Part shown: positions 1 to 64,000 of the stretch, one piece after another
How positions within the stretch are numbered: the first letter of the stretch is position 1
Layout of the letters: each line of letters opens with the position of its first letter
Assembly: GCA_041662665.1 (NCBI GenBank)
Contig: JBAZSC010000001.1
Span: 65,511 to 129,510 of the forward strand
DNA: 64,000 bases
Origin: Patescibacteria group bacterium
GTDB lineage: Bacteria > Patescibacteriota > JABMPQ01 > JAQVVF01
Direction of reading: 5' to 3'
The notes under the pieces: generated by a model
Seen by the model: the letters and a program-made list of their open reading frames with translations, nothing else
Database searches by the model: none
Told to the model about the DNA's origin: nothing
Position numbers and translations under genes: made by a program

Positions 1-2
1 AT

Positions 3-240
3 GGTAATGCCCGCGAATGGTTATGGAATGCCCAAGCTCAAGGTAGAGCAACAGGCAGAATTCCAGCTGTTGGCGCTATCATGGTTACAAATGAATCATG
101 GTGGGGTCATGTTACCTATGTAGAAGCAGTTAATGGTGACTCAGTCACTATTAGCGAAATGAACTATATGGGATTAGGCATTGAATCAACCAGAACAGTC
201 TCAAACAGCAATGGTGTTATTCTAGGTTACATCTATTAAA
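3..240 (+). CDS. 3' fragment of a CHAP-domain (amidase/peptidase) protein; 5' end lies outside the window
   Basis: Frame-3 translation reads ...AVGAIMVTNESWWGHVTYVEAVNGDSVTISEMNYMGLGIESTRTV...GYIY*, resembling the C-terminal His-containing half of CHAP domains; stop TAA at 238-240. Confidence 0.4.
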
Positions 241-287
241 CCGGTAGAGACGTTGTATTGCAACATCTCTCACTTGAAGATATCAAC

Positions 288-320
288 AAAGCCCCGGATT
301 TTCCGGGGTTTTTGTTTTGT
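288..320 (+). terminator. rho-independent terminator (gccccgg/ccggggt hairpin followed by TTTTTGTTTTG)
   Basis: Perfect GC hairpin followed by a T-tract directly downstream of the partial CDS. Confidence 0.7.
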
Positions 321-454
321 TTCAAACAACTTTGTAAAAGTTATATCAAAAAGCCTTGACAAAAGATATCAACAGCTTTTTAGGTTTTTCTTGAGTTTTT
401 GTTTGTCAAAAAATATGTTATATTAAATTCATTAATAGATGTAATAAAAACAAA

Positions 455-3400
455 ATGAAAAAACAATTCATGAAAAGCATTGTCTTGATGCTTTTTGTGT
501 TGGGATCATTCTGTTTGCTAGGAAGCCAAGCGCTAGCAAAAGATAGCTCAACATGGGGAAAAGTAGGCGTTTCAGGTATGGATGATCAAGTTAGCGCATT
601 AGCAGTATATAATAATGAATTATATGCTGGTGGATTTTTCAGTTCAGCTGACGGTATTGTCAGCAATCAAATTGCAAAATGGAATGGTACAAGCTGGAGC
701 AAAGTTGGCACAGAAGGTATGAATGCTACAATCAGTTCTCTAGCAGTTTACAACAACGAATTATATGCCGGTGGAGATTTTACTACAGCTGATGGTAATC
801 CTGCAATCAAAATTGCAAAATGGAATGGTAGCACTTGGAGCAGTGTTGGTACTTCTGGTATGAGTGGAAGACCTGTTTCTATTGTCTCTTCTTTGACAGT
901 TTACAATAATGAATTATATGCTGGTGGAATTTTCAATACTGTTGATGGAATCGCAGTTGACGGTATTGCAAAATGGAATGGTGTCAGATGGAGTAAAGTA
1001 AGTTCAGGCGAGGTTTCAAGTATTTGGGTTGAAGCTTTAGCAGTTTACAATAATGAATTATATGCTGGTGGACTTTTTACAGGTGCTTTTGGAACAACAG
1101 GAATTGCAAAATGGAATGGAACGACTTGGAGCAAAGTTGGCGCTACAGGTACATCAGATGATGTTTATGCCTTAGCAGTATACGATAATGAATTATATGC
1201 TGGCGGATCTTTTCTTACTGCAGATTTAATTAATGCTAATTATATTGCAAAATGGAATGGTACAGAGTGGAGTAAAGTTGGCACATCAGGAATGGATGAA
1301 GCAGTTTATGCTTTAACAGTTTACAATAATGAATTATATGCTGGAGGATTCTTCGGTTCAGCAGACAGTGTCGTCACCAATCATATTGCTAGATGGAATA
1401 AAACAGCTTGGAACAAAGTTGGCGTTTCTGGATTGAATTCAATAGTTTATGCTTTAGCAGTATATAATGATGAATTATATGCAGGAGGATCTTTCACAAC
1501 AGCTGATGGCATTATTACTAATAATATTGCTTCATGGTACATCGATTATATCGCTCCAGTAACAAAAGCTTCTCCAACAAGTGGAACATACAATACTGCA
1601 AAGTTAATTACTTTGACAACTGATGAACCAGCAACAACATATTACACAAAAGATGGTTCAACTCCAACTACATCTTCAGCAGTTTATACAACTCAAATCA
1701 ATCTTTCAGCCAATACAATTTTGAAATTCTTTTCTAAAGATGTTGTCGGAAATATTGAAACAGTAAAAACAGAAATTTATATTATAGATACAATTGCTCC
1801 AACAACAACTGCATCACCGGTTGCCGGAACATACAAAACAGCTCAAGCTATCACTTTAAAAGCTGTTGATACAAATACTGGAGTTTCAGCAACATATTAC
1901 ACAACAGACGGCTCAACACCAACTACATCATCATCAGTTTATTCTTCACCAATCACAATTTCTCAAAATGCTACTCTTAAATTCTTCTCTAAAGACAATG
2001 TTGGAAATACTGAAACAGTAAAAACAGCAGTTTACGTAATTGATACAGTTGCTCCAACAACAACAGCATCACCAGTTGGTGGAAATTATGCAACAGACCA
2101 AACTGTTACTTTAACAGCGACTGATGACAATTCAGGTGTAAGCGCAACATATTATACACTAGATGGCAAAACTCCAACTACATCTTCTTTAGTTTATTCA
2201 AGCCCAATCAGTCTTACAAGTAATACATCATTGAAGTTTTTTTCTAAAGACAAAGCTGGAAATGTTGAAGCAGTAAAAACAGTAGTTTACGCTATTGATA
2301 AATTAGCTCCAACAACAACTGCATCACCTATTGGCGGAACATACACATCAAATCAAGCAGTTACTTTGACTGCAATTGATACAAATACTGGAGTTAGCGC
2401 AACATATTATACAATAGACGGCTCAACACCGACTGCTTCATCATCAGTTTATTCATCGAAAATAACAATTTCTCAAAATACTACTCTTAAATTCTTTTCT
2501 AAAGATGCAGTTGGAAATACCGAAAATGTAAAAACAGAAATTTATGTTATTGACAAGACAGCTCCTATTACAACAGCTTCTCTAGAAAGTGGAACATATA
2601 CGGAAGCAAAAACAGTAACTTTAACAGCAACTGATGACAATACAGGCGTTTTAGCCACATATTACACAACTGATGATTCAACTCCAACGACATCGTCAAC
2701 AGTTTATTCAGGCCCAATCGCAATTTCCGAAAATACAACCTTGAAATTCTTTTCTAAAGATAAAGCAGGCAATCTTGAAACAGTGAAAACAAAAGTCTAC
2801 GTAATAGATTCATTAGCTCCAACAACAACAGCAACACCAGCTAGTGGAACATACAATTCAATTCAGAATGTTACATTAAAAGCAGTTGATACAAATTCTG
2901 GAATTGCCAAAACATATTACACAACTGACAGCACAACTCCAACCACATCATCATCAGTTTATTCTTCTCCTATTGCAATTTCAAAAACAACAGCTCTAAG
3001 ATTCTTTTCTAAAGATACTGCTGGCAATACAGAATCAGTAAAAACAGAAATTTACGTTATAGACACACAAAGTCCAGTAACTACAGCAACACCAGCTAGC
3101 GGAACATACTCATCAACACAGACAGTAACTCTTAAGGCAGTTGACACTAATACTGGAGTTTCAGCAACATATTATACAACAGATGGCACAATTCCAACTA
3201 CACAATCTTTATCTTACTCAGCTCCAATCGTAATTTCACAGAACACATCTCTAAAATTCTTTTCAATTGATGCAGCTGGAAATAAAGAAGTTGTAAAAAC
3301 TGAAAATTATATTATCACAAATACATTCGTTGATAATTCTGGCAAAAGCGAATTTAATTCAGGAACAACAGTAATTCCATTTGACGAAAAAATTTATCTG

Positions 3401-3970
3401 AGAAATGTTATCTTAGGTCGCACATATTACAGTCCAACATCAAATCTTGAACTTTTCTTCTACAGATTGCCAAGACAAAAAGTAATTCATGATCTATATA
3501 TCAAGATGGTTAGAAACAAGACAGCCTATGATTCAAATTTCAACAAGAAAAAGAGCTATCCAGGATACACTATATTAACTTCAAATATTGGCACAGTCAA
3601 AAAAGATTTGTACAAGAATATTGACAAGCACATTAAATTCAAAGTTGCCATCAGGTATTCACAGAAAAAGTTAAACAAATTGAATCTTAATGAAAAAAAC
3701 CTAAGACTATTCATCAAAAATCGCGATGGCGCATGGCAAGGTCCTTTCACAGTTTACCAGAACACAAAAACCAATGTCCTAAAATTCAAGATCAGAAATT
3801 ACAGACTAAAATCAGAAATAGCGCATGCATTCCCAGCAAATACAGCTAGTATCTCAAGCCTATCTAACAGATCTTTCTCTCCAGCCTTCTATGTCCAGAC
3901 TCTAGAATTCCAAACTCTTGAAAAACTAAAATTCATAATTGCCGAAAAGAATGCAATGCTTGTCAAATAA
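455..3970 (+). CDS. giant secreted surface protein: signal peptide, ~9 YNNELYAGG/KWNG(T)xWS propeller-like repeats, 7 tandem ~86-aa CHB_HEX_C-like domains, K-rich lineage-specific C-terminal domain
   Basis: 1171-aa ORF; N-terminal signal peptide MKKQFMKSIVLMLFVLGSFCLLGSQALA; ~48-aa repeats ALAVYNNELYAGG...IAKWNGTSWSKVG; repeated block ATYYTTDGSTPTTSS.VYS.PI.IS.NT.LKFFSKD.AGN.E.VKT typical of the chitobiase/beta-hexosaminidase C-terminal domain; C-terminal ~200 aa shared with the 32352..34250 paralog. Confidence 0.75.
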   Translation: MKKQFMKSIVLMLFVLGSFCLLGSQALAKDSSTWGKVGVSGMDDQVSALAVYNNELYAGGFFSSADGIVSNQIAKWNGTSWSKVGTEGMNATISSLAVYNNELYAGGDFTTADGNPAIKIAKWNGSTWSSVGTSGMSGRPVSIVSSLTVYNNELYAGGIFNTVDGIAVDGIAKWNGVRWSKVSSGEVSSIWVEALAVYNNELYAGGLFTGAFGTTGIAKWNGTTWSKVGATGTSDDVYALAVYDNELYAGGSFLTADLINANYIAKWNGTEWSKVGTSGMDEAVYALTVYNNELYAGGFFGSADSVVTNHIARWNKTAWNKVGVSGLNSIVYALAVYNDELYAGGSFTTADGIITNNIASWYIDYIAPVTKASPTSGTYNTAKLITLTTDEPATTYYTKDGSTPTTSSAVYTTQINLSANTILKFFSKDVVGNIETVKTEIYIIDTIAPTTTASPVAGTYKTAQAITLKAVDTNTGVSATYYTTDGSTPTTSSSVYSSPITISQNATLKFFSKDNVGNTETVKTAVYVIDTVAPTTTASPVGGNYATDQTVTLTATDDNSGVSATYYTLDGKTPTTSSLVYSSPISLTSNTSLKFFSKDKAGNVEAVKTVVYAIDKLAPTTTASPIGGTYTSNQAVTLTAIDTNTGVSATYYTIDGSTPTASSSVYSSKITISQNTTLKFFSKDAVGNTENVKTEIYVIDKTAPITTASLESGTYTEAKTVTLTATDDNTGVLATYYTTDDSTPTTSSTVYSGPIAISENTTLKFFSKDKAGNLETVKTKVYVIDSLAPTTTATPASGTYNSIQNVTLKAVDTNSGIAKTYYTTDSTTPTTSSSVYSSPIAISKTTALRFFSKDTAGNTESVKTEIYVIDTQSPVTTATPASGTYSSTQTVTLKAVDTNTGVSATYYTTDGTIPTTQSLSYSAPIVISQNTSLKFFSIDAAGNKEVVKTENYIITNTFVDNSGKSEFNSGTTVIPFDEKIYLRNVILGRTYYSPTSNLELFFYRLPRQKVIHDLYIKMVRNKTAYDSNFNKKKSYPGYTILTSNIGTVKKDLYKNIDKHIKFKVAIRYSQKKLNKLNLNEKNLRLFIKNRDGAWQGPFTVYQNTKTNVLKFKIRNYRLKSEIAHAFPANTASISSLSNRSFSPAFYVQTLEFQTLEKLKFIIAEKNAMLVK

Positions 3971-3982
3971 AAGTTAAGTCAA

Positions 3983-4015
3983 AAAAGCCCCGGATTTTCC
4001 GGGGTTTTGTTTTGT
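3983..4015 (+). terminator. rho-independent terminator, same hairpin sequence as 288..320
   Basis: aaaaagccccggattttccggggttttgttttg follows the stop codon; near-identical to the hairpin at 288..320. Confidence 0.7.
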
Positions 4016-4132
4016 AAAATGTTAAGTGTTAAATGTTAATTGTTAAATAAAAAAAGCCTCAAAATAGGCTCTACAATGTGCGATTTTTAATAATGGGTGA
4101 ATTATTGTTTCTTAGAAAATCACCAGCAAGGG

Positions 4133-4525
4133 TCAAGATTTTTCTTTTATTTGTGCAAGTCTCGCAAAAGGCGAATGTGTCAGGCGCTCGTTTCTGTCAC
4201 TCTGGGTAAAGGTATTAGAATCACAAACAGTCGTTACTTTCCAGTCATAGACTTCATCAAATTTTCTATCTAGTGTTGTATTTACTAGAATAGCAAAGCC
4301 CTTGCCTTTTGGTCCATCAATAGAAACCCACATCTGGTCTATGTCTTTCCATTGCTTTGGCTTAGTAGTTGGAACATAATAAGTGTTTGCAAGATAGGCT
4401 TTTGTGATTATTGCAATCAAAGCATCTGCATCACAACCCGTTCTTTTTATAGACTGATCAATTGCATGTCCAGTCAAGAGAATCATCTTATTTCCAATAA
4501 GAAAGCATTTTGCTGATGCTTTCAT
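4133..4525 (-). CDS. hypothetical protein
   Basis: ORF with GGAGGG Shine-Dalgarno 6 nt upstream of ATG (MKASAKCFLIGNK...); no confident family assignment. Confidence 0.5.
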   Translation of the reverse strand: MKASAKCFLIGNKMILLTGHAIDQSIKRTGCDADALIAIITKAYLANTYYVPTTKPKQWKDIDQMWVSIDGPKGKGFAILVNTTLDRKFDEVYDWKVTTVCDSNTFTQSDRNERLTHSPFARLAQIKEKS

Positions 4526-4716
4526 CTTTCTCCCTCCGCTTTTGGGCAAAGAGCACTAATAAGAATAAGACTATATATAATATTTGTCAAGCGTAACTAC
4601 AAAGCAGAGCCCTGTCGTTACATCAAAATAATTGACAATATCAAAAATATATGCTAATTTAATAAATCGCACTTTCACACAGGCCGTATAAAAACGGCCA
4701 ATTGGAGGGAAAGGAA

Positions 4717-5475
4717 ATGAGGCAGAGCGCATTGATCATCTTTTTGTCTTTGATTCTCTCAAGTAATGCTATTGCTCAAGTTTATCCTTGTAATTTGCAG
4801 GAAGCAAAGATTGCATTGCAGGATGCCGTTGATAGCAATATCAGAACTGATATCGATTGCAGTTTTGAAGAGCTTGCAGAAGTCAGCGATCCAGTAGAAA
4901 AAATTGAATTTTTGAGGCTGTGGGTATTGGGAATTGATGGATCATATACAGACGCTATTTTGACAGGCTTGATGGAAATTAACTGGCAATATACCGCACT
5001 TGCAATCAACTATGACGGTGAAATGATAGATTTGGCAAGATCGCAAATCATGCTTCTTTTGCAAGTATTGATCGTATTGGATCACCAGATTGGGCTATAC
5101 ATTGCTCATGAAGGTGCAAGAAATCTTGATCATGACAAATATTTGATTGAAAACAAAGATCCTGAATGCAAGAAACGAAAGTTTGATGAAGTCTTGTCAG
5201 AGCTTACAAAAGATGGTTTTAAACCGACTAAGAAACACGTTGAGAATCAGATTGATTACCAATGTTTTATTGAACAATACCCGGAATATAAAAGAATGAT
5301 CGGTTTTTACTCTTCTGCTATTTACGATAGGATCGGGCATGGAAGAAGCCTGACTAAATTTCATTCACCAGAAATCATTGTGCTAAGCGAGTTTTATCTT
5401 GCCTTAGATATGATGGACGAACTCTCTGATGAAGATTTTTTTGAAGTCTCTGCCGAAATTCAGCTACTATTCTAA
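4717..5475 (+). CDS. hypothetical secreted protein (N-terminal signal peptide)
   Basis: GGAGGGA SD upstream of ATG; MRQSALIIFLSLILSSNAIAQV signal-peptide-like N-terminus. Confidence 0.55.
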   Translation: MRQSALIIFLSLILSSNAIAQVYPCNLQEAKIALQDAVDSNIRTDIDCSFEELAEVSDPVEKIEFLRLWVLGIDGSYTDAILTGLMEINWQYTALAINYDGEMIDLARSQIMLLLQVLIVLDHQIGLYIAHEGARNLDHDKYLIENKDPECKKRKFDEVLSELTKDGFKPTKKHVENQIDYQCFIEQYPEYKRMIGFYSSAIYDRIGHGRSLTKFHSPEIIVLSEFYLALDMMDELSDEDFFEVSAEIQLLF

Positions 5476-5630
5476 AGCACTTTTTATCACGCAATGCGTG
5501 ATTTTTTTTGCCTAAAATTATAATCATAGATTTAAATTTTATTTTGTTCTGTTGACATTTTTATCAACATGTGCTAAACTAAAAAGCTCGACATCTGGCT
5601 CCGCGAACAGACAATACAGAGGAGGAAGCG

Positions 5631-6263
5631 ATGCGCTGGAAGGCACATTTGGTCAGATTGTTCTCTTGCACAACGTATGAAAACCTGAAGAAGGTCGATC
5701 TGAGCCAAGTCAGAGATGAAGATATCGAGAGCGAATTCTTCGAAACTGATTATAGCACAGGATTTTACTTCAAATTCGCTATCGGGAAAACTCGGTATGA
5801 AGCTGGCATGCACACCCACGATAATGAACTTGATTTGGAAATCGAAGAACGACCTGAAGGACAAGCATGTGGTAATTACGGCGAGCCGATGACTTATCGA
5901 CAAAATCACCGTAAAGCTTATGAGCTCTATGCAGAAGTCATGTCTCATTCAAATCTTTGGAAGTTGTATCTGCGTCGCATCTTCAAGTTCTCGACAATGA
6001 TTGATTGCTCGACAATTGATTTGGATTCATTCGAGCACAGAAATGTCATACCTGTGATCACAAACACTGGTTTTCAACTCCATTTCACTTGTCAAAGCCA
6101 ACGAGGTTTCGAGCCGTATTGCTTTGGTCTCTATGAGAAAAATGGTTGTCTTTTCCTCGAAGCACAAGACAAGAATGGCAAGCATGACTGCCAAATCAGA
6201 GTCAACCGTAGCGAGGCTCAGCAGATCTATGATGAAATCATCGACAATCTGACTACCCCATAA
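5631..6263 (+). CDS. hypothetical protein
   Basis: ORF preceded by AGGAGGA SD; no recognisable domain. Confidence 0.5.
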   Translation: MRWKAHLVRLFSCTTYENLKKVDLSQVRDEDIESEFFETDYSTGFYFKFAIGKTRYEAGMHTHDNELDLEIEERPEGQACGNYGEPMTYRQNHRKAYELYAEVMSHSNLWKLYLRRIFKFSTMIDCSTIDLDSFEHRNVIPVITNTGFQLHFTCQSQRGFEPYCFGLYEKNGCLFLEAQDKNGKHDCQIRVNRSEAQQIYDEIIDNLTTP

Positions 6264-6486
6264 TTCGCACTTTTTACTGACATTATGTCAGTTTTTTTAT
6301 TGCAAAATTAGCCCACAGACACTGATTTATGTCAAATAGCACTATTATACCAATTTTAGCATAATATGCATCTTAAGCCCAAATATTAACATTTTAGGCT
6401 ATTCTAGCAGGTATATTTGACAAAACCCCTTGACCAATACTAATAAATCGTTATAATTTACTCAGTGCTCAAACCAGGAGGGAAAA

Positions 6487-6828
6487 GTGAAGGGATCAAA
6501 AAAGCAATTGAACGTTTCCGCAGTACAGTCATTTCTTCAGGAAAAAAGAGGTTTGGATCGTGGTTTGATCAGAAGAGTTGCAACGATGTCTTATACTTAT
6601 CCTGTTCTTCGCAATAAGTTCCAGCTGATTGGCATGATGCGCATTGCTGCATGTTACCCTCAGAATAGAAGCCAAGCTGTGCACCTTTTGCTTGATGCCT
6701 TGATTTCAAAGAGAATTCAAGGCTTTGACACTAAGTTGATTCGCCCGCAAGTGATTGCCTATCACGAGCGTGAAGCAAAGCGTCGTCCGCACCATCTTCA
6801 CATTCTGCGTTGTACCCTTCGTTTCTAG
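6487..6828 (+). CDS. hypothetical protein (GTG start)
   Basis: AGGAGGG SD then GTG; 113 aa basic protein. Confidence 0.4.
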   Translation: MKGSKKQLNVSAVQSFLQEKRGLDRGLIRRVATMSYTYPVLRNKFQLIGMMRIAACYPQNRSQAVHLLLDALISKRIQGFDTKLIRPQVIAYHEREAKRRPHHLHILRCTLRF

Positions 6829-7002
6829 ACCATTTTTGGTCTTTTTTTATGCGAAGTTATCAGTTATAAGTTAACAGTTGACAGTTACGTCGAAAGGCCG
6901 TAACAATTTAACGATTTAACCATTTAGCAATTAGGCAAACAAAAAGACGGAAGTAAATCCGTCTTTTGTTAACAGTTAAATGTTAACAGTTAAAGGTTAT
7001 CC

Positions 7003-7671
7003 TTAGGCATTATAACCAACAGCTCTAGCATTATCCAAAACTTGGTTTACATACCAGTCTGCGTGGTTATAAGCATAGATAGCGCTATAAATATCGCCAT
7101 TGCTTGCACCAGAAGCAGCTAAATAATTAGCAGCTGAATAGATGGCATCATCAGAGTCACCAATATTGGCAACTCCATCACCATCACCATCAACACCATA
7201 CATAGCCCAAGTTGATGGAATGAACTGCATTGGACCTTGCGCACCAGCGTAAGATGCAACGAAAGTATCACCAGATCTATGTGTTTCAATTAAATGAACA
7301 CCAGATAGAATTTGCCATGGAACACCATATTTTTCACCAGCAGCTTTGTATACATTATCAAAGCCAGTAGTATCAGGTGTTTTAGCTAATTCTAATTCTT
7401 TTTTAGCTTTCTCAGCATTCTCTTTAGCTTTAGCTAATTTAGCTTTTTTAGCTTCTTTTTTCATTTCAATTTTTTCTTTATTAATGCCATATTGCGCATT
7501 AAATTCAACTTTTTTGTTCAATCTATTTTCCAACATCGTAGCTTTAGACAATTTAGTATTGTCAATTTTAGCATTTGATATAGTTGGGAATAGTGCCATT
7601 GTCAAAAAGGCAACAGCAGAGATTAAAGTTAAGTATTTTTTCAAGTGATTGAAAGCAGCATCATGCCCCAA
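7003..7671 (-). CDS. secreted lytic murein transglycosylase (MltB/SLT_2-type catalytic domain) with K/A/E-rich coiled-coil linker
   Basis: Signal peptide; C-terminal YGVPWQILSGVHLIETH...GAQGPMQFIPSTWAMYGVDGDGDGVANIGDSDDAIYSAANYL matches the MltB-family lytic transglycosylase signature. Confidence 0.7.
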   Translation of the reverse strand: MGHDAAFNHLKKYLTLISAVAFLTMALFPTISNAKIDNTKLSKATMLENRLNKKVEFNAQYGINKEKIEMKKEAKKAKLAKAKENAEKAKKELELAKTPDTTGFDNVYKAAGEKYGVPWQILSGVHLIETHRSGDTFVASYAGAQGPMQFIPSTWAMYGVDGDGDGVANIGDSDDAIYSAANYLAASGASNGDIYSAIYAYNHADWYVNQVLDNARAVGYNA

Positions 7672-8015
7672 AAACAGGTGTTTTTAAGGCATTTCGCATG
7701 CTTTATGCTCAATAATATGGCTTTTCTAAGCCAATATTTCTAAGCGCAAAGCGTGCTTTTTAGGGTAAAATGAGCTTAAATCGGCCCACCTACGCTCCTT
7801 CATTTCACTCAGGAGCTTCGGCGGGCGAGGCAAAAAAAATCACGTACAACATACGTGAATCAGAACATAATATACTAGCAGATGAGCAAGTTGTGTCAAG
7901 GCTATTTCTGAAATAATTGGCAGAAATACGCCTATTTTACCTTAAATAAGGCAAAAAATGGCGATTTTAAGCATAAAAAAACTCCGTTACCGAAGTTAAA
8001 AAAAGAATGTGCAAT

Positions 8016-8318
8016 TTAGCTTGTGATTACTCGAGGATCAATGATCTCCATTTCGATGCCGTCACCGATAACAGTACAAAGAACATAATCCTTGAAAACA
8101 GGATATGGCGTATGATCAGGTTTCATGATTCCTAGATTTACCATCAGCTTGATATTCGCAGGATGCATCTGGCGCTCAGGATCGCGACAGTATAGAACAA
8201 AGTCGCGCAGAGCAATTGCATTGTGCATGAACAAAATCCTCAGAAGTGAATTGTACGCTCGCAACAAGTCTTCGCTGATCACATTTCCATTCTTCAACAA
8301 AACAGTTCTGTCGCTCAT
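8016..8318 (-). CDS. hypothetical protein
   Basis: 100-aa ORF with SD (ggagggaaagg) upstream. Confidence 0.45.
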   Translation of the reverse strand: MSDRTVLLKNGNVISEDLLRAYNSLLRILFMHNAIALRDFVLYCRDPERQMHPANIKLMVNLGIMKPDHTPYPVFKDYVLCTVIGDGIEMEIIDPRVITS

Positions 8319-8451
8319 TCCTTTCCCTCCTTGCTGGTTCTCTACACTGCCTCCAAAATAGCATAATTATAAATAATGTCAAGATTTTCCTTTGACAAGA
8401 TTAAAAATAATTGTTATTCTAGTGAAATCGAAACCCAAGCCAGGAGGAAAA

Positions 8452-8562
8452 GTGAGGAACAGGAAAAAGGCTTTGAAGAAATCAAGGCGCGCTTTAAGGC
8501 TGCTGGTAATTTGTGTGTTTGTTCTTTTTTCAATCTGTATTACTTTGCGAATTCTTGGCTGA
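8452..8562 (+). CDS. candidate small hydrophobic peptide (36 aa, VRNRKKALKKSRRALRLLVICVFVLFSICITLRILG)
   Basis: Strong SD AGGAGGAAAA then GTG; basic N-terminus plus one predicted TM helix; lies just upstream of the 8575 gene. Confidence 0.2.
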   Translation: MRNRKKALKKSRRALRLLVICVFVLFSICITLRILG

Positions 8563-8574
8563 AGGAGATAGGAA

Positions 8575-8843
8575 TGGAAAATACAAAAGCAACTCGAGAA
8601 GCTTCTGTTCAAATTCTGCCAACTGACAAAGACAGGACCAGATTTACAATTACTGTTGAAATATTTCCAGAAAGAGTGAGCTTCATCAGAATCTCTTGGC
8701 CTTTGATTGTTCTGACATTCAAAAGCTTTGCAGAAGCAAAATCTTTTCTAATTCATAATCTAGATGAGAATAATCCTAGAATATTTCTTGCTGTTATGGA
8801 ATGTATTGATGAGCTAGAAAGCACGCACCCTAGTTTGTCTTGA
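8575..8843 (+). CDS. hypothetical small protein, tandem paralog of 8870..9181
   Basis: AAGGAG SD then ATG (MENTKATREAS...); the six-frame ORF at 8376 probably over-extends upstream; C-terminus ...AVMECIDELESTHPSLS parallels ...AVLECLNELANLHPELP. Confidence 0.5.
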
Positions 8844-8869
8844 TGGCAACTAGGGAACAGGAGGAAGTC

Positions 8870-9181
8870 ATGGGCAGAGGCAGAATCTCAAACAGAGTAA
8901 GGATTCTTGGGAACACCCATGCCTCCAAAACAGTAAGGACGAAATTGTGCAAAGCTTACATAAGGCACACCATATTCGATGTTTGCGTAATTTTACATCC
9001 AGAAACAGCTGTTTGTATCGAAATATATTGGCCTTTTGTGAATCTGAATTTCATATCATTTGGAGAAGCGCGCAAAGCTTTTGGTCAGCAAGGATTTTTT
9101 TCAGGTACTGATCGAAATATTTTGAGAGCAGTATTGGAATGTCTAAATGAGCTTGCAAATTTGCACCCTGAATTGCCATAA
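8870..9181 (+). CDS. hypothetical small protein, tandem paralog of 8575..8843
   Basis: AGGAGGA SD then ATG (MGRGRISNRV...); shared W-P-F/LIVL motif and C-terminal helix with the upstream gene. Confidence 0.5.
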   Translation: MGRGRISNRVRILGNTHASKTVRTKLCKAYIRHTIFDVCVILHPETAVCIEIYWPFVNLNFISFGEARKAFGQQGFFSGTDRNILRAVLECLNELANLHPELP

Positions 9182-9282
9182 TCGGCAATTTTTTTTCGGC
9201 AAAATTTTTTTTTGATTCTTGACTTTCGCATATTCTGGTACTAATCTTAAGACAGCTCACTCAAAACAAGGAGGGAACAAAG

Positions 9283-9861
9283 ATGCATCTCATTTTAAAT
9301 GTTGGCAGCTCACCAAAAAATACGATAGCTATAATCGATTTAAAAGATCAGCCTTCCATAGTTCTTGATTATTTTGAAGATAAAGCAATCTCCAGCTCAA
9401 GCATTACAATTGCTCTATCTGATTTCCTAATTTTATGGCAAGCAATGCTTCAAACATTATGTCTGCAAGCAAGAATGATTCCAGTACTTCGTAATTACCT
9501 TTTGTCTTTAGAGATGACTAATCTTCACTCTCAGGATATATGTATTGCTACCTCTAATTATTTCCTTGATAATTTTCGTCATTTTTTAAGAATTGTTATC
9601 ATTGAAACAGCGAACATTTGCTTAAGCAGAGGTAGAAAAAAGCAAATAGTCGAAATGCCCCAATCATCTGTAAGGAAAGCAGAATTTGATTTGCCAATGT
9701 TTTTTGCAATTAGTATTGGCAAATGCCACATTTCCTTGCATGATTTTTTTGCAATTGCAAACTGTATTTTTGAATGTGAAGGCCGTATTCCAAATGATCC
9801 TCGCGAAAAATTTCTAAAAGACGTAAGAGAATGGGAGAACATTCGAACGATCCATGACTAA
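9283..9861 (+). CDS. hypothetical protein
   Basis: AAGGAGGG SD; 192 aa with no recognisable domain. Confidence 0.5.
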   Translation: MHLILNVGSSPKNTIAIIDLKDQPSIVLDYFEDKAISSSSITIALSDFLILWQAMLQTLCLQARMIPVLRNYLLSLEMTNLHSQDICIATSNYFLDNFRHFLRIVIIETANICLSRGRKKQIVEMPQSSVRKAEFDLPMFFAISIGKCHISLHDFFAIANCIFECEGRIPNDPREKFLKDVREWENIRTIHD

Positions 9862-10005
9862 CTTTTGTTAGTCTTTTTTTACCAAAAAAAAGGACAAAAC
9901 ATTGTTTTGCCCTTAATAAAATTAAAAATATTTATTATTCAATATTCAATTCTTTAAACTACTGCAACTAAAGTTGCACGAACCCTGGCTAAAGCCAGGT
10001 ATAAA

Positions 10006-11532
10006 CTACGACTCTTTTGGCCTGTATTGTAGTGCTTCCGCAATATGTTTAGCTTCAATGTTTTCGCAATTTTCAAGATCAGCAATAGTTCGCGAAACCT
10101 TCAAAATTCGGTTGTAGGCACGTGCAGAAAGATGCAAGGTATTAACAGCGTTATGCAATAATTCTTGCGACACAGAATCAATTTTGCAGAAATTACGCAT
10201 CTCTGAATGGCCCATTTCTGAATTAGAAGTTATCGGCATATTTTTAAATCGTTTCACTTGAATTTCACGAGCCTTTTGTACTCGTTTTTGAACATCAGCT
10301 GATTTTTCCGCTAATTGCTCATCAACTAAATTTTCATATTTTACTTTTGGCACATCTATATGAAGATCAATTCGATCCATCAATGGACCAGAAATCCTTT
10401 TTTGATAGCGAGACACTTCGACAGGCGTGCAAGAACATTCTTTATCATTGCTCATATAATATCCGCAAGGACAAGGATTCATTGATGCAACTAATGTGAA
10501 TTTAGCAGGAAAAGTTAATGTTTGTTGAGCACGTGAAATTTGGATTATGTTATCTTCAAGCGGCTGTCTTAAATTATCCAATATTTTTCGATCAAATTCA
10601 GGTAATTCATCAAGAAATAATACTCCGCGATGTGCCAAACTTATCTCGCCAGGTCTAGGATAGGCACCTCCGCCAACTAAGCTCACACCTGAAGCAGTAT
10701 GATGCGGACTTCGAAAAGGCCTTATTTTAACAAGTGAATCATTATCACTCAAATGACCAGCAATAGAATAGATTTTTGTGACTTCAAGAGCTTCAGTAAC
10801 TGTCATTTTTGGTAAAATAGTTGGCAATGTTCTAGCTAATAATGTTTTTCCAGATCCTGGAGGTCCAGACATTAGCATATTATGCGATCCTGATGCTGCA
10901 ATTTCAAGAGCTCTTTTCGCATGTTCTTGACCTTTGATATAAGCCATATCAAACTTAGAAATAATATTTTCATCGGAAAGATTAGTTAAACCTTTCGATC
11001 TAGTTGGAATAATCACACTTCTGCCATTCAAATGCAAAATTAATTGAGTTAAAGACTTAACAGGATAAATTTCAATATCCGGAATTAAGCTTGCTTCAGC
11101 CAAATCGCAAAAAGGCAAATACAATTGCTTTAAGCCCTTTTCTTTTACCATCGAAGCAACAGAAATAATGCCATTAACATGTCTTAATTCTCCTTCAAGA
11201 GATAATTCACCAATAAAAATCTTGTCCTTTTCATCAAATTCAATCTCGCCGTTAGCCTTGAGGATTGCAAGAGCAATTGCCAAATCAAAAGCCGGCCCTT
11301 CTTTCTTAAGGTCAGCCGGCGCCATATTTACAGTTACACGTTTAGGCGGAAACAAAAATCCGCTATTTTTTATTGCTGATCGAACTCTTGCTCTTGATTC
11401 TTGGACAGTTTTATCAGGTAATCCAACAACATCAAAAGCTGGCAAAACACTATTTTGAAAAATATCAGCTTCAACTTGGATTAAAAAACTATCCAAGCCA
11501 ATTACTGATGCGCTTATGACCCTCCCAGGCAT
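10006..11532 (-). CDS. comM: YifB/ComM family Mg-chelatase-like AAA+ ATPase
   Basis: N-terminal Lon-like ChlI subdomain, Walker A GPPGSGKTLLA, conserved VASMNPCPCGY and C-terminal Mg-chelatase region. Confidence 0.85.
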   Translation of the reverse strand: MPGRVISASVIGLDSFLIQVEADIFQNSVLPAFDVVGLPDKTVQESRARVRSAIKNSGFLFPPKRVTVNMAPADLKKEGPAFDLAIALAILKANGEIEFDEKDKIFIGELSLEGELRHVNGIISVASMVKEKGLKQLYLPFCDLAEASLIPDIEIYPVKSLTQLILHLNGRSVIIPTRSKGLTNLSDENIISKFDMAYIKGQEHAKRALEIAASGSHNMLMSGPPGSGKTLLARTLPTILPKMTVTEALEVTKIYSIAGHLSDNDSLVKIRPFRSPHHTASGVSLVGGGAYPRPGEISLAHRGVLFLDELPEFDRKILDNLRQPLEDNIIQISRAQQTLTFPAKFTLVASMNPCPCGYYMSNDKECSCTPVEVSRYQKRISGPLMDRIDLHIDVPKVKYENLVDEQLAEKSADVQKRVQKAREIQVKRFKNMPITSNSEMGHSEMRNFCKIDSVSQELLHNAVNTLHLSARAYNRILKVSRTIADLENCENIEAKHIAEALQYRPKES

Positions 11533-11717
11533 AATTTTCGAATTATAAATTAAAAATAACTAAATAACTAAATTAGAAAAGAGGAAACAGAAAACAGAAA
11601 TTCGTTATTACTGTTTTCTATTTTCTGATTTCTAAATTCACAGCGATTGACAAGATACATATTTAATGATATACTTTTTTTGGTTATCTGCAACAGGAAG
11701 AAAAGGAGGATGACAAC

Positions 11718-12044
11718 ATGAAGCTCTTTGAAACACGTTTCGATTCAAAATCATTGAAAGAAGTCATTGAAATCCATTTCATTCAAGATGGTAAAGTTAT
11801 CTTCAGAAAAAGCCTTGAAACAAATGGATCAGAACTTTGTGATCGAGAGGGCAGAAAATGTGAATTCGTAATGGATCCCTCTGGTTTTGAAGCTTCTCTG
11901 ATTGTAGCCCTATTCAGCAATCTGGGATGTTATGGATTTGCAGAAGTTGAAGAAGGGCATTTTGTGAGATTGGATTATGTTTCGGAATACCAGCATAGGG
12001 TAGAAAAGGCCAAATTAAAAATTCGCGAATTGATCGAACCATAG
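11718..12044 (+). CDS. hypothetical protein
   Basis: AAAAGGAGGA SD then ATG; 108 aa. Confidence 0.5.
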   Translation: MKLFETRFDSKSLKEVIEIHFIQDGKVIFRKSLETNGSELCDREGRKCEFVMDPSGFEASLIVALFSNLGCYGFAEVEEGHFVRLDYVSEYQHRVEKAKLKIRELIEP

Positions 12045-12065
12045 ACTCAGTTATCTGAGTTTTTT

Positions 12066-12521
12066 TTATTTTCTAGCTTTCTTAAATTCCAGCACAATCA
12101 TAATAATAATTCCGCTAATTATGTATAAATCAGCCAAGTTTAACACGCTTAAATTAAATAGGTGAATATAATCAACCACAAAACCTCTAAAAACTCTATC
12201 AATTAAATTTGAAAAAGCTCCAGCAATGACTAGCATCAATGAAAATAAAACAATAAAATTCATCTTTTTTAATTCTTGCTGAAATTTTTGCAATAAAAAA
12301 TATAATATTAAGAAAATTACGATATACATAATCACTTTTGGCATCGGCAAGCCAAAAGCAACGCCAAGATTCTGAAAAGAAGCAATTCCAAAATTATTAT
12401 TCAAAACAAAAAAACCATCTTGAGGAAGATAGTTTACAACAATAAATTTAAATAATTGGTCAATAAAAATAAGAATTAAACCAATTAAAATCAAATATAT
12501 AATTTTTGTTTTGTTTTTCAT
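12066..12521 (-). CDS. lspA: lipoprotein signal peptidase (signal peptidase II)
   Basis: Four TM helices; conserved NLGVAFG, FSNLIDR and VVDYIHL motifs of LspA. Confidence 0.8.
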   Translation of the reverse strand: MKNKTKIIYLILIGLILIFIDQLFKFIVVNYLPQDGFFVLNNNFGIASFQNLGVAFGLPMPKVIMYIVIFLILYFLLQKFQQELKKMNFIVLFSLMLVIAGAFSNLIDRVFRGFVVDYIHLFNLSVLNLADLYIISGIIIMIVLEFKKARK

Positions 12522-12522
12522 G

Positions 12523-12652
12523 AATATAATACAAATATACGAATTTATGCAAATTTACGAATATGCAAATCGTCGATAAACAAAATTCGCATATTCGTAA
12601 CATTTGCAAATAATTTTACTGTAACGAAAAATTATTCGTAAATTCGTATTAT
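12523..12652. repeat. palindromic MITE-like element (TACGAAT family), copy A; the arm next to lspA forms its promoter/5'UTR
   Basis: Two ~50-bp arms in inverted orientation (aatataatacaaatatacgaatttatgcaaatttacgaatatgcaaat / atttgcaaat...attcgtaaattcgtattat); related copies at 53194..53300, 57449..57502 and 58415..58530. Confidence 0.5.
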
Positions 12653-13005
12653 TTTTTTGCGCACTCTATGCAATAAGTCGCAGTTGGATTTGCTTCTAAT
12701 CTTGCTTTATCGATCATTTTATTGCAATTCTCGCATTTACCAAAAGTGCCTTTTTTAATCCTATCTAAAGCATTATCTACGTCTTTTAATTTTTGTTCTA
12801 AGTTTCCTTCAACAGACAAATTGCTATCATAAAGAGAGACTTCAGCAGCTTCAGCTGTATTATCAAAGATTGGATCGCCAAAATTTTTGAATTTTGGATC
12901 ATAATCATCTTTGGCTTTTGGATCTTTTGTCGCAACATCGCCCAAGCTCTTTTGAAGTTGTTGTTTTTCTTTTTCTAATTTGTCTTTTATATTGTTGTCT
13001 TGCAT
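12649..13005 (-). CDS. DksA/TraR-family C4 zinc-finger protein
   Basis: C-terminal CENCNKMIDKARLEANPTATYCIECAKK (CxxC-17-CxxC) preceded by a coiled-coil region. Confidence 0.75.
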   Translation of the reverse strand: MQDNNIKDKLEKEKQQLQKSLGDVATKDPKAKDDYDPKFKNFGDPIFDNTAEAAEVSLYDSNLSVEGNLEQKLKDVDNALDRIKKGTFGKCENCNKMIDKARLEANPTATYCIECAKK

Positions 13006-13280
13006 AAATTTTATTTTTAAATGTCTAGTAACTTAATTCTAGCATAAAATTAAATAAAAATCTAGGCGAAATTGCTCAATTGTTCATTTGTTAAATTGTT
13101 AAATCGTTGATTAAAGTTCCTATCCCACACCAAATGCAACTAGAAAAAATAGTTATATCACAGATTAAATGTATTTTAGAAAGAAAATGTTTTTCGTTAC
13201 TTTAACGGCATTTGGTGCGGGATTGTAAATTAAGCATGTTTTTTCTACGCCTGCGGGCTTGAAAAAAATGCTTTCTTTAC

Positions 13281-13310
13281 AAAAAAAACGGGCGCCAGAG
13301 GGCGCCCGTT
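13281..13310 (-). terminator. rho-independent terminator oriented for a minus-strand transcript (cgggcgcc-agag-ggcgcccg; T-run on the minus strand)
   Basis: Perfect 8-bp GC stem; the minus strand reads ...cgggcgccctctggcgcccgtttttttt; a second AT hairpin lies at 13231..13268. Confidence 0.65.
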
Positions 13311-13700
13311 AAAAATATTTAATGGCGCTCTGGCACCCGTGGGAGCTATATCTTACCGCCTTTCTCCTACTTGTGAATGATCACGTAGAATAAGGGCAGG
13401 ATTTAGCGATATAACCCATACAAGGTGCACAAGAAGCCTGATAGTTCTTCAATGTGTCTGTTCTCTCACCGTCCTTCTGGCTTTTGATCTATTTTGGATC
13501 TTGGCCTAAATTTTTGTTTTTGGTTTTTTGACTCCACTTGTTCTGGAGTATAAAGTGCGATTTTGCGGGTGTATCAGCACCCTTAACGGACAGAGAGAGC
13601 AGAATATCGAGTTACTAGTAACTAGTCACTAGTAACTGGCATTCTGCTCGCCCTGTACGGTCGCAGAAAAATAAATTTTTATAAGATATCTCGTTTTCTA
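13311..13700 (-). ncRNA. candidate structured non-coding RNA of unknown class in an ORF-free 1.2 kb region
   Basis: No ORF of 60 aa or more between 13006 and 14211; the region ends at a strong minus-oriented terminator; GC-richer than surrounding intergenic DNA, with multiple local stems (e.g. gagcagaat/attctgctc, gggtg..caccc). Confidence 0.2.
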
Positions 13701-14039
13701 CTTTTTTGTGGCCCTATGCAGATCAAATGGCTAGGCCATTGCAGATAAGCACGGGTAGTTGAATAGGGAAATGTCATAATTCATCTCACGAAATATATTT
13801 TTCCACTCAGGATAGCAAAAGAAAAATGTTCTTTTGGCGAGTCTTAAAATCATTTTAGCTTTTTTCTATGTTTATAAGTATTTCTACTCTGCAACGCGTC
13901 AAAGAGCAGACTCTACATCAGTAACTACAAAAAATCGCAGAAAGCCTAATTTGATTCTGACTAGCTCAAATTGTGAAAAAACGTTTTTGTTTTTGTTTCT
14001 ACATATATTATAGCATAAAATAACGTTTCATTCAAACCT

Positions 14040-14170
14040 TATTATAAATAAAAATGAAAGCTTAACAAAGCCAATCCACAAGTTATCAACAGCGAACACA
14101 AAAGTTATACACAGGCAATGTTTATAACTTTTATAGTTTTAAACAGCATATCTACAACTTATCCACAGGT
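14040..14170. promoter_or_regulatory. cluster of DnaA-box-like 9-mers (TTATCAACA, TTATACACA, TTATCCACA, plus AATCCACA) with a flanking AT-rich tract; candidate oriC or DnaA-regulated region
   Basis: Three TTATNCACA-class boxes in the same orientation within 85 bp, adjacent to ttattataaataaaaatg. Confidence 0.45.
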
Positions 14171-14211
14171 TAGGAACAATTTAAGTAATAAAAAAATCCA
14201 GATAACTGGAT

Positions 14212-14625
14212 TTACAAAGTACTGTACTTGAAATCTTTACGGACTAATGTCAGTTCAACAACAGTTTCTTCTTCATTGATGAATTCTTGGGAGTTTAACA
14301 AAGTCAGAAAACGAAGAAGAGATGCAAAATCACTGAATTCAAAGAATTGGTAGTCAAGGCTACGTTCATCGGAAAGATCAATCACAGCATGATGAGTATC
14401 TTTGTTGAAACGGATCCTGACGATTTTACAAAGCACATCGGCAAGTTGCTGTACTGCCAGCAATAGCCTCAAATCGCATACAGAAACAACAGCTCCAAGA
14501 AGAGTTTCTTCTCCATTTTCTTCCGTATTGATGATCAAAGTTGATCTTTCGCGACCAAGGTTCAAGAAAACTTGTTCTGGCGAACCATAAAAAGCCTTGC
14601 ATTCCAATGTTGCCACGCGTTTCAT
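14212..14625 (-). CDS. hypothetical protein
   Basis: AAGGAGGAG SD then ATG (MKRVATLE...); 138 aa. Confidence 0.5.
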   Translation of the reverse strand: MKRVATLECKAFYGSPEQVFLNLGRERSTLIINTEENGEETLLGAVVSVCDLRLLLAVQQLADVLCKIVRIRFNKDTHHAVIDLSDERSLDYQFFEFSDFASLLRFLTLLNSQEFINEEETVVELTLVRKDFKYSTL

Positions 14626-14691
14626 TTCTTTCTCCTCCTTTTTCTCGCCCACCCGAAGTATTTAATAACGTATACTAAAATCTAAAAAATG

Positions 14692-17391
14692 TCAATGTTT
14701 TTCCAAAAATTTCTCAACTTCTGTACCAATTTCCTTAATTTCATGGTGAGAAACACCTACTTTAGGCAAAGCTTGTAAAAACTTCATGCCATAGTCAGTA
14801 TTTTCAAGTCTCAAATCAAGCATCACAACTACGCCTTTGTCAGTTTTTGACCTTATTAATCTGCCAAATCCTTGTTTAAAAGTCAAAATAGCGCGTGGAA
14901 TAGAATATTGCATAAACTTATTTTGATATTGACTTGATCTTGCCTCAAAAATTGGCTCGCTTGGCACTTCAAATGGAATTTTAGTAATTACCAGGCATGA
15001 CAAATTTTCACCAGGAATATCCACTCCTTCCCAAAAAGAAGAAGTGCCTAGCAATATTGTATTTTTATCACTTTTAAAAGCATTTAATAATTTCATTTTT
15101 CCGCCAGTCACGCCTTGAGCCAAAACTTTTACTCCTTCTTGTCTCAATTCAAATGCCAATTTTTTATAAACACTTCTGATTGCCGAATAAGAAGTAAAAA
15201 GAACCAAAGTCTTTCCTTTTAATTTTTTTCCAATATCAATCAACACTTCGCAAGTTTTATTATTAAAATCATTATGATTTGGCAACGGAAAATCAGTTGG
15301 TAAAATAACAGTTGCTTGTTTTTCAAAATCATAATGAGAGGGGATTTGAATTTTATCAAAAGTTTCATCTAATCCAAGCTTTTTTGCAAAATAATCAAAA
15401 CCTTGATCAGTTGTTAGCGTTGCTGATGCCAAGATGACTGTTTCTTTCTTATCAAACAAATTATCTTTCAAATAACCATCAATATTTAAAGGTGCTGAAA
15501 ACAAATTAATCTTTTCTTCTCTGAAAGTCAGCCAATAGATGCCATTTTCTAATGGGTTAACAATAATTTCCTTCAACAAATCCTTAGTTTCGCGATTCTC
15601 CATAATTAAGCCATCAAGATCATAAATAATTTCTTGCCAATTTTTGTCATCTGTTGAATAATTTACCTTTAAATGATCCAAAAGTTCAGTTAGACTTTTT
15701 TCAAGCACTTCAAATTGCAAAACTAAATTGTTTATTGAGCCAGTTACTTTCCACCATTCACCATAATTTCGAACTCTGTCAGTCAGCAATAATTTTAGTC
15801 TGCCATTATAAAAATCTTGAAAAGCATTATTCTTAATAAAAATATTCAAAATGCCAAAAAATAGATCAGTTTGATTGGTTAATTTTTCCAAATTATGAAA
15901 AATCTTGTCTGTTACCTCAGATTTTTCTTTTTTACCAATTTTATTCAAAATTGATTTAATATTTTTCAAAAATTCATCAATTTTTTCATTTGACACAAAT
16001 TTCGTTAGTTGCGAGGTCATACTATCTTCCAGATGATGCGCTTCATCAATAATCAAATGTTTATAATCCAGATAATTCTCATCATCAGAACTTACAGCTA
16101 ATAAAGCATGATTAATAATCACAATATCAGCAGATTTTGCTTCTTCTTTTGCTTTATAATAAAAACATTTCTTTTGATTTGGGCATTTTCTTTTCAAACA
16201 AAAATTAGAACTGCAAACCAAGCTCTTTTTGACCCATTCTTCCTGAAAGCTTAATGACAATTCATTCAAAATGCCATCAGGAGTTTCTGGCATCCATAAT
16301 AATATTTTAACTAAAACAGTTAATTCGTCTTCGCTTAAGTTTTTTTTACTTTTTAATTCAAGGAATCGACGCAAGCACAAATAATTTTCTCTGCCAACTA
16401 ATTTTTTAGCTTTGAAATTAAAATTTACTGATTCTCGAACAATTGGGATATCCTTAAACAATAATTGATCTTGCAAATTCAGCGTGTATGTCGAAATTAC
16501 TACTTTTTCATTGTTTGCTTTGGCAAAATAAACAGCTGGTAATAAATAGGCGAGTGATTTGCCAACGCCAGGACCTGCTTCACAAACCAAATGTTTATCG
16601 CCCAAAAAAGTTTCACTCACTTTTTTCATCATTTCGATTTGATTCGGCCGAAATTCAAAATTCTTAAACACTTTGCTCAATTTTCCTTGATCAGCAAACA
16701 TTTTTTCAATCTGCCTCAAATCAAATTCTGGAATAACGTCGTTTGTCGTTTGCGTAGTTATTTTTAATTTTTGATTAATTATTTTAGATTTTAGATTTTT
16801 GACTTTTTTATGATTTATGAACAATTCACTTAATGACCATTCATGTCTAGTCAGCAATTTCCGAATATCTTCCAATATACGAATATCCAGTTCATCAATT
16901 TTAGCGATCAAAAACGAAAACAGTTCGCGTGTCGCCAAAACATCGCCCATCGCTCGATGGCTCTGTACATTTTTCATTTTTAAAAAAGAAACTAATGATT
17001 CCAAGCTATGCGAGCCTAACGATGGCAACAGAATAGTCGCTAATTTCCAAGTATCATAAGATTTATTTGGCAAATCAACACCTTTTGCTTTTAAATATCC
17101 CAAATCAAATGAAATATTATGGCCAATGATCGGCAAATCGCCAATAAATTTAATTAAATTATCTTGAATTTGATGAAGCAATGGCGCATCCTTTACCATT
17201 TCATCAGTTATTCCAGTTACAGCTTTAATTATTTTTGGAATTTCTGTTTTTGGATTAACAAAAGTCTGAAATTCATCAATTACTTTATCTCCTTCAAATT
17301 TAATCGCTGCAATTTCAATAATCTCGCCAAGACTTGGCAAAAGATCTGTCACTTCAATATCTAGACAGACGTATATTTTTTGATTTTTCAT
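14692..17391 (-). CDS. dinG: DinG-family ATP-dependent DNA helicase with N-terminal DnaQ-like 3'-5' exonuclease domain
   Basis: N-terminal YVCLDIEVTDL...HNISFDLGYL (DEDDh exonuclease); Walker A GPGVGKSLAYLLPA; DEAH box IIDEAHHLED; C-terminal helicase motifs. Confidence 0.8.
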   Translation of the reverse strand: MKNQKIYVCLDIEVTDLLPSLGEIIEIAAIKFEGDKVIDEFQTFVNPKTEIPKIIKAVTGITDEMVKDAPLLHQIQDNLIKFIGDLPIIGHNISFDLGYLKAKGVDLPNKSYDTWKLATILLPSLGSHSLESLVSFLKMKNVQSHRAMGDVLATRELFSFLIAKIDELDIRILEDIRKLLTRHEWSLSELFINHKKVKNLKSKIINQKLKITTQTTNDVIPEFDLRQIEKMFADQGKLSKVFKNFEFRPNQIEMMKKVSETFLGDKHLVCEAGPGVGKSLAYLLPAVYFAKANNEKVVISTYTLNLQDQLLFKDIPIVRESVNFNFKAKKLVGRENYLCLRRFLELKSKKNLSEDELTVLVKILLWMPETPDGILNELSLSFQEEWVKKSLVCSSNFCLKRKCPNQKKCFYYKAKEEAKSADIVIINHALLAVSSDDENYLDYKHLIIDEAHHLEDSMTSQLTKFVSNEKIDEFLKNIKSILNKIGKKEKSEVTDKIFHNLEKLTNQTDLFFGILNIFIKNNAFQDFYNGRLKLLLTDRVRNYGEWWKVTGSINNLVLQFEVLEKSLTELLDHLKVNYSTDDKNWQEIIYDLDGLIMENRETKDLLKEIIVNPLENGIYWLTFREEKINLFSAPLNIDGYLKDNLFDKKETVILASATLTTDQGFDYFAKKLGLDETFDKIQIPSHYDFEKQATVILPTDFPLPNHNDFNNKTCEVLIDIGKKLKGKTLVLFTSYSAIRSVYKKLAFELRQEGVKVLAQGVTGGKMKLLNAFKSDKNTILLGTSSFWEGVDIPGENLSCLVITKIPFEVPSEPIFEARSSQYQNKFMQYSIPRAILTFKQGFGRLIRSKTDKGVVVMLDLRLENTDYGMKFLQALPKVGVSHHEIKEIGTEVEKFLEKH

Positions 17392-17544
17392 TAGTAGAAT
17401 ATTAGAAATTGAATATTAGAAATTAAAACTAAAAATGTTAAACCTATTTTAACACGATAATATCTAATTTCCAATTTCCAATATTTTCATGAATAAAAAA
17501 ATAAACATATAATTTTGTAAATCGTTATTAGACATTTTTCACGA

Positions 17545-17572
17545 AAATAAAAAGCAGAACAAATTCTGCTTA
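17545..17572 (-). terminator. terminator hairpin agcagaac..ttctgct plus T-tract (minus strand)
   Basis: Hairpin overlapping the stop of 17570..18523; member of a repeated terminator family. Confidence 0.55.
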
Positions 17573-18523
17573 CTCCAAGTCATCTTGGGTTTGAAGGAAC
17601 TTTACGACAATGTCATGCAAAGTAATAATGCCAAGAGTTTTTTCTGATTTATCAATTACTCGTCCAACTGGATTATTTTTTAATAAAGCATACGCTTCGC
17701 CAATCAGCATATTATTTGGAATTTCAATTGTTGCGCTTACTAATCCTCGTAAAACAAGAGTTTCCTTGTTTATTCTCAAAACAAATTCCAGCAAATCATC
17801 AGGAGAAATAAAGCCAATCACAATCTTTGGATTTTGATCGTCAACAATTAGAATCGGCCGATCTCTTTTTACAGCTCCAAGCAAATCTGCTCTCGAAGTT
17901 GTTGATTTTACTTTAGAACAATCTTTTATCGGCACCATCAAATCTTTGGCATGCAAATTATTGACTGCCAAATAGCGTTCCAAAATTGCCGCTTCTTCAC
18001 GTGACAACGCTTTTTGTTCGCATGCAAGTCTTGCTAATGCAATCACATCTTTTTCATCAACTACCTCCTCATATCCGCCCATTATCTTTGTTGTCCATTT
18101 GATCAGCCAAGTAATCGGATAAAAAACAATCATTAACACAAAAAGAATGTGAGCGCTATACTTGCAGGATTGAAATGAAAACTTAATGCCAAAAATCTTT
18201 GGTACAATCTCACCAAGATAAAACATGAATAATGGATAGACAAAGAGCGATATTTCAAGCAACGGTCCATCAGTTTTTGCTGCCAACCTGCCAATAGTCA
18301 ATGGTCCAAAATACAAAACAGAATATATCATCAAGAGAATAAAACTAACAACAATTGGCTGATTTTTTAGAATCTTTTTCATCAGCGCAGTTGTTTTCGT
18401 TTGCTTATGTTCCATTTCATATTTCACAATGTCAGCAGTAACCATTTTTAGCCATGAAGATTCAAGAAGAGATAAAAAAAAGCTGAACACAAAAGTCAAA
18501 ATCATTACGATTATTATTGCCAC
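17570..18523 (-). CDS. DUF21 plus CBS-pair membrane protein (CNNM/CorC-HlyC transporter family)
   Basis: Four N-terminal TM helices followed by two CBS-like segments. Confidence 0.6.
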   Translation of the reverse strand: MAIIIVMILTFVFSFFLSLLESSWLKMVTADIVKYEMEHKQTKTTALMKKILKNQPIVVSFILLMIYSVLYFGPLTIGRLAAKTDGPLLEISLFVYPLFMFYLGEIVPKIFGIKFSFQSCKYSAHILFVLMIVFYPITWLIKWTTKIMGGYEEVVDEKDVIALARLACEQKALSREEAAILERYLAVNNLHAKDLMVPIKDCSKVKSTTSRADLLGAVKRDRPILIVDDQNPKIVIGFISPDDLLEFVLRINKETLVLRGLVSATIEIPNNMLIGEAYALLKNNPVGRVIDKSEKTLGIITLHDIVVKFLQTQDDLE

Positions 18524-18630
18524 TTTCTTCTCCTCCTGTTTCTGGGATTTTTTACTTTACAATAAATTTAAAGAGCGATATTTGAGTATAATGCAATTTT
18601 AATCAAAAATAAATATTATTTTAGCCAAAA

Positions 18631-18657
18631 TAAAAAAAGCAGAAATAAATCTGCTTA
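18631..18657 (-). terminator. terminator aaaaaaagcagaaataaatctgct (minus-strand oriented)
   Basis: Hairpin agcaga/tctgct plus A/T-tract overlapping the stop codon of 18655..19473. Confidence 0.6.
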
Positions 18658-19473
18658 CAAGGTACTTTGAGCTAAGGCAAGTTCCTGCATTTTCTTCAAT
18701 GACATACTTTTTGCATACTCTGCGCAGCTAAACATTGATGTTTCATTTTCGCCATCGTGACCTTCTGTTACTTTTACAGCTGGAACTTCCAGACAAGATT
18801 GAGCTTGTTCATGAATCCATTTTGCTTGCTCAATAGTTTTGCATGACTCAACCATATGACACAATATTTCAATCTGATCACCAACTGCACAAGCTCTGTA
18901 ATAGACTGCCTGACTCTGTTCGAAAGTCAACACTTCTTCCTTTTCAACCAAGTTAGCTGCATATTTCTCAAGTCTTCCTGCAATTAAAAATTCGAATCCA
19001 CGCAATTGTTCGAGCGAACCTTCGCACTCAACCTCGGTCGAGTCATGACCTTTCGCTTCCAATTCTTTTTCTACTTCATCAAACAATGCTTTCCAATCAG
19101 CAAAAGTACCTTTTTCTTCCATAATTTCTTGTGCTATTCTTTCCAAAACTGTCATTTCAGCCTTCACATGATATATTCCAATTTCCTGACGGTAAATCCT
19201 TACTGCTTCAGCAAAAGTACAAGATATTTTCAACAACTTTTCCATTCTGTCTTTTTGAGTAAAATCAAGATGATTCCATACCTCGATTAGGAGCGATGAT
19301 CCAAGAACTAGAATTTCATCATCTGTCAGTTCATTAAAGAAAGCAGCTATTGCAATACGTTCACCAACCATAGCTTTTAATTGTCCCAAAGCTAGCTTCA
19401 TCTTTTCTCGGTCTTTCCACATCGTCCCTTCCTCCTTGCTTGGGGTAAAAAAGAGCATAGATAATAATATCAA
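18655..19473 (-). CDS. hypothetical protein; tandem paralog of 19524..20195
   Basis: AGGAGG SD; N-terminal ...AIAAFFNELTDDEILVLG... and C-terminal ...ELALAQSTL parallel the neighbouring gene. Confidence 0.5.
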   Translation of the reverse strand: MILLSMLFFTPSKEEGTMWKDREKMKLALGQLKAMVGERIAIAAFFNELTDDEILVLGSSLLIEVWNHLDFTQKDRMEKLLKISCTFAEAVRIYRQEIGIYHVKAEMTVLERIAQEIMEEKGTFADWKALFDEVEKELEAKGHDSTEVECEGSLEQLRGFEFLIAGRLEKYAANLVEKEEVLTFEQSQAVYYRACAVGDQIEILCHMVESCKTIEQAKWIHEQAQSCLEVPAVKVTEGHDGENETSMFSCAEYAKSMSLKKMQELALAQSTL

Positions 19474-19500
19474 AACAAAATATTTTAATCAAGCCAAAAA

Positions 19501-19526
19501 TAAAAAAAGCAGAAATAAATCTGCTA
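19501..19526 (-). terminator. terminator aaaaaaagcagaaataaatctgct (identical to the 18631 copy)
   Basis: The same 24-nt hairpin plus tract overlaps the stop of 19524..20195. Confidence 0.6.
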
Positions 19527-20195
19527 TGATTGTGCAAATGCCAGCTGTCGCAACTTTTGAAATGCTTCTTCATGAATTTGTACAACTTCAGAAAGAGAGT
19601 CCTCTTTCTCACCCATCTCTTTCAAAACACGACATTCATTAAGCGCATTTTTTGTTATATTCAATACATTTTTTGCCTCCAAAATTGTTGTACAAGTATG
19701 AGGCAAGTGTTTTAAGACTGTATGAGATTTAAATGTAATATATGCAAATAGCATATCATCAAAAGATAATTCTTTGCCAGCATTCACACCTGCATCTGTT
19801 CCAATTCCAGCTAATTTAATCAATCTTGCTTGAAGGAATTTCTTAAGTTCATACAAACTATTATTTCTATCTTTTAATTCGTGCACACTCATGCCTACAA
19901 ATGCTCGCCTCAAATCTTCAAAAGTTCCTCTTGCACAAATGACTTCTTCAGCGCTTCTACGAAGTCCGATGCTTCCTTTTTCAAAAACAATCAAGGCATC
20001 TGAAAAAACAAAATGTTGCCTAATATAAAGAGCAATCTTTCCCCTTGTTTCTGAATCAGCATACTCGTATGCTTCCAAGATATCAGTAACTTTAAGCGTA
20101 GCCATCTCTTCAGGAGTCAAGATGTCAATGAAAATTGCAATCGCGACGTCTTTTCCAAATTGTTCTGCTAATTTCAAAAACCTTTCATCTGGCAT
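19524..20195 (-). CDS. hypothetical protein; tandem paralog of 18655..19473
   Basis: AGGAGG SD; shared ...AIAIFIDILTPEEMATL... and C-terminal ...LRQLAFAQS. Confidence 0.5.
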   Translation of the reverse strand: MPDERFLKLAEQFGKDVAIAIFIDILTPEEMATLKVTDILEAYEYADSETRGKIALYIRQHFVFSDALIVFEKGSIGLRRSAEEVICARGTFEDLRRAFVGMSVHELKDRNNSLYELKKFLQARLIKLAGIGTDAGVNAGKELSFDDMLFAYITFKSHTVLKHLPHTCTTILEAKNVLNITKNALNECRVLKEMGEKEDSLSEVVQIHEEAFQKLRQLAFAQS

Positions 20196-20270
20196 TTCGC
20201 CTCCTCTGCCGCTTTTTCTGCGGCGAAAAAAAGTGCATAAATCAAACTAACATAATCCTAATTTTTAAGC

Positions 20271-20297
20271 AATAAAAAAAGCAGAAAAATCTGCTTA
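20271..20297 (-). terminator. terminator aaaaaaagcagaaaaatctgct
   Basis: Third copy of the gcaga..tctgc hairpin family, downstream of 20314..20916. Confidence 0.55.
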
Positions 20298-20313
20298 CAA
20301 AATGTACAAAATA

Positions 20314-20916
20314 TTATGCAATTATTACATTATCAAGTCCAAATATATCCAAATCATCTTTTATTGATCTATATAAATCATCAATGTAAAAAAACTCGAT
20401 TCCTCCAATATTTTCGTGGTGAAGTATCATGTGAACTTCATTTAAAACATCATAAATTCTCATCATTGAACTAAGCCTTGATTTATCAATATCAAATCTT
20501 AGCAACTTATATAAGTTTTCTGCACGATCAATGATATCATTATAGGATTCAGCCAAAAAAACAAATTTTGCGCATTGCTTTGCTTTTTCATTATTGACTG
20601 TTTCTACTGCTTCAAGATGCTTACGATTTAATGAACGATATTTATATACAAGGAAAGCAATAAATGCAACATAAAACGCAATCATTAGGCAAATAGTCAA
20701 AAGAGATTTTTGAATAAATAAAATAGGCAATAGTGGTATTGAAGTAATACAAAGAAACAGCACAGAGAAAGAAATTTGCGAATTCTTCAAACGTTTCCAG
20801 TAAGAAGCATCAGCGATAATTTGAGCAATACGATATTTATCAGCAATTTCACTCAAACAATTTGGAATCTCAATTTTTTTCAAACCTGTTTTTGCGTTCG
20901 CGTGCGCCTCATCCAT
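20314..20916 (-). CDS. hypothetical membrane protein (two TM helices)
   Basis: SD GGAGGAGGAAG; central hydrophobic helices ITSIPLLPILFIQK and MIAFYVAFIAFLVY. Confidence 0.5.
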   Translation of the reverse strand: MDEAHANAKTGLKKIEIPNCLSEIADKYRIAQIIADASYWKRLKNSQISFSVLFLCITSIPLLPILFIQKSLLTICLMIAFYVAFIAFLVYKYRSLNRKHLEAVETVNNEKAKQCAKFVFLAESYNDIIDRAENLYKLLRFDIDKSRLSSMMRIYDVLNEVHMILHHENIGGIEFFYIDDLYRSIKDDLDIFGLDNVIIA

Positions 20917-20954
20917 CTTTCTTCCTCCTCCTTGTTGGCAAAGAACAATACTTT

Positions 20955-21145
20955 AAAATATTCGGAAATTATATCATTTTTCGTTAAATTATATTAACAC
21001 GCCGATATTCAAATATCAATATCACCGACGTTTTAGATATTCGGAAATTATCTTTTTAAAAAGTACGTGGTTATTAAATTAGTAATATCCGAATATCAAA
21101 ATATCCGTAATATCAACACGCTTTGGATATTACGGATATTAAATT
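20955..21145. promoter_or_regulatory. five copies of a 13-15 bp motif ATATTCGGAAATT / AATATCCG(A/T)AATAT in both orientations; putative operator array upstream of 20314..20916
   Basis: aatattcggaaattat (20961), gatattcggaaattat (21034), aatatccgaatatc (21087), aatatccgtaatatc (21106), gatattacggatatt (21127). Confidence 0.4.
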
Positions 21146-21178
21146 TTATTAAACATTTTAAAACGTAAAACAGAAAAT

Positions 21179-22744
21179 TCAATATAATCGTATCAATCCA
21201 TTAATCGTATTTCCATCTTCAAACCCAAGAGTCAAATCTCCTTTCAAGCTAATTCCAAAATTATTCAAAAAATCCAATGAATTCAAATACAATAAGCCAT
21301 TATTAGCTTTTACATCAGCATTTATTTCTGAATTTTGATTTTGGAATGATTTTAAAATTTCTTTAAGCGCATCTGAAGAGCTAGCTAAAATCAATTTATT
21401 ATCATAAAAAGAATAGGCAAAACTGTCCAAATCTTTTTTATTTTCTTTTTCAATTAAAGTTCTTAATTTAAAATTTTCAAAATCAGCATTAACAAATTTG
21501 AATTTGGAAACATCAGGCAATAATTCAATTCCTTCTGATCCATCAGCTAATTCAACTTTTTTCTCTCTAGGCTTTTGCCTCGCAAAATATTTTATCAATC
21601 CTGTCTCTACTTGTCCCATTTTATCGCTTAATTTTGCTTCATTATCAACTTCCGAAATCACGCTCCAAGAAGTTTGATCTTTTTTGCCAGGCAAAACAAT
21701 GAATTCAAAATTATTATCAAATAATGGGAGTAAATCATTCTCAAAGCTTATTCCGTAATTATTTTTAATTTGATCTTCAAAGCCATCCAAAAATTCTAAG
21801 AAATTAACATTTGAATTAGCATCTTTTTTCAAATCTTGATAAGTATTCTGCAAATTATTTCCTGAATAAGCCATAGTTGTTTTATTTGGCAAGAATTTAA
21901 ATGGCTCTTTCAAAGACAATTGCTTATTCAAATTTAAATCAGAATAAATTTTTAAATTAATATCCGAATTTTCCTCCTTTGCAGTTAAAAAGAAATAATT
22001 ATTATCAAAAATAAATTTATCAATTGAATTTAAAGCGCTAAAATTTGGGAGTAAAGCAAGCAGATCATTAGTCTTTTTAGAAAAAGCATACATAAAAGAA
22101 TCAGACAAAACTTTTTTATTCACTTCATTAAAATATTTATCATTTCTCAAGCTCTTAGCTTGATCAACATTTGCATCAACTACTTTTCTCAAAGCATCAT
22201 CGTTATCAGAAATGACTAAAATATTATTTATCACTAAATAGCTAAATGGATTTTGGTTAGCAAGCTTTACTTCATAGATTTTTACATTACTGTAATCAAA
22301 AAAACTCGTGTTTGCATTGTTAATTACATTATTTTTAAATAATTCTAAATTCGCATCCTTGAAAATAAAAATATGAGCATCCCTTAATAGGGCATATGCG
22401 CTTTCCGAACCTAAAGCAACCTCAAGATTGGTCGGTAAAATATTTTTTGCACTTTTTGACGCTAATAGTAAATCAGTATTCTTCAAAGTCTCATTGCCGA
22501 TATTCATTCTATTAGTATAAGCATAAAAAGAAACTTCATTCGGTACAAGTTTTACTAATGGATCCAGATTTTTCGCTTTAAAATAATCATAAACAAAAAA
22601 GCCAGCCAAAGCTAAAATGCCAGCCAATACCAAAATTCCAAGCAACACTAAAACCACTTTCAGCCAAATAGGCTTTTTCTTTTTGCCGCTTATTTCTTGT
22701 ACTGGAGAAATAAAAACTTGTTCCTTTTTTTTGATTATATCCAT
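21179..22744 (-). CDS. single-pass membrane protein with large extracytoplasmic domain; tandem paralog of 22820..24433
   Basis: N-terminal TM LKVVLVLLGILVLAGILALAGFFVY; shared architecture with the neighbouring gene (FYAYTN/SFAIVD, LVISDNDDALRKVVD/LLVSEFPDGLKKMID). Confidence 0.5.
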   Translation of the reverse strand: MDIIKKKEQVFISPVQEISGKKKKPIWLKVVLVLLGILVLAGILALAGFFVYDYFKAKNLDPLVKLVPNEVSFYAYTNRMNIGNETLKNTDLLLASKSAKNILPTNLEVALGSESAYALLRDAHIFIFKDANLELFKNNVINNANTSFFDYSNVKIYEVKLANQNPFSYLVINNILVISDNDDALRKVVDANVDQAKSLRNDKYFNEVNKKVLSDSFMYAFSKKTNDLLALLPNFSALNSIDKFIFDNNYFFLTAKEENSDINLKIYSDLNLNKQLSLKEPFKFLPNKTTMAYSGNNLQNTYQDLKKDANSNVNFLEFLDGFEDQIKNNYGISFENDLLPLFDNNFEFIVLPGKKDQTSWSVISEVDNEAKLSDKMGQVETGLIKYFARQKPREKKVELADGSEGIELLPDVSKFKFVNADFENFKLRTLIEKENKKDLDSFAYSFYDNKLILASSSDALKEILKSFQNQNSEINADVKANNGLLYLNSLDFLNNFGISLKGDLTLGFEDGNTINGLIRLY

Positions 22745-22819
22745 ACGTGAAGTAACTAGTAATAAGTAATAAGTAACTTTTAACTAGTCGTTTAGTTACT
22801 AGTTACTGATTACTAGTTA

Positions 22820-24433
22820 CTATTTAACGGTTATCTCTGCATCAATAAAATTACCTGACCATTTGCGGTTTTTGGTAATTCTTATTGCTCCTAATGATTG
22901 TGCTAAGCTTGCAGTATTTTTATCTCCTCCAAAATTTGAAGATAATTTTAACAAATCATCAATCGAAATAAAAATCAATTGTTCAGTTTTGGAATTTGCT
23001 AGTTCCTTAAAATCAGCGTCGCTATTCAATTTATCATCAGATTGAAAATTATCCAAGATCTTTTCGCTACTGAAAATCACAAGTTTATCATCCTTTACAA
23101 AATACCCAAGATCAAATGCTTTTTTCGGCAAATTCATTATTTTGTATGTAATATCTTTGTTTTTTCTAGTAATAAAATTTGCATCCTTATCATCATTTAA
23201 ATATTTTTTAATCAACTTTGCTAAAGATCCTTCTACCTTATTAAATTTTTCTTGAGCATTATCTTTGCCTTTAATATCAATCATCAAAGCCACTCTTATT
23301 TTTTCATTAGTAAAATCAGGAGCTAAATATATGCCATATTGTCCGCTCAGCAAATCTAAAAATTCATTCAGATCAATTCCATAGTCAAGCTCTACGCCTC
23401 TAGATATTAAAGCAAATTCTGCATTTGGATCTGGCGAATTGCCAGCTACAAAACTTGTTAACGTTGGTTTTAAACTTGCGCCTTCCATATAGAATGCAGT
23501 ACTTTCCGAAACAAAATCCGCAAATTTAGGTTTTATTTTTTTATTGTCGCTTATTTTATATAATTCTGGCATATAGATCTTTGCCAGAATTTTATCATCT
23601 GAAGCTGAAAACTTTGCACCAGCATAATATTTTCCGCCAATTTCTTTCAATTTTCCCATAATATCATCATCTAGCTTCAAATTAGACTTCAAAAAGACTT
23701 TCATTAATTCCAGCACATCTCCATAAACAAAAACTACTCCATCTTGATTATTTAATTTATTCTTCGCTTTTTTATATTTTCCGTCGTAAGCCAAAGCTTT
23801 GCCATTGCCTAATTTTGTATCAATCATTTTTTTCAAACCATCAGGAAATTCAGAAACTAATAAATAATTATCATAAATGGCATAAGTAAGGTTATTTTTT
23901 CTGGTAATATTTGTAATTTCATTTCCTCTAAAGTCTTCCTTGGCAACTACATAGCCTTTTTTCTCAAGATTATCATCAAAAATATTCAAAAAATTATTTA
24001 GTAAATCTCGATTTTTAATTTCAACTAGAAAAATTTTAGAAAATCGATCATTTGTCACTCGAATATTGCCAACAGCAATTTTTTTGCCAAGCCAACCATA
24101 AAAAGTATTTTCATCAATTTTTAAATCATCTGGCGTTATTCCAGCAAGTACCAAGCTTTGCAAATAATCGCTAAAAGTTTTGTCATTGCCCATTCTTTTG
24201 GCAATTTCTGTTAATTTTACATTTTGTTTAGAATCTTTATTAATATCTACTATTGCAAATGAAATCAAGTCATTCGGCACAAAAGATTCCATACTCTTCT
24301 TAGCAATATTATTGGAATACATCGCAAAAATCATTCCCAAACCAAAAATAAGAACAAGCAAAATTGCAATTATAATTATTAGTTTCTTGTTTCTTTTTTG
24401 ATTTTGAAGATATTGTTTTCGACGTTTTGACAC
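22820..24433 (-). CDS. single-pass membrane protein with large extracytoplasmic domain; tandem paralog of 21179..22744
   Basis: N-terminal TM LIIIIAILLVLIFGLGMIFAMY; 537 aa. Confidence 0.5.
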   Translation of the reverse strand: MSKRRKQYLQNQKRNKKLIIIIAILLVLIFGLGMIFAMYSNNIAKKSMESFVPNDLISFAIVDINKDSKQNVKLTEIAKRMGNDKTFSDYLQSLVLAGITPDDLKIDENTFYGWLGKKIAVGNIRVTNDRFSKIFLVEIKNRDLLNNFLNIFDDNLEKKGYVVAKEDFRGNEITNITRKNNLTYAIYDNYLLVSEFPDGLKKMIDTKLGNGKALAYDGKYKKAKNKLNNQDGVVFVYGDVLELMKVFLKSNLKLDDDIMGKLKEIGGKYYAGAKFSASDDKILAKIYMPELYKISDNKKIKPKFADFVSESTAFYMEGASLKPTLTSFVAGNSPDPNAEFALISRGVELDYGIDLNEFLDLLSGQYGIYLAPDFTNEKIRVALMIDIKGKDNAQEKFNKVEGSLAKLIKKYLNDDKDANFITRKNKDITYKIMNLPKKAFDLGYFVKDDKLVIFSSEKILDNFQSDDKLNSDADFKELANSKTEQLIFISIDDLLKLSSNFGGDKNTASLAQSLGAIRITKNRKWSGNFIDAEITVK

Positions 24434-24600
24434 ATTTTTACAATTAACATTTTACAATTAACATTTAACAAATTTTAAAAAAGTTAATAGTTAATTGTTA
24501 ACGGTTAATTGTTTTAATTATATCTTACAAAAACTTTCCTCGCAAATTTTAAATATAAATAAAAAAAGGCTCGTTAGAACCTTACAGGATAGAACAATCT

Positions 24601-24951
24601 TTAGAGAACAAAACCAGTAATTACTTCATTAGAATTTTTTGCTGGACCGCTCCATCTAATCATCACTGTTCGTCCTGGACTATTCGAATTTGGAATCATT
24701 ATCTCATGTGTACATGTTTGATTCTCTTCTGAAGTAACATTTTCATCAAAGCCAAATATTTTTACAAATGTCGCTCTATCATCTTTGACAAAAGATGTCT
24801 TGCTACAAACCCAGAGATCACCACCTTGAACCAAATGAAATTTTTCAATTGAAATAGGATAGAATGTGTGCCTCTTGCCATCGCTTGTCAAAACTACTAC
24901 CGTATCAACATTGCACCACCTTACTAGATGTCTTTTTTCTTCCTTTTTCAT
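24601..24951 (-). CDS. hypothetical protein
   Basis: AGGAGGGGACGG then ATG (MKKEEKRHL...); the ORF-track start further upstream lacks an SD. Confidence 0.45.
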   Translation of the reverse strand: MKKEEKRHLVRWCNVDTVVVLTSDGKRHTFYPISIEKFHLVQGGDLWVCSKTSFVKDDRATFVKIFGFDENVTSEENQTCTHEIMIPNSNSPGRTVMIRWSGPAKNSNEVITGFVL

Positions 24952-25075
24952 CCGTCCCCTCCTTTCCTTGTTCGAGGTTTGAAAGAACACTTAAACATTT
25001 TAATATAGCATAAATTTAGTTTTTGTGAAGCCAATTAATTTTTTTAAATAAAAAAACTAGTAAAACTAGTTTATA

Positions 25076-25462
25076 TCAATGAGCGTAACCTTCAAGAAGA
25101 TTTGTTTCAGTCATCACGCCATCAGTAATTACGACCTTTTCGATCGTATAACCATCATTCCAAACAAAAATTGCATCCAAGCTTCCCTTGTTTTTGCAGA
25201 ACATGTCAAGCAAAGGAGTATAATATCTTGTTGCGCCAATACCAATCACAAAAGTTTCCAACTGCAATGAGCCATCTTCCGAATTGCGGAAACTGATAGC
25301 TGACGTAAAATCAGTTTTCATGCGAAAACGTCCTCGAACTACACCAAGTCCGTATGGACCAAACACGCGAGCTTGTCGTTCGAGTTCTGGGAACATTTGG
25401 ATTTTCAAAGCAAAAGATTTGATGTGTACTACCGAAAGGACGTCACCATGCATAGGTTTCAT
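25076..25462 (-). CDS. hypothetical protein
   Basis: AAGGAGG SD then ATG (MKPMHGD...). Confidence 0.45.
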   Translation of the reverse strand: MKPMHGDVLSVVHIKSFALKIQMFPELERQARVFGPYGLGVVRGRFRMKTDFTSAISFRNSEDGSLQLETFVIGIGATRYYTPLLDMFCKNKGSLDAIFVWNDGYTIEKVVITDGVMTETNLLEGYAH

Positions 25463-25839
25463 TCTGCCTCCTTGCCTCTCGTTGTTGAGAGGAACAATAA
25501 AATATTACATAATTAACATAAAATGTCAATCCAAATAGTCTTGCCAAAATTAAATTCATTTGGTATAATTAAAATATAAAATATAGTAAAAACTATATTA
25601 GTTTAGTTTACAATAATTAATACGCTATTTTGGCCAAAGCTTTTGCTAGTGCTAAAATAGTCGCGAATTTCGTTTAATTTAAACTTCGTTCAGCGTAATC
25701 CATCAGGATAATCCGCATGTTATCCGCACGAATCCGTGCAAACATGGATTAAATAATTAGACGTGGTTTACGCAAAACATTTTTAAAGATAGCGAAAGGT
25801 CATAAAATTATGTTGAGCAAGAAAAAAAAGACTTCTTTA

Positions 25840-26169
25840 ATGAAGAAGTATGCAACTCACAAAGGTGACACAGGTTCACCAGAAGTACAAATTGCAATTT
25901 TAAGCGCAGAGATCGAAGAATTAACAGAACATTTAAAGACTCATCGCAAAGATAATTCTTCAAGAAGAGGTTTATTAGGCAAAGTTCACCAAAGAAGAAA
26001 ATTGATGACTTATTTATCTAAAGAAGATGAAAAACGTTATCAAACAATCATTAAGAAGTTAAAACTTAAAAAAATCAAAGAAGAAACAGAAGCAGAAAAG
26101 AAAAGAAGTGAAGAAATCAGCAAAATCGCCGAAAATCAAGATGCAGAAATTGATGAAGATATGGAATAA
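25840..26169 (+). CDS. rpsO: 30S ribosomal protein S15 with ~30-aa K/E-rich C-terminal extension
   Basis: [51 protein letters not shown] matches the S15 signature; the ORF-track start at 25810 is an alternative. Confidence 0.8.
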
Positions 26170-26180
26170 AGCACCAAAAG

Positions 26181-26272
26181 TTTCTGCGTTTTCTGCGTTC
26201 ATTTCTGCGTTATTCTGCGTTAAAGTCTTGAATGCAGAAATACGCAGAATCTGACGCAGAAGACGCAGAATT
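26181..26272. repeat. palindromic array of four TTCTGCGTT octamers followed by four ACGCAGAA octamers (large imperfect hairpin after rpsO)
   Basis: ttctgcgttttctgcgttcatttctgcgttattctgcgtt ... gcagaaatacgcagaatctgacgcagaagacgcagaa; a half copy lies at 61755..61795. Confidence 0.5.
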
Positions 26273-26392
26273 TATTTAACGAAATTTATATTAATTAATC
26301 AAAATTTTTTCTTAAATTGATGTTCAAATAGTCAGACTAGATTTTTAAGACAGTCTGTAATTTGAACGTCAAAGAGAAAGAATTAAAAACAA

Positions 26393-28510
26393 ATGCTAAA
26401 TTTGTTCAAGAAAAGTACAGGTCCAAAAGAATTTGAAATGATTCTTGGCGACCGAAAATTGTCGATCAAGACAGGTGAGCTAGCACAGCAAGCTAATGGT
26501 GCAGTTTTAGTCCAATATGGTGAAACTGCTATTTTGGCTACATGCGTTATCTCGGGTTCAGTTCGACCAGATGTAAATTATTTTCCATTAATGGTTGATT
26601 ACGAAGAAAAACTATATGCTGGTGGAAAAATTAAAGGTTCAAGATTTATCAAACGCGAAGGCAAGCCTTCAGATGAATCAATTATCAAAGCTAGAATTAT
26701 TGATCGTTCAATTAGACCATTATTTCCTCAACACATTGTTAATGATATTCAAGTAATTATTGAAGTTCTATCAGTTGATGGCGAAAATGATGCTGATATT
26801 GTTGGTTTAGTTGGCGCATCTGCTGCTTTAGCTATTTCAGACATTCCATTTAACAAAATTATCGGTGCAGTTCGAATTGGCAGAGTCAATGGCGAATTAG
26901 TTTTAAATCCAACATTTGCTACACGTGAAAAATCAGATTTAGATTTGATTGTTTCAGCTTCAAAAGAAAAAACATTAATGATTGAAGCTCAAGGACATGA
27001 AGTTGAAGAGCAAGATATGTTCAAAGCAATAGAATTTGCTAAGAAAAACATTGTTTCAATTATTGAATTTTTAGAAAAAGTTCAAAAAGAAGTTGGCAAG
27101 AAAAAGAATGAAGTTCCAGTTCCAGAAATTCCAGCTGGTTTAGAAGATGGCGTCAAAAGTGCAATGATGGATCGCTTAAGTAAAATTCTATATGAAGGCC
27201 CAACTAGAGTTCGAAAACATGAAGTTTATGCATTATGTGATACAGTTGCTTGTGAATTGTCAGAAAAATTTGGCGAAGATTGCAAAGGCTTAATTAATGC
27301 TGAATGCCACAGATTTTCTGAAATTTTCGTTCGCGACAATATTTTAAATAACGATAAAAGAGTTGGCAATCGTAAAATGGACGAAGTTCGAAAATTAGAA
27401 GGCAAAGTTTCAATGTTGCCAAGAGTTCATGGTACTGGCTATTTCAAAAGAGGCGGTACACAAGTTTTGACAATCACAACTTTGGGAGCACCTTCAGATA
27501 AACAAATTATTGAAGATGCAGAAGAAGAATACAAGAAGAGATATATGCATCATTACAATTTCTTGCCTTTCTCAGTTGGCGAGACTTCACCACTTCGCGG
27601 TCCGTCCCGTCGCGATATCGGTCATGGCATGTTAGCAGAAAAAGCTTTAGAGCCATTATTGCCAAAAGAAGAAGATTTTCCATACACAATGAGATTAGTT
27701 TCTGAAGTTTATTCTTCAAATGGCTCAAGCTCAATGGCATCTGTTTGCGGTTCTTCATTATCTTTAATGGATGCTGGTGTTCCAATCAAAGAACAAGTTG
27801 CTGGCATTGCTATGGGCATGGCTTCAACTGATGATAATAATTATAAAATTCTTACAGATTTGCAAGATCTTGAAGATTCAGAAGGCGGAATGGATTTCAA
27901 AATTGCTGGTACAAAAAATGGCATTACAGCTATTCAATTAGATACAAAGACTTTAGGCTTAACAGATTCAATGGTTTTAGACACTTTGAATCAAGCAAAA
28001 ACAGCCCGAATACAAATTTTGGACGTGATGAACAAGATTATTGCACAGCCTCGTAAAGATTTATCTAAGTACGCTCCAAGAATTTATACTATTCATATTA
28101 ATCCAGAAAAGATCAGAGATGTAATAGGACCAGGCGGAAAGATGATTAATAAGATCATTGAAGAAACATCAGCTGAAATTGACATCGAAGATGATGGAAC
28201 AGTATTCATTACTTCAAATGACAAAGCCAAGGCAGAAAAAGCTCTTGCTTGGGTCAAAGATCTAACAAGAGAAATCAAAGTCGGTGAGATCTTTGTTGGC
28301 AAGGTAGTTAGAATCATGAACTTCGGTGCCTTTGTCGAGCTATTTCCAGGCAGTGATGGTCTTATCCATATTTCAAAATTAGCGCCTTATCGCGTTAATA
28401 AAGTAGAGGATATCGTCAAGCTTGGTCAAACTGTCAAAGTCAAAGTACTTGAAATAGACAGTGAAGGCAGAACAAATCTAGGACTGATCAACGAGAATAA
28501 TAAGAAATAA
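26393..28510 (+). CDS. pnp: polyribonucleotide nucleotidyltransferase (PNPase)
   Basis: Two RNase PH domains, then KH (IGPGGKMINKIIEETSAEIDI) and S1 (GEIFVGKVVRIMNFGAFVEL) domains; follows rpsO as in the conserved rpsO-pnp operon. Confidence 0.9.
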   Translation: MLNLFKKSTGPKEFEMILGDRKLSIKTGELAQQANGAVLVQYGETAILATCVISGSVRPDVNYFPLMVDYEEKLYAGGKIKGSRFIKREGKPSDESIIKARIIDRSIRPLFPQHIVNDIQVIIEVLSVDGENDADIVGLVGASAALAISDIPFNKIIGAVRIGRVNGELVLNPTFATREKSDLDLIVSASKEKTLMIEAQGHEVEEQDMFKAIEFAKKNIVSIIEFLEKVQKEVGKKKNEVPVPEIPAGLEDGVKSAMMDRLSKILYEGPTRVRKHEVYALCDTVACELSEKFGEDCKGLINAECHRFSEIFVRDNILNNDKRVGNRKMDEVRKLEGKVSMLPRVHGTGYFKRGGTQVLTITTLGAPSDKQIIEDAEEEYKKRYMHHYNFLPFSVGETSPLRGPSRRDIGHGMLAEKALEPLLPKEEDFPYTMRLVSEVYSSNGSSSMASVCGSSLSLMDAGVPIKEQVAGIAMGMASTDDNNYKILTDLQDLEDSEGGMDFKIAGTKNGITAIQLDTKTLGLTDSMVLDTLNQAKTARIQILDVMNKIIAQPRKDLSKYAPRIYTIHINPEKIRDVIGPGGKMINKIIEETSAEIDIEDDGTVFITSNDKAKAEKALAWVKDLTREIKVGEIFVGKVVRIMNFGAFVELFPGSDGLIHISKLAPYRVNKVEDIVKLGQTVKVKVLEIDSEGRTNLGLINENNKK

Positions 28511-28546
28511 CATTCAACGGCTAATCTCATTTGGGGTTAGCCGTTT

Positions 28547-29284
28547 TTGATAAAAATTATGGAAAATAAAGGATCAAATATAGACACAATTAGAATGTTA
28601 ATAAAGACAAAAAATGGAATAGACCGTAATATTTTTAAAATTCAATTAAAAAAAACAAAAAAAGATATTTATCTGATATTTAGAGATAATAAAAAATACA
28701 TATCTTTTCACGAAGAAGGCAAAAAGGTTTTTCATTTCAATGAAATAAAATTTCCACCTTTATTCAAAAATTCACATTATAATTTTGAATATCTAAATCC
28801 AATATTTTCTTATATACCGAAAAGAATCTCAGAATATCCTGTTTTTTCAAAATATAATAAGTCAAAATGTGTTTATTTTTTTCTCAAAGAATATGAAGAT
28901 AAAAATTTCATGATTGATTTTTTTTGGGTAAATGAAAAAAATGGTCTTACACATATTCATAAAGAAGATAGATATCTTAGTTCGTTTTTAATAAGCGGGA
29001 ATAAGGGCGATAAAATCTTACAGTCGAAAGAAAAAATTGGTATTTTGAAGCCCATTAATTTCGGAAATAGAATATTATATTTTAATGTTAGAATTATTAA
29101 TAAAAAAAATCTTCCAGACTATCAGTTAGAACATATAATAATTTATAATCCTGATAAAAAAACTTTTATAAAGGACTACGTAAACAGATATAAATTTCCG
29201 TTTAATTTAAAAAAAATAAAAACTCAAGGATGTGATTTACATCAAAACAAAAATGATGGATCATACTTTATTTCTTTTAGCTAA
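28547..29284 (+). CDS. hypothetical N/K/I-rich protein (very AT-rich gene)
   Basis: 245-aa ORF with no recognisable domain; markedly lower GC than neighbours. Confidence 0.45.
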   Translation: MIKIMENKGSNIDTIRMLIKTKNGIDRNIFKIQLKKTKKDIYLIFRDNKKYISFHEEGKKVFHFNEIKFPPLFKNSHYNFEYLNPIFSYIPKRISEYPVFSKYNKSKCVYFFLKEYEDKNFMIDFFWVNEKNGLTHIHKEDRYLSSFLISGNKGDKILQSKEKIGILKPINFGNRILYFNVRIINKKNLPDYQLEHIIIYNPDKKTFIKDYVNRYKFPFNLKKIKTQGCDLHQNKNDGSYFISFS

Positions 29285-29350
29285 TTTTTGTCTCAATAAT
29301 GTTCTTTAGATGTTGAAGGTTTGTGTCAAAAAGACTGAATAACAAAACAT

Positions 29351-29405
29351 TATGTTTAAAAGATTTTATGACCCAAAAAATAAATATTCTCAAATAATTT
29401 TAAAG
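29351..29405 (+). pseudogene. 18-codon fragment duplicating the 5' end of the HIT-like gene at 30084 (MFKRFYDPKNKYSQIILK*)
   Basis: atgtttaaaagattttatgacccaaaaaataaatattc matches atgttcaaaagattttatgatccaaaaaataaatattc at 30084. Confidence 0.5.
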
Positions 29406-29436
29406 TAATATAATAAAATAAATCGTAAGATTAATA

Positions 29437-30072
29437 ATGAGGAATAATATGTCTATGAAAAATTATAAAAAAGAAACAATTGATTTTTACAACAAGAATA
29501 TTGATGAATACATAAAAAAGACTCAAGGATTACAAGATTCAGCTTGGCTGAAAAAATTTGTTAAACTTTTACCAAAAAAAGCGAAAATTCTTGATCTTGG
29601 CTGTGGATATGGGCGCGATACCCAAACATTTGTCGATCTTGGTTTTGATTGTTATGGCGTAGATTTATCAGAAAAAATGATTGAAAGAGCCAAAAGCAGA
29701 GTCAAAAAAGCAAAATTTTTTGTAATGGATATATTAGATTTAGATTTTGCAGATAAATTTTTTGATGGAATCTGGTGTAATGCTACAATAGTTCATATTA
29801 GTAAAAAAGATATTGATCAAGCATTTAACCAGATTTATAAGATTTTAAAACATAATGGTTTTTTCCATTTTAATTTAAAAGAGGGAACCGGAGAAAAATT
29901 TGAGGCAGATGAAAGATATAAAGGCATAAAAAAATTTTATTCATATTATTCTGAAAATGAAATAAAAGATTTATTGAAAAAACATGGTTTCGAGATTATC
30001 GAATCCTGGCACAAAGAACCAAAAGGTTACGATAATGCACACATGTTTTATTTCATTGTAAAAAAAATCTAA
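29437..30072 (+). CDS. class I SAM-dependent methyltransferase
   Basis: Motif I ILDLGCGYGRD, motif post-I DLS, motif II FDGIWCNA. Confidence 0.75.
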   Translation: MRNNMSMKNYKKETIDFYNKNIDEYIKKTQGLQDSAWLKKFVKLLPKKAKILDLGCGYGRDTQTFVDLGFDCYGVDLSEKMIERAKSRVKKAKFFVMDILDLDFADKFFDGIWCNATIVHISKKDIDQAFNQIYKILKHNGFFHFNLKEGTGEKFEADERYKGIKKFYSYYSENEIKDLLKKHGFEIIESWHKEPKGYDNAHMFYFIVKKI

Positions 30073-30083
30073 AATAAACTTTT

Positions 30084-30521
30084 ATGTTCAAAAGATTTTA
30101 TGATCCAAAAAATAAATATTCCAAAGGTATTTTAAAAGAATATAAATATTGGATAGCAGAAGTAAGCTATCATCAACATACTTTTGGCAATTATATTATT
30201 TTCTGCAAAAGAAAAGGAGTCGAAAAAATATCTGAACTCAAAGACAAAGAATTATTAGAATTCAAAAAAGTCTGCAAAGAAATTGAAAATGCGCTTTCAA
30301 AAAACAAGATCTTTAAGCCTCAAAGATTTAATTATTGGCAATTGGGCAATGGCTGTCATCAACTTCATTTTCATGGTCTGCCAAGATATTCTAAAGACAA
30401 AAAATTTGGCAACAAAATTTTCAAAGATAAAAACTATGGCTCTGATCCAATTTGGACAGAAGTAGAGCAAGATGATAAAACAGTAATAGAGATGAAAGAA
30501 GCAATAAAAAAATATTTATAA
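30084..30521 (+). CDS. HIT-like protein (variant histidine triad CHQLHFHGLP)
   Basis: Size and His-rich GNGCHQLHFHGLPRY segment resemble the HIT/GalT-like fold; the triad spacing is atypical. Confidence 0.4.
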   Translation: MFKRFYDPKNKYSKGILKEYKYWIAEVSYHQHTFGNYIIFCKRKGVEKISELKDKELLEFKKVCKEIENALSKNKIFKPQRFNYWQLGNGCHQLHFHGLPRYSKDKKFGNKIFKDKNYGSDPIWTEVEQDDKTVIEMKEAIKKYL

Positions 30522-30636
30522 ATTAAACTCAGGCCCATCCAGCCTGTTTTATTTTGCCAAAAAATGTATTGACAATAATTCTTAATATGGTATACTTAAA
30601 TTATAGAGCTATACCATATTAACAAAATTTAAGCTT

Positions 30637-31590
30637 ATGCAATATATATCACCCATTATCACAAAAAGAATTAAAGAAAAACTTTCCAGACTAAACAAAT
30701 TACGGCCATTGCCAAAAACAGCAGTCCTGAAATTAAAAGAGAGATTTCAGATAGAAATGACTTACAACTCAAATGCCATAGAAGGTAATTCTTTGACACT
30801 GAAAGAAACCTATTTAGTCATCAATGAGGGAATAACTGTAAAAGGCAAGCCATTAAAAGACCATTTAGAAGCAAAAGACCATCAAATAGCTTTAGAATAT
30901 CTTTATGATTTAATTGCTAAAAATAAAAGACAAACAATTTCAGAAGTTTTAATAAAAAATTTGCATCAAATTATTACTCAAGAAATTGATCGAGAATGGG
31001 CAGGAAGATACAGAAATTCAAATGTTATTATTGCTGGCTCAAAACATAATCCGCCAAACGCTCTAGCAATTCCTAAAAAAATGCATGAATTAATTAGCTG
31101 GCTAAGATCACAAAAAAATAAAGTTAATATCATAGAACTAGCAACTTTGTTGCATCATAAATTAGTTTATATTCATCCTTTTTTTGATGGTAATGGCAGA
31201 ACTGCGCGTTTAGCAATGAATCTTTTGCTAATGCAAGCTGGTTATCCGTTAGTAGTTATTTTAAAAAATGATCGGAAAAAATATTATGATGTTCTTGAGT
31301 CAGCTGATAAGAGAAATTATAAACCCTTGATTCAATTCATATATCAAGCAGTTGAACGTTCATTGGATATTTATCTAAAAACTTTAACTCCTGCTAAAGA
31401 AAAACAAGAAAAATTTTTAACATTAGCAAAAATATCTATGCAAACACCTTTTTCTGCCAAATATTTAAATCTTCTTGCCAGAACAGGAAAATTAGAAGCT
31501 TACAAAGAAGACAGAAATTGGTTAACTTCGAAAGAATCTGTTGATAGATATCTAAAAAATAGAATAAGGCAAAGAAAAATTAAGAAATAA
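30637..31590 (+). CDS. Fic family protein (class II, with intramolecular inhibitory helix)
   Basis: Canonical FIC motif HPFFDGNGRTARL; N-terminal SNAIEGN matches the (S/T)xxxE(G/N) inhibitory motif. Confidence 0.85.
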   Translation: MQYISPIITKRIKEKLSRLNKLRPLPKTAVLKLKERFQIEMTYNSNAIEGNSLTLKETYLVINEGITVKGKPLKDHLEAKDHQIALEYLYDLIAKNKRQTISEVLIKNLHQIITQEIDREWAGRYRNSNVIIAGSKHNPPNALAIPKKMHELISWLRSQKNKVNIIELATLLHHKLVYIHPFFDGNGRTARLAMNLLLMQAGYPLVVILKNDRKKYYDVLESADKRNYKPLIQFIYQAVERSLDIYLKTLTPAKEKQEKFLTLAKISMQTPFSAKYLNLLARTGKLEAYKEDRNWLTSKESVDRYLKNRIRQRKIKK

Positions 31591-31674
31591 ATTCAGGCTC
31601 ATCCAGTCTGTTTTATTTTGTCCAAGAAAATGTTATACTAAAAAAAATTCATATTTATTTTTAAAAATAATCAT

Positions 31675-32166
31675 ATGGAACAAGAGCCAAGCCAAGAAGT
31701 GATAAAAGAAGCGACTTTTGCTGAAATTGATAAAATTCTCGAAAATTTGCCAGATCAAAAAGAAATAGAAGATTATTTTGAAGATGTAACAGCAGAATTA
31801 GACAAATATTTCAAAGGAGAATTAACCAAAGATATTCCATTGCCAAAAGGCGCAATTGAAATAGCAGATTTTGAATTGCTCAAAGAAATTTTGTTAAAAA
31901 AATTTAATTTTTCTGATAAAGTTGTAGATGAAATTGTTGAGCACGAAAAAGATCATTTTGCTGAAGCAGAAAAAAATGAATTTTCACCAAAAATTTATTT
32001 AAGTTTTTCTCAAACATCAGACGACCGTTTAGCGATAAAACCATTCATTTATTATAAGTCAGAAAATGCTGATATAATAAATTTTAAAGAAAAAAGAAAA
32101 AAAATTGCTAAAGCTCCAAAGAAACTTAGCGAAAAAGACGTTGAAACCTTAAAAAAAATAGCATAA
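31675..32166 (+). CDS. hypothetical acidic protein
   Basis: 163-aa ORF rich in E/D/K downstream of an extended -10 promoter (TGTTATACT). Confidence 0.45.
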   Translation: MEQEPSQEVIKEATFAEIDKILENLPDQKEIEDYFEDVTAELDKYFKGELTKDIPLPKGAIEIADFELLKEILLKKFNFSDKVVDEIVEHEKDHFAEAEKNEFSPKIYLSFSQTSDDRLAIKPFIYYKSENADIINFKEKRKKIAKAPKKLSEKDVETLKKIA

Positions 32167-32351
32167 TACTTTAGAATTCAAAAAAATATTAAGTAACAAA
32201 ATACAATCAGGCAATTTGAGCCTGTTTTGTTTTGCATAAAAAATTGATAATTACTAATAATTTTATTTATGCTATACTTAAATTGAATTTAAATATATTA
32301 GCAAATAATTTCCGGGTACATTCAACTTTGATTACCGGGAAAGGAAAATAA

Positions 32352-34250
32352 ATGAAAAAAATCCTTAAAATTTTCATGCCATTAGCAGTCTTCTTTTTAT
32401 TTGGCTTCTTGAATTATGCAAAAGCAAATGAAACTTGGCATTCAATTGGTAGCGGTATCGATGGATATGTTTCTGATATGATCGTTTTTAATGATGAACT
32501 GTATATTGGAGGAAAATTGACTTCCCTAAATTGTAATTTTGCGAAATGGAATGGCATTTCTTGGACACCACTATCACAAAATTCGGGTGTGCAAAAATTA
32601 GCAATTTATCGAAATGAACTTTATGCTACAGGAACTTTTGATCCATCAGATTTTGTTGCGAAATGGAATGGTACTTCATGGATTCCACTTGATTCAGGAA
32701 TAAATGATGAAACAGTTTCTATTGGTGTTTTTAATGATGAATTATTTGTTGGAGGTTTTTTTACTAGGGTAAATGGAATGAACATTTCAAACATTGCAAA
32801 ATGGAACGGAGCATCTTGGAGTAAAGCAGGAGATTTAGACAGCTTTCCTGAAAGTTTTGCTATATACAATAATGAATTCTATGCAGTCGGTGGTTTTTCC
32901 AAAAGTGTTGCAAAATGGAATGGAGGAACATGGGTTAGCGTTGGTTATGGCAATTACAAATATCCATTTGCCTCAGCAGTTTTTAACAACGAATTATATG
33001 TTGGCGGTGGATTTCCGCTGACAGATGGAGCAAAAATTGCAAAATACAATGGATCAGCCTGGACTGTGTTTGGAGGAAAGATAGATGGACAAGTTAATAC
33101 ATTATTGGTCTTTGATAATGAGCTTTATATGGGAGGAACATTTACTTTGAATGGAAGCCACATTGCAAAATGGAATGGTACTGAGTGGATTGGTCTTGAA
33201 AATGGAATGAACGCAAATGTTCAATCTCTAATTGCTTATCAAGACAAACTTTATGCCGGTGGATATGCATCGCCAAAAGAACCGTCAAAAACAGATTTTC
33301 TCGCTGGATGGTATGATTCAACAGCACCAGAAACAATTGCTATGCCAAAAGGCGGAATTTATGATGTATCCCAAAAAGTTGTTCTAACTCCAAACGAAGA
33401 AGCAAAAACATATTATACTATTGATGGCACAATTCCAACTATTTCATCGCAAGAATATACGAATCCAATCGTTGTTTCAGAATCAACTAACCTCAATTTC
33501 TTTTCAATTGATAGAGCTGGAAATCAAGAGGAAGTAAAAACCGAAAAATATTTAATTGCTATTCCGATCAAAATCGATGATCCAATAGATATAATTAATC
33601 CGCCAGCTCCAGATGCTAAGCCAATCGTTATTGATCGTCCAGTACCAGTCTTTTCAATTGCAGATTTGTATTTAAGCAATGTCGAATTATATCAAATTTA
33701 TCACAATCAGCAGAAGAATATTGAAATTTCATTTTACAAGCTTCCAAAAAGAAGCGTCATCAAAAAATATTATTTTAAATTAACTCAAAACAAGAAAAAA
33801 TTTCTTGGCGATTTTAATAAAAAAAATAGCTATCGAGGTTATGTAAAATTATTATCAAATCTTGGCACTGTCGAAAAAGCTTATGCTAAAGATCTTGACA
33901 AAAGAGTTAAACTGAAAATTTCGATCCATTATTCAAAAAGAAAATTAACCCAAAATAGTTTAAAAGAAAAAAATCTCCGTTTATTTGTCAAGGATCGAAA
34001 TAATAATTGGCGAGGACCATACCGCATTTATCAAAATACAAGCACACACAAAATTAAATTTAAAGTCAGAAATTATCTTGTCAAAAAGCCAAAATCAATT
34101 GCAATTGATCCTCTTAATGATTCAAAACAATTTGACTTAAATCTTTCTGAAAAATTAAGTGGAAATCGCACCTTTGCTCCGATATTTTATTTTCAAACAA
34201 TTGAAAAAATAAAATTTGTAATTGCAGATAAAAATGCATTAAAAAATTAA
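32352..34250 (+). CDS. secreted surface protein, smaller paralog of 455..3970 (propeller-like repeats, one CHB_HEX_C-like domain, shared C-terminal domain)
   Basis: Signal peptide; YRNELYA..KWNG.SW repeats; TYYTIDGTIPTISSQEYTNPIVVSESTNLNFFSIDRAGNQEEVKT; C-terminal ...NLRLFVKDRNNNWRGPYRIYQNTSTHKIKFKVRNYL... aligns with gene 1. Confidence 0.7.
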   Translation: MKKILKIFMPLAVFFLFGFLNYAKANETWHSIGSGIDGYVSDMIVFNDELYIGGKLTSLNCNFAKWNGISWTPLSQNSGVQKLAIYRNELYATGTFDPSDFVAKWNGTSWIPLDSGINDETVSIGVFNDELFVGGFFTRVNGMNISNIAKWNGASWSKAGDLDSFPESFAIYNNEFYAVGGFSKSVAKWNGGTWVSVGYGNYKYPFASAVFNNELYVGGGFPLTDGAKIAKYNGSAWTVFGGKIDGQVNTLLVFDNELYMGGTFTLNGSHIAKWNGTEWIGLENGMNANVQSLIAYQDKLYAGGYASPKEPSKTDFLAGWYDSTAPETIAMPKGGIYDVSQKVVLTPNEEAKTYYTIDGTIPTISSQEYTNPIVVSESTNLNFFSIDRAGNQEEVKTEKYLIAIPIKIDDPIDIINPPAPDAKPIVIDRPVPVFSIADLYLSNVELYQIYHNQQKNIEISFYKLPKRSVIKKYYFKLTQNKKKFLGDFNKKNSYRGYVKLLSNLGTVEKAYAKDLDKRVKLKISIHYSKRKLTQNSLKEKNLRLFVKDRNNNWRGPYRIYQNTSTHKIKFKVRNYLVKKPKSIAIDPLNDSKQFDLNLSEKLSGNRTFAPIFYFQTIEKIKFVIADKNALKN

Positions 34251-34383
34251 AAACATTTTAAACAGGCTGAAAAAAAGCCTGTTTTTGTTTTGCTCAAAAA
34301 ATTGCTATACTGAAGTTAGGAAACAGAAAATAGTTAACTACGGCGTAACTGTTTTCTGTTTCCTGTTTTCTAAAATTAACACT

Positions 34384-35313
34384 ATGTCCAGCTTCGACAC
34401 ACTCATCACCGAATTTCTCGAATACTGCGAAATAGAAAAAAATAGATCACAATTAACAATCAGAAATTACGATCATTATCTTCGCGTTTTTTTAGCTTGG
34501 TCAAAAGTCACCAATATTTCTCAAGTCAGTCCAGATTTAATCAGAAAATATCGTCTCTATCTTAATCGTTATCGCGATCTCAATGGCAAAGCTTTGAAAT
34601 CAGTAACTCAAAGTTATTATATTATTGCGATGCGTTCATTTTTGAAATACCTAGCCAAACGAGATATTAAAACAATGGCAGCTGAAAAATTAGAGCTACC
34701 AAAAATTCCAGAAAGAACAATTGAATTTTTAGAGCCAAATGAATTAGAAAAACTTCTTAGCCAGCCAAACATTCATAATCTAAATGGCTTAAGAGATCGC
34801 ACAATTTTAGAAACCTTATTTTCTACAGGCTTGCGTGTCAGCGAATTAGTGAGTTTAAATAGAGAAAGTATTAGTTTGCTTCATGATGAATTCACAGTTC
34901 GTGGTAAAGGCGACAAACCAAGAGTTGTTTTTTTATCAACTGAAGCAAAATCATGGTTATCAAGTTATTTAAAACAACGCAAAGATAATTTAAAACCATT
35001 ATTTATCAATCATCCAAAGCAAGCCAGCAAAAATAGCGAAAAAGAAATTGCTGATCTTAATTCCGGACGATTGACACCGAGAAGTATTCAAAGAATTGTT
35101 AAAAAATATGCTTTACTAGCAGGCATAACCAAAAATGTAACTCCGCATACTCTTAGGCACAGCTTCGCGACTGATTTATTACGTAATGACGCAGATATCC
35201 GTTCAGTCCAAGCCATGCTTGGTCATTCCAATATTACAACCACTCAAGTTTATACTCACGTTACAGACAAAGGCTTGCGCGAAATTCACAAAAAATGCCA
35301 TCATCGAAAATAA
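34384..35313 (+). CDS. tyrosine site-specific recombinase, XerC/XerD family
   Basis: N-terminal SAM-like core-binding region LITEFLEYCEIEKNRSQLTIRNYDHYLRVF; catalytic region HTLRHSFATDLL...LGHSNITTTQVYTHV with R-H-R-Y residues. Confidence 0.8.
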   Translation: MSSFDTLITEFLEYCEIEKNRSQLTIRNYDHYLRVFLAWSKVTNISQVSPDLIRKYRLYLNRYRDLNGKALKSVTQSYYIIAMRSFLKYLAKRDIKTMAAEKLELPKIPERTIEFLEPNELEKLLSQPNIHNLNGLRDRTILETLFSTGLRVSELVSLNRESISLLHDEFTVRGKGDKPRVVFLSTEAKSWLSSYLKQRKDNLKPLFINHPKQASKNSEKEIADLNSGRLTPRSIQRIVKKYALLAGITKNVTPHTLRHSFATDLLRNDADIRSVQAMLGHSNITTTQVYTHVTDKGLREIHKKCHHRK

Positions 35314-35343
35314 TTTTAGAATAAAATAATTAATTTAAAATTT

Positions 35344-36066
35344 ATGCTAAAAAGAGAAAATGGTTCAATACCTGAAGAAGAAATTTCAACAATAAAAGAA
35401 CAGCCAGAAGGACGAAGTCAGTATGAAGCTAGGGTTCATCATGAAATAGGTCTTATTCCAGAAATATTTTGTGGTGATGAGAAAAAATTCTGGCAACAAG
35501 AAGCAAAATCTATCAAAGAAAAAGCCGAAAAAGAATTGGAAAGAGTAAATGATGAGGTTATTGACGGCATAATAAATACTGATGAAAAGAAAATACAAAA
35601 ATTAAAGAGACTAGAAGCAGATCGAGATCGCAAATTAAGACTTCCAGAACAAGCTATCAATGTGCTAGGTAGAATTGAGGCTGAACTAAGAAAAGGAAAA
35701 ACTGAAAATGCAAAAAAATATGTTGATAGAATGTTAGTGGATACGCAACAAGAATTAAAAATAGCAAATGAATCTTTTGAGAGATATCAAAAAACAGCAA
35801 AAGGAAAATATTATTCAAATTTAAGACAACAGCAATCAATCGATCAAGCGCAATTCAGAAATATTAGTAATCCAAGAATGGCAACCCTTTTAGATAGAAA
35901 AGTCGCTGTTACTAATGAATTATTAGAAGAAATGCCAGAAGGCAAAAGTTTAGAATCTAGAGTTACTCAATTTAAAGACCGATTTGAATCGTTGCAAAGA
36001 AGCAAGAAATTGCTTGAAAGAAATAAAGTTATGACCGACGAAGAGATTGAAAAAGCATCAAAATAA
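35344..36066 (+). CDS. hypothetical K/E-rich coiled-coil protein
   Basis: 240-aa ORF with heptad-like charged repeats. Confidence 0.45.
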   Translation: MLKRENGSIPEEEISTIKEQPEGRSQYEARVHHEIGLIPEIFCGDEKKFWQQEAKSIKEKAEKELERVNDEVIDGIINTDEKKIQKLKRLEADRDRKLRLPEQAINVLGRIEAELRKGKTENAKKYVDRMLVDTQQELKIANESFERYQKTAKGKYYSNLRQQQSIDQAQFRNISNPRMATLLDRKVAVTNELLEEMPEGKSLESRVTQFKDRFESLQRSKKLLERNKVMTDEEIEKASK

Positions 36067-36266
36067 AGCTCGCGATAAGTAATGTCAAATTTTGACTTTT
36101 GAAAGAACTAGAGATCCACAAAAAATGCTATTATTGAAAATAAGCCTTGATTTTTAGTTATTTTTAGTATATAATTTTGACATTAACACTTAACTTTTAA
36201 CATTTAACAGTTAACTTTCTTTAAAGTTTGTTAATTGTCAATTGTTAAAGGTTAAGTGTTAGAAAC

Positions 36267-36338
36267 GCCCTCATAGTTCAATGGATAGAACACTAGCCTT
36301 CTAAGCTGGATATGCAGGTTCGATTCCTGCTGAGGGCA
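36267..36338 (+). tRNA. tRNA-Arg (anticodon TCT)
   Basis: Cloverleaf: acceptor gccctca/tgagggc, anticodon stem ctagc/gctgg with loop cTTCTaa, T-arm gcagg-ttcgatt-cctgc. Confidence 0.85.
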
Positions 36339-36426
36339 ATTTTAAACAGTTAACAATTAACATTTAACAGTTAACTTTTGCTAAAGTTGTTAAGTGTTAA
36401 TTGTTAATGGTTAACTGTTTTAGAAT

Positions 36427-36499
36427 GGGCGCATAGCTCAGTTGGTAGAGCGTCTGCCTCTTAAGCAGAATGTCAGAGGTTCGATCCCTCTTGCGCCCA
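36427..36499 (+). tRNA. tRNA-Lys (anticodon CTT)
   Basis: Acceptor gggcgca/tgcgccc, D-arm gctcagttggtagagc, anticodon loop cTCTTaa, T-arm agagg-ttcgatc-cctct. Confidence 0.85.
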
Positions 36500-36514
36500 T
36501 ATTTTTTTAAAACA

Positions 36515-37093
36515 ATGCAAATTGAATACGAAGCAACATTTTTAAAGGTCAATAAAGATTCAGTTCGCAAGCAATTAAAAAAATCAGGAGCAAAATTAAT
36601 TAGGCCAGAATTTTTACAAAAGAGAATTGTTTTTAACTTTCCAAAAGGAAATGAAATAAAAGGTGGATGGGTCCGAGTCCGAGATGAAGGTAATAAAACA
36701 ACAATGAGCATTAAAATTGTTGATGGCTCAAAAATTGAAGACCAGAAAGAAGTATGTTTGCAAATTGATAATTTTAAAAATGCTGAACAATTTTTAAAAA
36801 CATTAGGTTGTAAACAAAAGTCATTTCAAGAATCAACAAGAGAATTATGGATGTTAGATAATGTCGAAATTACAATTGATGAATGGCCATTTCTAGAACC
36901 ATTTGTTGAGATTGAAGGAGAGTCAGAAAAAGTAGTTAAACAAGTATCAAAGAAGTTAGGATTTAATTATAAAAAAGCATTTTTTGGAGCAGTAGGAACA
37001 TTATATAGTCAAAAATATAAGTTGCCAGAAGACACAGTAAATAATGAAACTCCAAAGATTATTTTCAAAATGAACAATCCATTTATAAAATAA
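36515..37093 (+). CDS. CYTH-domain protein (class IV adenylyl cyclase / triphosphatase-like)
   Basis: Starts MQIEYEATFLKV (the ExExK signature of CYTH); the ORF-track start at 36470 overlaps tRNA-Lys. Confidence 0.65.
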   Translation: MQIEYEATFLKVNKDSVRKQLKKSGAKLIRPEFLQKRIVFNFPKGNEIKGGWVRVRDEGNKTTMSIKIVDGSKIEDQKEVCLQIDNFKNAEQFLKTLGCKQKSFQESTRELWMLDNVEITIDEWPFLEPFVEIEGESEKVVKQVSKKLGFNYKKAFFGAVGTLYSQKYKLPEDTVNNETPKIIFKMNNPFIK

Positions 37094-37158
37094 AGTTTTC
37101 TAGATAATATTATAGCTCTTTCACCCGCCTCAAAAAAAGCAGAGGCGAAGGAGGAACA

Positions 37159-37398
37159 ATGGAAGCAAAAGATGAAAGGTTGCAAGAGATTTTCTTTTTA
37201 GCGCAAAAGATAAGTGCATCTATTTCTGTAAGGCAAAAAAACGGAGAAGTAATTGTCGGTACTGTCAAAGGGCACACATTCAGCTGCCGAACAGGTCGTT
37301 ATGTTAAAATCCAGCAAGCAATAAAAGAAGGTGAAAAAGTAAATCGTGAAAAAGAAATCAATTATTCTGATATTTCTTCAGTGACATTCGAAGTTTAA
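37159..37398 (+). CDS. hypothetical small protein (79 aa)
   Basis: AAGGAGGA SD then ATG; followed by terminator gatgcattttgcatc plus T-tract at 37420..37445. Confidence 0.45.
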   Translation: MEAKDERLQEIFFLAQKISASISVRQKNGEVIVGTVKGHTFSCRTGRYVKIQQAIKEGEKVNREKEINYSDISSVTFEV

Positions 37399-37501
37399 TT
37401 ATAAAAGCACATTTTCCTGATGCATTTTGCATCTTTTTTTATTCGTTATTTTTAATTTTTCATTTTGCATTTTTAATTTGCTAGAATATCCACAAAATCT
37501 C

Positions 37502-37530
37502 TTGACAGCATAATTTTTCGCGTATATAAT
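37502..37530 (+). promoter_or_regulatory. consensus sigma70-type promoter TTGACA-17-TATAAT
   Basis: cTTGACAgcataatttttcgcgtaTATAATtt; 285 bp upstream of the 23S 5' end; followed by a hairpin/T-tract at 37657..37680 and (CACTTAA)x6. Confidence 0.6.
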
Positions 37531-37685
37531 TTTTCTATACAAATAAGTTTCTAAAAGTTTCCAAACAATTCACTTCTCTATGATTTACCAAAGAACAAAA
37601 CTAAAACCTCGGCTAATCATTTAGACATATTTTTAAAAACCTTAAAAATATCTTAGCCGCGGCAACGCGGTTTTTTCAACCTTAC

Positions 37686-37730
37686 ACTTAACACTTAACA
37701 CTTAACACTTAACACTTAACACTTAACGAA
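37686..37730. repeat. six tandem CACTTAA heptamers in the 23S leader
   Basis: cacttaacacttaacacttaacacttaacacttaacacttaa. Confidence 0.8.
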
Positions 37731-38327
37731 TTTCGTTGCTTGTTAATTGTTAAATGTTAACTGTTAATTGTCCGCAACTTGACAACTTAATATTGCATTT
37801 ATAAACTGCTAGTCAATTTTATAAGAGTATATGGCGGATGCCTTGGCTAATTAAACCTAAGAAGGACGTTGCAGCCTGCGATAAGCCTCGGGGAGGTGGC
37901 AAGCAACCTTTGATCCGGGGACGTCCGAATGAGGAAACTCATCCTGCATTTATGTAGGATATCTCTTACTTCGGTAAGAGAGGGGTACCCAGTGAACTGA
38001 AACATCTTAGTAACTGGAGGAATATAAAACAATAGTGATTCCCCAAGTAGCGGCGAGCGAACGGGGAACAGTCTAAACCGTATCTTAATTATTAGTAACT
38101 TAACTTTATTGTTGGTTATTAATAATTAATTTATCGGGGTTTCGGAAACAACATTTACGTAATTCTAAGCGGTTAGTTGAAAGCTTCTGGAAAGAACTAC
38201 CATAGTGGGTAATAGTCCCGTAAACGAAAACTGCTTCAGATACGGTTGTTTTCCAAAGTAGCACGAGCTAAGTGAAATCTCGTGTGAATTCGGGAGAACT
38301 ACTCTTCCAAGACTAAATATTTAATTA

Positions 38328-38369
<42 letters not shown>

Positions 38370-38943
38370 TCCCGATGAGGGAGATGAAATAGAACCTGAA
38401 ACCATATACTTACAAGGAGTAGGAGCCCCGCTTCGGCGGGGTGACTGCGTGCTTTTTGCAGAACGAGCCAACGAGTTAATGTATGTTGCAAGGCTAAGTT
38501 ATTATTTAACGAAGCCGTAGGGAAACCAAGTTTTAACGAGCGTTCAGTAACATATATTAGACCCGAAACCAGTTGAGCTACCCATGGGCAGGATGAATTT
38601 GAACGAAAGTTCAAAGGAGGTCCGAACACACAAGCCGTGCAACACTTGGTGATGACCTGTGGGTAGAGGCGAAAAACCTAACGAAGCTGGAAATAGCTGG
38701 TTTTCCTCGAAATAGCTTTAGGGCTAGCCTTATTATTACTTGTTTGGAGGTAGAGCACTGGATGGAATGAGATGGTTTATACCTACTCGTTCCAATCAAA
38801 CTCCGAATGCCAGACAATCACATAATAGGAGTCAGACTGTGGGGGCTAAGCTTCATAGTCAAAAGGGGAACAGCCCAGATTACCATCTAAGGTCCCTAAA
38901 TATATGCTAAGTGGTAAAGGATGTGCGATGACTTAAACAGTTA

Positions 38944-38975
<32 letters not shown>

Positions 38976-47889: not shown

Positions 47890-49265
47890 AAAAAATAATA
47901 TTTTTAATATCATTATTTGTTATATTTTTTCCAGTTGTTATTTTTGCAAAAGAAGCTGGAGATACTTGTACTAAGGCAGACCAATCCGCAGATGGTTGTC
48001 CTTATAATAAGAGTAAGTACAGTGAAGGACTCGAATGCAATATTGCCAGTGATTATCAAGGCAAGCCCATTAATAAATGCGTAAATCTAAAAAAAGAAAG
48101 TATTCCTGTTGGCGGTTATTGTCTAAAAGATGAACAATGTGAAAAAGAATATTCAGCCTATTCTTATATGTGCAACAAGGCAACCTGGACATGTATCCAA
48201 AAAGCGACTCAAAAAGTTGGGCAACCTTGTTCTGAAGATGGAAATTGTTTTAATTCTTATTGCGATAAAACAGGAAATTTTGGCACCTGTAAAAATGTAG
48301 AAAAAGGTACTTGCTTAAGTGATGAAGATTGTTGGTCACAACAATTAGGTACAGGTTACCATAGCACTAAACCATCTTGCGATACAAAAATCAGAAAGTG
48401 TTATTATCCTAGTTCAAAAAATTATACTGAAGCTTGTATTAGTTCAGGTGAATGTTTAAAAGGTTATGAATGTTTTGTTTTACCTGAAAAAACAGAAGGT
48501 CAGTGTCTCTATCCGAAAAATTCAAGAAAAGCAGAAAACAAACAGAATTGTACTATTACAAGCGAATGTGAAACTGGAGCATATTGCCATGATAATTATT
48601 GCGATTGGCAAGCGGCAAATACTAGTACATGTACACAAGATATTCAATGTTCTAATGGATACTGTGCCGATGCTAATGGAGTAGCAGTTACTGGTGGTGC
48701 TTCTGGCACTTGTGTTACTGGCGTAGCTGAAGGAGGCGCCTGCAGTACAGACCCTAGTTCTACTAAAAAATGTTCATCTGGGTTCATTTGTACCGGAGTG
48801 AATGAACAAACAAAAGAAGGAAAATGTGCGAAAAGTACTGTTGAAACTACAGAATCGCTTGATCAAATAGCAGCACAAGAAAAAGCAAAAAGCAATCTCT
48901 CCTCTCAGATAAACTTGTATTGTGATGTAGAAGCCACACCAGGCATGTTTACAAAAGGTGTCTCCAATACTTGTTTTAATTGTGGCAATTGCGGTTCTCG
49001 CGATATTATGGTAATAGTTACAAATGTTATCAATGGTACATTGCAAATTACAGGATTATTTGCTGCTTTTGCAAGCATTGTTTCTGGTTTTATGTACATT
49101 ATTTCGCGTGGTAATGACGAACAAGTTGGTAAAGCTAAAGGAGCATTAACTGCTTCAATTACTGGCTTAATCATAGTTTTTACTGGTTATATCTTAATTA
49201 ATACAGTCATGACAGTTCTTGGTTATAATTGTGGGCAATGGTTTAATCCGACATTCACATGCTAA
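47886..49265 (+). CDS. secreted Cys-rich protein with C-terminal VirB2/TrbC-like two-helix pilin-type module (paralog 1 of 6)
   Basis: Signal peptide; ~10 disulfide-rich modules (C..C...YC); C-terminus LFAAFASIVSGFMYIISRGNDEQVGKAKGALTASITGLIIVFTGYILINTVM aligns with the other five paralogs; start overlaps the SBP stop (ATGA). Confidence 0.6.
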   Translation: MKKIIFLISLFVIFFPVVIFAKEAGDTCTKADQSADGCPYNKSKYSEGLECNIASDYQGKPINKCVNLKKESIPVGGYCLKDEQCEKEYSAYSYMCNKATWTCIQKATQKVGQPCSEDGNCFNSYCDKTGNFGTCKNVEKGTCLSDEDCWSQQLGTGYHSTKPSCDTKIRKCYYPSSKNYTEACISSGECLKGYECFVLPEKTEGQCLYPKNSRKAENKQNCTITSECETGAYCHDNYCDWQAANTSTCTQDIQCSNGYCADANGVAVTGGASGTCVTGVAEGGACSTDPSSTKKCSSGFICTGVNEQTKEGKCAKSTVETTESLDQIAAQEKAKSNLSSQINLYCDVEATPGMFTKGVSNTCFNCGNCGSRDIMVIVTNVINGTLQITGLFAAFASIVSGFMYIISRGNDEQVGKAKGALTASITGLIIVFTGYILINTVMTVLGYNCGQWFNPTFTC

Positions 49266-49395
49266 AATTTTCAATTCTCAATGATCAATTTACAATAAAT
49301 TTTCATTTTACAATTTTCAATTAGGCTAAATGAAAATTGATCATTGGAAATTGATTGAAAATTGAAAATTGGTAATTGAAAATTAAAAAAATAAA
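49266..49395. repeat. palindromic AT-rich spacer repeat (TTTTCAAT/ATTGAAAA family), copy 1
   Basis: aaaattttcaattctcaatgatcaatttacaat...attgaaaattgaaaattggtaattgaaaattaaaaaaataaaATG; sister copy at 50344..50483. Confidence 0.45.
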
Positions 49396-50343
49396 ATGTC
49401 CAAAAATATATTAAAACTCTCAGGTCTATTTTGTGCAATTTTTATTGCTTTTTTTATTCTGTTTTCATATACGAATGTCTTTGCTGTTAGCGATTATAAA
49501 TTTTCTTGTTATTGTTATGATTCAAATCCAACGCCAGGCAATGCCAATCAAAGGCTGTACAGAGATCTTTCATCATCCAATCCTGATCCGACAGTATTTT
49601 GCACAAATTATTGCAAAACAAGAAAAATGGATATAATGGGCTATCAGGAAACAGGAAAAGATGTAGTAATTTTGCAGGATAAATTTAAATCATTATTCCA
49701 ACAACAAGTACAACAACAAACTACTCCAACACCTTCTCCAACTCCACAAACACAAACAGATAATCAAGAAAAATGCTATTGTTCTGATGGAAATTTCTAT
49801 GATATTGAGGGAGGAGATGCAGAATGTACATCTTATTGTATGGATTTAGGATTAGAAAAAGCTAGTCCAGAAGAAGTTCCGGCAGAACAACCTGGTACAA
49901 CTCCAACTGGCACCCAACCAACAGGCACAACACAAGCAACAACAGGTTGCGTTTGCAAAAACAAAGATAACGATAGCAGTATTACTGATTCTACGGCTTG
50001 CACAGATTTTTGTAACAGTAATAATAGAGGCGGAGTTGCATCTTTTACGCCTCCACAAAACAATCAACAAGCAACAAGCGAAACAAGTATAAAAAATCCT
50101 TTAACAGGCATTGAAACGCCAGCTGATCTTATCAAAAAAATAATTAATTATGTTTTAGGTTTTGTCGGTGCAATTGCTGTTTTAATTATTATTTATTCTG
50201 GTTTTGTCTACATGACATCTCGTGGTAATGAAAAGCAAATAGAATCAGCCAAAAATTCTTTGACTTACGCCATTATTGGTTTAGTCGTAATTTTTGCATC
50301 TGTTATTATTGTGAATGCAGTAATATCGGCAATCGGAGGTTAA
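49396..50343 (+). CDS. secreted protein with Cys-containing and Thr/Pro/Gln-rich linkers plus C-terminal pilin-type two-helix module (paralog 2)
   Basis: Signal peptide; low-complexity QQQVQQQTTPTPSPTPQTQ; C-terminus IINYVLGFVGAIAVLIIIYSGFVYMTSRGNEKQIESAKNSLTYAIIGLVVIFASVIIVNAV. Confidence 0.6.
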   Translation: MSKNILKLSGLFCAIFIAFFILFSYTNVFAVSDYKFSCYCYDSNPTPGNANQRLYRDLSSSNPDPTVFCTNYCKTRKMDIMGYQETGKDVVILQDKFKSLFQQQVQQQTTPTPSPTPQTQTDNQEKCYCSDGNFYDIEGGDAECTSYCMDLGLEKASPEEVPAEQPGTTPTGTQPTGTTQATTGCVCKNKDNDSSITDSTACTDFCNSNNRGGVASFTPPQNNQQATSETSIKNPLTGIETPADLIKKIINYVLGFVGAIAVLIIIYSGFVYMTSRGNEKQIESAKNSLTYAIIGLVVIFASVIIVNAVISAIGG

Positions 50344-50483
50344 AATAATAATTTTCAATAACCAATTTACAATTTTCAATAAATTTTCAATGAACAAATT
50401 ATCAAACATCGCCGACGCCATTGAAAATTGTTGTATTGTAAATTTACTGAAAATTGGAAATTGTAAATTTTAATAAAAATAAA
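50344..50483. repeat. palindromic AT-rich spacer repeat (TTTTCAAT/ATTGAAAA family), copy 2
   Basis: aattttcaataaccaatttacaattttcaataaattttcaatg ... attgaaaattgttgtattgtaaatt ... aataaaaataaaATG. Confidence 0.45.
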
Positions 50484-50900
50484 ATGAAAAAAATCTCACT
50501 TATTATTTCGGCCTTGGCCAGTCTAATAACAATTCATTCAGTCTCCGCAGCAACCTGGGGTCTTGAAATATTAGAAGGCACAGGCTTGCCGAATGAAGCA
50601 CCTGGCGCATTTATTGCCAGAATAGTTAGCTATGTTTTAGGATTTATCGGTATTTTATTGATCGTTATGATTATTTATGGTGGATTATTATACATGACTT
50701 CTCGAGGTAATGAAAAACAAACTGAAACCGCCAAGAATGTCTTAACTTATGCAATAATTGGTGTTGTTATAATTTTTGCCGCATATATTATTGCTCGAGT
50801 TGTGATTTCAGCTTTGACTACTGGCGCAACTCAAACTCCATCAACACCATCAGGTCAACAAATTCAGGTCACGCCATCTCAAGTAAGTCCGGAACGATAA
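50484..50900 (+). CDS. short pilin-type protein (signal peptide plus two-helix module; paralog 3)
   Basis: MKKISLIISALASLITIHSVSA; IVSYVLGFIGILLIVMIIYGGLLYMTSRGNEKQTETAKNVLTYAIIGVVIIFAAYIIARVV. Confidence 0.6.
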   Translation: MKKISLIISALASLITIHSVSAATWGLEILEGTGLPNEAPGAFIARIVSYVLGFIGILLIVMIIYGGLLYMTSRGNEKQTETAKNVLTYAIIGVVIIFAAYIIARVVISALTTGATQTPSTPSGQQIQVTPSQVSPER

Positions 50901-50906
50901 CATCTA

Positions 50907-50967
50907 ATAACCAATAATCAAATTCCAATAATCAGTAAATAATCAATTATCAATAATTAAATAACCA
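50907..50967. repeat. left 61-bp inverted repeat flanking the four-helix-bundle gene
   Basis: aataaccaataatcaaattccaataatcagtaaataatcaattatcaataattaaataacc; the reverse complement of 51352..51413 is nearly identical. Confidence 0.7.
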
Positions 50968-50976
50968 CTAAATTCT

Positions 50977-51354
50977 ATGGAGGGAAGTGGAAAACATAAT
51001 TTTGATTTAGAAGAAAGAACATTGCTGTTTTCTAAAAGAGTAATAAAGTTGTGCAATGCGTTGCCGAAAAATTGTATAAATCTTCCGTTAATTAATCAAT
51101 TAATTCGTGCCGCTGCATCAGTAGGTGCAAATTATCGCGAAGCCAACGATGCACTGAGTAAAAAGGATAAGTTATTGAGAATGAGGATTACAAGAAAAGA
51201 AGCAAAGGAAAGTCATTATTTTATTGATTTAATTATTGAGAATAATCCAGATTTTAAAAATAGAACTTTGGATCTCTTGGATGAAGCAGATCAATTAAGA
51301 AAAATATTCTCTGCTATTATTGATGGTTTAGATAAAAATTCAAAGAAATATTGA
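50977..51354 (+). CDS. four-helix-bundle protein (23S rRNA intervening-sequence protein family)
   Basis: NQLIRAAASVGANYREANDALSKKDKLLRMRITRKEAKESHYFIDLI matches the conserved core of the four-helix-bundle / IVS protein family. Confidence 0.75.
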   Translation: MEGSGKHNFDLEERTLLFSKRVIKLCNALPKNCINLPLINQLIRAAASVGANYREANDALSKKDKLLRMRITRKEAKESHYFIDLIIENNPDFKNRTLDLLDEADQLRKIFSAIIDGLDKNSKKY

Positions 51355-51413
51355 TTATTTAATTATTGAGTATTGGTTATTTATTGATTATTGGAACTTG
51401 TTTATTGGTTATT
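51352..51413. repeat. right 61-bp inverted repeat flanking the four-helix-bundle gene
   Basis: tgattatttaattattgagtattggttatttattgattattggaacttgtttattggttatt. Confidence 0.7.
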
Positions 51414-51420
51414 TTATAGC

Positions 51421-52176
51421 ATGTTTAAAAAATTATTTATCATTTTAATATTAATTTTTCTTATTGGAACTTTGATTCCTCAATTTTCTTTTGCTCAATA
51501 TGGTTTAGAAGAGGGCCAAAAAATTCAAGGATTATCTCAAACTGCTCCAGAAATTTTCGTTGGTCAAATTATAAAAACTGTTTTATTGTTAATCGGCGTA
51601 ATTTTAATAGTCTTAATTATTTATGGTGGCTTGACTTATGCAACAGCAATGGGAAATGAGCAAAAAATTGAAACCGGCAAAAAAATTCTTGTTTACGCAG
51701 TTATTGGCACAGTTATCATTGCTCTCGCTTATGTAATCACAACTTTTGTAATGAGCGCTCTGTTTCCAATGCAAACAACGACTTCTACACAGGCAACTAA
51801 AAATCAAACTGAAACTGAAACTCAAGGACAAACCCAAAGCCAAACTCCAGGACAAACTGATGATAATCTTCATGGCCAAAATATTACTGTTAATCCATTA
51901 AATCAAGAAACATGCAAAAAAAATGGTGAGAAATGCCTTTTTTCTCCAAGTGCAAAAGTAGAAGGTCAAACATTAGAAATTCAAGGTACAGCTCCAGTTA
52001 ATATTTGTTGTGCAGGTTCAATATGCGATATCAATACTCAAAGCTGCATCCCAAAATGCGCTGGCAATGGTGAAAGTTTTGTTAAAGAGACATTAGTTAA
52101 ACGAGAATATATTGGCTGTTGTCAAGGTTTAAATAGAAACGAACAAACACAGACTTGCGAAAGGCCGAAGCTCTAA
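51421..52176 (+). CDS. pilin-type two-helix module followed by Thr/Gln-rich linker and Cys-rich C-terminal domain (paralog 4)
   Basis: Signal peptide MFKKLFIILILIFLIGTLIPQFSFA; IIKTVLLLIGVILIVLIIYGGLTYATAMGNEQKIETGKKILVYAVIGTVIIALAYVIT; C-terminal CKKNGEKC..CCAGSIC..CIPKC; the ORF-track start at 51391 lies inside the inverted repeat. Confidence 0.55.
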   Translation: MFKKLFIILILIFLIGTLIPQFSFAQYGLEEGQKIQGLSQTAPEIFVGQIIKTVLLLIGVILIVLIIYGGLTYATAMGNEQKIETGKKILVYAVIGTVIIALAYVITTFVMSALFPMQTTTSTQATKNQTETETQGQTQSQTPGQTDDNLHGQNITVNPLNQETCKKNGEKCLFSPSAKVEGQTLEIQGTAPVNICCAGSICDINTQSCIPKCAGNGESFVKETLVKREYIGCCQGLNRNEQTQTCERPKL

Positions 52177-52192
52177 CGCGGTAGAAAGTAGA

Positions 52193-52654
52193 ATGAAGCA
52201 AGTAGCAAGTCTTTCTACTTTCTGCATTCTACTTTCTACTTTCTACAAAAATATGACCATAAAAAAAATCATAAAAATCAGTCTAATTTGTTTAACGTTA
52301 TTTTTCTGTACAAATATAATCTTGCCCGTTCATGCCGCAGACACTGGAGTTCCAGAAATCAATCAGCAAATGGAACAGTTTGGCGAAAAAACTCCAGTTT
52401 CAACTGTCGAGCTACCTGTTTTTGTCGGCAGAATTATCAGATGGGTATTAGCAATTATTGGTGTAATCTTAATTGCAATAATAATTTATGGTGGTTTGAC
52501 TTATGCAACAGCAGCTGGAAGTGAAGAAAAAACAGGCACCGCCAAAAAGATTTTAGTTTATGCTATAATAGGAGTAATCATTATTGCATTAGCATATGTT
52601 CTATCTAGTTTTATTATTGATGCTTTATTTGAATCCAAGACAAGTATTAGATAG
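52193..52654 (+). CDS. short pilin-type protein (paralog 5)
   Basis: IIRWVLAIIGVILIAIIIYGGLTYATAAGSEEKTGTAKKILVYAIIGVIIIALAYVLSSFI; alternative start at 52253. Confidence 0.55.
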   Translation: MKQVASLSTFCILLSTFYKNMTIKKIIKISLICLTLFFCTNIILPVHAADTGVPEINQQMEQFGEKTPVSTVELPVFVGRIIRWVLAIIGVILIAIIIYGGLTYATAAGSEEKTGTAKKILVYAIIGVIIIALAYVLSSFIIDALFESKTSIR

Positions 52655-52702
52655 AGTAATTTTTCATTTATAATTTTTAATTTGTAATTACTTTGAAAGG
52701 GG

Positions 52703-53095
52703 GTGAGAGAATTGACAAAATTTTTTGCAGTATTAGGACTTTGCGCTATTTTATGTTTATGTGTTACACCAGTAGTAATGGCTCAACGAGGAATTGATGA
52801 TTCAACAGGACCACAGAACGCTTTGGAAAACCTGCGCAATGAAACAGGTTATACAACAACAGATTTAATTTCTTTTGTTGGCAGAATCATTAAATGGGTG
52901 TTAGGAATCGTTGGCGTTATCATGATCGCTTTGTTTGTATATGGCGGTGTTACGTATGCAACATCAGCTGGTTCTGAAGAAAAAATTGAGAACGGCAAGA
53001 AAATTATGGTATACACTATTATTGGTGTTGTCATAATTGCCTTGGCTTACGTTCTAACAGACTTTGTTATTGCCGCTTTATTCCCAACAGTCTAA
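52703..53095 (+). CDS. short pilin-type protein (paralog 6)
   Basis: SD GGGGGTGAGAG; IIKWVLGIVGVIMIALFVYGGVTYATSAGSEEKIENGKKIMVYTIIGVVIIALAYVLTDFV. Confidence 0.55.
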   Translation: MRELTKFFAVLGLCAILCLCVTPVVMAQRGIDDSTGPQNALENLRNETGYTTTDLISFVGRIIKWVLGIVGVIMIALFVYGGVTYATSAGSEEKIENGKKIMVYTIIGVVIIALAYVLTDFVIAALFPTV

Positions 53096-53193
53096 CACAA
53101 TAAAAATATATTTTTATTTGAACAGTTTGCCAAGCTATTGCCTAGGCAGACAAAACAGGGCGTTTTAATTAAGCGCCTTGTTTTATTTATGGT

Positions 53194-53300
53194 AAAATAT
53201 AATACGAATCTACAAATGTATGCAAATCAACAAATATACGAATTCGCGAATATTTGCATATTCGTAGATTAGCATAAATTCGTAGATTCGTATTACATTA
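53194..53300. repeat. palindromic MITE-like element (TACGAAT family), copy B; forms the promoter/5'UTR of 53304
   Basis: aatataatacgaatctacaaatgtatgcaaat ... tttgcatattcgtagattagcataaattcgtagattcgtattacatt; centre acgaattcgcgaat. Confidence 0.55.
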
Positions 53301-53303
53301 TAC

Positions 53304-54935
53304 ATGTTTAAAAAGCAATCCATCATCTTAAGTTTAGCAATAATAATCTATATAACTTTTTTCACAAGTCTATGCTTTTTAAAATACAATAATTTTTTGT
53401 ATCAAGGATTAGATTTGGCAATATTCAATCAAGTTTTTCATAATTTAGTCAACAACAATTCTTTTTATTCGGGCATTCAAAATCAAAGTTATTTGGGAGA
53501 TCATTTTTCGCCAATTATATTTCTTCTTTTGCCATTCTATTATTTTTTTCAAAATCCCAAAACATTATTATTCTTGCAAACAGTAATTCTAGGCTTATCA
53601 GCAATTCCAGTTTTTTTAATCGCCAAAGAAAAATTAAGAAATAAAAATTTAGCCTTAATTATTAGTCTTATCTTTCTTGCTAATCCAGCCTTGCATAGCG
53701 TTAATCTTTACGAATTTAGCCTTTTATCATTTGCAGTTCCATTATTACTAACAACATTTTATTTTTTTCAAAAAAAACAATTTTTGTGTTTTTGTGTTTT
53801 AGTGTTTCTGTGTTTTCTAATTAGAGAGGACATCGCTTTAATTATCTTCATGTTTGGAATCTACGCAATGCTAAAAAGATATCAACGAAAATGGATTTTA
53901 TTGCCAATTCTTTCATCCATTGTTTACTTCATTTTAAGCCTAAAAATCGTCAGCCATTTTAGCACCAATAATAATTACAAATTTTTATTTCATTACTCAT
54001 GGCTTGGCAATAATTTAACAGATTTAATTATTAATTTTTTCCTAAAATTTCCAGAAGTTATTTTACATTTTTTAAATATTTACAATTTAATCTTTATTTT
54101 TTATTTATTAATTCCAGTTTTTTTCTTGCCAATTTTTGGCCGAAAAACATTAATATTTTTTATCCCAATTGTATTGCAATTTGGTCTCGGAAATTCCGGC
54201 TTTCGCGGCATATTTTTTACGCATTATTTAGCTCTATTTATTCCATTCATTTTCGTTTCCGCAATCTATGGTTTTTCGCTAATGCTATCTCGAATGCGTC
54301 TAATGCCATCTCAAATAAATTCAACCAAGTTATTGCTTGGCAAAAAAGAATATATTTTAATTATTTTTTTACTATTTTTTATAACCATTGCTTCAAATAT
54401 TGGCTTTAGTCCATCATATAATTTAACAAAAAATTTATTAAAAATTAACAAGCAAGAAAGTCAAAATAAGCAAGATTTAGTCAAAGAAATTCCAGTCTGT
54501 CTTTGTTCTAAAAATTATATTTTAGCTACAAATGATTTCTTGCCAGCCTTATCAAACAATGAAAATTTATTTGCATCATTTTATTTAGTCAAAGGCAAAA
54601 AACAATATTCAAATCAAAAATATGATATTCCTAAACTAAATTACGCAATTATAAATTATCAGCAATTTTTTAGTAATTGCAAAAATCAAGAAAATTTAAT
54701 GCAAAATAAGAATATCTGCAATCAGGCAAAAAAAAGATTAAAAAAAGTAATTTCAAAAAACCATTTAAATCCAGAAAGAATAGTTGATAATAATGTTTTA
54801 TATAGTACAAATTATCAGCCTGATATTTTCAAACAATCTTTGCAAAAATTAGAACAAGATACTATCATTAAATCAAACAAGTTTAATTATAATGTTTTTC
54901 TAGATGAATCTTCACTGGAGAAAATTTCACTATGA
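53304..54935 (+). CDS. large polytopic membrane protein (DUF2079/GT-C-like putative glycosyltransferase)
   Basis: 543 aa with about 12 TM segments; N-terminal loop YQGLDLAIFNQVFHN. Confidence 0.45.
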   Translation: MFKKQSIILSLAIIIYITFFTSLCFLKYNNFLYQGLDLAIFNQVFHNLVNNNSFYSGIQNQSYLGDHFSPIIFLLLPFYYFFQNPKTLLFLQTVILGLSAIPVFLIAKEKLRNKNLALIISLIFLANPALHSVNLYEFSLLSFAVPLLLTTFYFFQKKQFLCFCVLVFLCFLIREDIALIIFMFGIYAMLKRYQRKWILLPILSSIVYFILSLKIVSHFSTNNNYKFLFHYSWLGNNLTDLIINFFLKFPEVILHFLNIYNLIFIFYLLIPVFFLPIFGRKTLIFFIPIVLQFGLGNSGFRGIFFTHYLALFIPFIFVSAIYGFSLMLSRMRLMPSQINSTKLLLGKKEYILIIFLLFFITIASNIGFSPSYNLTKNLLKINKQESQNKQDLVKEIPVCLCSKNYILATNDFLPALSNNENLFASFYLVKGKKQYSNQKYDIPKLNYAIINYQQFFSNCKNQENLMQNKNICNQAKKRLKKVISKNHLNPERIVDNNVLYSTNYQPDIFKQSLQKLEQDTIIKSNKFNYNVFLDESSLEKISL

Positions 54936-55017
54936 ATAATGAATCAAGAATTAAGAATCATGAACTAAATTCCGATTCATAATTCTTGGTTCATAATTCA
55001 TAATTCTTCTTTAAATT

Positions 55018-56595
55018 ATGTTTAGAAAAATTAGTAAAAAGGAATGGCTATTTGTTAGTATAATTGCTGTTATTACAATTATTTTAGTCATCTCTCCATA
55101 TCTCTATGGCTATTTAACTACGCCAAAAAATATGATTTTTACTGGCGTGACTTTCGATCAAGATTATTCCTATTTTTCGATGATGGAGCAAGCAAAAGAA
55201 GGCAAAATATTATTTAAAAATCTTTACACATCAGAAGATCATCAAGCAATTTTTTTTCGGCCATTATTTTTAGGTATGGGTCTATTTGCAAAATATGCGC
55301 ATCTTTCAAATTTCTTTGTTTTTCATTTATTCAAAATTTTGTTTATTTTATTTTTTATTTTTCTGGCTTACAAATTTATTTCCATCTTTTTTAATGAAAA
55401 AAGATATCGGATAATTAGTTTAATAATTCTTCTTTTTTCTTCAGGCTTCGGTTTCTTGGGCGACCGTTTATTCGGCTATTTATCAACTGATCTTTGGATT
55501 CCAGAATCGCAAACTTTTGCCTCATTTTTCACTCAGCCTCATTTTATTTTATCGCAAATTTTGATCTTACTCTGTTTTATTTTAATATTAAAAAAAGAGC
55601 TTTATTTTGCTCTTTTAGCAGGTTTATCAAATTTTATTTTAGGCCTTGAACATCCATTTGATTTGCCAGTCACACTTTTAGTTCCCTTAATTTATTTTAT
55701 AATTTTATATTTTTGGAAAAAAGAAAACAGAATTTTAAATTATTTAATTTATGGCTCAATTTCAATTCTGCCAATTATTTATCAATTTTGGACAATGAAA
55801 TTTGAGCCAATCGCCAAAGCTTGGAATGACCAAAATATTTTAAAATCACCAGAAATTTTAGCTTGGATCATTGGCTATGGAACAATTATAATTTTTGCAA
55901 TTATTGGTTTTACAAAATTTTTCAAAAACAAAAATACTAATTTATTATTTTTAAATATTTGGGCAATAGTTAATTTGTTATTATTATATTTACCTGTAAA
56001 TTTTCAAAGGAGAATGTCCGAAGGCTTGCATATTCCATTAACAATTTTGGCAACTTTTGGCATCATTATGGTCTATAATTTTTTTGACAAAAGAAGCATC
56101 AAGCATAAAATTCACACTCATATTCCAAAGGTTGCTTTTTTATGGATTATAGCTTTATCTTTGCCATTTACAAATATCAACCGCATTGCCAATTATTTTA
56201 ATAATTATGCCAAAGCAAAATCTCTTCCATATTATTTCAGCCAAGATTTTTATCAAGCTGTAAAATATTTTAATGATAATAAAATTTCGGATCAAACAAT
56301 TTTAGCCTCGCAAAAAAATGGTCCATTTATTTCAGGTTTGACTACAAATAGAGTTTATCTTGGCTTTGTCTTCCAGACTAAAGATTATTTTATTAAAAAA
56401 GATACAGTAAATTGGTTTTTCAAAAATAATGAAAAAATTAGCCAAAAACAAGAATTTTTACGAAAAAGAAATGTTCAATATATTTTGTATGGTCCAGAAG
56501 AAAAAAAACTTGGAACAATTAATTTAAACAAAAAAGACTTTCTTGAGAAAGTCTATGAAAATAATAGTTATCAAATTTATAAAACAAAATCCTAA
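55018..56595 (+). CDS. large polytopic membrane protein (putative GT-C-type glycosyltransferase)
   Basis: 525 aa with about 12 TM segments and a soluble C-terminal domain; ends ...YKTKS* with the stop inside the repeat at 56586. Confidence 0.45.
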   Translation: MFRKISKKEWLFVSIIAVITIILVISPYLYGYLTTPKNMIFTGVTFDQDYSYFSMMEQAKEGKILFKNLYTSEDHQAIFFRPLFLGMGLFAKYAHLSNFFVFHLFKILFILFFIFLAYKFISIFFNEKRYRIISLIILLFSSGFGFLGDRLFGYLSTDLWIPESQTFASFFTQPHFILSQILILLCFILILKKELYFALLAGLSNFILGLEHPFDLPVTLLVPLIYFIILYFWKKENRILNYLIYGSISILPIIYQFWTMKFEPIAKAWNDQNILKSPEILAWIIGYGTIIIFAIIGFTKFFKNKNTNLLFLNIWAIVNLLLLYLPVNFQRRMSEGLHIPLTILATFGIIMVYNFFDKRSIKHKIHTHIPKVAFLWIIALSLPFTNINRIANYFNNYAKAKSLPYYFSQDFYQAVKYFNDNKISDQTILASQKNGPFISGLTTNRVYLGFVFQTKDYFIKKDTVNWFFKNNEKISQKQEFLRKRNVQYILYGPEEKKLGTINLNKKDFLEKVYENNSYQIYKTKS

Positions 56596-56727
56596 ATCCT
56601 AAGCACAAAATCCTAAACAAATTCAAATGATCAAAATACTAATTTTCAAATTTGACGAAGAGTTTTGAAATTTAGTAATTTGAATTTTGAATTTATTTAG
56701 GATTTAGAATTTAGTGCTTAGAATTTT
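56586..56727. repeat. palindromic MITE-like element (TCCTAAA/TTTAGGA family), copy 2, between convergent membrane-protein genes
   Basis: aaaatcctaaatcctaagcacaaaatcctaaacaaattcaaatg ... tttaggatttagaatttagtgcttagaatttttc. Confidence 0.55.
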
Positions 56728-56728
56728 T

Positions 56729-58363
56729 CTATCTAAGTTCGTATATTCTACAATATTTACTCTCAAATACTTTTTCAAATTTAGAATCATCATCAAACAT
56801 ATAATAAACTTTTTTGTTTTTATTATTAACTAAAACATAGTTAGATTTAAAATCATTTTTAATTATCGAATAAGCTTTATCTTCATTTTTAGAAATATCT
56901 TGCCATTTATTATAAATATCTAAATCATAATTATAAGTAAAAGTTGGATCTAATCCAAAGCCATAATAATTATCGCTATTATTCAAAAATAATGGTGGAA
57001 AATCGCTCCAATCCAAATTCAAAATTATAGAATTTTTTGGAGTATTTTTTTTAAGCCAATTAGCTGCTTTTTCCAAATCTGGCACATTTTTTGCCGAAGA
57101 ATTTCCGACACTGGCTTGAGTTGTAATAATATTGCTAACACCAATAGATATAATTGTCACCACAATAACAACAAATGCCAAAGTCTTAACAAACAAAATA
57201 TAATATTGCTTCAGCCAAGTTCTGAAAGAATAGAAATGTTGCTTATTTTCTAAAACAATCAAAATTTGTTTAAGCCATTTTTGAAAATCAATTTTCTTTA
57301 ATAAGTCACTCAAGCAAAAAGCGCCAAAAAGTAAACAAAATGGCACCATTAATTCAACAAATCTTTGAGATCTCAATGTCAAAGCAAAGAATAAAGTCGC
57401 AATTATAAAAAGAGTTATTTTAAATGCAAACAGCTCTTTTTTTATTGACGATATTCGCATATTTGCAACATTTGCATACATTCGTAAATTCGTATTATAT
57501 TTATTTAGAATAATTTCGATTAACAAGATAATTACACCAGCAATATATACTGCAATAGCCAGGAAATTATTGACCAAAAAATCCCAATCTTTGAATGGAT
57601 ACCATTCTGCTCCAACTGGAATTTTGGTAAATGGTCCAGTACCTAAAACTTGAATTTTCAAAAAAGAATAAAAATTCTTGGCATATGGATTTGCAAAAAT
57701 ACTTAAAGCAATTGATCCAAAGCAAACTAAAAATTCTTTCCATTCAAATTTCCTAGCAAAAATCAATTTACTTAAATAAAATACAACTGCAAAAATAATT
57801 AAAAAGACAAAGCCACCATACAACCAGACATAGAAAAATGAAAATAGAGCAATCATTAAATATTTCAGCCACTTATTTTTAAAATCATAATAAAAGCTAA
57901 ACAAAATCATTATCAAGAAAAATAAAGACAAAGCAGGCACGCGAATTAAAATCATTCTAAACATAAAAGAAGTCGAGCTTCCCAATAATAAAATTGCCCA
58001 CCAAAAAGAAAATGTAATTTTGTTTTTTTGTAAAATAAAATAAAAGGCAAGTGTTGCTAATGAGGCAAACAAAATTTCAGCAACTTTTGCGCCAATTATT
58101 GGATCAAATGCCACAAATGGAATCAACAATATGTGAAACAGAAAATGATGATCAACATAATGATCTTTCAAGGTAGAGAATTGCATCCATGGAAATTCTT
58201 GATGAACAATATTTCCATTAATCATCATTTCTGTTATTTTGACATGATAATAAGAATCAGGACACAAAAATAATTCCAGTGAAAATTGCAAAATAGAGAA
58301 GACGATTACAGCAATCAAAAAAACCAAAACATATTTTAAAATTTTCAAATTTTTTTCTTTCAT
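56729..58363 (-). CDS. large polytopic membrane protein (GT-C/ArnT-PMT-like putative glycosyltransferase) containing an in-frame copy of the TACGAAT repeat
   Basis: 544 aa; first periplasmic loop LFLCPDSYYHVKITEMM resembles the GT-C D-x-Y/E motif; 57449..57502 encodes ...YNTNLRMYANVANMRISS... from the repeat element. Confidence 0.45.
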   Translation of the reverse strand: MKEKNLKILKYVLVFLIAVIVFSILQFSLELFLCPDSYYHVKITEMMINGNIVHQEFPWMQFSTLKDHYVDHHFLFHILLIPFVAFDPIIGAKVAEILFASLATLAFYFILQKNKITFSFWWAILLLGSSTSFMFRMILIRVPALSLFFLIMILFSFYYDFKNKWLKYLMIALFSFFYVWLYGGFVFLIIFAVVFYLSKLIFARKFEWKEFLVCFGSIALSIFANPYAKNFYSFLKIQVLGTGPFTKIPVGAEWYPFKDWDFLVNNFLAIAVYIAGVIILLIEIILNKYNTNLRMYANVANMRISSIKKELFAFKITLFIIATLFFALTLRSQRFVELMVPFCLLFGAFCLSDLLKKIDFQKWLKQILIVLENKQHFYSFRTWLKQYYILFVKTLAFVVIVVTIISIGVSNIITTQASVGNSSAKNVPDLEKAANWLKKNTPKNSIILNLDWSDFPPLFLNNSDNYYGFGLDPTFTYNYDLDIYNKWQDISKNEDKAYSIIKNDFKSNYVLVNNKNKKVYYMFDDDSKFEKVFESKYCRIYELR

Positions 58364-58593
58364 GAATATAATTTTAGCATAAACTTAAAAATATAAAAAA
58401 CTAGAAATATAAAAAAATATTCGAGTTCGTATTAGTGGTATTCGAAAAGTTATTCGATTTATTCGAAAAAGCATTAGAGTGAGGCAGTATCTAGTATTCG
58501 TATGTGCCTATTCGCTAAGGCTTTTCGCATACAAAAAAAACAGGCTAGGGAGTTCGCTTTCGCAAACTATAGTCTGTTAAAAAAAAGTACAAT

Positions 58594-59475
58594 TTATTGT
58601 ACCCTGATGTAAGTGACTTCGAAGCTTCCCGCATTGTCCGCCCACCATTCAGGATGGTAGCGGCCATTGAGGTCAGCTGTCGCGTCATTCACACTCAGGA
58701 TCACTGATACGTCATTTTCAAAAGATACAACTGTGCATTCAGATCCGCAGTACTGCCAAGGCTGACTGCCGACCTTCACGCATAGTGCCATGAAATTTCC
58801 ACCGCACCGATAATTCCGATCCAGACGCAGGAAGGGTGTACCTTCCTTGCCTTCAGGACCAGTTTCTCGGCCAGTCATTCCATCTCGCACTTCACCAGAT
58901 GCACTGATCTTCAGCCTCTGTCCATTTGATAGCCTGATTGGCAGATTTTGGCCGCCAAAGCTATTTGCCGAAACTGTGAGAGTTTCCTCTCCAGGCTGAT
59001 GCATCATCCGATGAAATGGTGAGTAGTCCAAATCAATTCCTGCCTCTTCAACTGTCTCGCGATTCCCATGGACTAGCTCTTTCCCATGGTAGGGACAGAA
59101 CTTAGTATCCTTTGGGAATGTCGCTCCGCAGACCGGACAAACGCCTTGCGTTGTCTGCCCGTTTGCGTCAAACAGCTGAGCAGAAGCAGGATGTACAAAG
59201 TTGGTAGGAAGAAAGAAGCAATTGATTCCATACAGTACATAGAATACTGTAATGAGAATCGCACTTGTCTTAAAGATTGGTCTCGGCAACAAGTGTTGAA
59301 TTGCATAATAAACGATCGCTGCTACAAAGATGAATCCGATTCCAGCCGCAATCGACCGGTACCAGATTTCCTTGTCTGTCCAAAATCTGATTACTTCTGC
59401 AAGAAGTCTGACAGATCCAAACAGTGCAAGTGCAACAGTTGCAAAAAGAAAAATCTTCTTTATTCTTTTCATCAC
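58594..59475 (-). CDS. membrane protein with CxxC zinc-ribbon and C-terminal beta-rich domain (GC-rich island gene 2)
   Basis: Three N-terminal TM helices; GVCPVCGATFPKDTKFCPYHG; about 50% GC versus about 30% elsewhere; start overlaps the upstream gene by 4 nt. Confidence 0.5.
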   Translation of the reverse strand: MMKRIKKIFLFATVALALFGSVRLLAEVIRFWTDKEIWYRSIAAGIGFIFVAAIVYYAIQHLLPRPIFKTSAILITVFYVLYGINCFFLPTNFVHPASAQLFDANGQTTQGVCPVCGATFPKDTKFCPYHGKELVHGNRETVEEAGIDLDYSPFHRMMHQPGEETLTVSANSFGGQNLPIRLSNGQRLKISASGEVRDGMTGRETGPEGKEGTPFLRLDRNYRCGGNFMALCVKVGSQPWQYCGSECTVVSFENDVSVILSVNDATADLNGRYHPEWWADNAGSFEVTYIRVQ

Positions 59476-60410
59476 TTGCCTCCTTGAGACTTGTCGTCAT
59501 CAAGCGCATCATCGAGCCAATCGCAGAAGCGATGAAAGAATGCAAATTTGACCTGAGACTTGACCGTGTCAGTTTTGATCTTCACAGGCTTTGCCTCAAC
59601 CCCAGAGGGCGAATGCTTAGCTGTGAATTCAAAAACCTTTCCAGCCTTGCCTGGCAGGTAAACAGTAGTATGAAGATGATTTCCAGTTGCGTCTGGGCAA
59701 GATGAAAGTCGACCGTTGCAGAAAATCTGCAGTCCGCCATTTTCAGCATTTGCAGAATCTGCTACAGCATCAACTTTCCAGTACTCTTGCTCGTCACCAG
59801 TCCCACTTTCCTTCGGCTTGGAAACCGCGAGGGTTACCGTGATTGCCGATTTTGGCGGAGCTGGAGGCGGAGCAGCAGGTGCCGTTGTAGTAGCCGCAGC
59901 ATCCTTGCCCTTCTTACCGCCATTGCCACCACCTGTCGGTGGGGCAGCAGCAGCCGGCGGATCAGCCGGAGCCACATCAGGCGGATCAGCAGGTGCAACC
60001 GGAGCGGGTGCAGGCCGTGCCGGAGCACTCGCGGGTGCGGGTGCCGGAGCAGGCGCTGCAGCCGGATCAGGCGCAGGCGGACGGCTAACTACAGCCGACC
60101 GAGCACCCAAGCGACGTGCTACTACTGGCTGGTTGTCATCCTCATCCTCGTCATCATCAGTGCCGCTACGCGGTGCAACCGGACGAACCGGAGCAGCCAC
60201 AGGCGGAACAGCAACAGGTGCCGGAGCAACTGGTGCATCGGCCGGAGCCGGAGCAACCAGAGCATCCAAATCACCCAAATCAAAACCGCCAGCATCAGGC
60301 TGGGCTTCATCATCAACCGCATTCCGCTTGTCGCCACGACAAACTGGACATTTAAAGCCACCTCTAAAATCAACATCAATTCCACAAATAGGACACTGTT
60401 CTAGTGCCAT
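59472..60410 (-). CDS. zinc-ribbon protein with long Pro/Ala-rich low-complexity linker and C-terminal globular domain (GC-rich island gene 1)
   Basis: CPICGIDVDFRGGFKCPVCRGD; ~150-aa PAPA-rich tract; about 60% GC; antisense ORFs on the plus strand are mirror artefacts. Confidence 0.5.
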   Translation of the reverse strand: MALEQCPICGIDVDFRGGFKCPVCRGDKRNAVDDEAQPDAGGFDLGDLDALVAPAPADAPVAPAPVAVPPVAAPVRPVAPRSGTDDDEDEDDNQPVVARRLGARSAVVSRPPAPDPAAAPAPAPAPASAPARPAPAPVAPADPPDVAPADPPAAAAPPTGGGNGGKKGKDAAATTTAPAAPPPAPPKSAITVTLAVSKPKESGTGDEQEYWKVDAVADSANAENGGLQIFCNGRLSSCPDATGNHLHTTVYLPGKAGKVFEFTAKHSPSGVEAKPVKIKTDTVKSQVKFAFFHRFCDWLDDALDDDKSQGGK

Positions 60411-60604
60411 TCTCTTCCTCCTCTCCTCAAGTTTGAGTGTTCGAGCCGTTTTCTGGACTTTCTAGTATATCATAAGACAATAAAAAAGTCAATATAATAC
60501 AATGGTTTTGGCTTGAATATGGTAAAAAAAGACTAAAATAGCAAAAAGGCTGGATTAAATTAAAAAATAAGCGTAAAATTACAAATACAAACTATTAACC
60601 CAGT

Positions 60605-60678
60605 GTCATTCTGAGCCGCAGCGAAGAATCCCATTATTTGTTGAAAATTATGGGATCCTTCGCTTCGCTCAGGATGAC
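60605..60678. repeat. long GC-rich inverted repeat (29-bp arms) at the island boundary
   Basis: gtcattctgagccgcagcgaagaatcccat ... atgggatccttcgcttcgctcaggatgac. Confidence 0.6.
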
Positions 60679-60724
60679 GTAGCAATTTTGTTATTTATCA
60701 TTTATAATTTTTAATTCATAAAGT

Positions 60725-60808
60725 GCGGACGTGGTGGAATTGGCAGACACGTTAGCCTTAGGAGCTAATGCTCGCAAGAGCGTGAGAGTTCAACTCTCTC
60801 CGTCCGCA
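60725..60808 (+). tRNA. tRNA-Leu (anticodon TAG) with long variable arm
   Basis: Acceptor gcggacg/cgtccgc, anticodon stem ttagc/gctaa with loop cTTAGga, variable stem gctc-gcaa-gagc, T-arm gagag-ttcaact-ctctc. Confidence 0.85.
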
Positions 60809-61071
60809 TTATTAAATTAACATAGAGTTTTCCGCAGAACCCTGCCCTTGCTTGCCCCGTCGAATGACTGGGGTGCAGGGCAACTCTCTCCGACCCGAAC
60901 CAAGTTTCTGTAACGAAAGTATTTAGTTTTGAAATTAGAAATACATAAATCAATGCTTGGTATTATATTTTCAGAAACTTGGTTCGGGCCTCCGTCCGCA
61001 TTTATAATATAAATTATTTATCAATAAAAAAACGCGAAGAAAATTTCGCGTTTTTTTTATTTCTCAAATTA

Positions 61072-61713
61072 TTAAAATAATTTTTCTATATCTTTAACTT
61101 TTAATTTTTCAAAACTTTTAATAATTAAATCCGCTTTTTTTACATCTTTAATATTGGATGATGCAAAGCCAACAACTTTCATTTTTGCTTTTTTTCCTGC
61201 CTCAACTCCTAATACTGCATCTTCAAAAACAACACAATCTTTAGGATCAACTTTTATTCTTTTGGCAGCAGTCAAAAATATTTCTGGATTTGGTTTTGAT
61301 TTTTTAAAATCATAACCAGTTATAACTTTATCAAAACAATCATAAATTTTTATTTTCTTTAAAATAAATTCAGTATTTTTTGATGATGATGCTGCTGCAA
61401 TTTTAATTTTTTTTCTTTTTAATTTCGAAACAAATTCTCTAAATCCAGAAAAAGTTTTTGGTGGGTGAGCATTAACTGCTTCAATAAAAAAAGCTTGTTT
61501 TCTTTCCATCATTTCATCTAATCTTTTTTTCGAAACTTTTCCAAGTATATTTGTGATTCCATCAATTCTCGGCACACCATTTACTTTTTTATCATAATCT
61601 CTTCTTGTCAAATTAACTCCTTCTTGTTTAAAAAATTTTTTCCAAGCAGAAAAATGATGCGGAACTGTATCAGTAATTACGCCATCCATGTCAAAAATAA
61701 TCGCTTTTAGCAT
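61072..61713 (-). CDS. HAD-superfamily hydrolase, subfamily IA (beta-phosphoglucomutase-like)
   Basis: Motif I IIFDMDGVITDT, motif II at S-S-S (AAASSSK), motif IV VVFEDAVLGVEAG. Confidence 0.8.
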   Translation of the reverse strand: MLKAIIFDMDGVITDTVPHHFSAWKKFFKQEGVNLTRRDYDKKVNGVPRIDGITNILGKVSKKRLDEMMERKQAFFIEAVNAHPPKTFSGFREFVSKLKRKKIKIAAASSSKNTEFILKKIKIYDCFDKVITGYDFKKSKPNPEIFLTAAKRIKVDPKDCVVFEDAVLGVEAGKKAKMKVVGFASSNIKDVKKADLIIKSFEKLKVKDIEKLF

Positions 61714-61906
61714 AAATATTAATTTAATAATTGATGAGTGAATTTTGTGTATAACGTCTGCATTTTCTGCGTTCGATTCTGCGTATTTCTGCGTTAAACA
61801 TCATGTAAAAAGTTTGGCTAAATTATTTATTTATTTATTAATTAATATAAACTAACAAAAATATTTGTTCTTGTCAAAGAAAAAACAGCCCATAGAGCTG
61901 TTAAAA

Positions 61907-62953
61907 TTAAGAGTGCTTCGCAACCAGTTTTACAATCTCACCCCACAAAGGAACAAGCAACGATGGCGGCAAATTTCTTCTTTGCAAAAGAACAATTTCT
62001 CTCAAGAAAGAAGCAGCCAGATAATAATCAAATCTTTTTTCCCAATCTGGATCTTTTCCTTGAAGTACAGTCGCATTGAATTCAGTTCCAAAGCGTCTTG
62101 CTCCAAGCTGCATTTTTCTGCACATTTCCTTATGTCTGACTTGATAATACAGAGTAACAACACCATGATCTCTTTCAAATCGCGGTGTGCTATCAACCAT
62201 GCTTGTCTTTGACGAGCAATACTTTCCAACGCGCATCAAAGCTTCACACCAATCAATTCGACCAGCCCATTCCAAATCAATGATTTTGACACCCCAGCGA
62301 TTCCCTCGGCGAACCTTGTAAACCAAGATATTCTCGCCTTTGAGATCGCCATGTGCTAAAACAGTCCAAGGTAGATCTTGTTTCAAGAATTCTACTATTA
62401 TATCAATGCAAGACTGCAAAGAAGGATATTCCTTATTCCTGATAATAATCGGACATTGGATTTCGTTTCCAAATACATTGCTCAAGGCAACAATTGTTTC
62501 TGACATCTCCAACCTAATAATCGAATTCTCACTTTGTCCGCCTTCTTGAACAGTTTGCAACCAGTTTTCACGTTTCACTGCCAAAACATTCTGGTACATA
62601 CCCCAAAACTGTTCAGCAGGAATTCCATGATGGTCAGGATCAAAAGCAAGTTCTTTGAATGTTGCCTTAACTTCTCTTACAAATTGAATAATGATGTAGT
62701 CATTTCCAACATGCAAGAGATCAGGAATCGAAGTTCCGAAATATGGTTTCAGCAATTCGTAACCGCGTACTTCTTTTGCAATTCTATCAGGAGTTCCAAC
62801 TTTGACAACTATTGCTCTTCGATCTCCATTGGTCTTGTTCAGGATCACATGAACAACATTTGCTCCAGTCACACTATCGCGTGCTAATGAAGTTACACTT
62901 CTAACTTTTCTACCAGGAAAATGAAGTTTGATTGCATCATAGACCCTTTGCAT
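61907..62953 (-). CDS. phosphotransferase-family kinase (APH/choline-kinase-like fold)
   Basis: Catalytic loop LAHGDLKGENILV and downstream IIDLEWAG (the Brenner H-G-D-x-x-x-x-N and D-x-E motifs); start set at the internal ATG (MQRVYD) to avoid overlap with pfk. Confidence 0.6.
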   Translation of the reverse strand: MQRVYDAIKLHFPGRKVRSVTSLARDSVTGANVVHVILNKTNGDRRAIVVKVGTPDRIAKEVRGYELLKPYFGTSIPDLLHVGNDYIIIQFVREVKATFKELAFDPDHHGIPAEQFWGMYQNVLAVKRENWLQTVQEGGQSENSIIRLEMSETIVALSNVFGNEIQCPIIIRNKEYPSLQSCIDIIVEFLKQDLPWTVLAHGDLKGENILVYKVRRGNRWGVKIIDLEWAGRIDWCEALMRVGKYCSSKTSMVDSTPRFERDHGVVTLYYQVRHKEMCRKMQLGARRFGTEFNATVLQGKDPDWEKRFDYYLAASFLREIVLLQRRNLPPSLLVPLWGEIVKLVAKHS

Positions 62954-62958
62954 CTTCC

Positions 62959-63963
62959 TTACCTCCAGAGTGCGCGCACTGTTTCTGCTGGAACCATTTT
63001 GATTCCGCGAGCGCAAGAAAGGGGAACATCAGTAACCACATCATTTTTGATTGCTACCATTCTGCCAAAATTTCCAGATTCTGCAAGTTGCAAAGCATGC
63101 TTTGCAAATCTTCTCGCCAAAATCTTATCAAATGCATTTGGAAATCCGCCACGAACAGAATCGCCAAGCTGAGTCCAACGAGTTTCAATTCCAGTTTTTT
63201 CTTGAATAACTTTTGCCAAAATCCTTGCTACACCTCTTTCACGTAGCAATTCATGATCAAAACCATCCAGAACTTTTGCTTCGTTACAACCATCAGGTTT
63301 GACATTTTCAGCGCAGACAACCAAGCCACTTACAGCATTTCTTGATGTAAAATGTTTGCACATTGCATCAACATCAAGAGGAAATTCTGGGAGTACAATC
63401 CAATCAGCAAATGAGGAAACTCCAGCATAAAGCGCCAACCATCCAGCATGTCTGCCCAAAGTTTCAACAACTTCAATTCTCTGATGAGCAAAAGCAGAAT
63501 CGCGAGCATTTAGAATTGCACGAATTGAATTGTCGACAACAGTCATGAATCCAATTGCGTAATCAGTTTCTGGCAAATCATTGTCCAAAGTTTTTGGAAT
63601 TCCAATGACAGGGAAGCCAAGATCAGAAAGTTTTGAAGCAACGCCAAGTGTATCTTCGCCGCCTACTGCAATTAAGCAATCGAATTTCTTCAAGGCTTTC
63701 TGGATCCAACGCAGATGTTCTTCATTGCCAGCCTTAAATGGATCAAGCCTTGATGTTCCAAGATATGACGAAGTAGAAGCAGAAAACCTGGAAATAAGAT
63801 CTCTGTCCGACAAATCACAAAGATAATCTTCTGAAAGCCCTTTCCAGCCATTTTCGTAACCAAACAGTTGATGTCCTTGGCATAGATCAATCAAATTCGC
63901 AAAAACATCATTGATGCCAGGACAATGTCCGCCGCCAGTTACGCTTGCGATTCGAAGTGACAT
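62959..63963 (-). CDS. pfk: 6-phosphofructokinase (PfkA family)
   Basis: GGHCPGIN, GGEDTLG, PKTLDNDL and LGRHAGW correspond to the PFK signatures (GGDG, PKTIDND, MGR); AGGAGG SD upstream. Confidence 0.8.
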   Translation of the reverse strand: MSLRIASVTGGGHCPGINDVFANLIDLCQGHQLFGYENGWKGLSEDYLCDLSDRDLISRFSASTSSYLGTSRLDPFKAGNEEHLRWIQKALKKFDCLIAVGGEDTLGVASKLSDLGFPVIGIPKTLDNDLPETDYAIGFMTVVDNSIRAILNARDSAFAHQRIEVVETLGRHAGWLALYAGVSSFADWIVLPEFPLDVDAMCKHFTSRNAVSGLVVCAENVKPDGCNEAKVLDGFDHELLRERGVARILAKVIQEKTGIETRWTQLGDSVRGGFPNAFDKILARRFAKHALQLAESGNFGRMVAIKNDVVTDVPLSCARGIKMVPAETVRALWR

Positions 63964-64000
63964 CCTGTCTCTCCTCCTTTTTCCTCCGTTTTCCTTTGTC

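What the first reader, a model, noticed from the sequence alone, without database searches (positions are those of the whole stretch)
12523..12652. Dispersed palindromic MITE-like repeat family (TACGAAT arms) that doubles as a promoter/5'UTR module for lspA and two membrane-protein genes
Related ~105-130-bp elements occur at 12523..12652, 53194..53300 and, more degenerate, 58415..58530. A half copy lies at 57449..57502. Each full copy is an imperfect palindrome whose arms contain TAATACGAAT..TACGAAT..TGCAAAT. The arm next to a gene start always ends ...gcatattcgta(a/g)at..gcataaattcgta.at..gtatta.att..ATG. This holds for lspA (minus strand), the 53304 membrane protein and the 56729..58363 membrane protein (via the 58415 copy). 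It points to a shared TTGCAT..TAAATT promoter plus leader delivered by a repeat element, or to a co-regulated envelope regulon with a conserved operator.
Basis: seen in the sequence. Interest (0 to 1): 0.7.

Follow-up and report, generated by a model that had tools for sequence, protein, structure and literature searches.

The report
Palindromic repeat elements at gene junctions
The TACGAAT palindromes are real copies of a small non-coding repeat found widely in ultra-small (CPR/Patescibacteria) bacteria; they were recently inserted exactly between genes, and once in frame inside a gene, so they are mobile-type passengers and not the control site of an envelope regulon.

Summary
The repeat family is real, but only three of the four reported loci belong to it. 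These are two full palindromes (12527-12651, 53200-53295) and one single arm (57447-57501). The 58415-58530 locus is only a loose one-directional ATTCG word array.

Related genomes show the copies are insertions:
- The dksA-like/lspA junction is 2-11 nt in three relatives. Here it holds the 125-nt palindrome.
- The single arm is a 48-nt in-frame insertion, absent from all six homologues aligned.
- The DUF2079 site holds a different palindrome family in one relative.

The same architecture occurs in dozens of CPR genomes. It sits flush between a stop codon and an ATG, ahead of rplP, rplO, rpsL, rpsG, fusA, yidC, fpg and others, so an envelope regulon is not supported.

The family is one of at least nine word-periodic palindrome families that fill this window's intergenic gaps. 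Sister families lie downstream of mapped consensus promoters, as tRNA and rRNA leaders.

The arms carry a weak TTTGCA-N16-TATTAT match. I found no compensatory covariation and no strand bias in G-U pairs, so the pattern fits decaying copies of a master element. Promoter activity remains possible but unshown.

Verdict: a MITE/REP-like element family, apparently undescribed in CPR, with an unusual stop-to-start placement.

The parts
12527..12651 (.). TACGAAT palindrome A (125 nt). It fills the dksA-like/lspA junction. Left arm 12527-12565 (lspA-proximal); right arm 12586-12651, interrupted by a 22-nt insertion at about 12610-12631.
   Evidence: The junction is 2-11 nt in L125/L126, L128 and L129.
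12649..12651 (-). TAA stop codon of the dksA-like gene (12649-13005). It is the first three bases of the element terminus TAATACGAAT.
   Evidence: The same arrangement occurs in L039, L041, L052, L082, L086, L095 (TAA) and L043, L119 (TGA).
12526..12553 (-). Sigma-70-like match TTTGCA-N16-TATTAT in the lspA-proximal arm. The hexamer ends 4 nt before the lspA ATG (12519-12521).
   Evidence: 9 of 12 matches; site count not above shuffles.
53200..53295 (.). TACGAAT palindrome B (96 nt). It lies between the terminator of the T4SS-pilin gene and the DUF2079 gene ATG at 53304. Distal arm 53200-53243; proximal arm 53252-53295.
   Evidence: (I13). L121 has a TACGAAT palindrome at the orthologous site; L122/L123 have an AATTTCT-family palindrome.
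53190..53198 (+). TGGTAAAAT, an extended -10-like motif just upstream of palindrome B. It is conserved in three genomes whichever palindrome follows. If used, the palindrome is a 5' leader.
   Evidence: read from the sequence; function inferred.
53152..53184 (+). Classical G+C-rich intrinsic terminator of the upstream pilin gene, separate from the palindrome.
57447..57494 (-). 48-nt in-frame insertion of one TACGAAT arm into ORF 56729-58363. It adds about 16 residues (..NTNLRMYANVANMRISS..). Similarity to the family continues to 57501 through the flank TTATATT.
   Evidence: Absent from P0002-P0007, including homologues of 83-87% identity. No fold of its own.
58415..58530 (+). One-directional array of ATTCGnn words. 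It resembles the family only at word level and is not a member by HMM. It is shorter in L124 and absent from L121 and L122.
58364..58385 (-). TGCTAAAAT-N7-ATG start region of gene 56729-58363, a leaderless-type arrangement conserved in four genomes and independent of the repeat.
36183..36266 (+). Sister family (TTAAC heptads). This palindrome starts 7 nt after the TTGATT-N17-TATAAT promoter match and abuts the 5' end of tRNA-Arg. It shows that palindromes of this class can be transcribed leaders.
49266..49386 (+). Sister family (TTTTCAA/AATTTCT heptads). This palindrome fills a cistron junction that is only 12 nt in relative L122.

Best explanation
The TACGAAT elements are copies of a small, non-coding, palindromic dispersed repeat of the MITE/REP kind.

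Anatomy: each arm is four to five ATTYGYA words spaced 8-10 nt apart and ends ...ATTCGTATTATATTT. Two arms placed back to back make a 95-125-nt palindrome.

Distribution: the family is shared by many CPR/Patescibacteria lineages. It is one of at least nine word-periodic palindrome families that occupy this genome's intergenic spacers.

Shown: copies are gained and replaced on the time scale of 7-20% protein divergence. They survive only where an insertion does no harm:
- exactly between the stop codon of one gene and the ATG of the next, with the element's terminal TAA serving as the stop codon;
- between a promoter and an ATG;
- rarely, in frame inside a gene.

Inferred:
- They are transcribed as part of host mRNAs and can fold into a long hairpin.
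- New copies land in A/T-rich targets that resemble the element's own terminus (AAATAYAA), with no recognisable target duplication, by an unidentified enzyme or by template switching.
- Any outward promoter activity (TTTGCA-N16-TATTAT) is a side effect, not the reason they exist.
For: Insertion polymorphism.
- The dksA-like/lspA gap is 11, 5 and 2 nt in L125/L126, L128 and L129. It is 127 nt and filled by the palindrome in the window. In the closest relative, L127, it is filled by unrelated repeats.
- The 48-nt arm in ORF 56729-58363 is absent from all six homologues aligned.
- The DUF2079 upstream site carries TACGAAT in the window and L121, but an AATTTCT-family palindrome in L122/L123, with conserved flanks.
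- Other junctions are empty in one genome and filled in another.

Family beyond this genome.
- At least 120 loci carry the exact 18-mer: 60 are labelled CPR and 26 Bacteroidota.
- Flanking words are conserved beyond the 18-mer.
- Window arms match arms of unrelated genomes at 76-92% while the neighbouring genes show no DNA similarity.

Placement.
- 18 of 70 class-1 hits have an ATG opening an ORF of at least 60 aa within -1 to +9 nt, against 2.4% of random intergenic positions (p about 5e-14).
- In 8 elements the upstream gene's stop codon is the first three bases of the element.

Downstream genes are housekeeping genes of all kinds.

Pattern expected of decaying copies of a master element.
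- An element's own arms are no more complementary than arms taken from different elements (0.270 against 0.268; permutation p 0.48).
- There is no sense-strand excess of G-U pairs (42 against 36).

Sister palindromes lie downstream of consensus promoters as tRNA and 23S leaders.
Against: - No transposase or RAYT-like gene is present in the window or in the syntenic loci.
- No target-site duplication could be defined.
- Only 2.5 copies occur in 64 kb.
- Arm sequence is conserved across very deep CPR lineages, which is unusual for neutral passengers and hints at a sequence-level function.
- All genes that directly follow a palindrome lack a Shine-Dalgarno motif, so the element may contribute to expression.
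- Arms also occur singly, in tandem and, in sister families, in both polarities. That fits word-level function as well as it fits mobility.
- The rest of the 645-kb contig could not be surveyed.
Confidence: 0.65

Rival explanations
1. Portable promoter for leaderless or near-leaderless mRNAs. The outward-facing end of each arm is a sigma-70-type promoter (TTTGCA-N16-TATTAT, or TARATT one word upstream) that starts transcription at or just before the adjacent ATG.
For: - TTTGCA-N16-TATTAT is present in three of five arms.
- The ATG sits 4-9 nt after GTATTA in many genomes.
- Genes that follow palindromes lack a Shine-Dalgarno motif, while other genes have AAGGAGG.
- This genome clearly uses leaderless-type TGnTAAAAT-N7-ATG starts.
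- lspA lost its 2-11-nt coupling distance when the element arrived.
Against: - The hexamer ends only 4 nt from the ATG in the commonest arrangement. The genome's clear leaderless starts have 7 nt.
- The DUF2079-proximal arm has TATTAC and lacks the N16 arrangement.
- Promoter-like counts are not above shuffles.
- The distal arms would fire antisense.
- One arm lies inside an ORF on the antisense strand.
- The element sits inside S10, spc and str ribosomal operons, which need no internal promoter.
- Sister palindromes abut tRNA 5' ends, where a -10 element cannot work.
Confidence: 0.25
2. Structure-selected RNA element. The transcribed hairpin acts as an intercistronic processing, stabilising or coupling device. 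For example, it could be an RNase III site, or a fold that brings the upstream stop codon next to the downstream ATG so that re-initiation survives a 100-nt insert.
For: - The folds are very stable (z -5 to -10.5).
- The placement is flush from stop codon to ATG in the window and in at least five other genomes, including ribosomal operons.
- Sister families are transcribed leaders.
- All three genomes keep a palindrome at the convergent gap 56596-56728, although the words differ.
Against: - No compensatory covariation between the arms of the same element.
- No sense-strand G-U excess.
- For B the antisense strand folds better than the sense strand.
- Single arms and tandem arms exist.
- A flush position also follows trivially from insertion into a 2-12-nt spacer.
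Confidence: 0.2
3. Arrays of binding sites for a conserved nucleic-acid-binding protein. The ATTCGTA words, not the palindrome, would be the functional unit, as with heptad operators of ribbon-helix-helix repressors or the proposed readers of TAACTGA repeats. This includes the first reader's operator/regulon reading.
For: - Word-level conservation in each arm is independent of its partner arm.
- Arms occur singly, in tandem and inverted.
- The same words occur directly before ATGs in Bacteroidota without a palindrome.
- A literature precedent exists for heptamer repeats before SD-less start codons (PMC4679880).
Against: - At least nine different word families in 64 kb would need many cognate proteins in a genome whose recovered contig is only 645 kb.
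- Sites are gained, lost and swapped between families at the same locus.
- The downstream genes are functionally unrelated.
- One copy lies inside an ORF.
- No candidate regulator lies next to any copy.
Confidence: 0.1
4. Chance similarity of A/T-rich low-complexity sequence.
For: The genome has about 32% G+C, and intergenic regions are rich in short periodic words.
Against: - 7 hits against 0.30 expected.
- 87-92% identity over 51-53 nt between copies and to other genomes.
- HMM E-values down to 1.6e-8.
- The words contain CG.
Confidence: 0.01

Closest known systems
Correia elements (CREE/NEMIS), the MITEs of Neisseria
   Same: Palindromic, non-coding elements of about 100-155 bp, dispersed in intergenic regions and often right next to genes. 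Correia elements are co-transcribed with genes, are reported to create outward promoters at their ends and to be RNase III substrates, and differ in presence between strains (from my own knowledge of the literature).
   Different: Correia elements have defined 26-bp terminal repeats with a TA duplication and hundreds of copies in one genus. Here the arms are built from repeated 8-10-nt words, no duplication is seen, copy number per genome looks low, and the family spans many CPR lineages. Many sister families also share the same sites.
REP/BIME extragenic palindromes of enterobacteria and pseudomonads
   Same: Imperfect palindromes inside operons between cistrons. They are transcribed, can protect upstream mRNA, and occur as several families per genome.
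   Different: REPs are about 35 nt, G+C-rich, carry a conserved GTAG head and are tied to RAYT transposases. None of these features is seen here.
Rickettsia palindromic elements (RPE)
   Same: Small repeat elements in reduced genomes that are found inserted in frame in protein-coding genes without destroying them.
   Different: RPEs insert as whole 100-150-bp palindromes and are restricted to Rickettsia. Here a single 48-nt arm is in the ORF, and most copies are intergenic.
TAACTGA heptamer repeats (MacGregor 2015, PMC4679880) and cyanobacterial STRR heptamer arrays
   Same: Short tandem words within a few nucleotides upstream of start codons that lack Shine-Dalgarno motifs. They precede unrelated, even ribosomal, genes, occur also in Bacteroidetes, and their function is unknown.
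   Different: Those are exact direct repeats of one heptamer. Here imperfect words of variable spacing form two inverted arms with a conserved 50-nt consensus, and filled/empty sites show insertion as a unit.
Heptad operators of the omega repressor (pSM19035, ribbon-helix-helix)
   Same: Arrays of 7-bp words in direct and inverted orientation overlapping promoters. This is a model for how word arrays could be read (from my own knowledge).
   Different: That system has one plasmid-borne protein and one word. No such protein or coherent target set was found here.

Membership tests
MITE (miniature inverted-repeat transposable element) | Small (under about 500 bp) and non-coding | tested here: met
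   96 and 125 nt. No ORF, and no Rfam family at the gathering threshold.
MITE (miniature inverted-repeat transposable element) | Terminal inverted repeats | tested here: met
   TAATACGAAT...ATTCGTATTA. The arms are 83% complementary over 52 nt in B (I13).
MITE (miniature inverted-repeat transposable element) | Multiple dispersed copies | tested here: met
   Five arms at three loci in the window. Several copies per genome in others, e.g. REEB144 and CAZULS01. The full 645-kb contig was not surveyed.
MITE (miniature inverted-repeat transposable element) | Insertion polymorphism (filled and empty sites) | tested here: met
   lspA junction, in-ORF arm, and a family swap at the DUF2079 site.
MITE (miniature inverted-repeat transposable element) | Target-site duplication | tested here: inconclusive
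   No duplication of 3 nt or more at the in-ORF site. Other sites are too diverged. TA/TAA at both ends cannot be told apart from the repeat itself.
MITE (miniature inverted-repeat transposable element) | Autonomous partner element with matching ends, encoding a transposase | tested here: not met
   No transposase domain in the window ORFs scanned or in the syntenic loci. Only a Xer-like tyrosine recombinase at 34285-35313. This covers the window only; the rest of the genome was not searched.
REP/BIME | Imperfect palindrome of about 20-40 nt with a conserved GTAG-type head, associated with a RAYT gene | tested here: not met
   Arms are 40-60 nt, A/T-rich, with no GTAG head. No Y1 transposase in the window.
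Sigma-70-type promoter | -35 and -10 hexamers 16-18 nt apart, with a start site 6-8 nt downstream | tested here: inconclusive
   TTTGCA-N16-TATTAT (9 of 12) in three of five arms. The site count is not above shuffles, and there are only 4 nt to the lspA ATG.
Sigma-70-type promoter | Mapped transcription start | not testable with these tools
   No transcript data available.
Operator of a regulon | Motif kept upstream of orthologous, functionally linked genes | tested here: not met
   Absent at lspA in three relatives. Replaced at DUF2079 in L122. Downstream genes elsewhere are unrelated.
Structured cis-regulatory RNA | Base pairs kept by compensatory change | tested here: not met
   Own-arm against cross-element complementarity is 0.270 against 0.268 (p 0.48). 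G-U pairs number 42 on the sense and 36 on the antisense strand.
Tandem heptamer repeats (STRR / TAACTGA type) | Head-to-tail exact repeats of one 7-nt unit | tested here: not met
   TACGAAT arms are not picked up by the period-7/8 scan and have 8-10-nt irregular spacing. Sister families (TTAAC, AATTTCT) do meet the criterion.

The most novel reading that the evidence does not exclude
CPR bacteria may carry a previously undescribed, phylum-wide system of interchangeable palindromic cassettes built from 7-10-nt words. The cassettes are slotted exactly between a stop codon, which the cassette itself supplies, and the next ATG, even inside the S10, spc and str ribosomal operons. The cassettes would be functional. 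Folding would bring stop and start together, or the words would recruit a factor, giving Shine-Dalgarno-independent re-initiation or near-leaderless expression of the downstream gene. Different cassette families would be functionally equivalent and so could replace one another at the same junction.
Probability: 0.2. Interest if true: 0.8.

Novelty: new variant of a known kind. Interest (0 to 1): 0.6.

Why it matters
CPR genomes are usually described as streamlined and poor in mobile DNA, and almost nothing is known about how they start transcription and translation.

This work shows that their intergenic spacers, including junctions inside ribosomal-protein operons, are populated by several families of palindromic repeats that turn over between close relatives. 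That gives three things:
- a marker for recent genome dynamics and a cause of assembly breaks (the Logan re-assembly contig L132 ends in the 56596-56728 convergent-gap palindrome);
- a caution for gene callers, because start codons, stop codons and in-frame inserts are supplied by repeats;
- a concrete set of sites where SD-less initiation after a long hairpin could be tested.

If the cassettes turn out to be functional, they would be a new solution to gene expression in reduced genomes.

Tried and rejected
- Known RNA families. Rfam at the gathering threshold finds nothing at the elements. At E up to 1 it finds only sub-threshold eukaryotic miRNA hairpins.
- Phage or virus vector. There is one 18-mer hit in IMG/VR, in a giant-virus bin, and no blastn match to phage records.
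- Paralogue comparison to test the in-ORF insert. The three neighbouring membrane proteins are not paralogues. Homologue search solved this instead.
- RNA-strand test. G-U counts and folding energies show no consistent sense-strand advantage.
- Arm covariation test. Negative.
- Cross-domain spread. The one locus labelled as archaeal (L007, Pacearchaeota) encodes RecO, a ClpB-like protein and GatB, so it is bacterial.
- Literature. No paper in the held library links Patescibacteria with promoters, leaderless mRNA, MITEs or these sequences.
- Intrinsic terminator. No G+C-rich stem plus T-run lies at the elements. A separate classical terminator precedes palindrome B.
- Close relatives of the window among the 120 pattern loci. 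None were found; only the repeats themselves match.

Full report
**What is in the sequence**

The window is A/T-rich (about 32% G+C). It carries a 23S rRNA gene with two LAGLIDADG intron ORFs, a 5S gene and three tRNA genes. A protein look-up places it in a 645-kb contig of a MAG labelled "Patescibacteria group bacterium".

Reading the reported coordinates confirms three loci:
- an imperfect palindrome at 12527-12651;
- an imperfect palindrome at 53200-53295;
- one isolated arm near 57447-57501.

The statistics support a real family. The core ATTCGTARATTCGTATTA with up to three mismatches occurs 7 times against 0.30 expected. The gene-proximal arms of the two palindromes are 87% alike over 53 nt. 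All arms align to the consensus ATTCGCATATTCGTAAnATTTGCATACATTCGTAnATTCGTATTATATTT. A profile built only from other genomes finds exactly these five arms and nothing else in 64 kb. The palindromes fold far better than shuffles (z -5.0 to -10.5), while the single arm does not (z -0.1).

The fourth reported locus, 58415-58530, is not a member. Its ATTCGnn words all point one way and away from the gene it was said to serve. The profile does not detect it.

An independent assembly of the same sample is identical across all these regions.

**The copies are insertions**

LspA homologues were found and their contigs fetched. In three relatives (LspA 84%, 83% and 67% identical) the dksA-like gene and lspA are separated by 11, 5 and 2 nt. 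In the window the gap is 127 nt and is the palindrome. The palindrome's first three bases (TAA) are the stop codon of the dksA-like gene, and its other end is 5 nt from the lspA ATG. The closest relative (93%) has the same gap filled by quite different repeats.

The isolated arm lies inside ORF 56729-58363, in frame. Six homologues, including ones of 83-87% identity, lack exactly these 16 residues. The DNA alignment shows a clean 48-nt insertion between AAATAYAA and AATAAAAAAAG with no evident duplication. The target resembles the element's own terminus AAATATAA.

Syntenic loci from two relatives were fetched. The site between the pilin-gene terminator and the DUF2079 ATG carries a TACGAAT palindrome in the window and in L121. 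In L122/L123 it carries an AATTTCT-family palindrome, between conserved flanks. Other junctions in the same block are empty in one genome and filled in another.

**The family is CPR-wide and not tied to envelope genes**

I estimate that a uniform-composition database of this size would give a few tens by chance, but the hits are structured:
- 60 are labelled as CPR lineages (Saccharibacteria, Roizman-, Falkow-, Wolfe-, Nomura-, Buchanan-, Moranbacteria and others) and 26 as Bacteroidota.
- In the CPR loci the 18-mer is the outer end of the same kind of arm, usually with an inverted partner.
- Window arms match arms of unrelated genomes at 76-92% identity while the flanking genes share no DNA similarity.

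Placement is also non-random. In 18 of 70 such hits an ATG opening a long ORF lies within -1 to +9 nt, against 2.4% of random intergenic positions (p about 5e-14). In eight palindromes the upstream gene's stop codon is the first three bases of the element.

The genes that follow are L16, L15, S12, S7, an EF-G-like GTPase, YebC, Fpg, YidC, a class I tRNA synthetase and Rpe. The element has therefore colonised cistron junctions of the S10, spc and str operons. This rules out an envelope regulon.

**The wider context in the window**

Almost every intergenic gap holds a long imperfect palindrome built from short periodic words. There are 30 period-7 arrays against at most 1 in shuffles. I count at least nine word families: TTAAC, AATTTCT/TTTTCAA, AAATCCT, TAGTAAC, GAATNAA, ACGCAGA, ATATCCG, GAAAACA and CAAATTCC.

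The loci from other genomes show the same habit, and partly the same words.

For two sister palindromes the transcriptional context is clear. A TTGATT-N17-TATAAT promoter match ends 7 nt before the TTAAC palindrome that abuts tRNA-Arg. A perfect TTGACA-N17-TATAAT match lies upstream of the palindrome that precedes the 23S gene. These palindromes are therefore transcribed leaders, not promoters.

Genes directly preceded by palindromes lack a Shine-Dalgarno motif, whereas many other genes have AAGGAGG. The genome also uses TGnTAAAAT-N7-ATG starts, which look leaderless.

**Promoter, structure or passenger?**

The promoter reading has some support. The consensus scan finds TTTGCA-N16-TATTAT in three of five arms. 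Several points weaken it:
- The counts are not above shuffles.
- The hexamer ends 4 nt from the lspA ATG, against 7 nt in the clear leaderless starts.
- The DUF2079-proximal arm has TATTAC.
- A TGGTAAAAT conserved in three genomes lies just upstream of palindrome B, which would make that palindrome a 5' leader.

The structure reading is also weak. G-U pairs are not enriched on the sense strand (42 against 36). For palindrome B the antisense strand folds better. Across 30 full elements, an element's own arms are no more complementary than arms from different elements (0.270 against 0.268, p 0.48). This is what copies of a palindromic master sequence decaying independently would show. It is not what a hairpin kept by compensatory change would show.

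The flush stop-to-ATG position also follows simply from insertion into spacers of 2-12 nt.

I therefore favour a selfish or near-neutral MITE/REP-like element that is tolerated at these sites (confidence 0.65). Promoter activity (0.25) and a coupling or processing role of the fold (0.2) are non-exclusive additions that remain untested.

**Comparison with known systems, and novelty**

The closest analogues are:
- Neisseria Correia elements, for size, palindromy, co-transcription and reported outward promoters;
- REP/BIME, as intercistronic palindromes;
- Rickettsia palindromic elements, for in-frame insertion;
- the TAACTGA and STRR heptamer repeats found just upstream of SD-less start codons in Beggiatoaceae, cyanobacteria and Bacteroidetes (PMC4679880).

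The MITE criteria of small size, inverted termini, dispersed copies and insertion polymorphism are met. Target duplication is inconclusive, and no autonomous partner was found in the window. The REP, operator and structured-RNA criteria that I tested are not met.

No paper in the held library describes such repeats in CPR. I rate this as a new variant of a known kind, of moderate to good interest (0.6). The least ordinary aspects are:
- conservation of the arm sequence across CPR;
- interchangeable families at the same junction;
- the exact stop-codon-to-ATG placement inside essential operons.

Noticed in passing
window 4012-4049, 6855-6993, 24436-24509, 36183-36266, 36343-36426, 37669-37780, 43439-43522 (TTAAC); 17395-17495, 42204-42340, 46444-46582, 49266-49386, 50349-50476 (AATTTCT/TTTTCAA); 44741-44850, 56596-56728 (AAATCCT); 13608-13641, 22745-22825 (TAGTAAC); 54936-55005; 26228-26275 and 61751-61798; 20990-21150; 11575-11650: Nearly every intergenic gap holds a long imperfect palindrome made of 7-nt periodic words. 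There are at least nine word families and 30 period-7 arrays, against at most 1 in shuffles. The palindromes flank both tRNAs, the 23S and the 5S genes.
   Followed up: partly
window 45406-45520: The left arm of a CAAATTCC-word palindrome lies inside the 3' end of ORF 44848-45471, so this repeat also contributes coding sequence.
   Followed up: no
window 37811-42183, ORFs 39860-40321 and 41209-41685: The 23S rRNA gene is 4373 nt against a 2925-position model. It contains two LAGLIDADG homing-endonuclease ORFs, which are probably intron-borne. No 16S gene is present in the window.
   Followed up: partly
window 13006-14211: A 1.2-kb gene-free stretch with G+C-rich hairpins and DnaA-box-like nonamers (TTATACACA at 14105, TTATCCACA at 14159). 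No Rfam family reaches the gathering threshold. The gene-strand switch and GC-skew minimum are elsewhere, at about 25.5 kb.
   Followed up: no
window 60605-60678; L122 13281-13371: A G+C-rich hairpin repeat GTCATTCTGAGC...GCTCAGGATGAC precedes tRNA-Leu in the window. In relative L122 the same family fills the DUF2079/next-gene junction. Variants (GTCATTGCGAG...) lie next to TACGAAT arrays in L088, L090 and L112.
   Followed up: no
window 9964-9998, 7424-7437; L127 404-558: Mini-hairpins of the form NNNNCT(A/T)AAGNNNN recur in the window. Several of them fill the dksA-like/lspA junction of the closest relative.
   Followed up: no
L003, L004, L011, L018, L027, L032, L037, L080, L092 (Bacteroidota loci): A conserved leader-like block AACACAG-ATTCGTAAATTCGTATTAATTCGTTATCCGTACC sits directly before the ATGs of unrelated genes. 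It uses the same words as the CPR family, as four direct repeats and mostly without an inverted partner.
   Followed up: no
L007, L017, L065, L070, L088, L094, L100, L104, L107, L109, L110, L112: In a second subfamily the 18-mer is the inner part of a longer arm ATTCGTAAATTCGTATTAGATTCGTAATTCGTTGAT. It is shared by loci labelled Omnitrophota, Bacteroidia and several CPR lineages.
   Followed up: no
L007 (contig DAOSAR010000001.1): The contig is labelled Candidatus Pacearchaeota, but the locus encodes RecO, a ClpB-like ATPase and GatB. It is therefore probably bacterial (mislabelled or mis-binned).
   Followed up: partly
window 58364-58385; L121 9975-10000; L122 9975-10000; L124 1715-1740: A start region TG(C/G/T)TA(A/G)AAT followed by 7 nt and the ATG, with no Shine-Dalgarno motif, is conserved in four genomes. 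It looks like a leaderless-mRNA promoter.
   Followed up: partly
window 455-3970 and 32352-34250: Two large ORFs are built from 141-nt and 255-nt tandem coding repeats (Rax2-like propeller and CHB_HEX_C domains). They are probably repetitive surface proteins.
   Followed up: no
window 25810-28510: This is an rpsO-pnp pair with a 223-nt spacer that holds an ACGCAGA-word array (26228-26275). In E. coli the corresponding spacer carries the RNase III-cut hairpin that autoregulates pnp (from my own knowledge).
   Followed up: no

Follow-up and report, generated by a model that had tools for sequence, protein, structure and literature searches.

The locus and its predicted transcription unit

The window (the whole 64-kb stretch of Patescibacteria DNA that was analysed) carries, between dinG with a 146-aa ORF on one side and a dksA-like gene and lspA on the other, a segment at 13006-14039 which a preliminary description had reported to be free of ORFs of 60 aa or more and to contain a GC-richer core. 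Both observations hold: the largest ORF in the segment is 59 aa long (13834..14013, plus strand), and the GC content is 0.40-0.45 over 13200-13700, compared to 0.21-0.34 in the flanks. The features recognised at the locus, in the direction of predicted transcription, are as follows.

14190..14213, minus strand: intrinsic terminator of the upstream dinG/146-aa-ORF unit (terminator scan; kept in L001 and L002)
14007..14035, minus strand: sigma-70-type promoter TTGAAT-17-TGcTATAAT with extended -10 (consensus match, score 10/12 plus TG motif)
13281..14001, minus strand: predicted ncRNA transcript of about 720 nt, its start inferred from the -10 box and its end placed at the U tract
13690..14001, minus strand: 5' expansion domain, present in the window clade only (about 45-60 nt in its place in the shorter relatives L031, L033, and L035)
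13281..13338, minus strand: terminal GC-rich hairpin (13290-13338) followed by G and a U8 tract (13281-13289), together an intrinsic terminator
13066..13280: window-specific spacer from the RNA terminator to the dksA-like promoter, not part of the RNA

The promoter is kept in all window-clade homologs in the alignment, and its counterpart in L035 (TTGATA-17-TGnTATAAT) scores 11/12; consensus matches predict both a promoter and a terminator for the RNA in L035 as well as in L031. The terminal hairpin is invariant across the window clade and its architecture recurs in L031, L033, and L035 with GC pairs swapped. The strong minus-strand terminator of the preliminary description was confirmed as AACGGGCGCC-CTCT-GGCGCCCGTT followed by T8 (13310..13287), and this structure corresponds to the inner 8-bp hairpin of the terminal hairpin. 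On the upstream side, the predicted terminator at 14190..14213 separates the dinG/146-aa-ORF unit from the RNA gene, which thus appears to be an independent minus-strand transcription unit, its promoter, start site and the stability of its RNA being predictions. A candidate ncRNA with a core at 13311..13700 had previously been described; this reading stands, but the predicted transcript is longer than the core, beginning near 14001, and conserved regulatory DNA extends to 14167.

The spacer between the RNA and the dksA-like promoter (TGCTAGAAT at 13036-13044, a conserved extended -10) is absent in L001, where an 8-nt gap takes its place, and partly present in L002 (118 nt). A perfect-stem hairpin of 100 nt had been described here at 13124..13225. 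An inverted repeat does exist, but its arms are only 14 nt long (13124-13137 and 13208-13221), they contain one mismatch on the plus strand that becomes a G-U pair on the minus strand, and they enclose a loop of about 70 nt. The repeat was absent from all relatives and no other copy was found in the window; as judged from these alignments, the predicted hairpin at 13124-13221 is a non-conserved spacer feature outside the RNA.

Homologs at the same site in Patescibacteria

In distantly related, ultra-small Patescibacteria (Saccharibacteria-like) the RNA is found at a fixed position, with dinG on its upstream side and (ogt)-dksA-lspA-comM on its downstream side. Syntenic homologs close to the window were found in L001, L002, L005, L009, L030, and L032, and distant ones in L031, L033/L034, L035/L036, and L038/L039. 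The distant loci, whose DinG shares no more than 38-46% identity, carry at this site a shorter RNA of about 410 nt, in the order dinG-[RNA]-(ogt)-dksA-lspA. For the taxonomy of these loci, a PNPase search and a cluster look-up yielded no decisive name, the nearest named match being a Candidatus Saccharibacteria protein with 56% identity. The DinG relatives P0091 and P0029 (L037 and L040) are not syntenic and do not have the RNA.

An nhmmer profile of the window clade left the distant forms undetected (E of about 0.2-2), and the homology therefore rests on synteny, motif order and covariance models. With a covariance model built from the window clade only, the top-ranking matches in 50 kb were the syntenic sites (E = 4e-4, 1.5e-3, and 0.019); this model also gave one chance hit at E = 0.009. 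A second covariance model found L035 and L036, both outside its training set, at E = 4e-14; it gave no hit in L037 or L040, which are not syntenic, and a single one in the 64-kb window. Two conserved RNA probes had no match in a viral contig collection. A search of a metagenome collection with the exact 18-mer CCAGAAGGACGGTGAGAG returned 18 matches, which were all rejected as chance, with GC of 0.40-0.78 and identity limited to 18-21 nt.

Because the window-clade terminator lies upstream of the dksA-like gene on the same strand, and the GC-rich segments allow two alternative hairpins, one short and one long, we considered whether the RNA might be a cis-regulatory leader (riboswitch, T-box or attenuator) acting on dksA-like/lspA via the terminator. 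However, whichever hairpin forms, it ends at the U tract, leaving no antiterminator, and the dksA-like gene is served by a conserved extended -10 promoter of its own. Moreover, the next gene in L033, L035, and L038 is ogt, which is convergent to the RNA, so that nothing lies downstream to control, and a length of 410-720 nt is far beyond that of known leaders. No Rfam cis-regulatory family matched. The chance that the RNA is a leader is in our view very slim.

Conservation and non-coding character

Within the window clade the 3' half of the RNA is 84-100% identical and the 5' half 62-89%, while codon position 3 of the flanking dksA and lspA, used as a neutral proxy, shows 53-68% identity. The nucleotide conservation of the RNA exceeds that of the neighbouring protein genes.

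A decayed pseudogene had been named as an alternative in the preliminary description, and one or more unannotated small proteins could be envisaged in the same way, since small ORFs are present (e.g., 40 aa at 13853..13731), a 57-aa ORF was called by gene prediction within the L031 homolog, and in L031 the RNA is separated from dksA by lgt and a 539-aa gene. The alignment does not bear this out: no ORF is common to the homologs, indels are not multiples of three, and the ATG at 13853 opens 40, 17, 51, and 4 codons in different homologs, neither position nor frame being kept. Six-frame reading and tblastn, including searches with the Lgt and the 539-aa protein of L031, found no protein homology in the region, and conservation above that of real genes likewise speaks against a coding origin, leaving it with a minimal probability.

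The single-sequence fold pointed to the minus strand (z = -7.1, compared to z = -4.0 for the plus strand), and many G-U pairs in the minus-strand RNA become A-C mismatches if read on the opposite strand.

Predicted structure of the RNA

The elements of the structure model, all on the minus strand and given from 5' to 3', are the following; the terminal hairpin listed above completes them.

13590..13656: variable-length hairpin V, cagagagagcagaat...attctgctcgccctg, with a conserved and covarying base and a tip that varies in length and sequence
13588..13597: S2 strand CUCUC-UG-UCC, forming a long-range helix with 13465-13474
13567..13582: hairpin S3, GGGUG-CUGAUA-CACCC, whose stem covaries (GGGGU/ACCCC in L031)
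13507..13531: A-rich linker UCAAAAAACCAAAAACAAAAAUUUA, unpaired, its motif recurring at the 5' end (13983-13999)
13479..13506: hairpin a, GGC-CAA-GAUC-CAAAAUA-GAUC-AAAA-GCC, 7/7 pairs kept and 6/7 changed on both sides
13457..13478: S6, AGAAGGACGGUGAGAGAACAGA, the most conserved stretch, of which 13465-13474 pair with S2
13428..13456: hairpin c with loop UAUCAG at 13438-13443, 8/9 stem pairs changed on both sides
13343..13417: long irregular hairpin e with internal loops GCUAAAUC/UAA and CUUA/GAAA, 16/21 pairs changed on both sides

The covariation analysis of orthologous regions that had been proposed in the preliminary description was carried out on about 10 distinct sequences in 4-5 lineages. 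Compensatory changes across lineages, with both sides changed, were found for 30 of the 37 modelled base pairs, and the proportion of paired cells was 95.7%, as against 70.6+-2.7 for shuffles and 36-44% when partners were slid, although the alignment was fitted to the structure of the model, which inflates these pairing figures. The local stem cagagagagcagaat/attctgctcgccctg pointed out earlier is real and forms hairpin V, and its base covaries among relatives. A helix appearing only in the MFE fold, CCGUACAGGG/CCUUGUAUGG, was rejected as L001 and L009 do not support it and hairpin V is supported instead.

Two further contacts connect these elements. S6 does not vary within the window clade and can be recognised in every lineage (family consensus GAAGRRCGGURRG), and its pairing with S2 is kept by covarying partners, namely UCC/GGA, UUC/GAA, and CUC/GAG as well as CUUAC/GUAAG and CUUAC/GUAGG. 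The S3 loop (13572-13577) is in every lineage the exact complement of the hairpin-c loop, and this 6-bp loop-loop kissing complementarity (CUGAUA/UAUCAG in the window) is kept in three covarying versions. The covarying changes show a conserved core of about 400 nt modelled as hairpins V, S3, a, c, and e plus the terminal hairpin, and in the same model the S2:S6 helix and the S3-c kissing interaction together make a pseudoknotted fold. Tracts of the AAACAAAAAC type are conserved in all lineages and unpaired in all predicted folds.

For the 5' expansion of about 300 nt the support for pairing is modest, with 91.1% paired compared to 87.3% in shuffles and 11 pairs changed on both sides compared to 4.0 in shuffles. 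S6 can alternatively pair with a 5' pyrimidine strand at 13809-13823. Neither of these two strands varies within the clade, and a helix between them is in competition with the covarying S2:S6 pairing.

DnaA-box-like sites upstream of the RNA

Three DnaA-box-like 9-mers in one orientation lie at 14083..14167, about 85-160 nt upstream of the predicted start.

14159-14167: TTATCCACA
14105-14113: TTATACACA
14083-14091: TTATCAACA

The 64-kb window contains 12 9-mers with at most one mismatch from TTATCCACA, and 3 of the 12 are located within 85 nt upstream of the RNA. The three sites are invariant within the window clade, and equivalent sites occur upstream of the RNA in L035, L038, and L033 (TGTGGAAAA and TTACCCACA) and in L031 (TGTGTATAA). 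From this conservation we infer that DnaA may bind at 14083..14167.

DnaA-box-like sites lie upstream in every lineage, and only some 11.5 kb from the locus, at about 25.5-25.8 kb, the window has its GC-skew minimum and a switch in gene strand. These findings could also indicate part of a replication-control locus acting at the DNA level, either an oriC-proximal DnaA-box cluster or a datA/DARS-like site that titrates or reactivates DnaA, in which the RNA structure would be secondary or the transcript only cis-modulating. However, only one to three boxes are present, none of them in the best-conserved part, whereas the strongest constraint falls on the transcribed 3' half, with its compensatory pair changes, G-U pairs and strand-asymmetric fold, and these three properties indicate selection at the RNA level. 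There is furthermore no AT-rich unwinding element or origin-typical box array at the locus, and the skew switch is elsewhere. We therefore regard a locus of this kind as very unlikely.

Searches for known RNA families

No match to Rfam 15 was obtained at the gathering threshold (RNase P, tmRNA, SRP, 6S, OLE, GOLLD, ROOL, HEARO, raiA, and group II intron among the families covered); in the preliminary description RNase P, tmRNA or SRP could not be matched confidently by eye. Searches at E<=10 of the RNA with its surroundings (0.45-1.4 kb) from the window, L035, and L033 gave nothing meaningful; sub-threshold matches to rli38 and miRNA hairpins differed between homologs and were discarded as chance matches to hairpins or terminators. 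ARAGORN found no tmRNA in the window or in 7 loci, a motif scan did not find the tmRNA marks GGTTCRA and CCACCA, and a tRNA-like domain, T-loop, CCA end and tag reading frame were likewise absent. The lack of an Rfam hit, earlier counted as grounds for doubting an RNA, is uninformative in that respect and signals here an undescribed family.

Among known RNAs, an extremely diverged form of the lineage's RNase P RNA (rnpB) deserves particular attention. A core of about 410 nt, a single copy, conservation at a housekeeping level and a pseudoknotted fold would all fit, and Rfam finds no rnpB elsewhere in the 64-kb window, which is about 10% of the genome. The strings GCGGUAAG, GGCCAAAAUAG, and GGGUG...CACCC also resemble what we take to be motifs of the RNase P S-domain or P15; neither their order nor their structural setting, however, is that of RNase P. 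The RNase P-like strings of the preliminary description, AATAAGGGCAGG and GGTGCACAAGAAGC, are present as described on the plus strand, but the functional strand is the minus strand and they carry no weight.

The universally conserved RNase P regions CR-I (GGAAAGUC) and CR-V (ACAGAA...GGCUUA) flank the P4 helix. In all six divergent members scanned, GGAAAGTC (the DNA form of GGAAAGUC) and AAAGTC (CR-I) as well as GGCTTA (CR-V) were absent, and ACAGAA occurred in one member only, L009, at a non-conserved position. The architecture also differs, consisting of serial hairpins, one long-range helix and a loop-loop kiss; an RNase P-type P1 joining the ends, a P4 and a nested long-range core are not found in the covariation-supported structure, and the only predicted end-to-end pairing is that of an A-tract with the terminator U-tract. 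Some CPR bacteria are known to have diverged RNase P RNAs that default thresholds miss, and for 10 of 35 circular CPR genomes the RF00010 threshold had to be lowered (Lui et al., 2021; PMC8172020). Those diverged forms were nevertheless recovered with RF00010 (Lui et al., 2021; PMC8172020), whereas RF00010 and RF00011 gave no hit here at the gathering score, nor at E<=10 in three divergent members. An identity with rnpB is thus highly improbable, though a small chance of a highly aberrant housekeeping RNA is left.

In summary, the earlier reading of a minus-strand ncRNA candidate of undetermined class, ending at the terminator at 13281-13310, is supported, because promoter and terminator are conserved, no ORF is shared, conservation is above that of the neighbouring genes, the helices covary and no Rfam family matches. 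The stretch from 14001 to 13281 on the minus strand is very probably a single-copy, conserved, structured ncRNA gene belonging to an undescribed family without a match in Rfam 15.

Proposed function and significance

The maintenance of 0.4-0.7 kb at a fixed locus, under a constraint higher than that on neighbouring proteins, suggests an important function. We tentatively propose, by analogy, that the RNA might act in trans via its three-dimensional shape, as a stable housekeeping RNP scaffold or as a protein-sequestering RNA. Its A-rich single strands would then serve as a protein-binding platform, and its transcription might be tuned by DnaA and so be coupled to replication or growth state. 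We give a little under an even chance to a bolder reading, in which this previously unrecognised RNA serves Saccharibacteria-like Patescibacteria throughout the lineage in a housekeeping role, as a new large ribozyme or as the RNA core of an unknown RNP, and in which its expression is tied to the replication initiator DnaA. If so, genomes that rank among the most reduced of any known bacteria have kept an RNA-based function.

Patescibacteria (CPR) account for a large share of bacterial diversity and have tiny, densely coded genomes in which ncRNA is poorly charted; TM7x is stated in its literature to have no validated small RNAs. New large and intricately folded bacterial RNAs are rare, and RNase P, OLE, GOLLD, ROOL, and raiA each opened new biology or structural principles. 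The covariance model and the anatomy described here make the RNA family searchable, the conserved DnaA-box-like sites offer a concrete and testable regulatory link, and the Saccharibacteria genetic tools under development should make the RNA experimentally tractable.

Comparison with known systems

The tmRNA resembles the RNA in size range, in being single copy and in having variable genes inserted next to it, but the RNA described here has no ARAGORN hit and none of the tRNA-like domain, T-loop, CCA end or tag frame of tmRNA. With 6S RNA and Ms1 it shares a stand-alone gene, a strong (here predicted) promoter and housekeeping-like conservation, and it adjoins a gene of the DksA/TraR family, whose members act at the RNAP secondary channel. 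In contrast to 6S RNA and Ms1, it is not modelled as a long rod with a central bubble, has no 6S-type match in Rfam and is 2-4 times longer than 6S. The RNase P RNAs (types A and B and the diverged CPR forms) resemble it in having a core of about 400 nt, in being single copy and strongly conserved in reduced genomes and in folding with a pseudoknot, as well as in a few short strings; they differ from it in possessing the CR-I and CR-V signatures and the P4/P1 architecture, which the RNA lacks along with any RF00010/RF00011 hit at E<=10.

Like the large, ornate orphan ncRNAs of bacteria (OLE, GOLLD, ROOL, HEARO, and raiA/ModT), the RNA described here, 400-720 nt long, is encoded by a free-standing, lineage-restricted gene with its own (here predicted) promoter and terminator, in a context that suggests no obvious function, and it has many covarying helices, conserved unpaired nucleotides and loop-loop tertiary contacts. 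On the other hand, it matches none of their covariance models at E<=10, was not found in the viral collection with two probes, and is distinguished by its occurrence in Patescibacteria (Saccharibacteria-like), where one chromosomal copy sits at a constant syntenic position with DnaA-box-like sites upstream.

A predicted minus-strand transcription unit downstream of dinG

The window genome is a Patescibacteria genome of Saccharibacteria-like character; among public sequences, its DinG is closest to those of MAGs that carry the labels Candidatus Saccharibacteria and Patescibacteria group. The preliminary description had reported that 13006-14039 lacks any ORF of at least 60 aa, and this was confirmed (longest, 59 aa), as were the minus-strand terminator, a 10-bp hairpin with 8 GC followed by T8 (13310..13287), and the GC-richer core (0.40-0.45 over 13200-13700 vs 0.21-0.34 in the flanks); the stem that it quoted is present at 13590-13656.

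Gene order and transcription signals, in minus-strand order
17391..14692, minus: DinG-like exonuclease-helicase, first in order
14652..14212, minus: 146-aa ORF
Between the 146-aa ORF and the DksA/TraR gene: ORF-free region
14213..14190, minus: terminator closing the preceding unit
14083-14167: three DnaA-box-like 9-mers upstream of the promoter
14035..14007, minus: predicted promoter, TTGAAT-17-TGcTATAAT
From the promoter to the terminator at 13281, minus: predicted RNA
13005..12649, minus: DksA/TraR zinc-finger gene
12521..12066, minus: lspA
11532..10006, minus: ComM-like ATPase

Judged by these sequence signals, the locus is a predicted minus-strand transcription unit. The predicted promoter, both terminators and the three 9-mers are kept in relatives according to the alignments, and these 9-mers, 3 of the 12 DnaA-box-like matches in the window (at most one mismatch), are clustered inside a stretch of 85 nt. 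The predicted folding energy of the minus-strand sequence is -218.5 kcal/mol (z = -7.1 vs shuffles), and the plus strand of the region gives z = -4.0.

The 215 nt that separate the RNA terminator from the dksA-like promoter (13066-13280) form a spacer specific to the window. It holds what had been described as a perfect-stem 100-nt hairpin: the paired 14-nt arms exist (13124-13137/13208-13221, around an AT-rich loop of ~70 nt), with one mismatch. The spacer is absent or different in relatives and does not belong to the element. No second copy of this inverted repeat was found within the window.

Between dinG and the DnaA boxes, relatives differ in the small ORFs that they carry, none of which has a Pfam domain; the loci L032, L031, L035 and L038 have no small ORFs there. 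The interval looks like a hot spot of variable insertion adjoining the RNA gene.

Small ORFs in the interval from dinG to the DnaA boxes
Window, 14212-14652: 146-aa ORF
Relative L002, 8736-9861: ORFs of 116, 135 and 74 aa
Relative L009, 2386-3764: ORFs of 101, 168 and 164 aa
Distant lineage L033, 7797-8270: 157-aa ORF

Conservation without coding

The stretch 14212..13281 aligns to loci of near relatives (L001, L002/L004, L005/L006, L009, L030 and L032), which are 84-100% identical to the window over 13499-13281 and 62-89% over 14001-13800, while identity in the dksA-like and lspA genes next to it is 71-84% over whole genes and just 53-68% at third codon positions. Indels in the RNA region of this alignment have lengths that are not multiples of three, the homologs have no ORF in common by position or frame on either of the strands, and tblastn of the neighbouring proteins of L031, Lgt included, gave no match in the RNA region. 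The 57-aa ORF called inside the L031 homolog (8408-8581) is probably a spurious call. In the same locus lgt is called as two pieces of 105 and 151 aa (10365-11186), which suggests a frameshift or assembly error.

A wider family at one syntenic position

Identity of DinG homologs to the window DinG runs through 100, 90, 82 and 71% and then drops sharply to 46% and below. The distant dinG contigs share one gene order, rpsO-(NYN)-pnp-DUF3352-dinG-[gap]-(ogt, opposite strand)-dksA-lspA-x-comM, and directly after dinG a gap of 0.4-0.6 kb, unannotated or dubiously annotated, is found in L031, L033/L034, L035/L036 and L038/L039. Each gap carries a strong predicted promoter (in L035 TTGATA-17-TGnTATAAT, 11/12), ~410 nt with the motifs of the 3' half of the window RNA in unchanged order, and a long GC hairpin followed by a U tract; DnaA-box-like sites are TGTGGAAAA and TTACCCACA in L035, L038 and L033, and TGTGTATAA in L031.

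Sequence-only nhmmer did not link the distant forms to the window clade (the window and its near relatives; E ~0.2-2). A covariance model built from the window clade only (R1; 168 positions, 37 pairs), run unfiltered on 50.5 kb, ranked the syntenic sites at the top (L031, E = 3.9e-4; L033, 1.5e-3; L038, 0.019), with no more than a partial match in L035 (E = 0.31). R2, built from five lineages, detected L035 and L036, both outside its training, at E = 4e-14; it found a single copy in the window and no match in the non-syntenic DinG loci L037 and L040, nor in chance loci. R1 also gave a chance match (E = 0.009) to the rpsO-pnp intergenic region (26110-26267), where several copies of UCUGCGUU and the complement ACGCAGAA form hairpins; this region may be a structured pnp leader.

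A pseudoknotted core

Canonical pairs fill 95.7% of the pair cells and 30 of 37 pairs changed on both sides in the five-lineage alignment, which holds few sequences and was fitted to the model; controls gave 70.6+-2.7% with shuffled partners and 36-44% with partners slid by 1-3 columns. Two further contacts were checked outside the 37-pair model. In every lineage the 6-nt loops of hairpins S3 and c are exact reverse complements of each other, with three sequence versions among the lineages, and S2, the strand immediately 5' of S3, pairs with S6, the most conserved stretch (family consensus GAAGRRCGGURRG), as two short covarying helices flanking a 2x2 internal loop. Since S3 lies inside the S2:S6 helix and kisses hairpin c outside it, the core is a pseudoknot.

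Versions of the kissing loop and of the S2:S6 helix
Kissing loop, window clade: S3 CUGAUA (13572-13577), hairpin c UAUCAG (13438-13443)
Kissing loop, L033, L035, L038: S3 CCGAUA, hairpin c UAUCGG
Kissing loop, L031: S3 CCUAGA, hairpin c UCUAGG
S2:S6, window clade: S2 CUCUC-UG-UCC, S6 GGA-CG-GUGAG
S2:S6, L031: S2 CUUAC-UG-UUC, S6 GAA-CG-GUAGG
S2:S6, L033, L035, L038: S2 CUUAC-UR-CUC, S6 GAG-CG-GUAAG

A-rich tracts of the AAACAAAAAC type are conserved and unpaired in all lineages. The window clade has an extra 5' domain of ~300 nt (14001-13690), the predicted helices of which have modest support (11 pairs changed on both sides vs 4.0+-1.7 in shuffles).

Other features of the window

The minimum of the cumulative GC skew falls at ~25460-25810, where minus-strand genes give way to plus-strand genes between ORF 25076-25462 (minus) and rpsO at 25810 (plus); the site, ~11.5 kb away from the RNA gene, is a candidate origin or terminus of replication. 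In L033 and L035, rpsO-pnp-DUF3352-dinG are all co-oriented, and the window therefore has an inversion with its breakpoint at ~25460-25810. The 23S rRNA match (37811-42183) spans 4373 nt against a 2925-nt model and contains two ORFs with LAGLIDADG homing-endonuclease domains (39860-40321 and 41209-41685), so the gene probably carries two intron-type insertions. No 16S rRNA gene adjoins it, and the tRNA genes that closely precede it are for Arg(tct) and Lys(ctt) rather than Ile and Ala; unlinked rRNA genes have been reported in CPR bacteria (PMC8172020). A CYTH-domain ORF (36470-37093) overlaps or follows tRNA-Lys before the 23S gene, and a tyrosine recombinase of the phage-integrase family (34285-35313) lies just upstream of two tRNA genes.

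Possible function and comparison with known RNAs

The RNA gene stands alone, in single copy, and encodes a pseudoknotted RNA whose single-stranded A-rich linkers are invariant; very small genomes retain it at one locus, with DnaA-box-like sites upstream. We tentatively suggest, at somewhat less than even odds, that the RNA acts in trans through its shape: the A-rich single strands would be bound by a protein for which the RNA would serve as scaffold or decoy, and DnaA occupancy of the upstream boxes might modulate its promoter. The RNA might instead be a new ribozyme, serve in replication or do something else.

A tmRNA was excluded, ARAGORN being negative and tmRNA motifs missing, as was a cis-regulatory leader, given that each of the two alternative terminal hairpins lies directly against the U tract and that the next gene is convergent in L033, L035 and L038. 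That the RNA is a diverged RNase P RNA is very improbable: a few of its strings resemble RNase P motifs, but their order and context are wrong. Since diverged RNase P RNAs for which RF00010 thresholds had to be lowered are reported from CPR bacteria (PMC8172020), this reading was examined harder; RF00010/RF00011 gave no match at E<=10 in a search confined to the RNA, six divergent members had no CR-I/CR-V signatures, and a P1/P4-type architecture is missing from the supported structure. At the gathering score no Rfam 15 family was found in the window, L031, L033 or L035, and searches confined to the RNA at E<=10 returned nothing meaningful. A search of the literature turned up no account of an RNA of this kind, and one TM7x paper states that TM7x has no validated small RNAs. 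The earlier proposal of a candidate non-coding RNA without an assigned class is supported, with its transcript extent, strand arguments and hairpin corrected, and this structured RNA family is real, well supported and apparently undescribed.

Follow-up and report, generated by a model that had tools for sequence, protein, structure and literature searches.

The three DnaA-box-like 9-mers found near 14.1 kb of the window (the whole stretch of 64,000 nucleotides analysed here) form a real cluster, more than chance would produce, and lie just upstream of the predicted promoter of an unannotated structured RNA. With a probability of about 0.55, we consider that they constitute a secondary, non-origin DnaA-binding cluster in the upstream control region of this RNA gene, where DnaA would control the RNA promoter. 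We infer from sequence patterns that DnaA is the binding protein and that its binding alters transcription. The initial annotation had proposed either oriC or a DnaA-regulated promoter. The oriC part is not supported by the present analysis, while the promoter part is retained in a modified form, in which the predicted promoter faces the ncRNA-like stretch.

Box A (14159..14167, plus strand) is the perfect DnaA box TTATCCACA, which reads cCTGTGGATAAg on the minus strand. Box B (14105..14113, plus) is TTATACACA, an exact match to TTATNCACA (minus-strand reading cCTGTGTATAACTTTTGTGTTC), and box C (14083..14091, plus) is TTATCAACA, with one mismatch (minus-strand reading CTGTTGATAACT). All three boxes are in the same orientation, with start-to-start distances of 22 and 54 bp. 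The initial annotation had listed these 9-mers, TTATCAACA at 14083, TTATACACA at 14105 and the perfect TTATCCACA, in one orientation, and all of them are present on the plus strand; the start of the perfect box, however, is 14159 rather than 14158. Only box A is perfect, and TTATCAACA deviates at position 6, which is kept even by relaxed E. coli consensus sequences; this counts against the DnaA reading.

In the whole window, 12 sites with at most one mismatch to TTATCCACA were found, versus 19.4 expected from shuffled sequences, and three of the 12 are in the cluster. When the window was shuffled 300 times with dinucleotide frequencies kept, a single shuffle had at least three sites within 100 bp, and none had them on the same strand. 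The possibility raised earlier, that similar clusters occur at chance frequency in this genome, is thus answered in favor of the cluster. A cluster of the B. subtilis type is defined by at least four boxes, with at most one mismatch to TTATNCACA, and a score A above 0.3 (PMC2533591). The score of Ishikawa et al. for the present cluster is A = 0.46 (d 17.3, affinity sum 8), and four boxes are counted, one of which is weak and unconserved. This is the sole place in the window where A exceeds 0.3; non-overlapping regions reach at most 0.02. In a shuffle control (n = 100), no sequence reached 0.46 and two reached 0.3. The fourth box in the score is the opposite-strand site TTATAAACA (14119..14127, minus), with one mismatch to TTATNCACA. 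Since this site is poorly conserved, its function is doubtful.

The boxes were compared among five variants of the locus, namely the window and four further loci of the same clade, L001, L002, L005 and L014, with DinG identities of 71-84% (all five are hereafter the window clade). The mean pairwise identity of the three boxes is 0.96-1.00, versus 0.46-0.81 for the spacers between and around them. Box B is invariant in all five variants. Box A is the same in four of the five and is TTATCAACA in L014 (pairwise identity 0.96), and box C is TTATTAACA in L014 (0.96). The spacing is 22-23 and 54-55 bp across the variants. The most divergent variant, L014, therefore carries TTATCAACA, TTATACACA and TTATTAACA, and from these forms the invariant minus-strand pattern is cTGTnnATAAcT; the invariant positions are TGTnnATAAc, with two central bases free. 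The score A is 0.44-0.47 in L001, L002 and L014, and 0.14 in L005. The fourth 9-mer of the initial annotation, AATCCACA at 14073, fared less well. The letters are present at 14073-14080, but as the full site CAATCCACA (14072..14080, plus) it has two mismatches and a pairwise identity of 0.59, and it is not kept in L001, L002, L005 or L014. It is probably non-functional.

The conservation of the boxes bears on the trivial explanation that they are chance similarities in AT-rich intergenic DNA, kept only through close kinship. The genome is indeed rich in AT, and only one of the five variants is not a close relative. The shuffle statistics, however, argue against it, as do the much stronger conservation of the boxes than of the adjacent spacers and the presence of box-like sites at the same place in three lineages (L036, L038 and L040) whose DinG proteins have identities of 38-46%. 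We give this explanation almost no weight.

Two further box-like sites were observed in the window. TTTTTCACA (13972-13980, minus), which agrees with the E. coli consensus TTWTNCACA, falls within the predicted RNA at about +22 to +30 and is oriented opposite to the three upstream boxes; it is not kept in L001 or L014. A lone GTTATACACA, which is the box B 9-mer plus its 5' flanking G, is located at 61746-61755 (minus); the HAD-hydrolase gene at 61072-61713 (minus) starts about 35 nt downstream of it.

The promoter of the RNA is predicted at 14007..14035 on the minus strand. It consists of the -35 hexamer TTGAAT (14035-14030), a 17-nt spacer ending in TGC, and the -10 hexamer TATAAT (14012-14007), which gives 10 of 12 hexamer matches plus a TG extension, as in an extended -10 promoter of the sigma-70 type. 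In the window clade, the -10 hexamer is invariant (pairwise identity 1.00) and the pairwise identity of the -35 hexamer is 0.87. Another candidate for the RNA promoter, TTGTTA-16-TATAAT (14068-14041), was rejected as unconserved. The boxes are 47, 69 and 123 nt upstream of the -35 hexamer and do not overlap the promoter hexamers; DnaA boxes are accordingly found just upstream of a promoter, itself a predicted one, from which they are separated by a poorly conserved AT-rich spacer of about 47 nt. The promoter points away from the neighboring hypothetical gene and dinG, into the ORF-free stretch. On the minus strand, the order is the terminator of the hypothetical gene, the three boxes, the promoter, the RNA of about 720 nt, and a strong terminator.

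The upstream edge of the box region is formed by the intrinsic terminator of the hypothetical gene (14186..14213, minus; AAATCCAGTTATCTGGATTT plus a T-run, with part of the stem at 14213-14194), the stem of which is kept by compensatory changes in L002 and L005. The gene itself (14212..14652, minus; 146 aa) lies outside the module and found no match in a Pfam search. In other lineages it is swapped for unrelated small genes. The space between dinG and the boxes, which holds the 146-aa gene in the window, contains genes of 93 and 116 aa in L001, 116 and 135 aa in L002, 101 (HTH), 168 and 164 aa in L014, and 157 aa in L038, whereas L040 has no gene there. The space thus behaves like a slot for variable genes. 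Farther upstream, dinG (14692..17391, minus; exonuclease and helicase, Pfam RNase_T and Helicase_C_2) is the conserved neighbor, in synteny with the module in L001, L002, L014, L036, L038 and L040.

The RNA extends over 13281..14000 on the minus strand, its start being placed from the -10 hexamer and its end from the terminator. The intrinsic terminator (13279..13310, minus; AACGGGCGCCCTCTGGCGCCCGTT at 13310-13287 plus T8) is very strong and invariant in the relatives, and forms the outer segment of a longer hairpin at the 3' end. No ORF longer than 40 aa was found on the strand of the RNA within 13281..14000, and the small ORFs are unconserved. A protein-coding reading of the region was rejected, since it offers small ORFs only, and a 23-aa Cys-rich ORF among them (13381-13452) is broken in L014. 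Downstream of the RNA are a gene of the dksA/traR zinc-finger type (12649..13005, minus; Pfam zf-dskA_traR) and then lspA. The dksA gene has its own TGCTAGAAT promoter, and the promoter-like sequence is conserved in L002. Given separate promoters for the RNA and for dksA, a terminator at the end of the RNA, and a downstream neighbor that varies among lineages, we regard the RNA as an independent gene and not a leader.

In the window clade, conservation is higher for the RNA sequence than for the flanking proteins. The last 330 nt at the 3' end of the RNA are near-invariant among genomes whose proteins differ by 16-29%, and hypervariability in both length and sequence is seen at 13600-13650, a hairpin tip with actagt repeats. 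The consensus fold has 184 pairs, of which 23 change on both sides, versus 9.1±2.2 in column shuffles and 4-8 in register-shifted controls. The MFE z-score is -7.1 for the minus strand versus -4.0 for the plus strand. The core domain (13421..13597, minus) is made up of a closing helix (CUCUCUGUCC/GGACGGUGAG) and three hairpins, one of which is GGGUGCUGAUACACCC, together with the single-stranded, A-rich segment CAAAAAACCAAAAACAAAAA. On this covariation support, we regard 13281..14000 as a conserved structured RNA gene.

For the RNA, a search of Rfam 15 gave no match at the gathering threshold, and a search at E<=10 with positions 12900-14300 of the window and 8000-8620 of L036 gave chance-level matches only; ARAGORN found no tmRNA. 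Assignment to a known RNA class was rejected on these searches, and a seeming likeness to RNase P motifs failed. In a metagenome scan with the 18-mer CCAGAAGGACGGTGAGAG from the RNA, the 18/18 matches were at chance level. The RNA resembles OLE, ROOL, GOLLD and raiA in its length (400-770 nt for the present RNA), its multiple helices, its conservation of both sequence and structure, and its own (predicted) promoter and terminator. Even at E<=10, however, it matches neither these nor any further family of Rfam 15, and all its occurrences so far are downstream of dinG, in genomes of the Saccharibacteria type. It may therefore represent a new class of large RNAs in bacteria.

Distant homologues were not found with an nhmmer profile of the RNA. 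They were spotted by eye and then confirmed by a covariance model, R1, built from the 177-nt core (13421-13597) of the window clade only. R1 matched L038 (E 7e-8), L036 (E 5e-6) and L040 (E 1e-3). The homologous RNAs are about 400 nt long and are located at about 8174-8576 in L036, 9163-9556 in L038 and 10943-11347 in L040, the last locus being part of the 1.14-Mb chromosome-level record OZ246404.1, in which the module is at about 138 kb. They are always downstream of dinG, in the same orientation, and end in a similar long hairpin terminator. When the core was aligned with these distant loci, 23 of 37 pairs changed on both sides and 97.9% of cells were paired, versus 39-51% in slid controls, although these counts lean toward structure because the alignment was fitted to the model. 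Downstream, the RNA is followed by a gene for a 539-aa protein in L036, and by an ogt-like gene on the opposite strand in both L038 and L040.

The distant homologues have a common type of predicted promoter, TTGnnn, 17 nt ending in TGY, and TAnAAT: TTGCAT-17-TGCTACAAT in L036, TTGATT-17-TGTTACAAT in L038 and TTGATA-17-TGCTATAAT in L040. Box-like sites are found upstream of each. L036 has a single box, the box B 9-mer with identical flanks (ttGTGTATAACTT), 104 nt upstream of the -35 hexamer. L038 and L040 have TGTGGAAAA, followed directly by GTG(T/A)ATAA, and an opposite-strand TTACCCACA 22 bp from the first; these sites are 83-116 nt upstream of the -35 hexamer. L038 has an extra ATATACACA adjoining the -35 hexamer. 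Counted by mismatches, L038 has two sites within one mismatch of TTATCCACA and two with one mismatch to TTATNCACA, and L040 has two and one, respectively. The score A is at most 0.16 in all three (0.16 in L038 and about 0 in L040), below the B. subtilis threshold. Since L036 has one box and L005, L038 and L040 are below the threshold, strong multi-box binding is not universal in this RNA family. Whereas the boxes, the promoter and the RNA stay together, the lineages have unrelated genes between dinG and the boxes, and L040 has none. Box-like sites thus seem to be a persistent property of the upstream region of the RNA, the number, order and orientation of which turn over. Such turnover fits independent monomer sites such as DnaA boxes, and not a fixed operator. 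Elsewhere in L038, a DnaA-box pair, ATATCCACA (minus) and a perfect TTATCCACA (plus), was observed at 13406-13445, 31 bp apart, between comM and a LysM/CHAP gene.

It is worth considering whether the 9-mers only resemble DnaA boxes and are instead bound by a different transcription factor, or act as a structural DNA element upstream of a strong promoter for a stable RNA. The invariant TGTnnATAAc with its free central bases could be read in this way, and the inverted repeat CTGTGG-N19-CCCACAG of L038 and L040 would suit a dimeric regulator. The inverted repeat is absent in the window clade, however, where the three sites are direct, and the variable number and orientation of the sites suit DnaA better than a fixed dimer operator. 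In addition, one of the sites is the perfect universal DnaA box. The flanks also speak for DnaA: we take the cTGTnnATAAcT pattern to be that of R1 and R4 of E. coli oriC with their flanks (cTGTGGATAAc), and box B to be identical to R2 (TTATACACA), so that the cluster would presumably match R1, R2 and R4. We therefore regard another factor or a structural element as rather unlikely, and DnaA as the better candidate for the binding protein.

We further analyzed whether the cluster could be a replication origin. According to this explanation, the site would be an oriC unlinked to dnaA, in which the boxes load DnaA, the AT tract unwinds, and transcription of the RNA aids opening. Clustered, conserved DnaA boxes beside AT-rich DNA speak for such a site, DnaA boxes with R1/R2/R4-like flanks and nearby AT-rich DNA are also found at bacterial origins, and in some bacteria oriC is located away from dnaA. 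The cluster, however, differs from a bacterial oriC in several respects. It has only three conserved boxes, all in one orientation, and the orthologous place has one box in L036 and two or three degenerate ones in L038 and L040. No DnaA or DnaN domain was found in the window among ORFs of at least 300 aa, and tblastn with E. coli DnaA and DnaN gave no match in the window or in the other loci examined; dnaA and dnaN are hence absent within 14 kb on one side and 50 kb on the other, and both searches agree with the initial annotation, which had placed the two genes outside the window.

The AT tract ttattataaataaaaatg (14040-14057; its AT-only part is set at 14039..14055, assigned to no strand), which the initial annotation had considered compatible with an unwinding element, forms the spacer between box C and the -35 hexamer. 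It is ordinary: the window contains 114 A/T-only runs of at least 15 nt, and 23% of its 37-bp windows are as AT-rich or more. The stretch with the tract is unconserved (pairwise identity 0.66), and no run of at least three TA[G/A] repeats, that is, no DnaA-trio array, is present in 13950-14250. The unwinding element was therefore not upheld.

Gene orientation and GC skew also argue against an origin at this site. Minus-strand genes run from 25462 to 10006 (about 15 kb) through the cluster, with a single exception, one small plus-strand ORF, and at the orthologous sites the genes are all plus in L036 and all plus except ogt in L038 and L040; divergent genes, as at an oriC, are not seen. The initial annotation had recommended an analysis of cumulative GC skew, and the minimum, calculated over the 64-kb window only, lies at about 25.5 kb and not at 14.1 kb. 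With genes pointing the same way on both flanks, the effect of the coding strand cancels out, so that an origin would be expected to raise the downstream skew consistently. The coding-strand GC skews of co-oriented genes upstream and downstream in four lineages were.116/.116,.131/.111,.155/.188 and.210/.125, resulting in differences (downstream minus upstream) of 0.000, -0.020, +0.033 and -0.085, and the GC3 skew was similar, with no change of sign or size. There is hence no consistent positive shift and no skew switch.

For a closed Saccharibacteria genome, the origin defined by skew has been reported between dnaN and dnaA (PMC6031116); this comparison, of the kind recommended with the initial annotation, also speaks against oriC. 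The literature on DnaA boxes, oriC and ncRNAs of Saccharibacteria yielded nothing specific beyond this report. An origin at 14.1 kb was rejected on the skew, the gene orientation, and the lack of an unwinding element, of trios and of dnaA/dnaN, and we consider the dnaA-unlinked oriC described above very unlikely. An origin at the skew minimum of about 25.5 kb was also rejected; this position is a divergent operon junction with one box of one mismatch and no cluster. The junction (25462-25810) has a hypothetical gene on its left and rpsO-pnp on its right. In both L038 and L040, rpsO-pnp and dinG are collinear; the window clade therefore carries an inversion breakpoint at the junction. An origin of the mobile-element or plasmid type was rejected as well: no similarity was found in plasmid or phage collections, and the locus is syntenic across genomes.

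Clusters outside oriC are known from model bacteria. In B. subtilis, the non-origin clusters are yqeG-sda, ywlC, yydA and gcp-ydiF (Ishikawa et al. 2007, PMC2533591). These clusters control the promoters next to them, with sda activated and ywlC and yydA repressed, and may also serve as a buffer for DnaA (PMC2533591). The yqeG-sda cluster, through which DnaA activates sda, has A 0.40, d 17.3 and an affinity sum of 7 (PMC2533591), nearly identical to the present cluster (0.40 vs 0.46, d 17.3 in both, sum 7 vs 8). The present cluster shares with these clusters intergenic boxes of the TTATNCACA type that lie off oriC, beside a promoter (here a predicted one), and are conserved among relatives. 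It differs in that the neighbor is a large structured non-coding RNA and not a protein gene, in that three boxes are conserved and the fourth scored box is weak and poorly conserved, and in that the host belongs to Saccharibacteria (Patescibacteria) and the cluster is a predicted one. In E. coli, datA, DARS1 and DARS2 are small clusters of 3-5 boxes outside oriC, which act on DnaA and do not initiate replication. Moreover, datA and DARS2 need IHF (and Fis) sites, and the three-box core of DARS has opposed boxes. In contrast, the present cluster showed no such architecture: its three boxes all point the same way, at spacings of 22 and 54 bp.

These comparisons raise the possibility that the cluster is a titration or inactivation site for DnaA, like the B. 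subtilis clusters or E. coli datA, and that the proximity of the RNA promoter is incidental. Such clusters are known outside oriC (PMC2533591; PMC12371093), the score of the present one passes the B. subtilis threshold for stable binding, and the boxes do not overlap the promoter hexamers. The boxes, however, travel with the RNA promoter across lineages despite the turnover of their sequence, and the one to three weak boxes of L036 and L040 would offer little capacity as a sink. We consider a titration site unlikely. By analogy, the best reading is that the cluster may regulate, or at least accompany, the RNA promoter, in a manner similar to the sda cluster of B. subtilis.

If DnaA controls the RNA promoter as proposed, DnaA-ATP would bind the perfect box and spread cooperatively to the two weaker boxes. 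The DnaA on the boxes would then modulate RNA polymerase at the adjacent promoter, and the RNA level would follow DnaA activity, i.e. the replication status. Since the boxes are upstream of the promoter and not over it, activation seems somewhat more likely than occlusion. The base contacts of domain IV of DnaA are made by R399, P423, D433, H434, T435 and H439 in E. coli numbering (PMC2533591). At regulatory sites, E. coli DnaA prefers pairs of boxes 2-3 bp apart (PMC11317965); the boxes of the present cluster are not in such pairs, which counts against regulation by DnaA. Most likely, the boxes would couple either the RNA or the amount of free DnaA to the cycle of replication. A bolder proposal is that the DnaA cluster and the Saccharibacteria-wide RNA form one replication-control module, in which the RNA would exert feedback on initiation, for instance through DnaA or the DNA of the origin. 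In its most extreme form, the locus would be a dnaA-unlinked origin that needs transcription of the RNA to open. This proposal is speculative, and we assign it a low probability.

The window has about 32% GC, and its DinG is 84% and 82% identical to MAG proteins of uncultured Candidatus Saccharibacteria and the Patescibacteria group. As is typical of the group, the window encodes a T4SS pilin and DUF3352 proteins, and its 23S rRNA is interrupted by LAGLIDADG-bearing insertions. The 23S rRNA gene (37811-42183) spans 4373 nt versus 2925 nt in the model. Since its internal ORFs (39860-40321 and 41209-41685) are LAGLIDADG endonucleases, it would carry two insertions of the intron type. No 16S gene adjoins it; upstream are tRNA-Arg, tRNA-Lys and a CYTH-domain gene. 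At 53300-56600, two plus-strand genes (a DUF2079 membrane protein and a 525-aa protein) have about 25% GC and, unlike the other plus-strand genes, a negative GC skew; they look foreign in composition. In the close relative L006, a reverse transcriptase gene (RVT_1) beside a bAvd-type gene was observed at 15559-17515, past comM by about 5 kb; the two genes together resemble a diversity-generating retroelement.

Since non-origin DnaA-box clusters are already known in model bacteria, the element is not new in kind. What sets this cluster apart is that it is a conserved upstream feature of a long structured RNA without an Rfam family. For annotation, the present case is a warning that box clusters alone are insufficient for calling origins in such genomes. 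The main interest lies in the unannotated, widely conserved RNA beside the cluster, which keeps a fixed place downstream of dinG across divergent Saccharibacteria, epibionts with reduced genomes. If DnaA does control the RNA, the cluster would provide a concrete link between the replication status and a non-coding RNA in Patescibacteria.

Follow-up and report, generated by a model that had tools for sequence, protein, structure and literature searches.

The question raised by this locus is whether a small gene found between pilin genes, and the long inverted repeat that encloses it, together form a mobile unit, and if so of what kind. The locus lies in a 64-kb stretch of a Patescibacteria (CPR) genome (64,000 nt with a GC content of 33%, referred to below as the window), where the genes on both sides of the cassette, from 47886 to 53095, are T4SS_pilin genes (PF18895). 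An earlier note, made from the sequence alone, had described a 125-aa gene of the four-helix-bundle (4HB) family at this place, bounded by ~61-bp inverted repeats (50907–51413) and inserted into the pilin array as a cassette. It further held that a unit bounded in this manner is not a described transposon type, and it drew no connection between the inverted repeat and the stem of the intervening sequences (IVSs) of rRNA.

Measurement of the repeat left the outline essentially as described, with slightly longer arms (Table 1). Each arm is 65 nt in length, the two are complementary at 57 of 65 positions (88%), and 378 nt separate them. The left arm ends 6 nt ahead of the ATG of the 4HB ORF, while the right arm starts 3 nt ahead of the stop codon TGA (51352–51354) and includes it, and the loop of the hairpin is almost exactly the 4HB gene. 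The GC content of the whole unit is 27%. The first 29 nt of the 5′ arm fit a core that recurs across phyla, and no second copy of the exact arm sequence exists in the 64-kb window. The cassette is flanked by protein-coding genes, and 8.7 kb separate it from the 23S gene (37811–42183). A promoter and terminator scan of the cassette gave no signal above shuffle expectation, a comparison of the cassette region with Rfam returned no family at E ≤ 10, and no defence-system model was matched by PADLOC.

Table 1. Features of the cassette and of hairpins elsewhere in the window (window coordinates)
Feature	Position	Strand	Remarks
Whole inserted unit (508 bp): 5′ arm, 4HB ORF, 3′ arm	50906..51413	+	Similarity to L002, L088, L092 and L093 bounded by the outer arm ends; missing from relatives with the same pilin array
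5′ arm, A/C-rich, about nine CAATAAY-type heptamers	50906..50970	+	78–86% identical to the L002 and L092 arms, against 10–25% at four-fold degenerate sites of the ORF; spacer without local fold
125-aa 4HB protein gene, PF05635 / TIGR02436, S23p/Avd fold	50977..51354	+	Only 4HB gene in the window
3′ arm, G/T-rich complement of the 5′ arm, stop codon inside	51349..51413	+	Ends 7 nt ahead of the ATG of the next gene
Upstream pilin gene (T4SS_pilin)	50484..50900	+	Stop 5 nt from the 5′ arm; its orthologues in L082, L084 and L085 have the next pilin gene directly after them
Downstream pilin gene (T4SS_pilin, C-terminal part Cys-rich)	51421..52176	+	
ORF-less hairpin, spacer ahead of the upstream pilin gene	50349..50469		
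ORF-less hairpin, arms of tandem ~7-nt repeats	49266..49384		Insertion relative to L082 and L085 (spacers 11–12 nt); 74% identical to hairpin 50349–50469
ORF-less hairpin, NTP-transferase/SBP spacer	46446..46579		79% identical to hairpin 42206–42337
ORF-less hairpin, 46446–46579 family, 23S-5S rRNA spacer	42206..42337		Copy of the family

The family assignment of the enclosed gene also held, as its product scored 50.8 bits with Pfam family PF05635 (cutoff 33.8) and 68.9 bits with TIGR02436 (cutoff 24), and it matched PDB entry 2RLD, which is listed with five chains, at E=1.5e-10. The modelled monomer is predicted to take a four-helix-bundle fold like that of XCC0516 and BT_0352. When the ORF was compared with its homologues at three other loci (L002, L092 and L093), dN/dS ranged from 0.04 to 0.11, a range that indicates strong purifying selection on the protein.

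Hairpins are a general feature of this DNA, and the simplest reading of the locus is that a resident gene merely stands between two generic hairpins or terminators, with the inverted repeat a by-product of neighbouring hairpin copies and nothing mobile about it. About 25 spacers of the window, including most of those in the pilin array, hold long hairpins built of tandem ~7-nt repeats, with arm units such as AATTTCT, TTAACAG, AAATCCT, TACGAAT and TTCTGCG; these hairpins form multi-copy families. To score the flanks of each gene, the 200 nt that precede it were aligned locally with the reverse complement of the 200 nt that follow, and the best alignment was taken. By this measure the 4HB gene, with a score of 90, ranked first among 54 window genes (median 20). 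The one other high value, 85, belongs to the pilin gene at 49396–50343, which scores so well because two complete homologous hairpins flank it, and this is the sort of by-product that the resident-gene reading would predict. The 4HB arms are of another make, however. Both arms of a generic window hairpin lie in one spacer, whereas those of the cassette lie on the two sides of a gene, and neither has a local partner: folded alone, the two half-spacers gave minimum free energies (MFE) of 0.0 and −7.0 kcal/mol and no fold. Folded together, the arms pair only with each other and form a single hairpin, with the long-range stem as both the MFE and the centroid structure of the cassette region (z = −7.4, 100 shuffles). 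Moreover, their CAATAAY unit is not used by the other hairpins of the window, and matches instead the arms of 4HB genes in other phyla.

Comparison with relatives bears more directly on whether anything moved. Three relatives are syntenic with the window over 12 kb, sharing the NTP-transferase gene, the solute-binding protein gene, six pilin genes and DUF2079, and all three lack the cassette. The two pilin genes that border it in the window are 8 nt apart in L082/L083, 9 nt apart in L085–L087 and ~56 nt apart in L084, in each case with no hairpin between them, and the empty site in L082 reads CTAACAGT. The corresponding junction in the window consists of 5 nt, the 508-bp unit and 7 nt. Homologous arm-ORF-arm units, with 74–78% aa identity, were found in two further gene contexts. 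For example, a 4HB gene of 76% identity and its homologous arms lie in L002 between the genes for inositol monophosphatase (IMPase) and uracil-DNA glycosylase (UDG), and this locus belongs to the same MAG (STF1_73) as the empty site of L082. The IMPase/UDG context is found again in L088–L091, and on the downstream side only in L093, while L092 represents a third context, with the unit placed between another ORF and a Jag-like gene. In alignments with the window, the outer ends of the arms mark the limits of similarity, and outside them identity is at a background level of 29–46% (about one third for most pairs). The unit that moved is therefore the arm-ORF-arm unit, and, since the junction is without a hairpin in three syntenic relatives and homologous units occupy two other contexts, the 508-bp unit is an insertion, much as the earlier note had proposed. 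A target-site duplication, which that note had suggested looking for immediately outside the repeats, was not seen at the cassette junction (flanks CATCT on the left and TTATAGC on the right, in one clean filled/empty pair).

These observations, together with those on other genomes given below, make the resident-gene reading highly improbable, as the empty sites have spacers of 8–9 nt with no hairpin, in other contexts the ORF is again accompanied by its arms, and the association of arms and gene holds in genomes that are not rich in hairpins. ORF-less hairpins can be gained or lost as well (Table 1), and the NTP-transferase/SBP spacer, which holds an ORF-less hairpin in the window, L082 and L084, is occupied in L085 by a different hairpin-enclosed 4HB gene.

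The fold of the protein brings up a further reading, namely that the gene is a stray Avd gene of a diversity-generating retroelement acting on the neighbouring pilin genes. Avd is a pentameric factor that binds nucleic acid and reverse transcriptase (RT), and it has the same fold and belongs to the same superfamily as the 4HB protein. The likeness suggests that 4HB proteins may bind nucleic acid, but little else at the locus fits a retroelement. The NCBIfam model DivGenRetAVD had no match to the cassette protein at E ≤ 0.01, and it matched only three other 4HB proteins, each under the model’s cut-off. Annotation of the neighbouring genes showed no RT family, in the window and in the syntenic loci alike, no direct repeat of the template/variable type was found around the 4HB gene, and the cassette is missing from pilin arrays that are otherwise identical. 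To our knowledge, Avd genes do not sit in hairpins, and this reading is scarcely credible.

Selection has acted on the arms of the cassette as well as on its protein. At four-fold degenerate sites, the ORF is only 10–35% identical to its homologues in L002, L092 and L093, whereas the left arm is 60–86% identical (the lowest value, 60%, being that of L093, where the contig is cut within that arm) and the right arm 65–72%. The arms are thus far more conserved than synonymous sites and are themselves under purifying selection. Some of the changes that have occurred are compensated, as in ATTCC/GGAAC in the window versus TAACC/GGTTA in L002. In 11 of 79 loci (~1 expected), no 3′ arm of the set paired better with a cassette’s 5′ arm than the cassette’s own, for which the median rank was 9. 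No RNA-strand signature was apparent in the mismatches of 57 stems, where those of the G:U type (73) equalled those of the A:C type (72), and the complementarity could accordingly be maintained in the DNA itself or reflect a recent origin. The polarity of the arms relative to transcription had also been considered as evidence and was dropped, since the first arm of such a repeat is A/C-rich whichever strand is read, and polarity is thus no guide to orientation.

The heptameric build of the arms is evident from their autocorrelation, which is 0.46–0.48 at lag 7 and 0.42–0.43 at lag 14, where random segments give 0.26. Within the cassette’s own subfamily, A (57%) and C (21%) predominate in the first arm, G and T in the second; the dominant units, AATAACC and AGATACA, are present in 42–43 of 79 upstream arms, and a ~30-nt core, AATAACCAATAAYCAAATTCCAATAAYCA, is shared almost unchanged by this CPR genome and Deltaproteobacteria of 50% GC. 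Between 4HB subfamilies, the heptamers differ completely (AATAACC, AGATACA, AATTCGT, GTCGGAG, GATGAAG, TTAACAG). In many homologues, the arm extends over the start codon, which then lies inside the stem, and the first residues of the protein (MTNNQ, ITNNQ, SPIT) are encoded by the heptamers.

Throughout the family, 4HB genes are linked to heptamer-built hairpins. A sample of 80 loci with 4HB homologues (49–76% aa identity) was drawn from GTDB species genomes, including Patescibacteria, Omnitrophota, Desulfobacterota-type “Deltaproteobacteria”, Nitrospirota, Planctomycetales, Bacteroidales and Clostridia. The median flank score was 38 for these genes and 17 for 218 control ORFs of the same loci, and scores of at least 30 were reached by 73% of the 4HB genes versus 4% of the controls (Mann-Whitney p=5e-31). 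Even the top-scoring “controls” turned out to be three divergent 4HB genes that had been missed by the tblastn filter and one GxxExxY protein (TIGR04256), with arm units GTCAGGA, TTAACAG, TATCTAG and CTTGATTAA. Other 4HB genes flanked by inverted repeats, for which the earlier note had proposed a search, are thus common. The same note had allowed that the repeats might be copies of generic intergenic palindromes with no tie to 4HB genes elsewhere; palindromes do occur between many genes of the array, but the tie to 4HB genes is very strong. Nor is the association a by-product of hairpin-rich genomes, since a strong ORF-less hairpin was present within ~6 kb at only 6 of 47 loci; these loci had just seven such hairpins near their cassettes, two of them with a cassette-like arm type. 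None of the 80 loci lies inside rRNA. In 59 of 70 loci, the gene upstream has the same orientation as the 4HB gene, as expected of a unit that depends on host transcription; the gap has a median of 85 nt, a distance at which the arms fill the spacers.

Similar arrangements exist in cultured organisms, where plasmid 4HB genes stand between inverted arrays of perfect heptamers. Examples include Nostoc punctiforme (GTCGGAG x4 and its complement), Nostoc flagelliforme and Dolichospermum (AATTCGT x4.5), Planktothrix (AATCCCC and AATCGTA) and Chlorohelix, at 53% GC (GATGAAG). These plasmid genes are wedged in operons, between the genes for DrmD and PglX, between a helicase and a methylase gene, between csx2 and cas1, or between cas2 and cas1, in agreement with an earlier remark on 23S_rRNA_IVP genes inside cas loci (PMC3936711). 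The cyanobacterial arrays are also reminiscent of the STRRs (short tandemly repeated repetitive sequences), intergenic tandem heptanucleotide arrays that were reportedly described in heterocystous cyanobacteria by Mazel et al. in 1990. Full-text searching turned up no paper that connects STRRs with 4HB genes, most subscription journals being outside its scope.

An exact search for the 29-nt arm core recovered 62 metagenome contigs, and the contents of the hairpins are instructive. Among ~56 scorable matches, nine had a 4HB gene in the loop, ~34 were ORF-less hairpins with the partner arm 28–130 nt away, two had nested or other content, and ~11 had no clear partner. Seven ORF-less hairpin loci compared with Rfam matched no family. 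The counts indicate that the arms make up a dispersed, mostly cargo-less family of hairpins, whereas 4HB genes almost always reside in such hairpins. The ratio of ORF-less to 4HB-bearing hairpins resembles that of MITEs to autonomous elements, and also that of ORF-less to ORF-bearing rRNA IVSs.

The first of these resemblances points to the main rival explanation, in which the cassette is a transposon of the MITE kind that moves at the DNA level. Here, the arms would be terminal inverted repeats (TIRs) for a transposase encoded elsewhere or for the 4HB protein itself, with the 4HB gene as cargo or accessory and the ORF-less hairpins as non-autonomous copies. Much of the evidence is of the type expected from MITEs or REPINs, as the inverted repeats coincide with the two limits of the homologous unit, sites are polymorphic for presence and absence, the insertions occur in three different contexts, and the ORF-less hairpins are multi-copy in the window, are themselves indels between relatives, and greatly outnumber the copies with cargo. 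The equal numbers of G:U and A:C mismatches would likewise be expected of complementarity at the DNA level. Several features are unlike MITEs or REPINs, however. In addition to the want of a target-site duplication at the one clean junction, no transposase adjoins the cassette or occurs in the syntenic loci, and no RAYT partner was seen. The only constant partner of the arms across subfamilies is a helical bundle of 125 aa that lacks any known catalytic motif and does not look enzymatic, and arms of 65 nt built from tandem heptamers are unlike known TIRs. Furthermore, each 4HB subfamily has arms of an entirely different sequence, and recognition of them all by one transposase is out of the question. 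We regard the transposon reading as rather unlikely on this evidence. It does address movement, and it is compatible with processing at the RNA level.

The second resemblance leads to the closest described object, the ORF-bearing 23S IVSs of Leptospira, Coxiella burnetii, Xanthomonas and Brucella, which carry an S23p ORF. [quoted passage not shown] The cassette has the same architecture, with complementary termini that form a long stem, a PF05635 ORF that fills the loop, heptamers ahead of the start codon and no good Shine-Dalgarno sequence, and both kinds of element have ORF-less versions and a sporadic distribution suggestive of horizontal spread (PMC4990558, PMC11270868). ORFs of the 23S_rRNA_IVP family (PF05635) are known from insertions in the 16S and 23S genes of CPR bacteria as well (PMC11270868). 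The earlier statement that the unit matches no described transposon type can therefore stand, but a relative of it had already been described in the Coxiella IVS. There are also clear differences. The cassette lies between protein-coding genes and not in an rRNA helix, its stem is 65 bp as opposed to 28 bp, and its ORF is under purifying selection, whereas the Coxiella ORF is apparently not expressed and is decaying (PMC4990558). Excision by RNase III has been demonstrated for 23S IVSs and is inferred for the cassette. Because location in an rRNA helix is the defining feature of an IVS, the cassette is called IVS-type here and not an IVS. No earlier description of IVS-like cassettes outside rRNA was found in the full-text literature, in a search that also took in GxxExxY proteins and small dispersed repeats and had most subscription journals outside its scope.

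Another useful comparison is with the homing-endonuclease genes in rRNA introns and insertions, such as the LAGLIDADG ORFs in the window’s own 23S gene, which are selfish ORFs tolerated through their removal at the RNA level and are common in CPR rRNA genes (PMC11270868). Unlike these, the cassette has no ribozyme, ligation or nuclease domain, and its removal would depend on a host nuclease for double-stranded RNA.

The reading that we favour, with a probability of roughly 0.6, is that the locus holds an IVS-type hairpin cassette outside rRNA, tolerated because its stem is processed in the transcript. The 508-bp unit was inserted whole into the 8–12-nt junction of two pilin genes that, being only 8–9 nt apart in relatives, are very probably co-transcribed. 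With neither promoter nor terminator of its own, the cassette would then be transcribed by read-through from the pilin operon. The 5′ arm alone is predicted to remain unfolded and could serve as an open leader lacking a Shine-Dalgarno sequence, from which the 4HB ORF would be translatable until the 3′ arm is made ~440 nt later. Emergence of the 3′ arm would then allow the 65-bp stem to form and bring the upstream stop and downstream start codons to within 12 nt of each other, and in many relatives the stem would also bury the cassette’s own start codon. RNase III, for which a near-perfect duplex of 65 bp is a canonical substrate, would next cut the stem and remove the cassette RNA, leaving the ends unjoined, as experiments have demonstrated for 23S rRNA IVSs. 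Insertion could be harmless between cistrons or at the tips of rRNA helices, where rejoining is unnecessary. In the same scheme, the ORF-less hairpins with cassette-type arms would be cargo-less counterparts, much like ORF-less rRNA IVSs or MITEs. The 64-kb window, which is only some 10% of the 645-kb contig from which the protein is recorded, contains no rnc gene, a result that is therefore uninformative, and RNase III is encoded in the related MAG that carries the 76% cassette. Finally, strong purifying selection on the ORF suggests that the 4HB protein matters in some way that goes beyond the processing model.

A wider proposal can be put forward tentatively. It is conceivable that units of a 4HB gene and a heptamer hairpin represent a pan-bacterial, unrecognised class of mobile hairpins, with ORF-bearing rRNA IVSs as its rRNA-resident minority. 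Its cargo-less progeny might then be the ORF-less heptamer hairpins, namely those in the spacers of this CPR genome, those with the 29-nt core in metagenomes and possibly the STRR arrays of cyanobacteria. The 4HB protein, as a ring-shaped pentamer, could be the class’s own factor, reading one heptamer per subunit and either controlling processing or driving spread. A model for such reading is TRAP, which reads triplets.

The rRNA IVSs and their S23p ORF have gone unexplained for ~30 years, and the origin and function of IVSs are still described as unclear in the Coxiella work (PMC4990558). If the unit of stem, heptamers and 4HB gene is common between ordinary genes across phyla, the rRNA IVSs would be just one habitat of a much larger family of elements. 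Clean filled and empty sites, together with selection on both protein and arms, make the question experimentally tractable outside ribosomes, and culturable, genetically accessible cyanobacteria offer cassettes inside CRISPR, BREX/DISARM and restriction-modification operons. If correct, this account would explain why genes annotated as “four helix bundle protein” so often split operons, and it would provide a candidate origin for the dense, repeat-built hairpins of CPR genomes.

The enclosure of a small gene within a hairpin is not confined to a single four-helix-bundle (4HB) gene. At L085, a relative's locus that is syntenic with the pilin array and lacks the cassette at its junction, a 4HB gene other than that of the cassette (120 aa, 45% identity) is enclosed in a hairpin whose stem covers the start codon. 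This unit occupies the NTP-transferase/SBP spacer. In the window and in two other relatives lacking the cassette at the pilin junction, L082 and L084, the spacer carries ORF-less hairpins. At L050, another comparison locus, a single contig possesses three 4HB genes of different subfamilies within at most 3 kb, each flanked by its own type of repeat arms. The gene-in-a-hairpin layout is common to a second small-protein family, since the gene for a GxxExxY protein (TIGR04256) at comparison locus L040 lies between the arms of a 21-nt inverted repeat that is free of mismatches and made of CTTGATTAA units.

Among plasmids of Nostoc, Anabaena, Planktothrix, Dolichospermum, Pseudanabaena, Chlorohelix and Bernardetia (L094-L101), 4HB genes were found to interrupt defence operons, at the junctions DrmD|PglX, helicase|N6-methylase, csx2|cas1 and cas2|cas1. 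Most of these genes lie between inverted arrays in which perfect heptamers are repeated in tandem; the arrays are similar to the short tandemly repeated repetitive (STRR) sequences of cyanobacteria.

ORF-less, repeat-built hairpins of the window include multi-copy families. In the rRNA operon, one copy occupies the spacer separating the 23S and 5S genes, a position at which stems for processing by RNase III are expected. Within the pilin array, an inverted repeat of 29-30 nt (GTAGAAAGTAGAATGAAGCAAGTAGCAAG / complement) overlaps the start of a pilin ORF, and the true start of this gene may therefore be downstream of the hairpin. Three other pilin genes carry long Cys-rich extensions adjoining a conserved TrbC/VirB2-like transmembrane core.

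Features by locus and coordinates
Feature	Locus	Coordinates	Detail
4HB gene in hairpin	L085	1400-1897	
Three 4HB genes	L050	2930-5869	
GxxExxY gene unit	L040	4677-5072	
ORF-less hairpin pair	window	42206-42337; 46446-46579	79% identity
ORF-less hairpin pair	window	49266-49384; 50349-50469	74% identity
Inverted repeat	window	52181-52246	
Pilin ORF overlapped	window	52193-52654	
Cys-rich pilins	window	47886-49265; 49396-50343	N-terminal extension
Cys-rich pilin	window	51421-52176	C-terminal extension
Stretch lacking ORFs of 100 aa or more	window	13006-14211	1.2 kb; -316 kcal/mol
Spacer	window	7672-8015	344 nt; -97 kcal/mol
23S rRNA gene	window	37811-42183	4373 nt
Homing endonuclease ORFs	window	39860-40321; 41209-41685	motifs FTDGEGCF and FLDADGAI
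23S hairpin insertion	window	about 38087-38130	

Two further stretches are predicted to fold strongly. The longer, without an ORF of at least 100 aa, includes one GC-rich hairpin and one TAGTAAC-repeat hairpin, and an Rfam search of it returned only a chance-level match. The shorter, a spacer between two minus-strand genes with an unusually high GC content (38%), could be an uncatalogued structured RNA.

The 23S rRNA gene exceeds its 2925-nt model, and two of its insertions encode LAGLIDADG-type homing endonucleases, a trait typical of CPR bacteria. Near model position 280, the gene also contains a small AT-rich hairpin (aauuauuaguaac...guugguuauuaau) similar in sequence to the repeat units of the window's intergenic hairpins. 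This insertion may represent a miniature, ORF-less intervening sequence.
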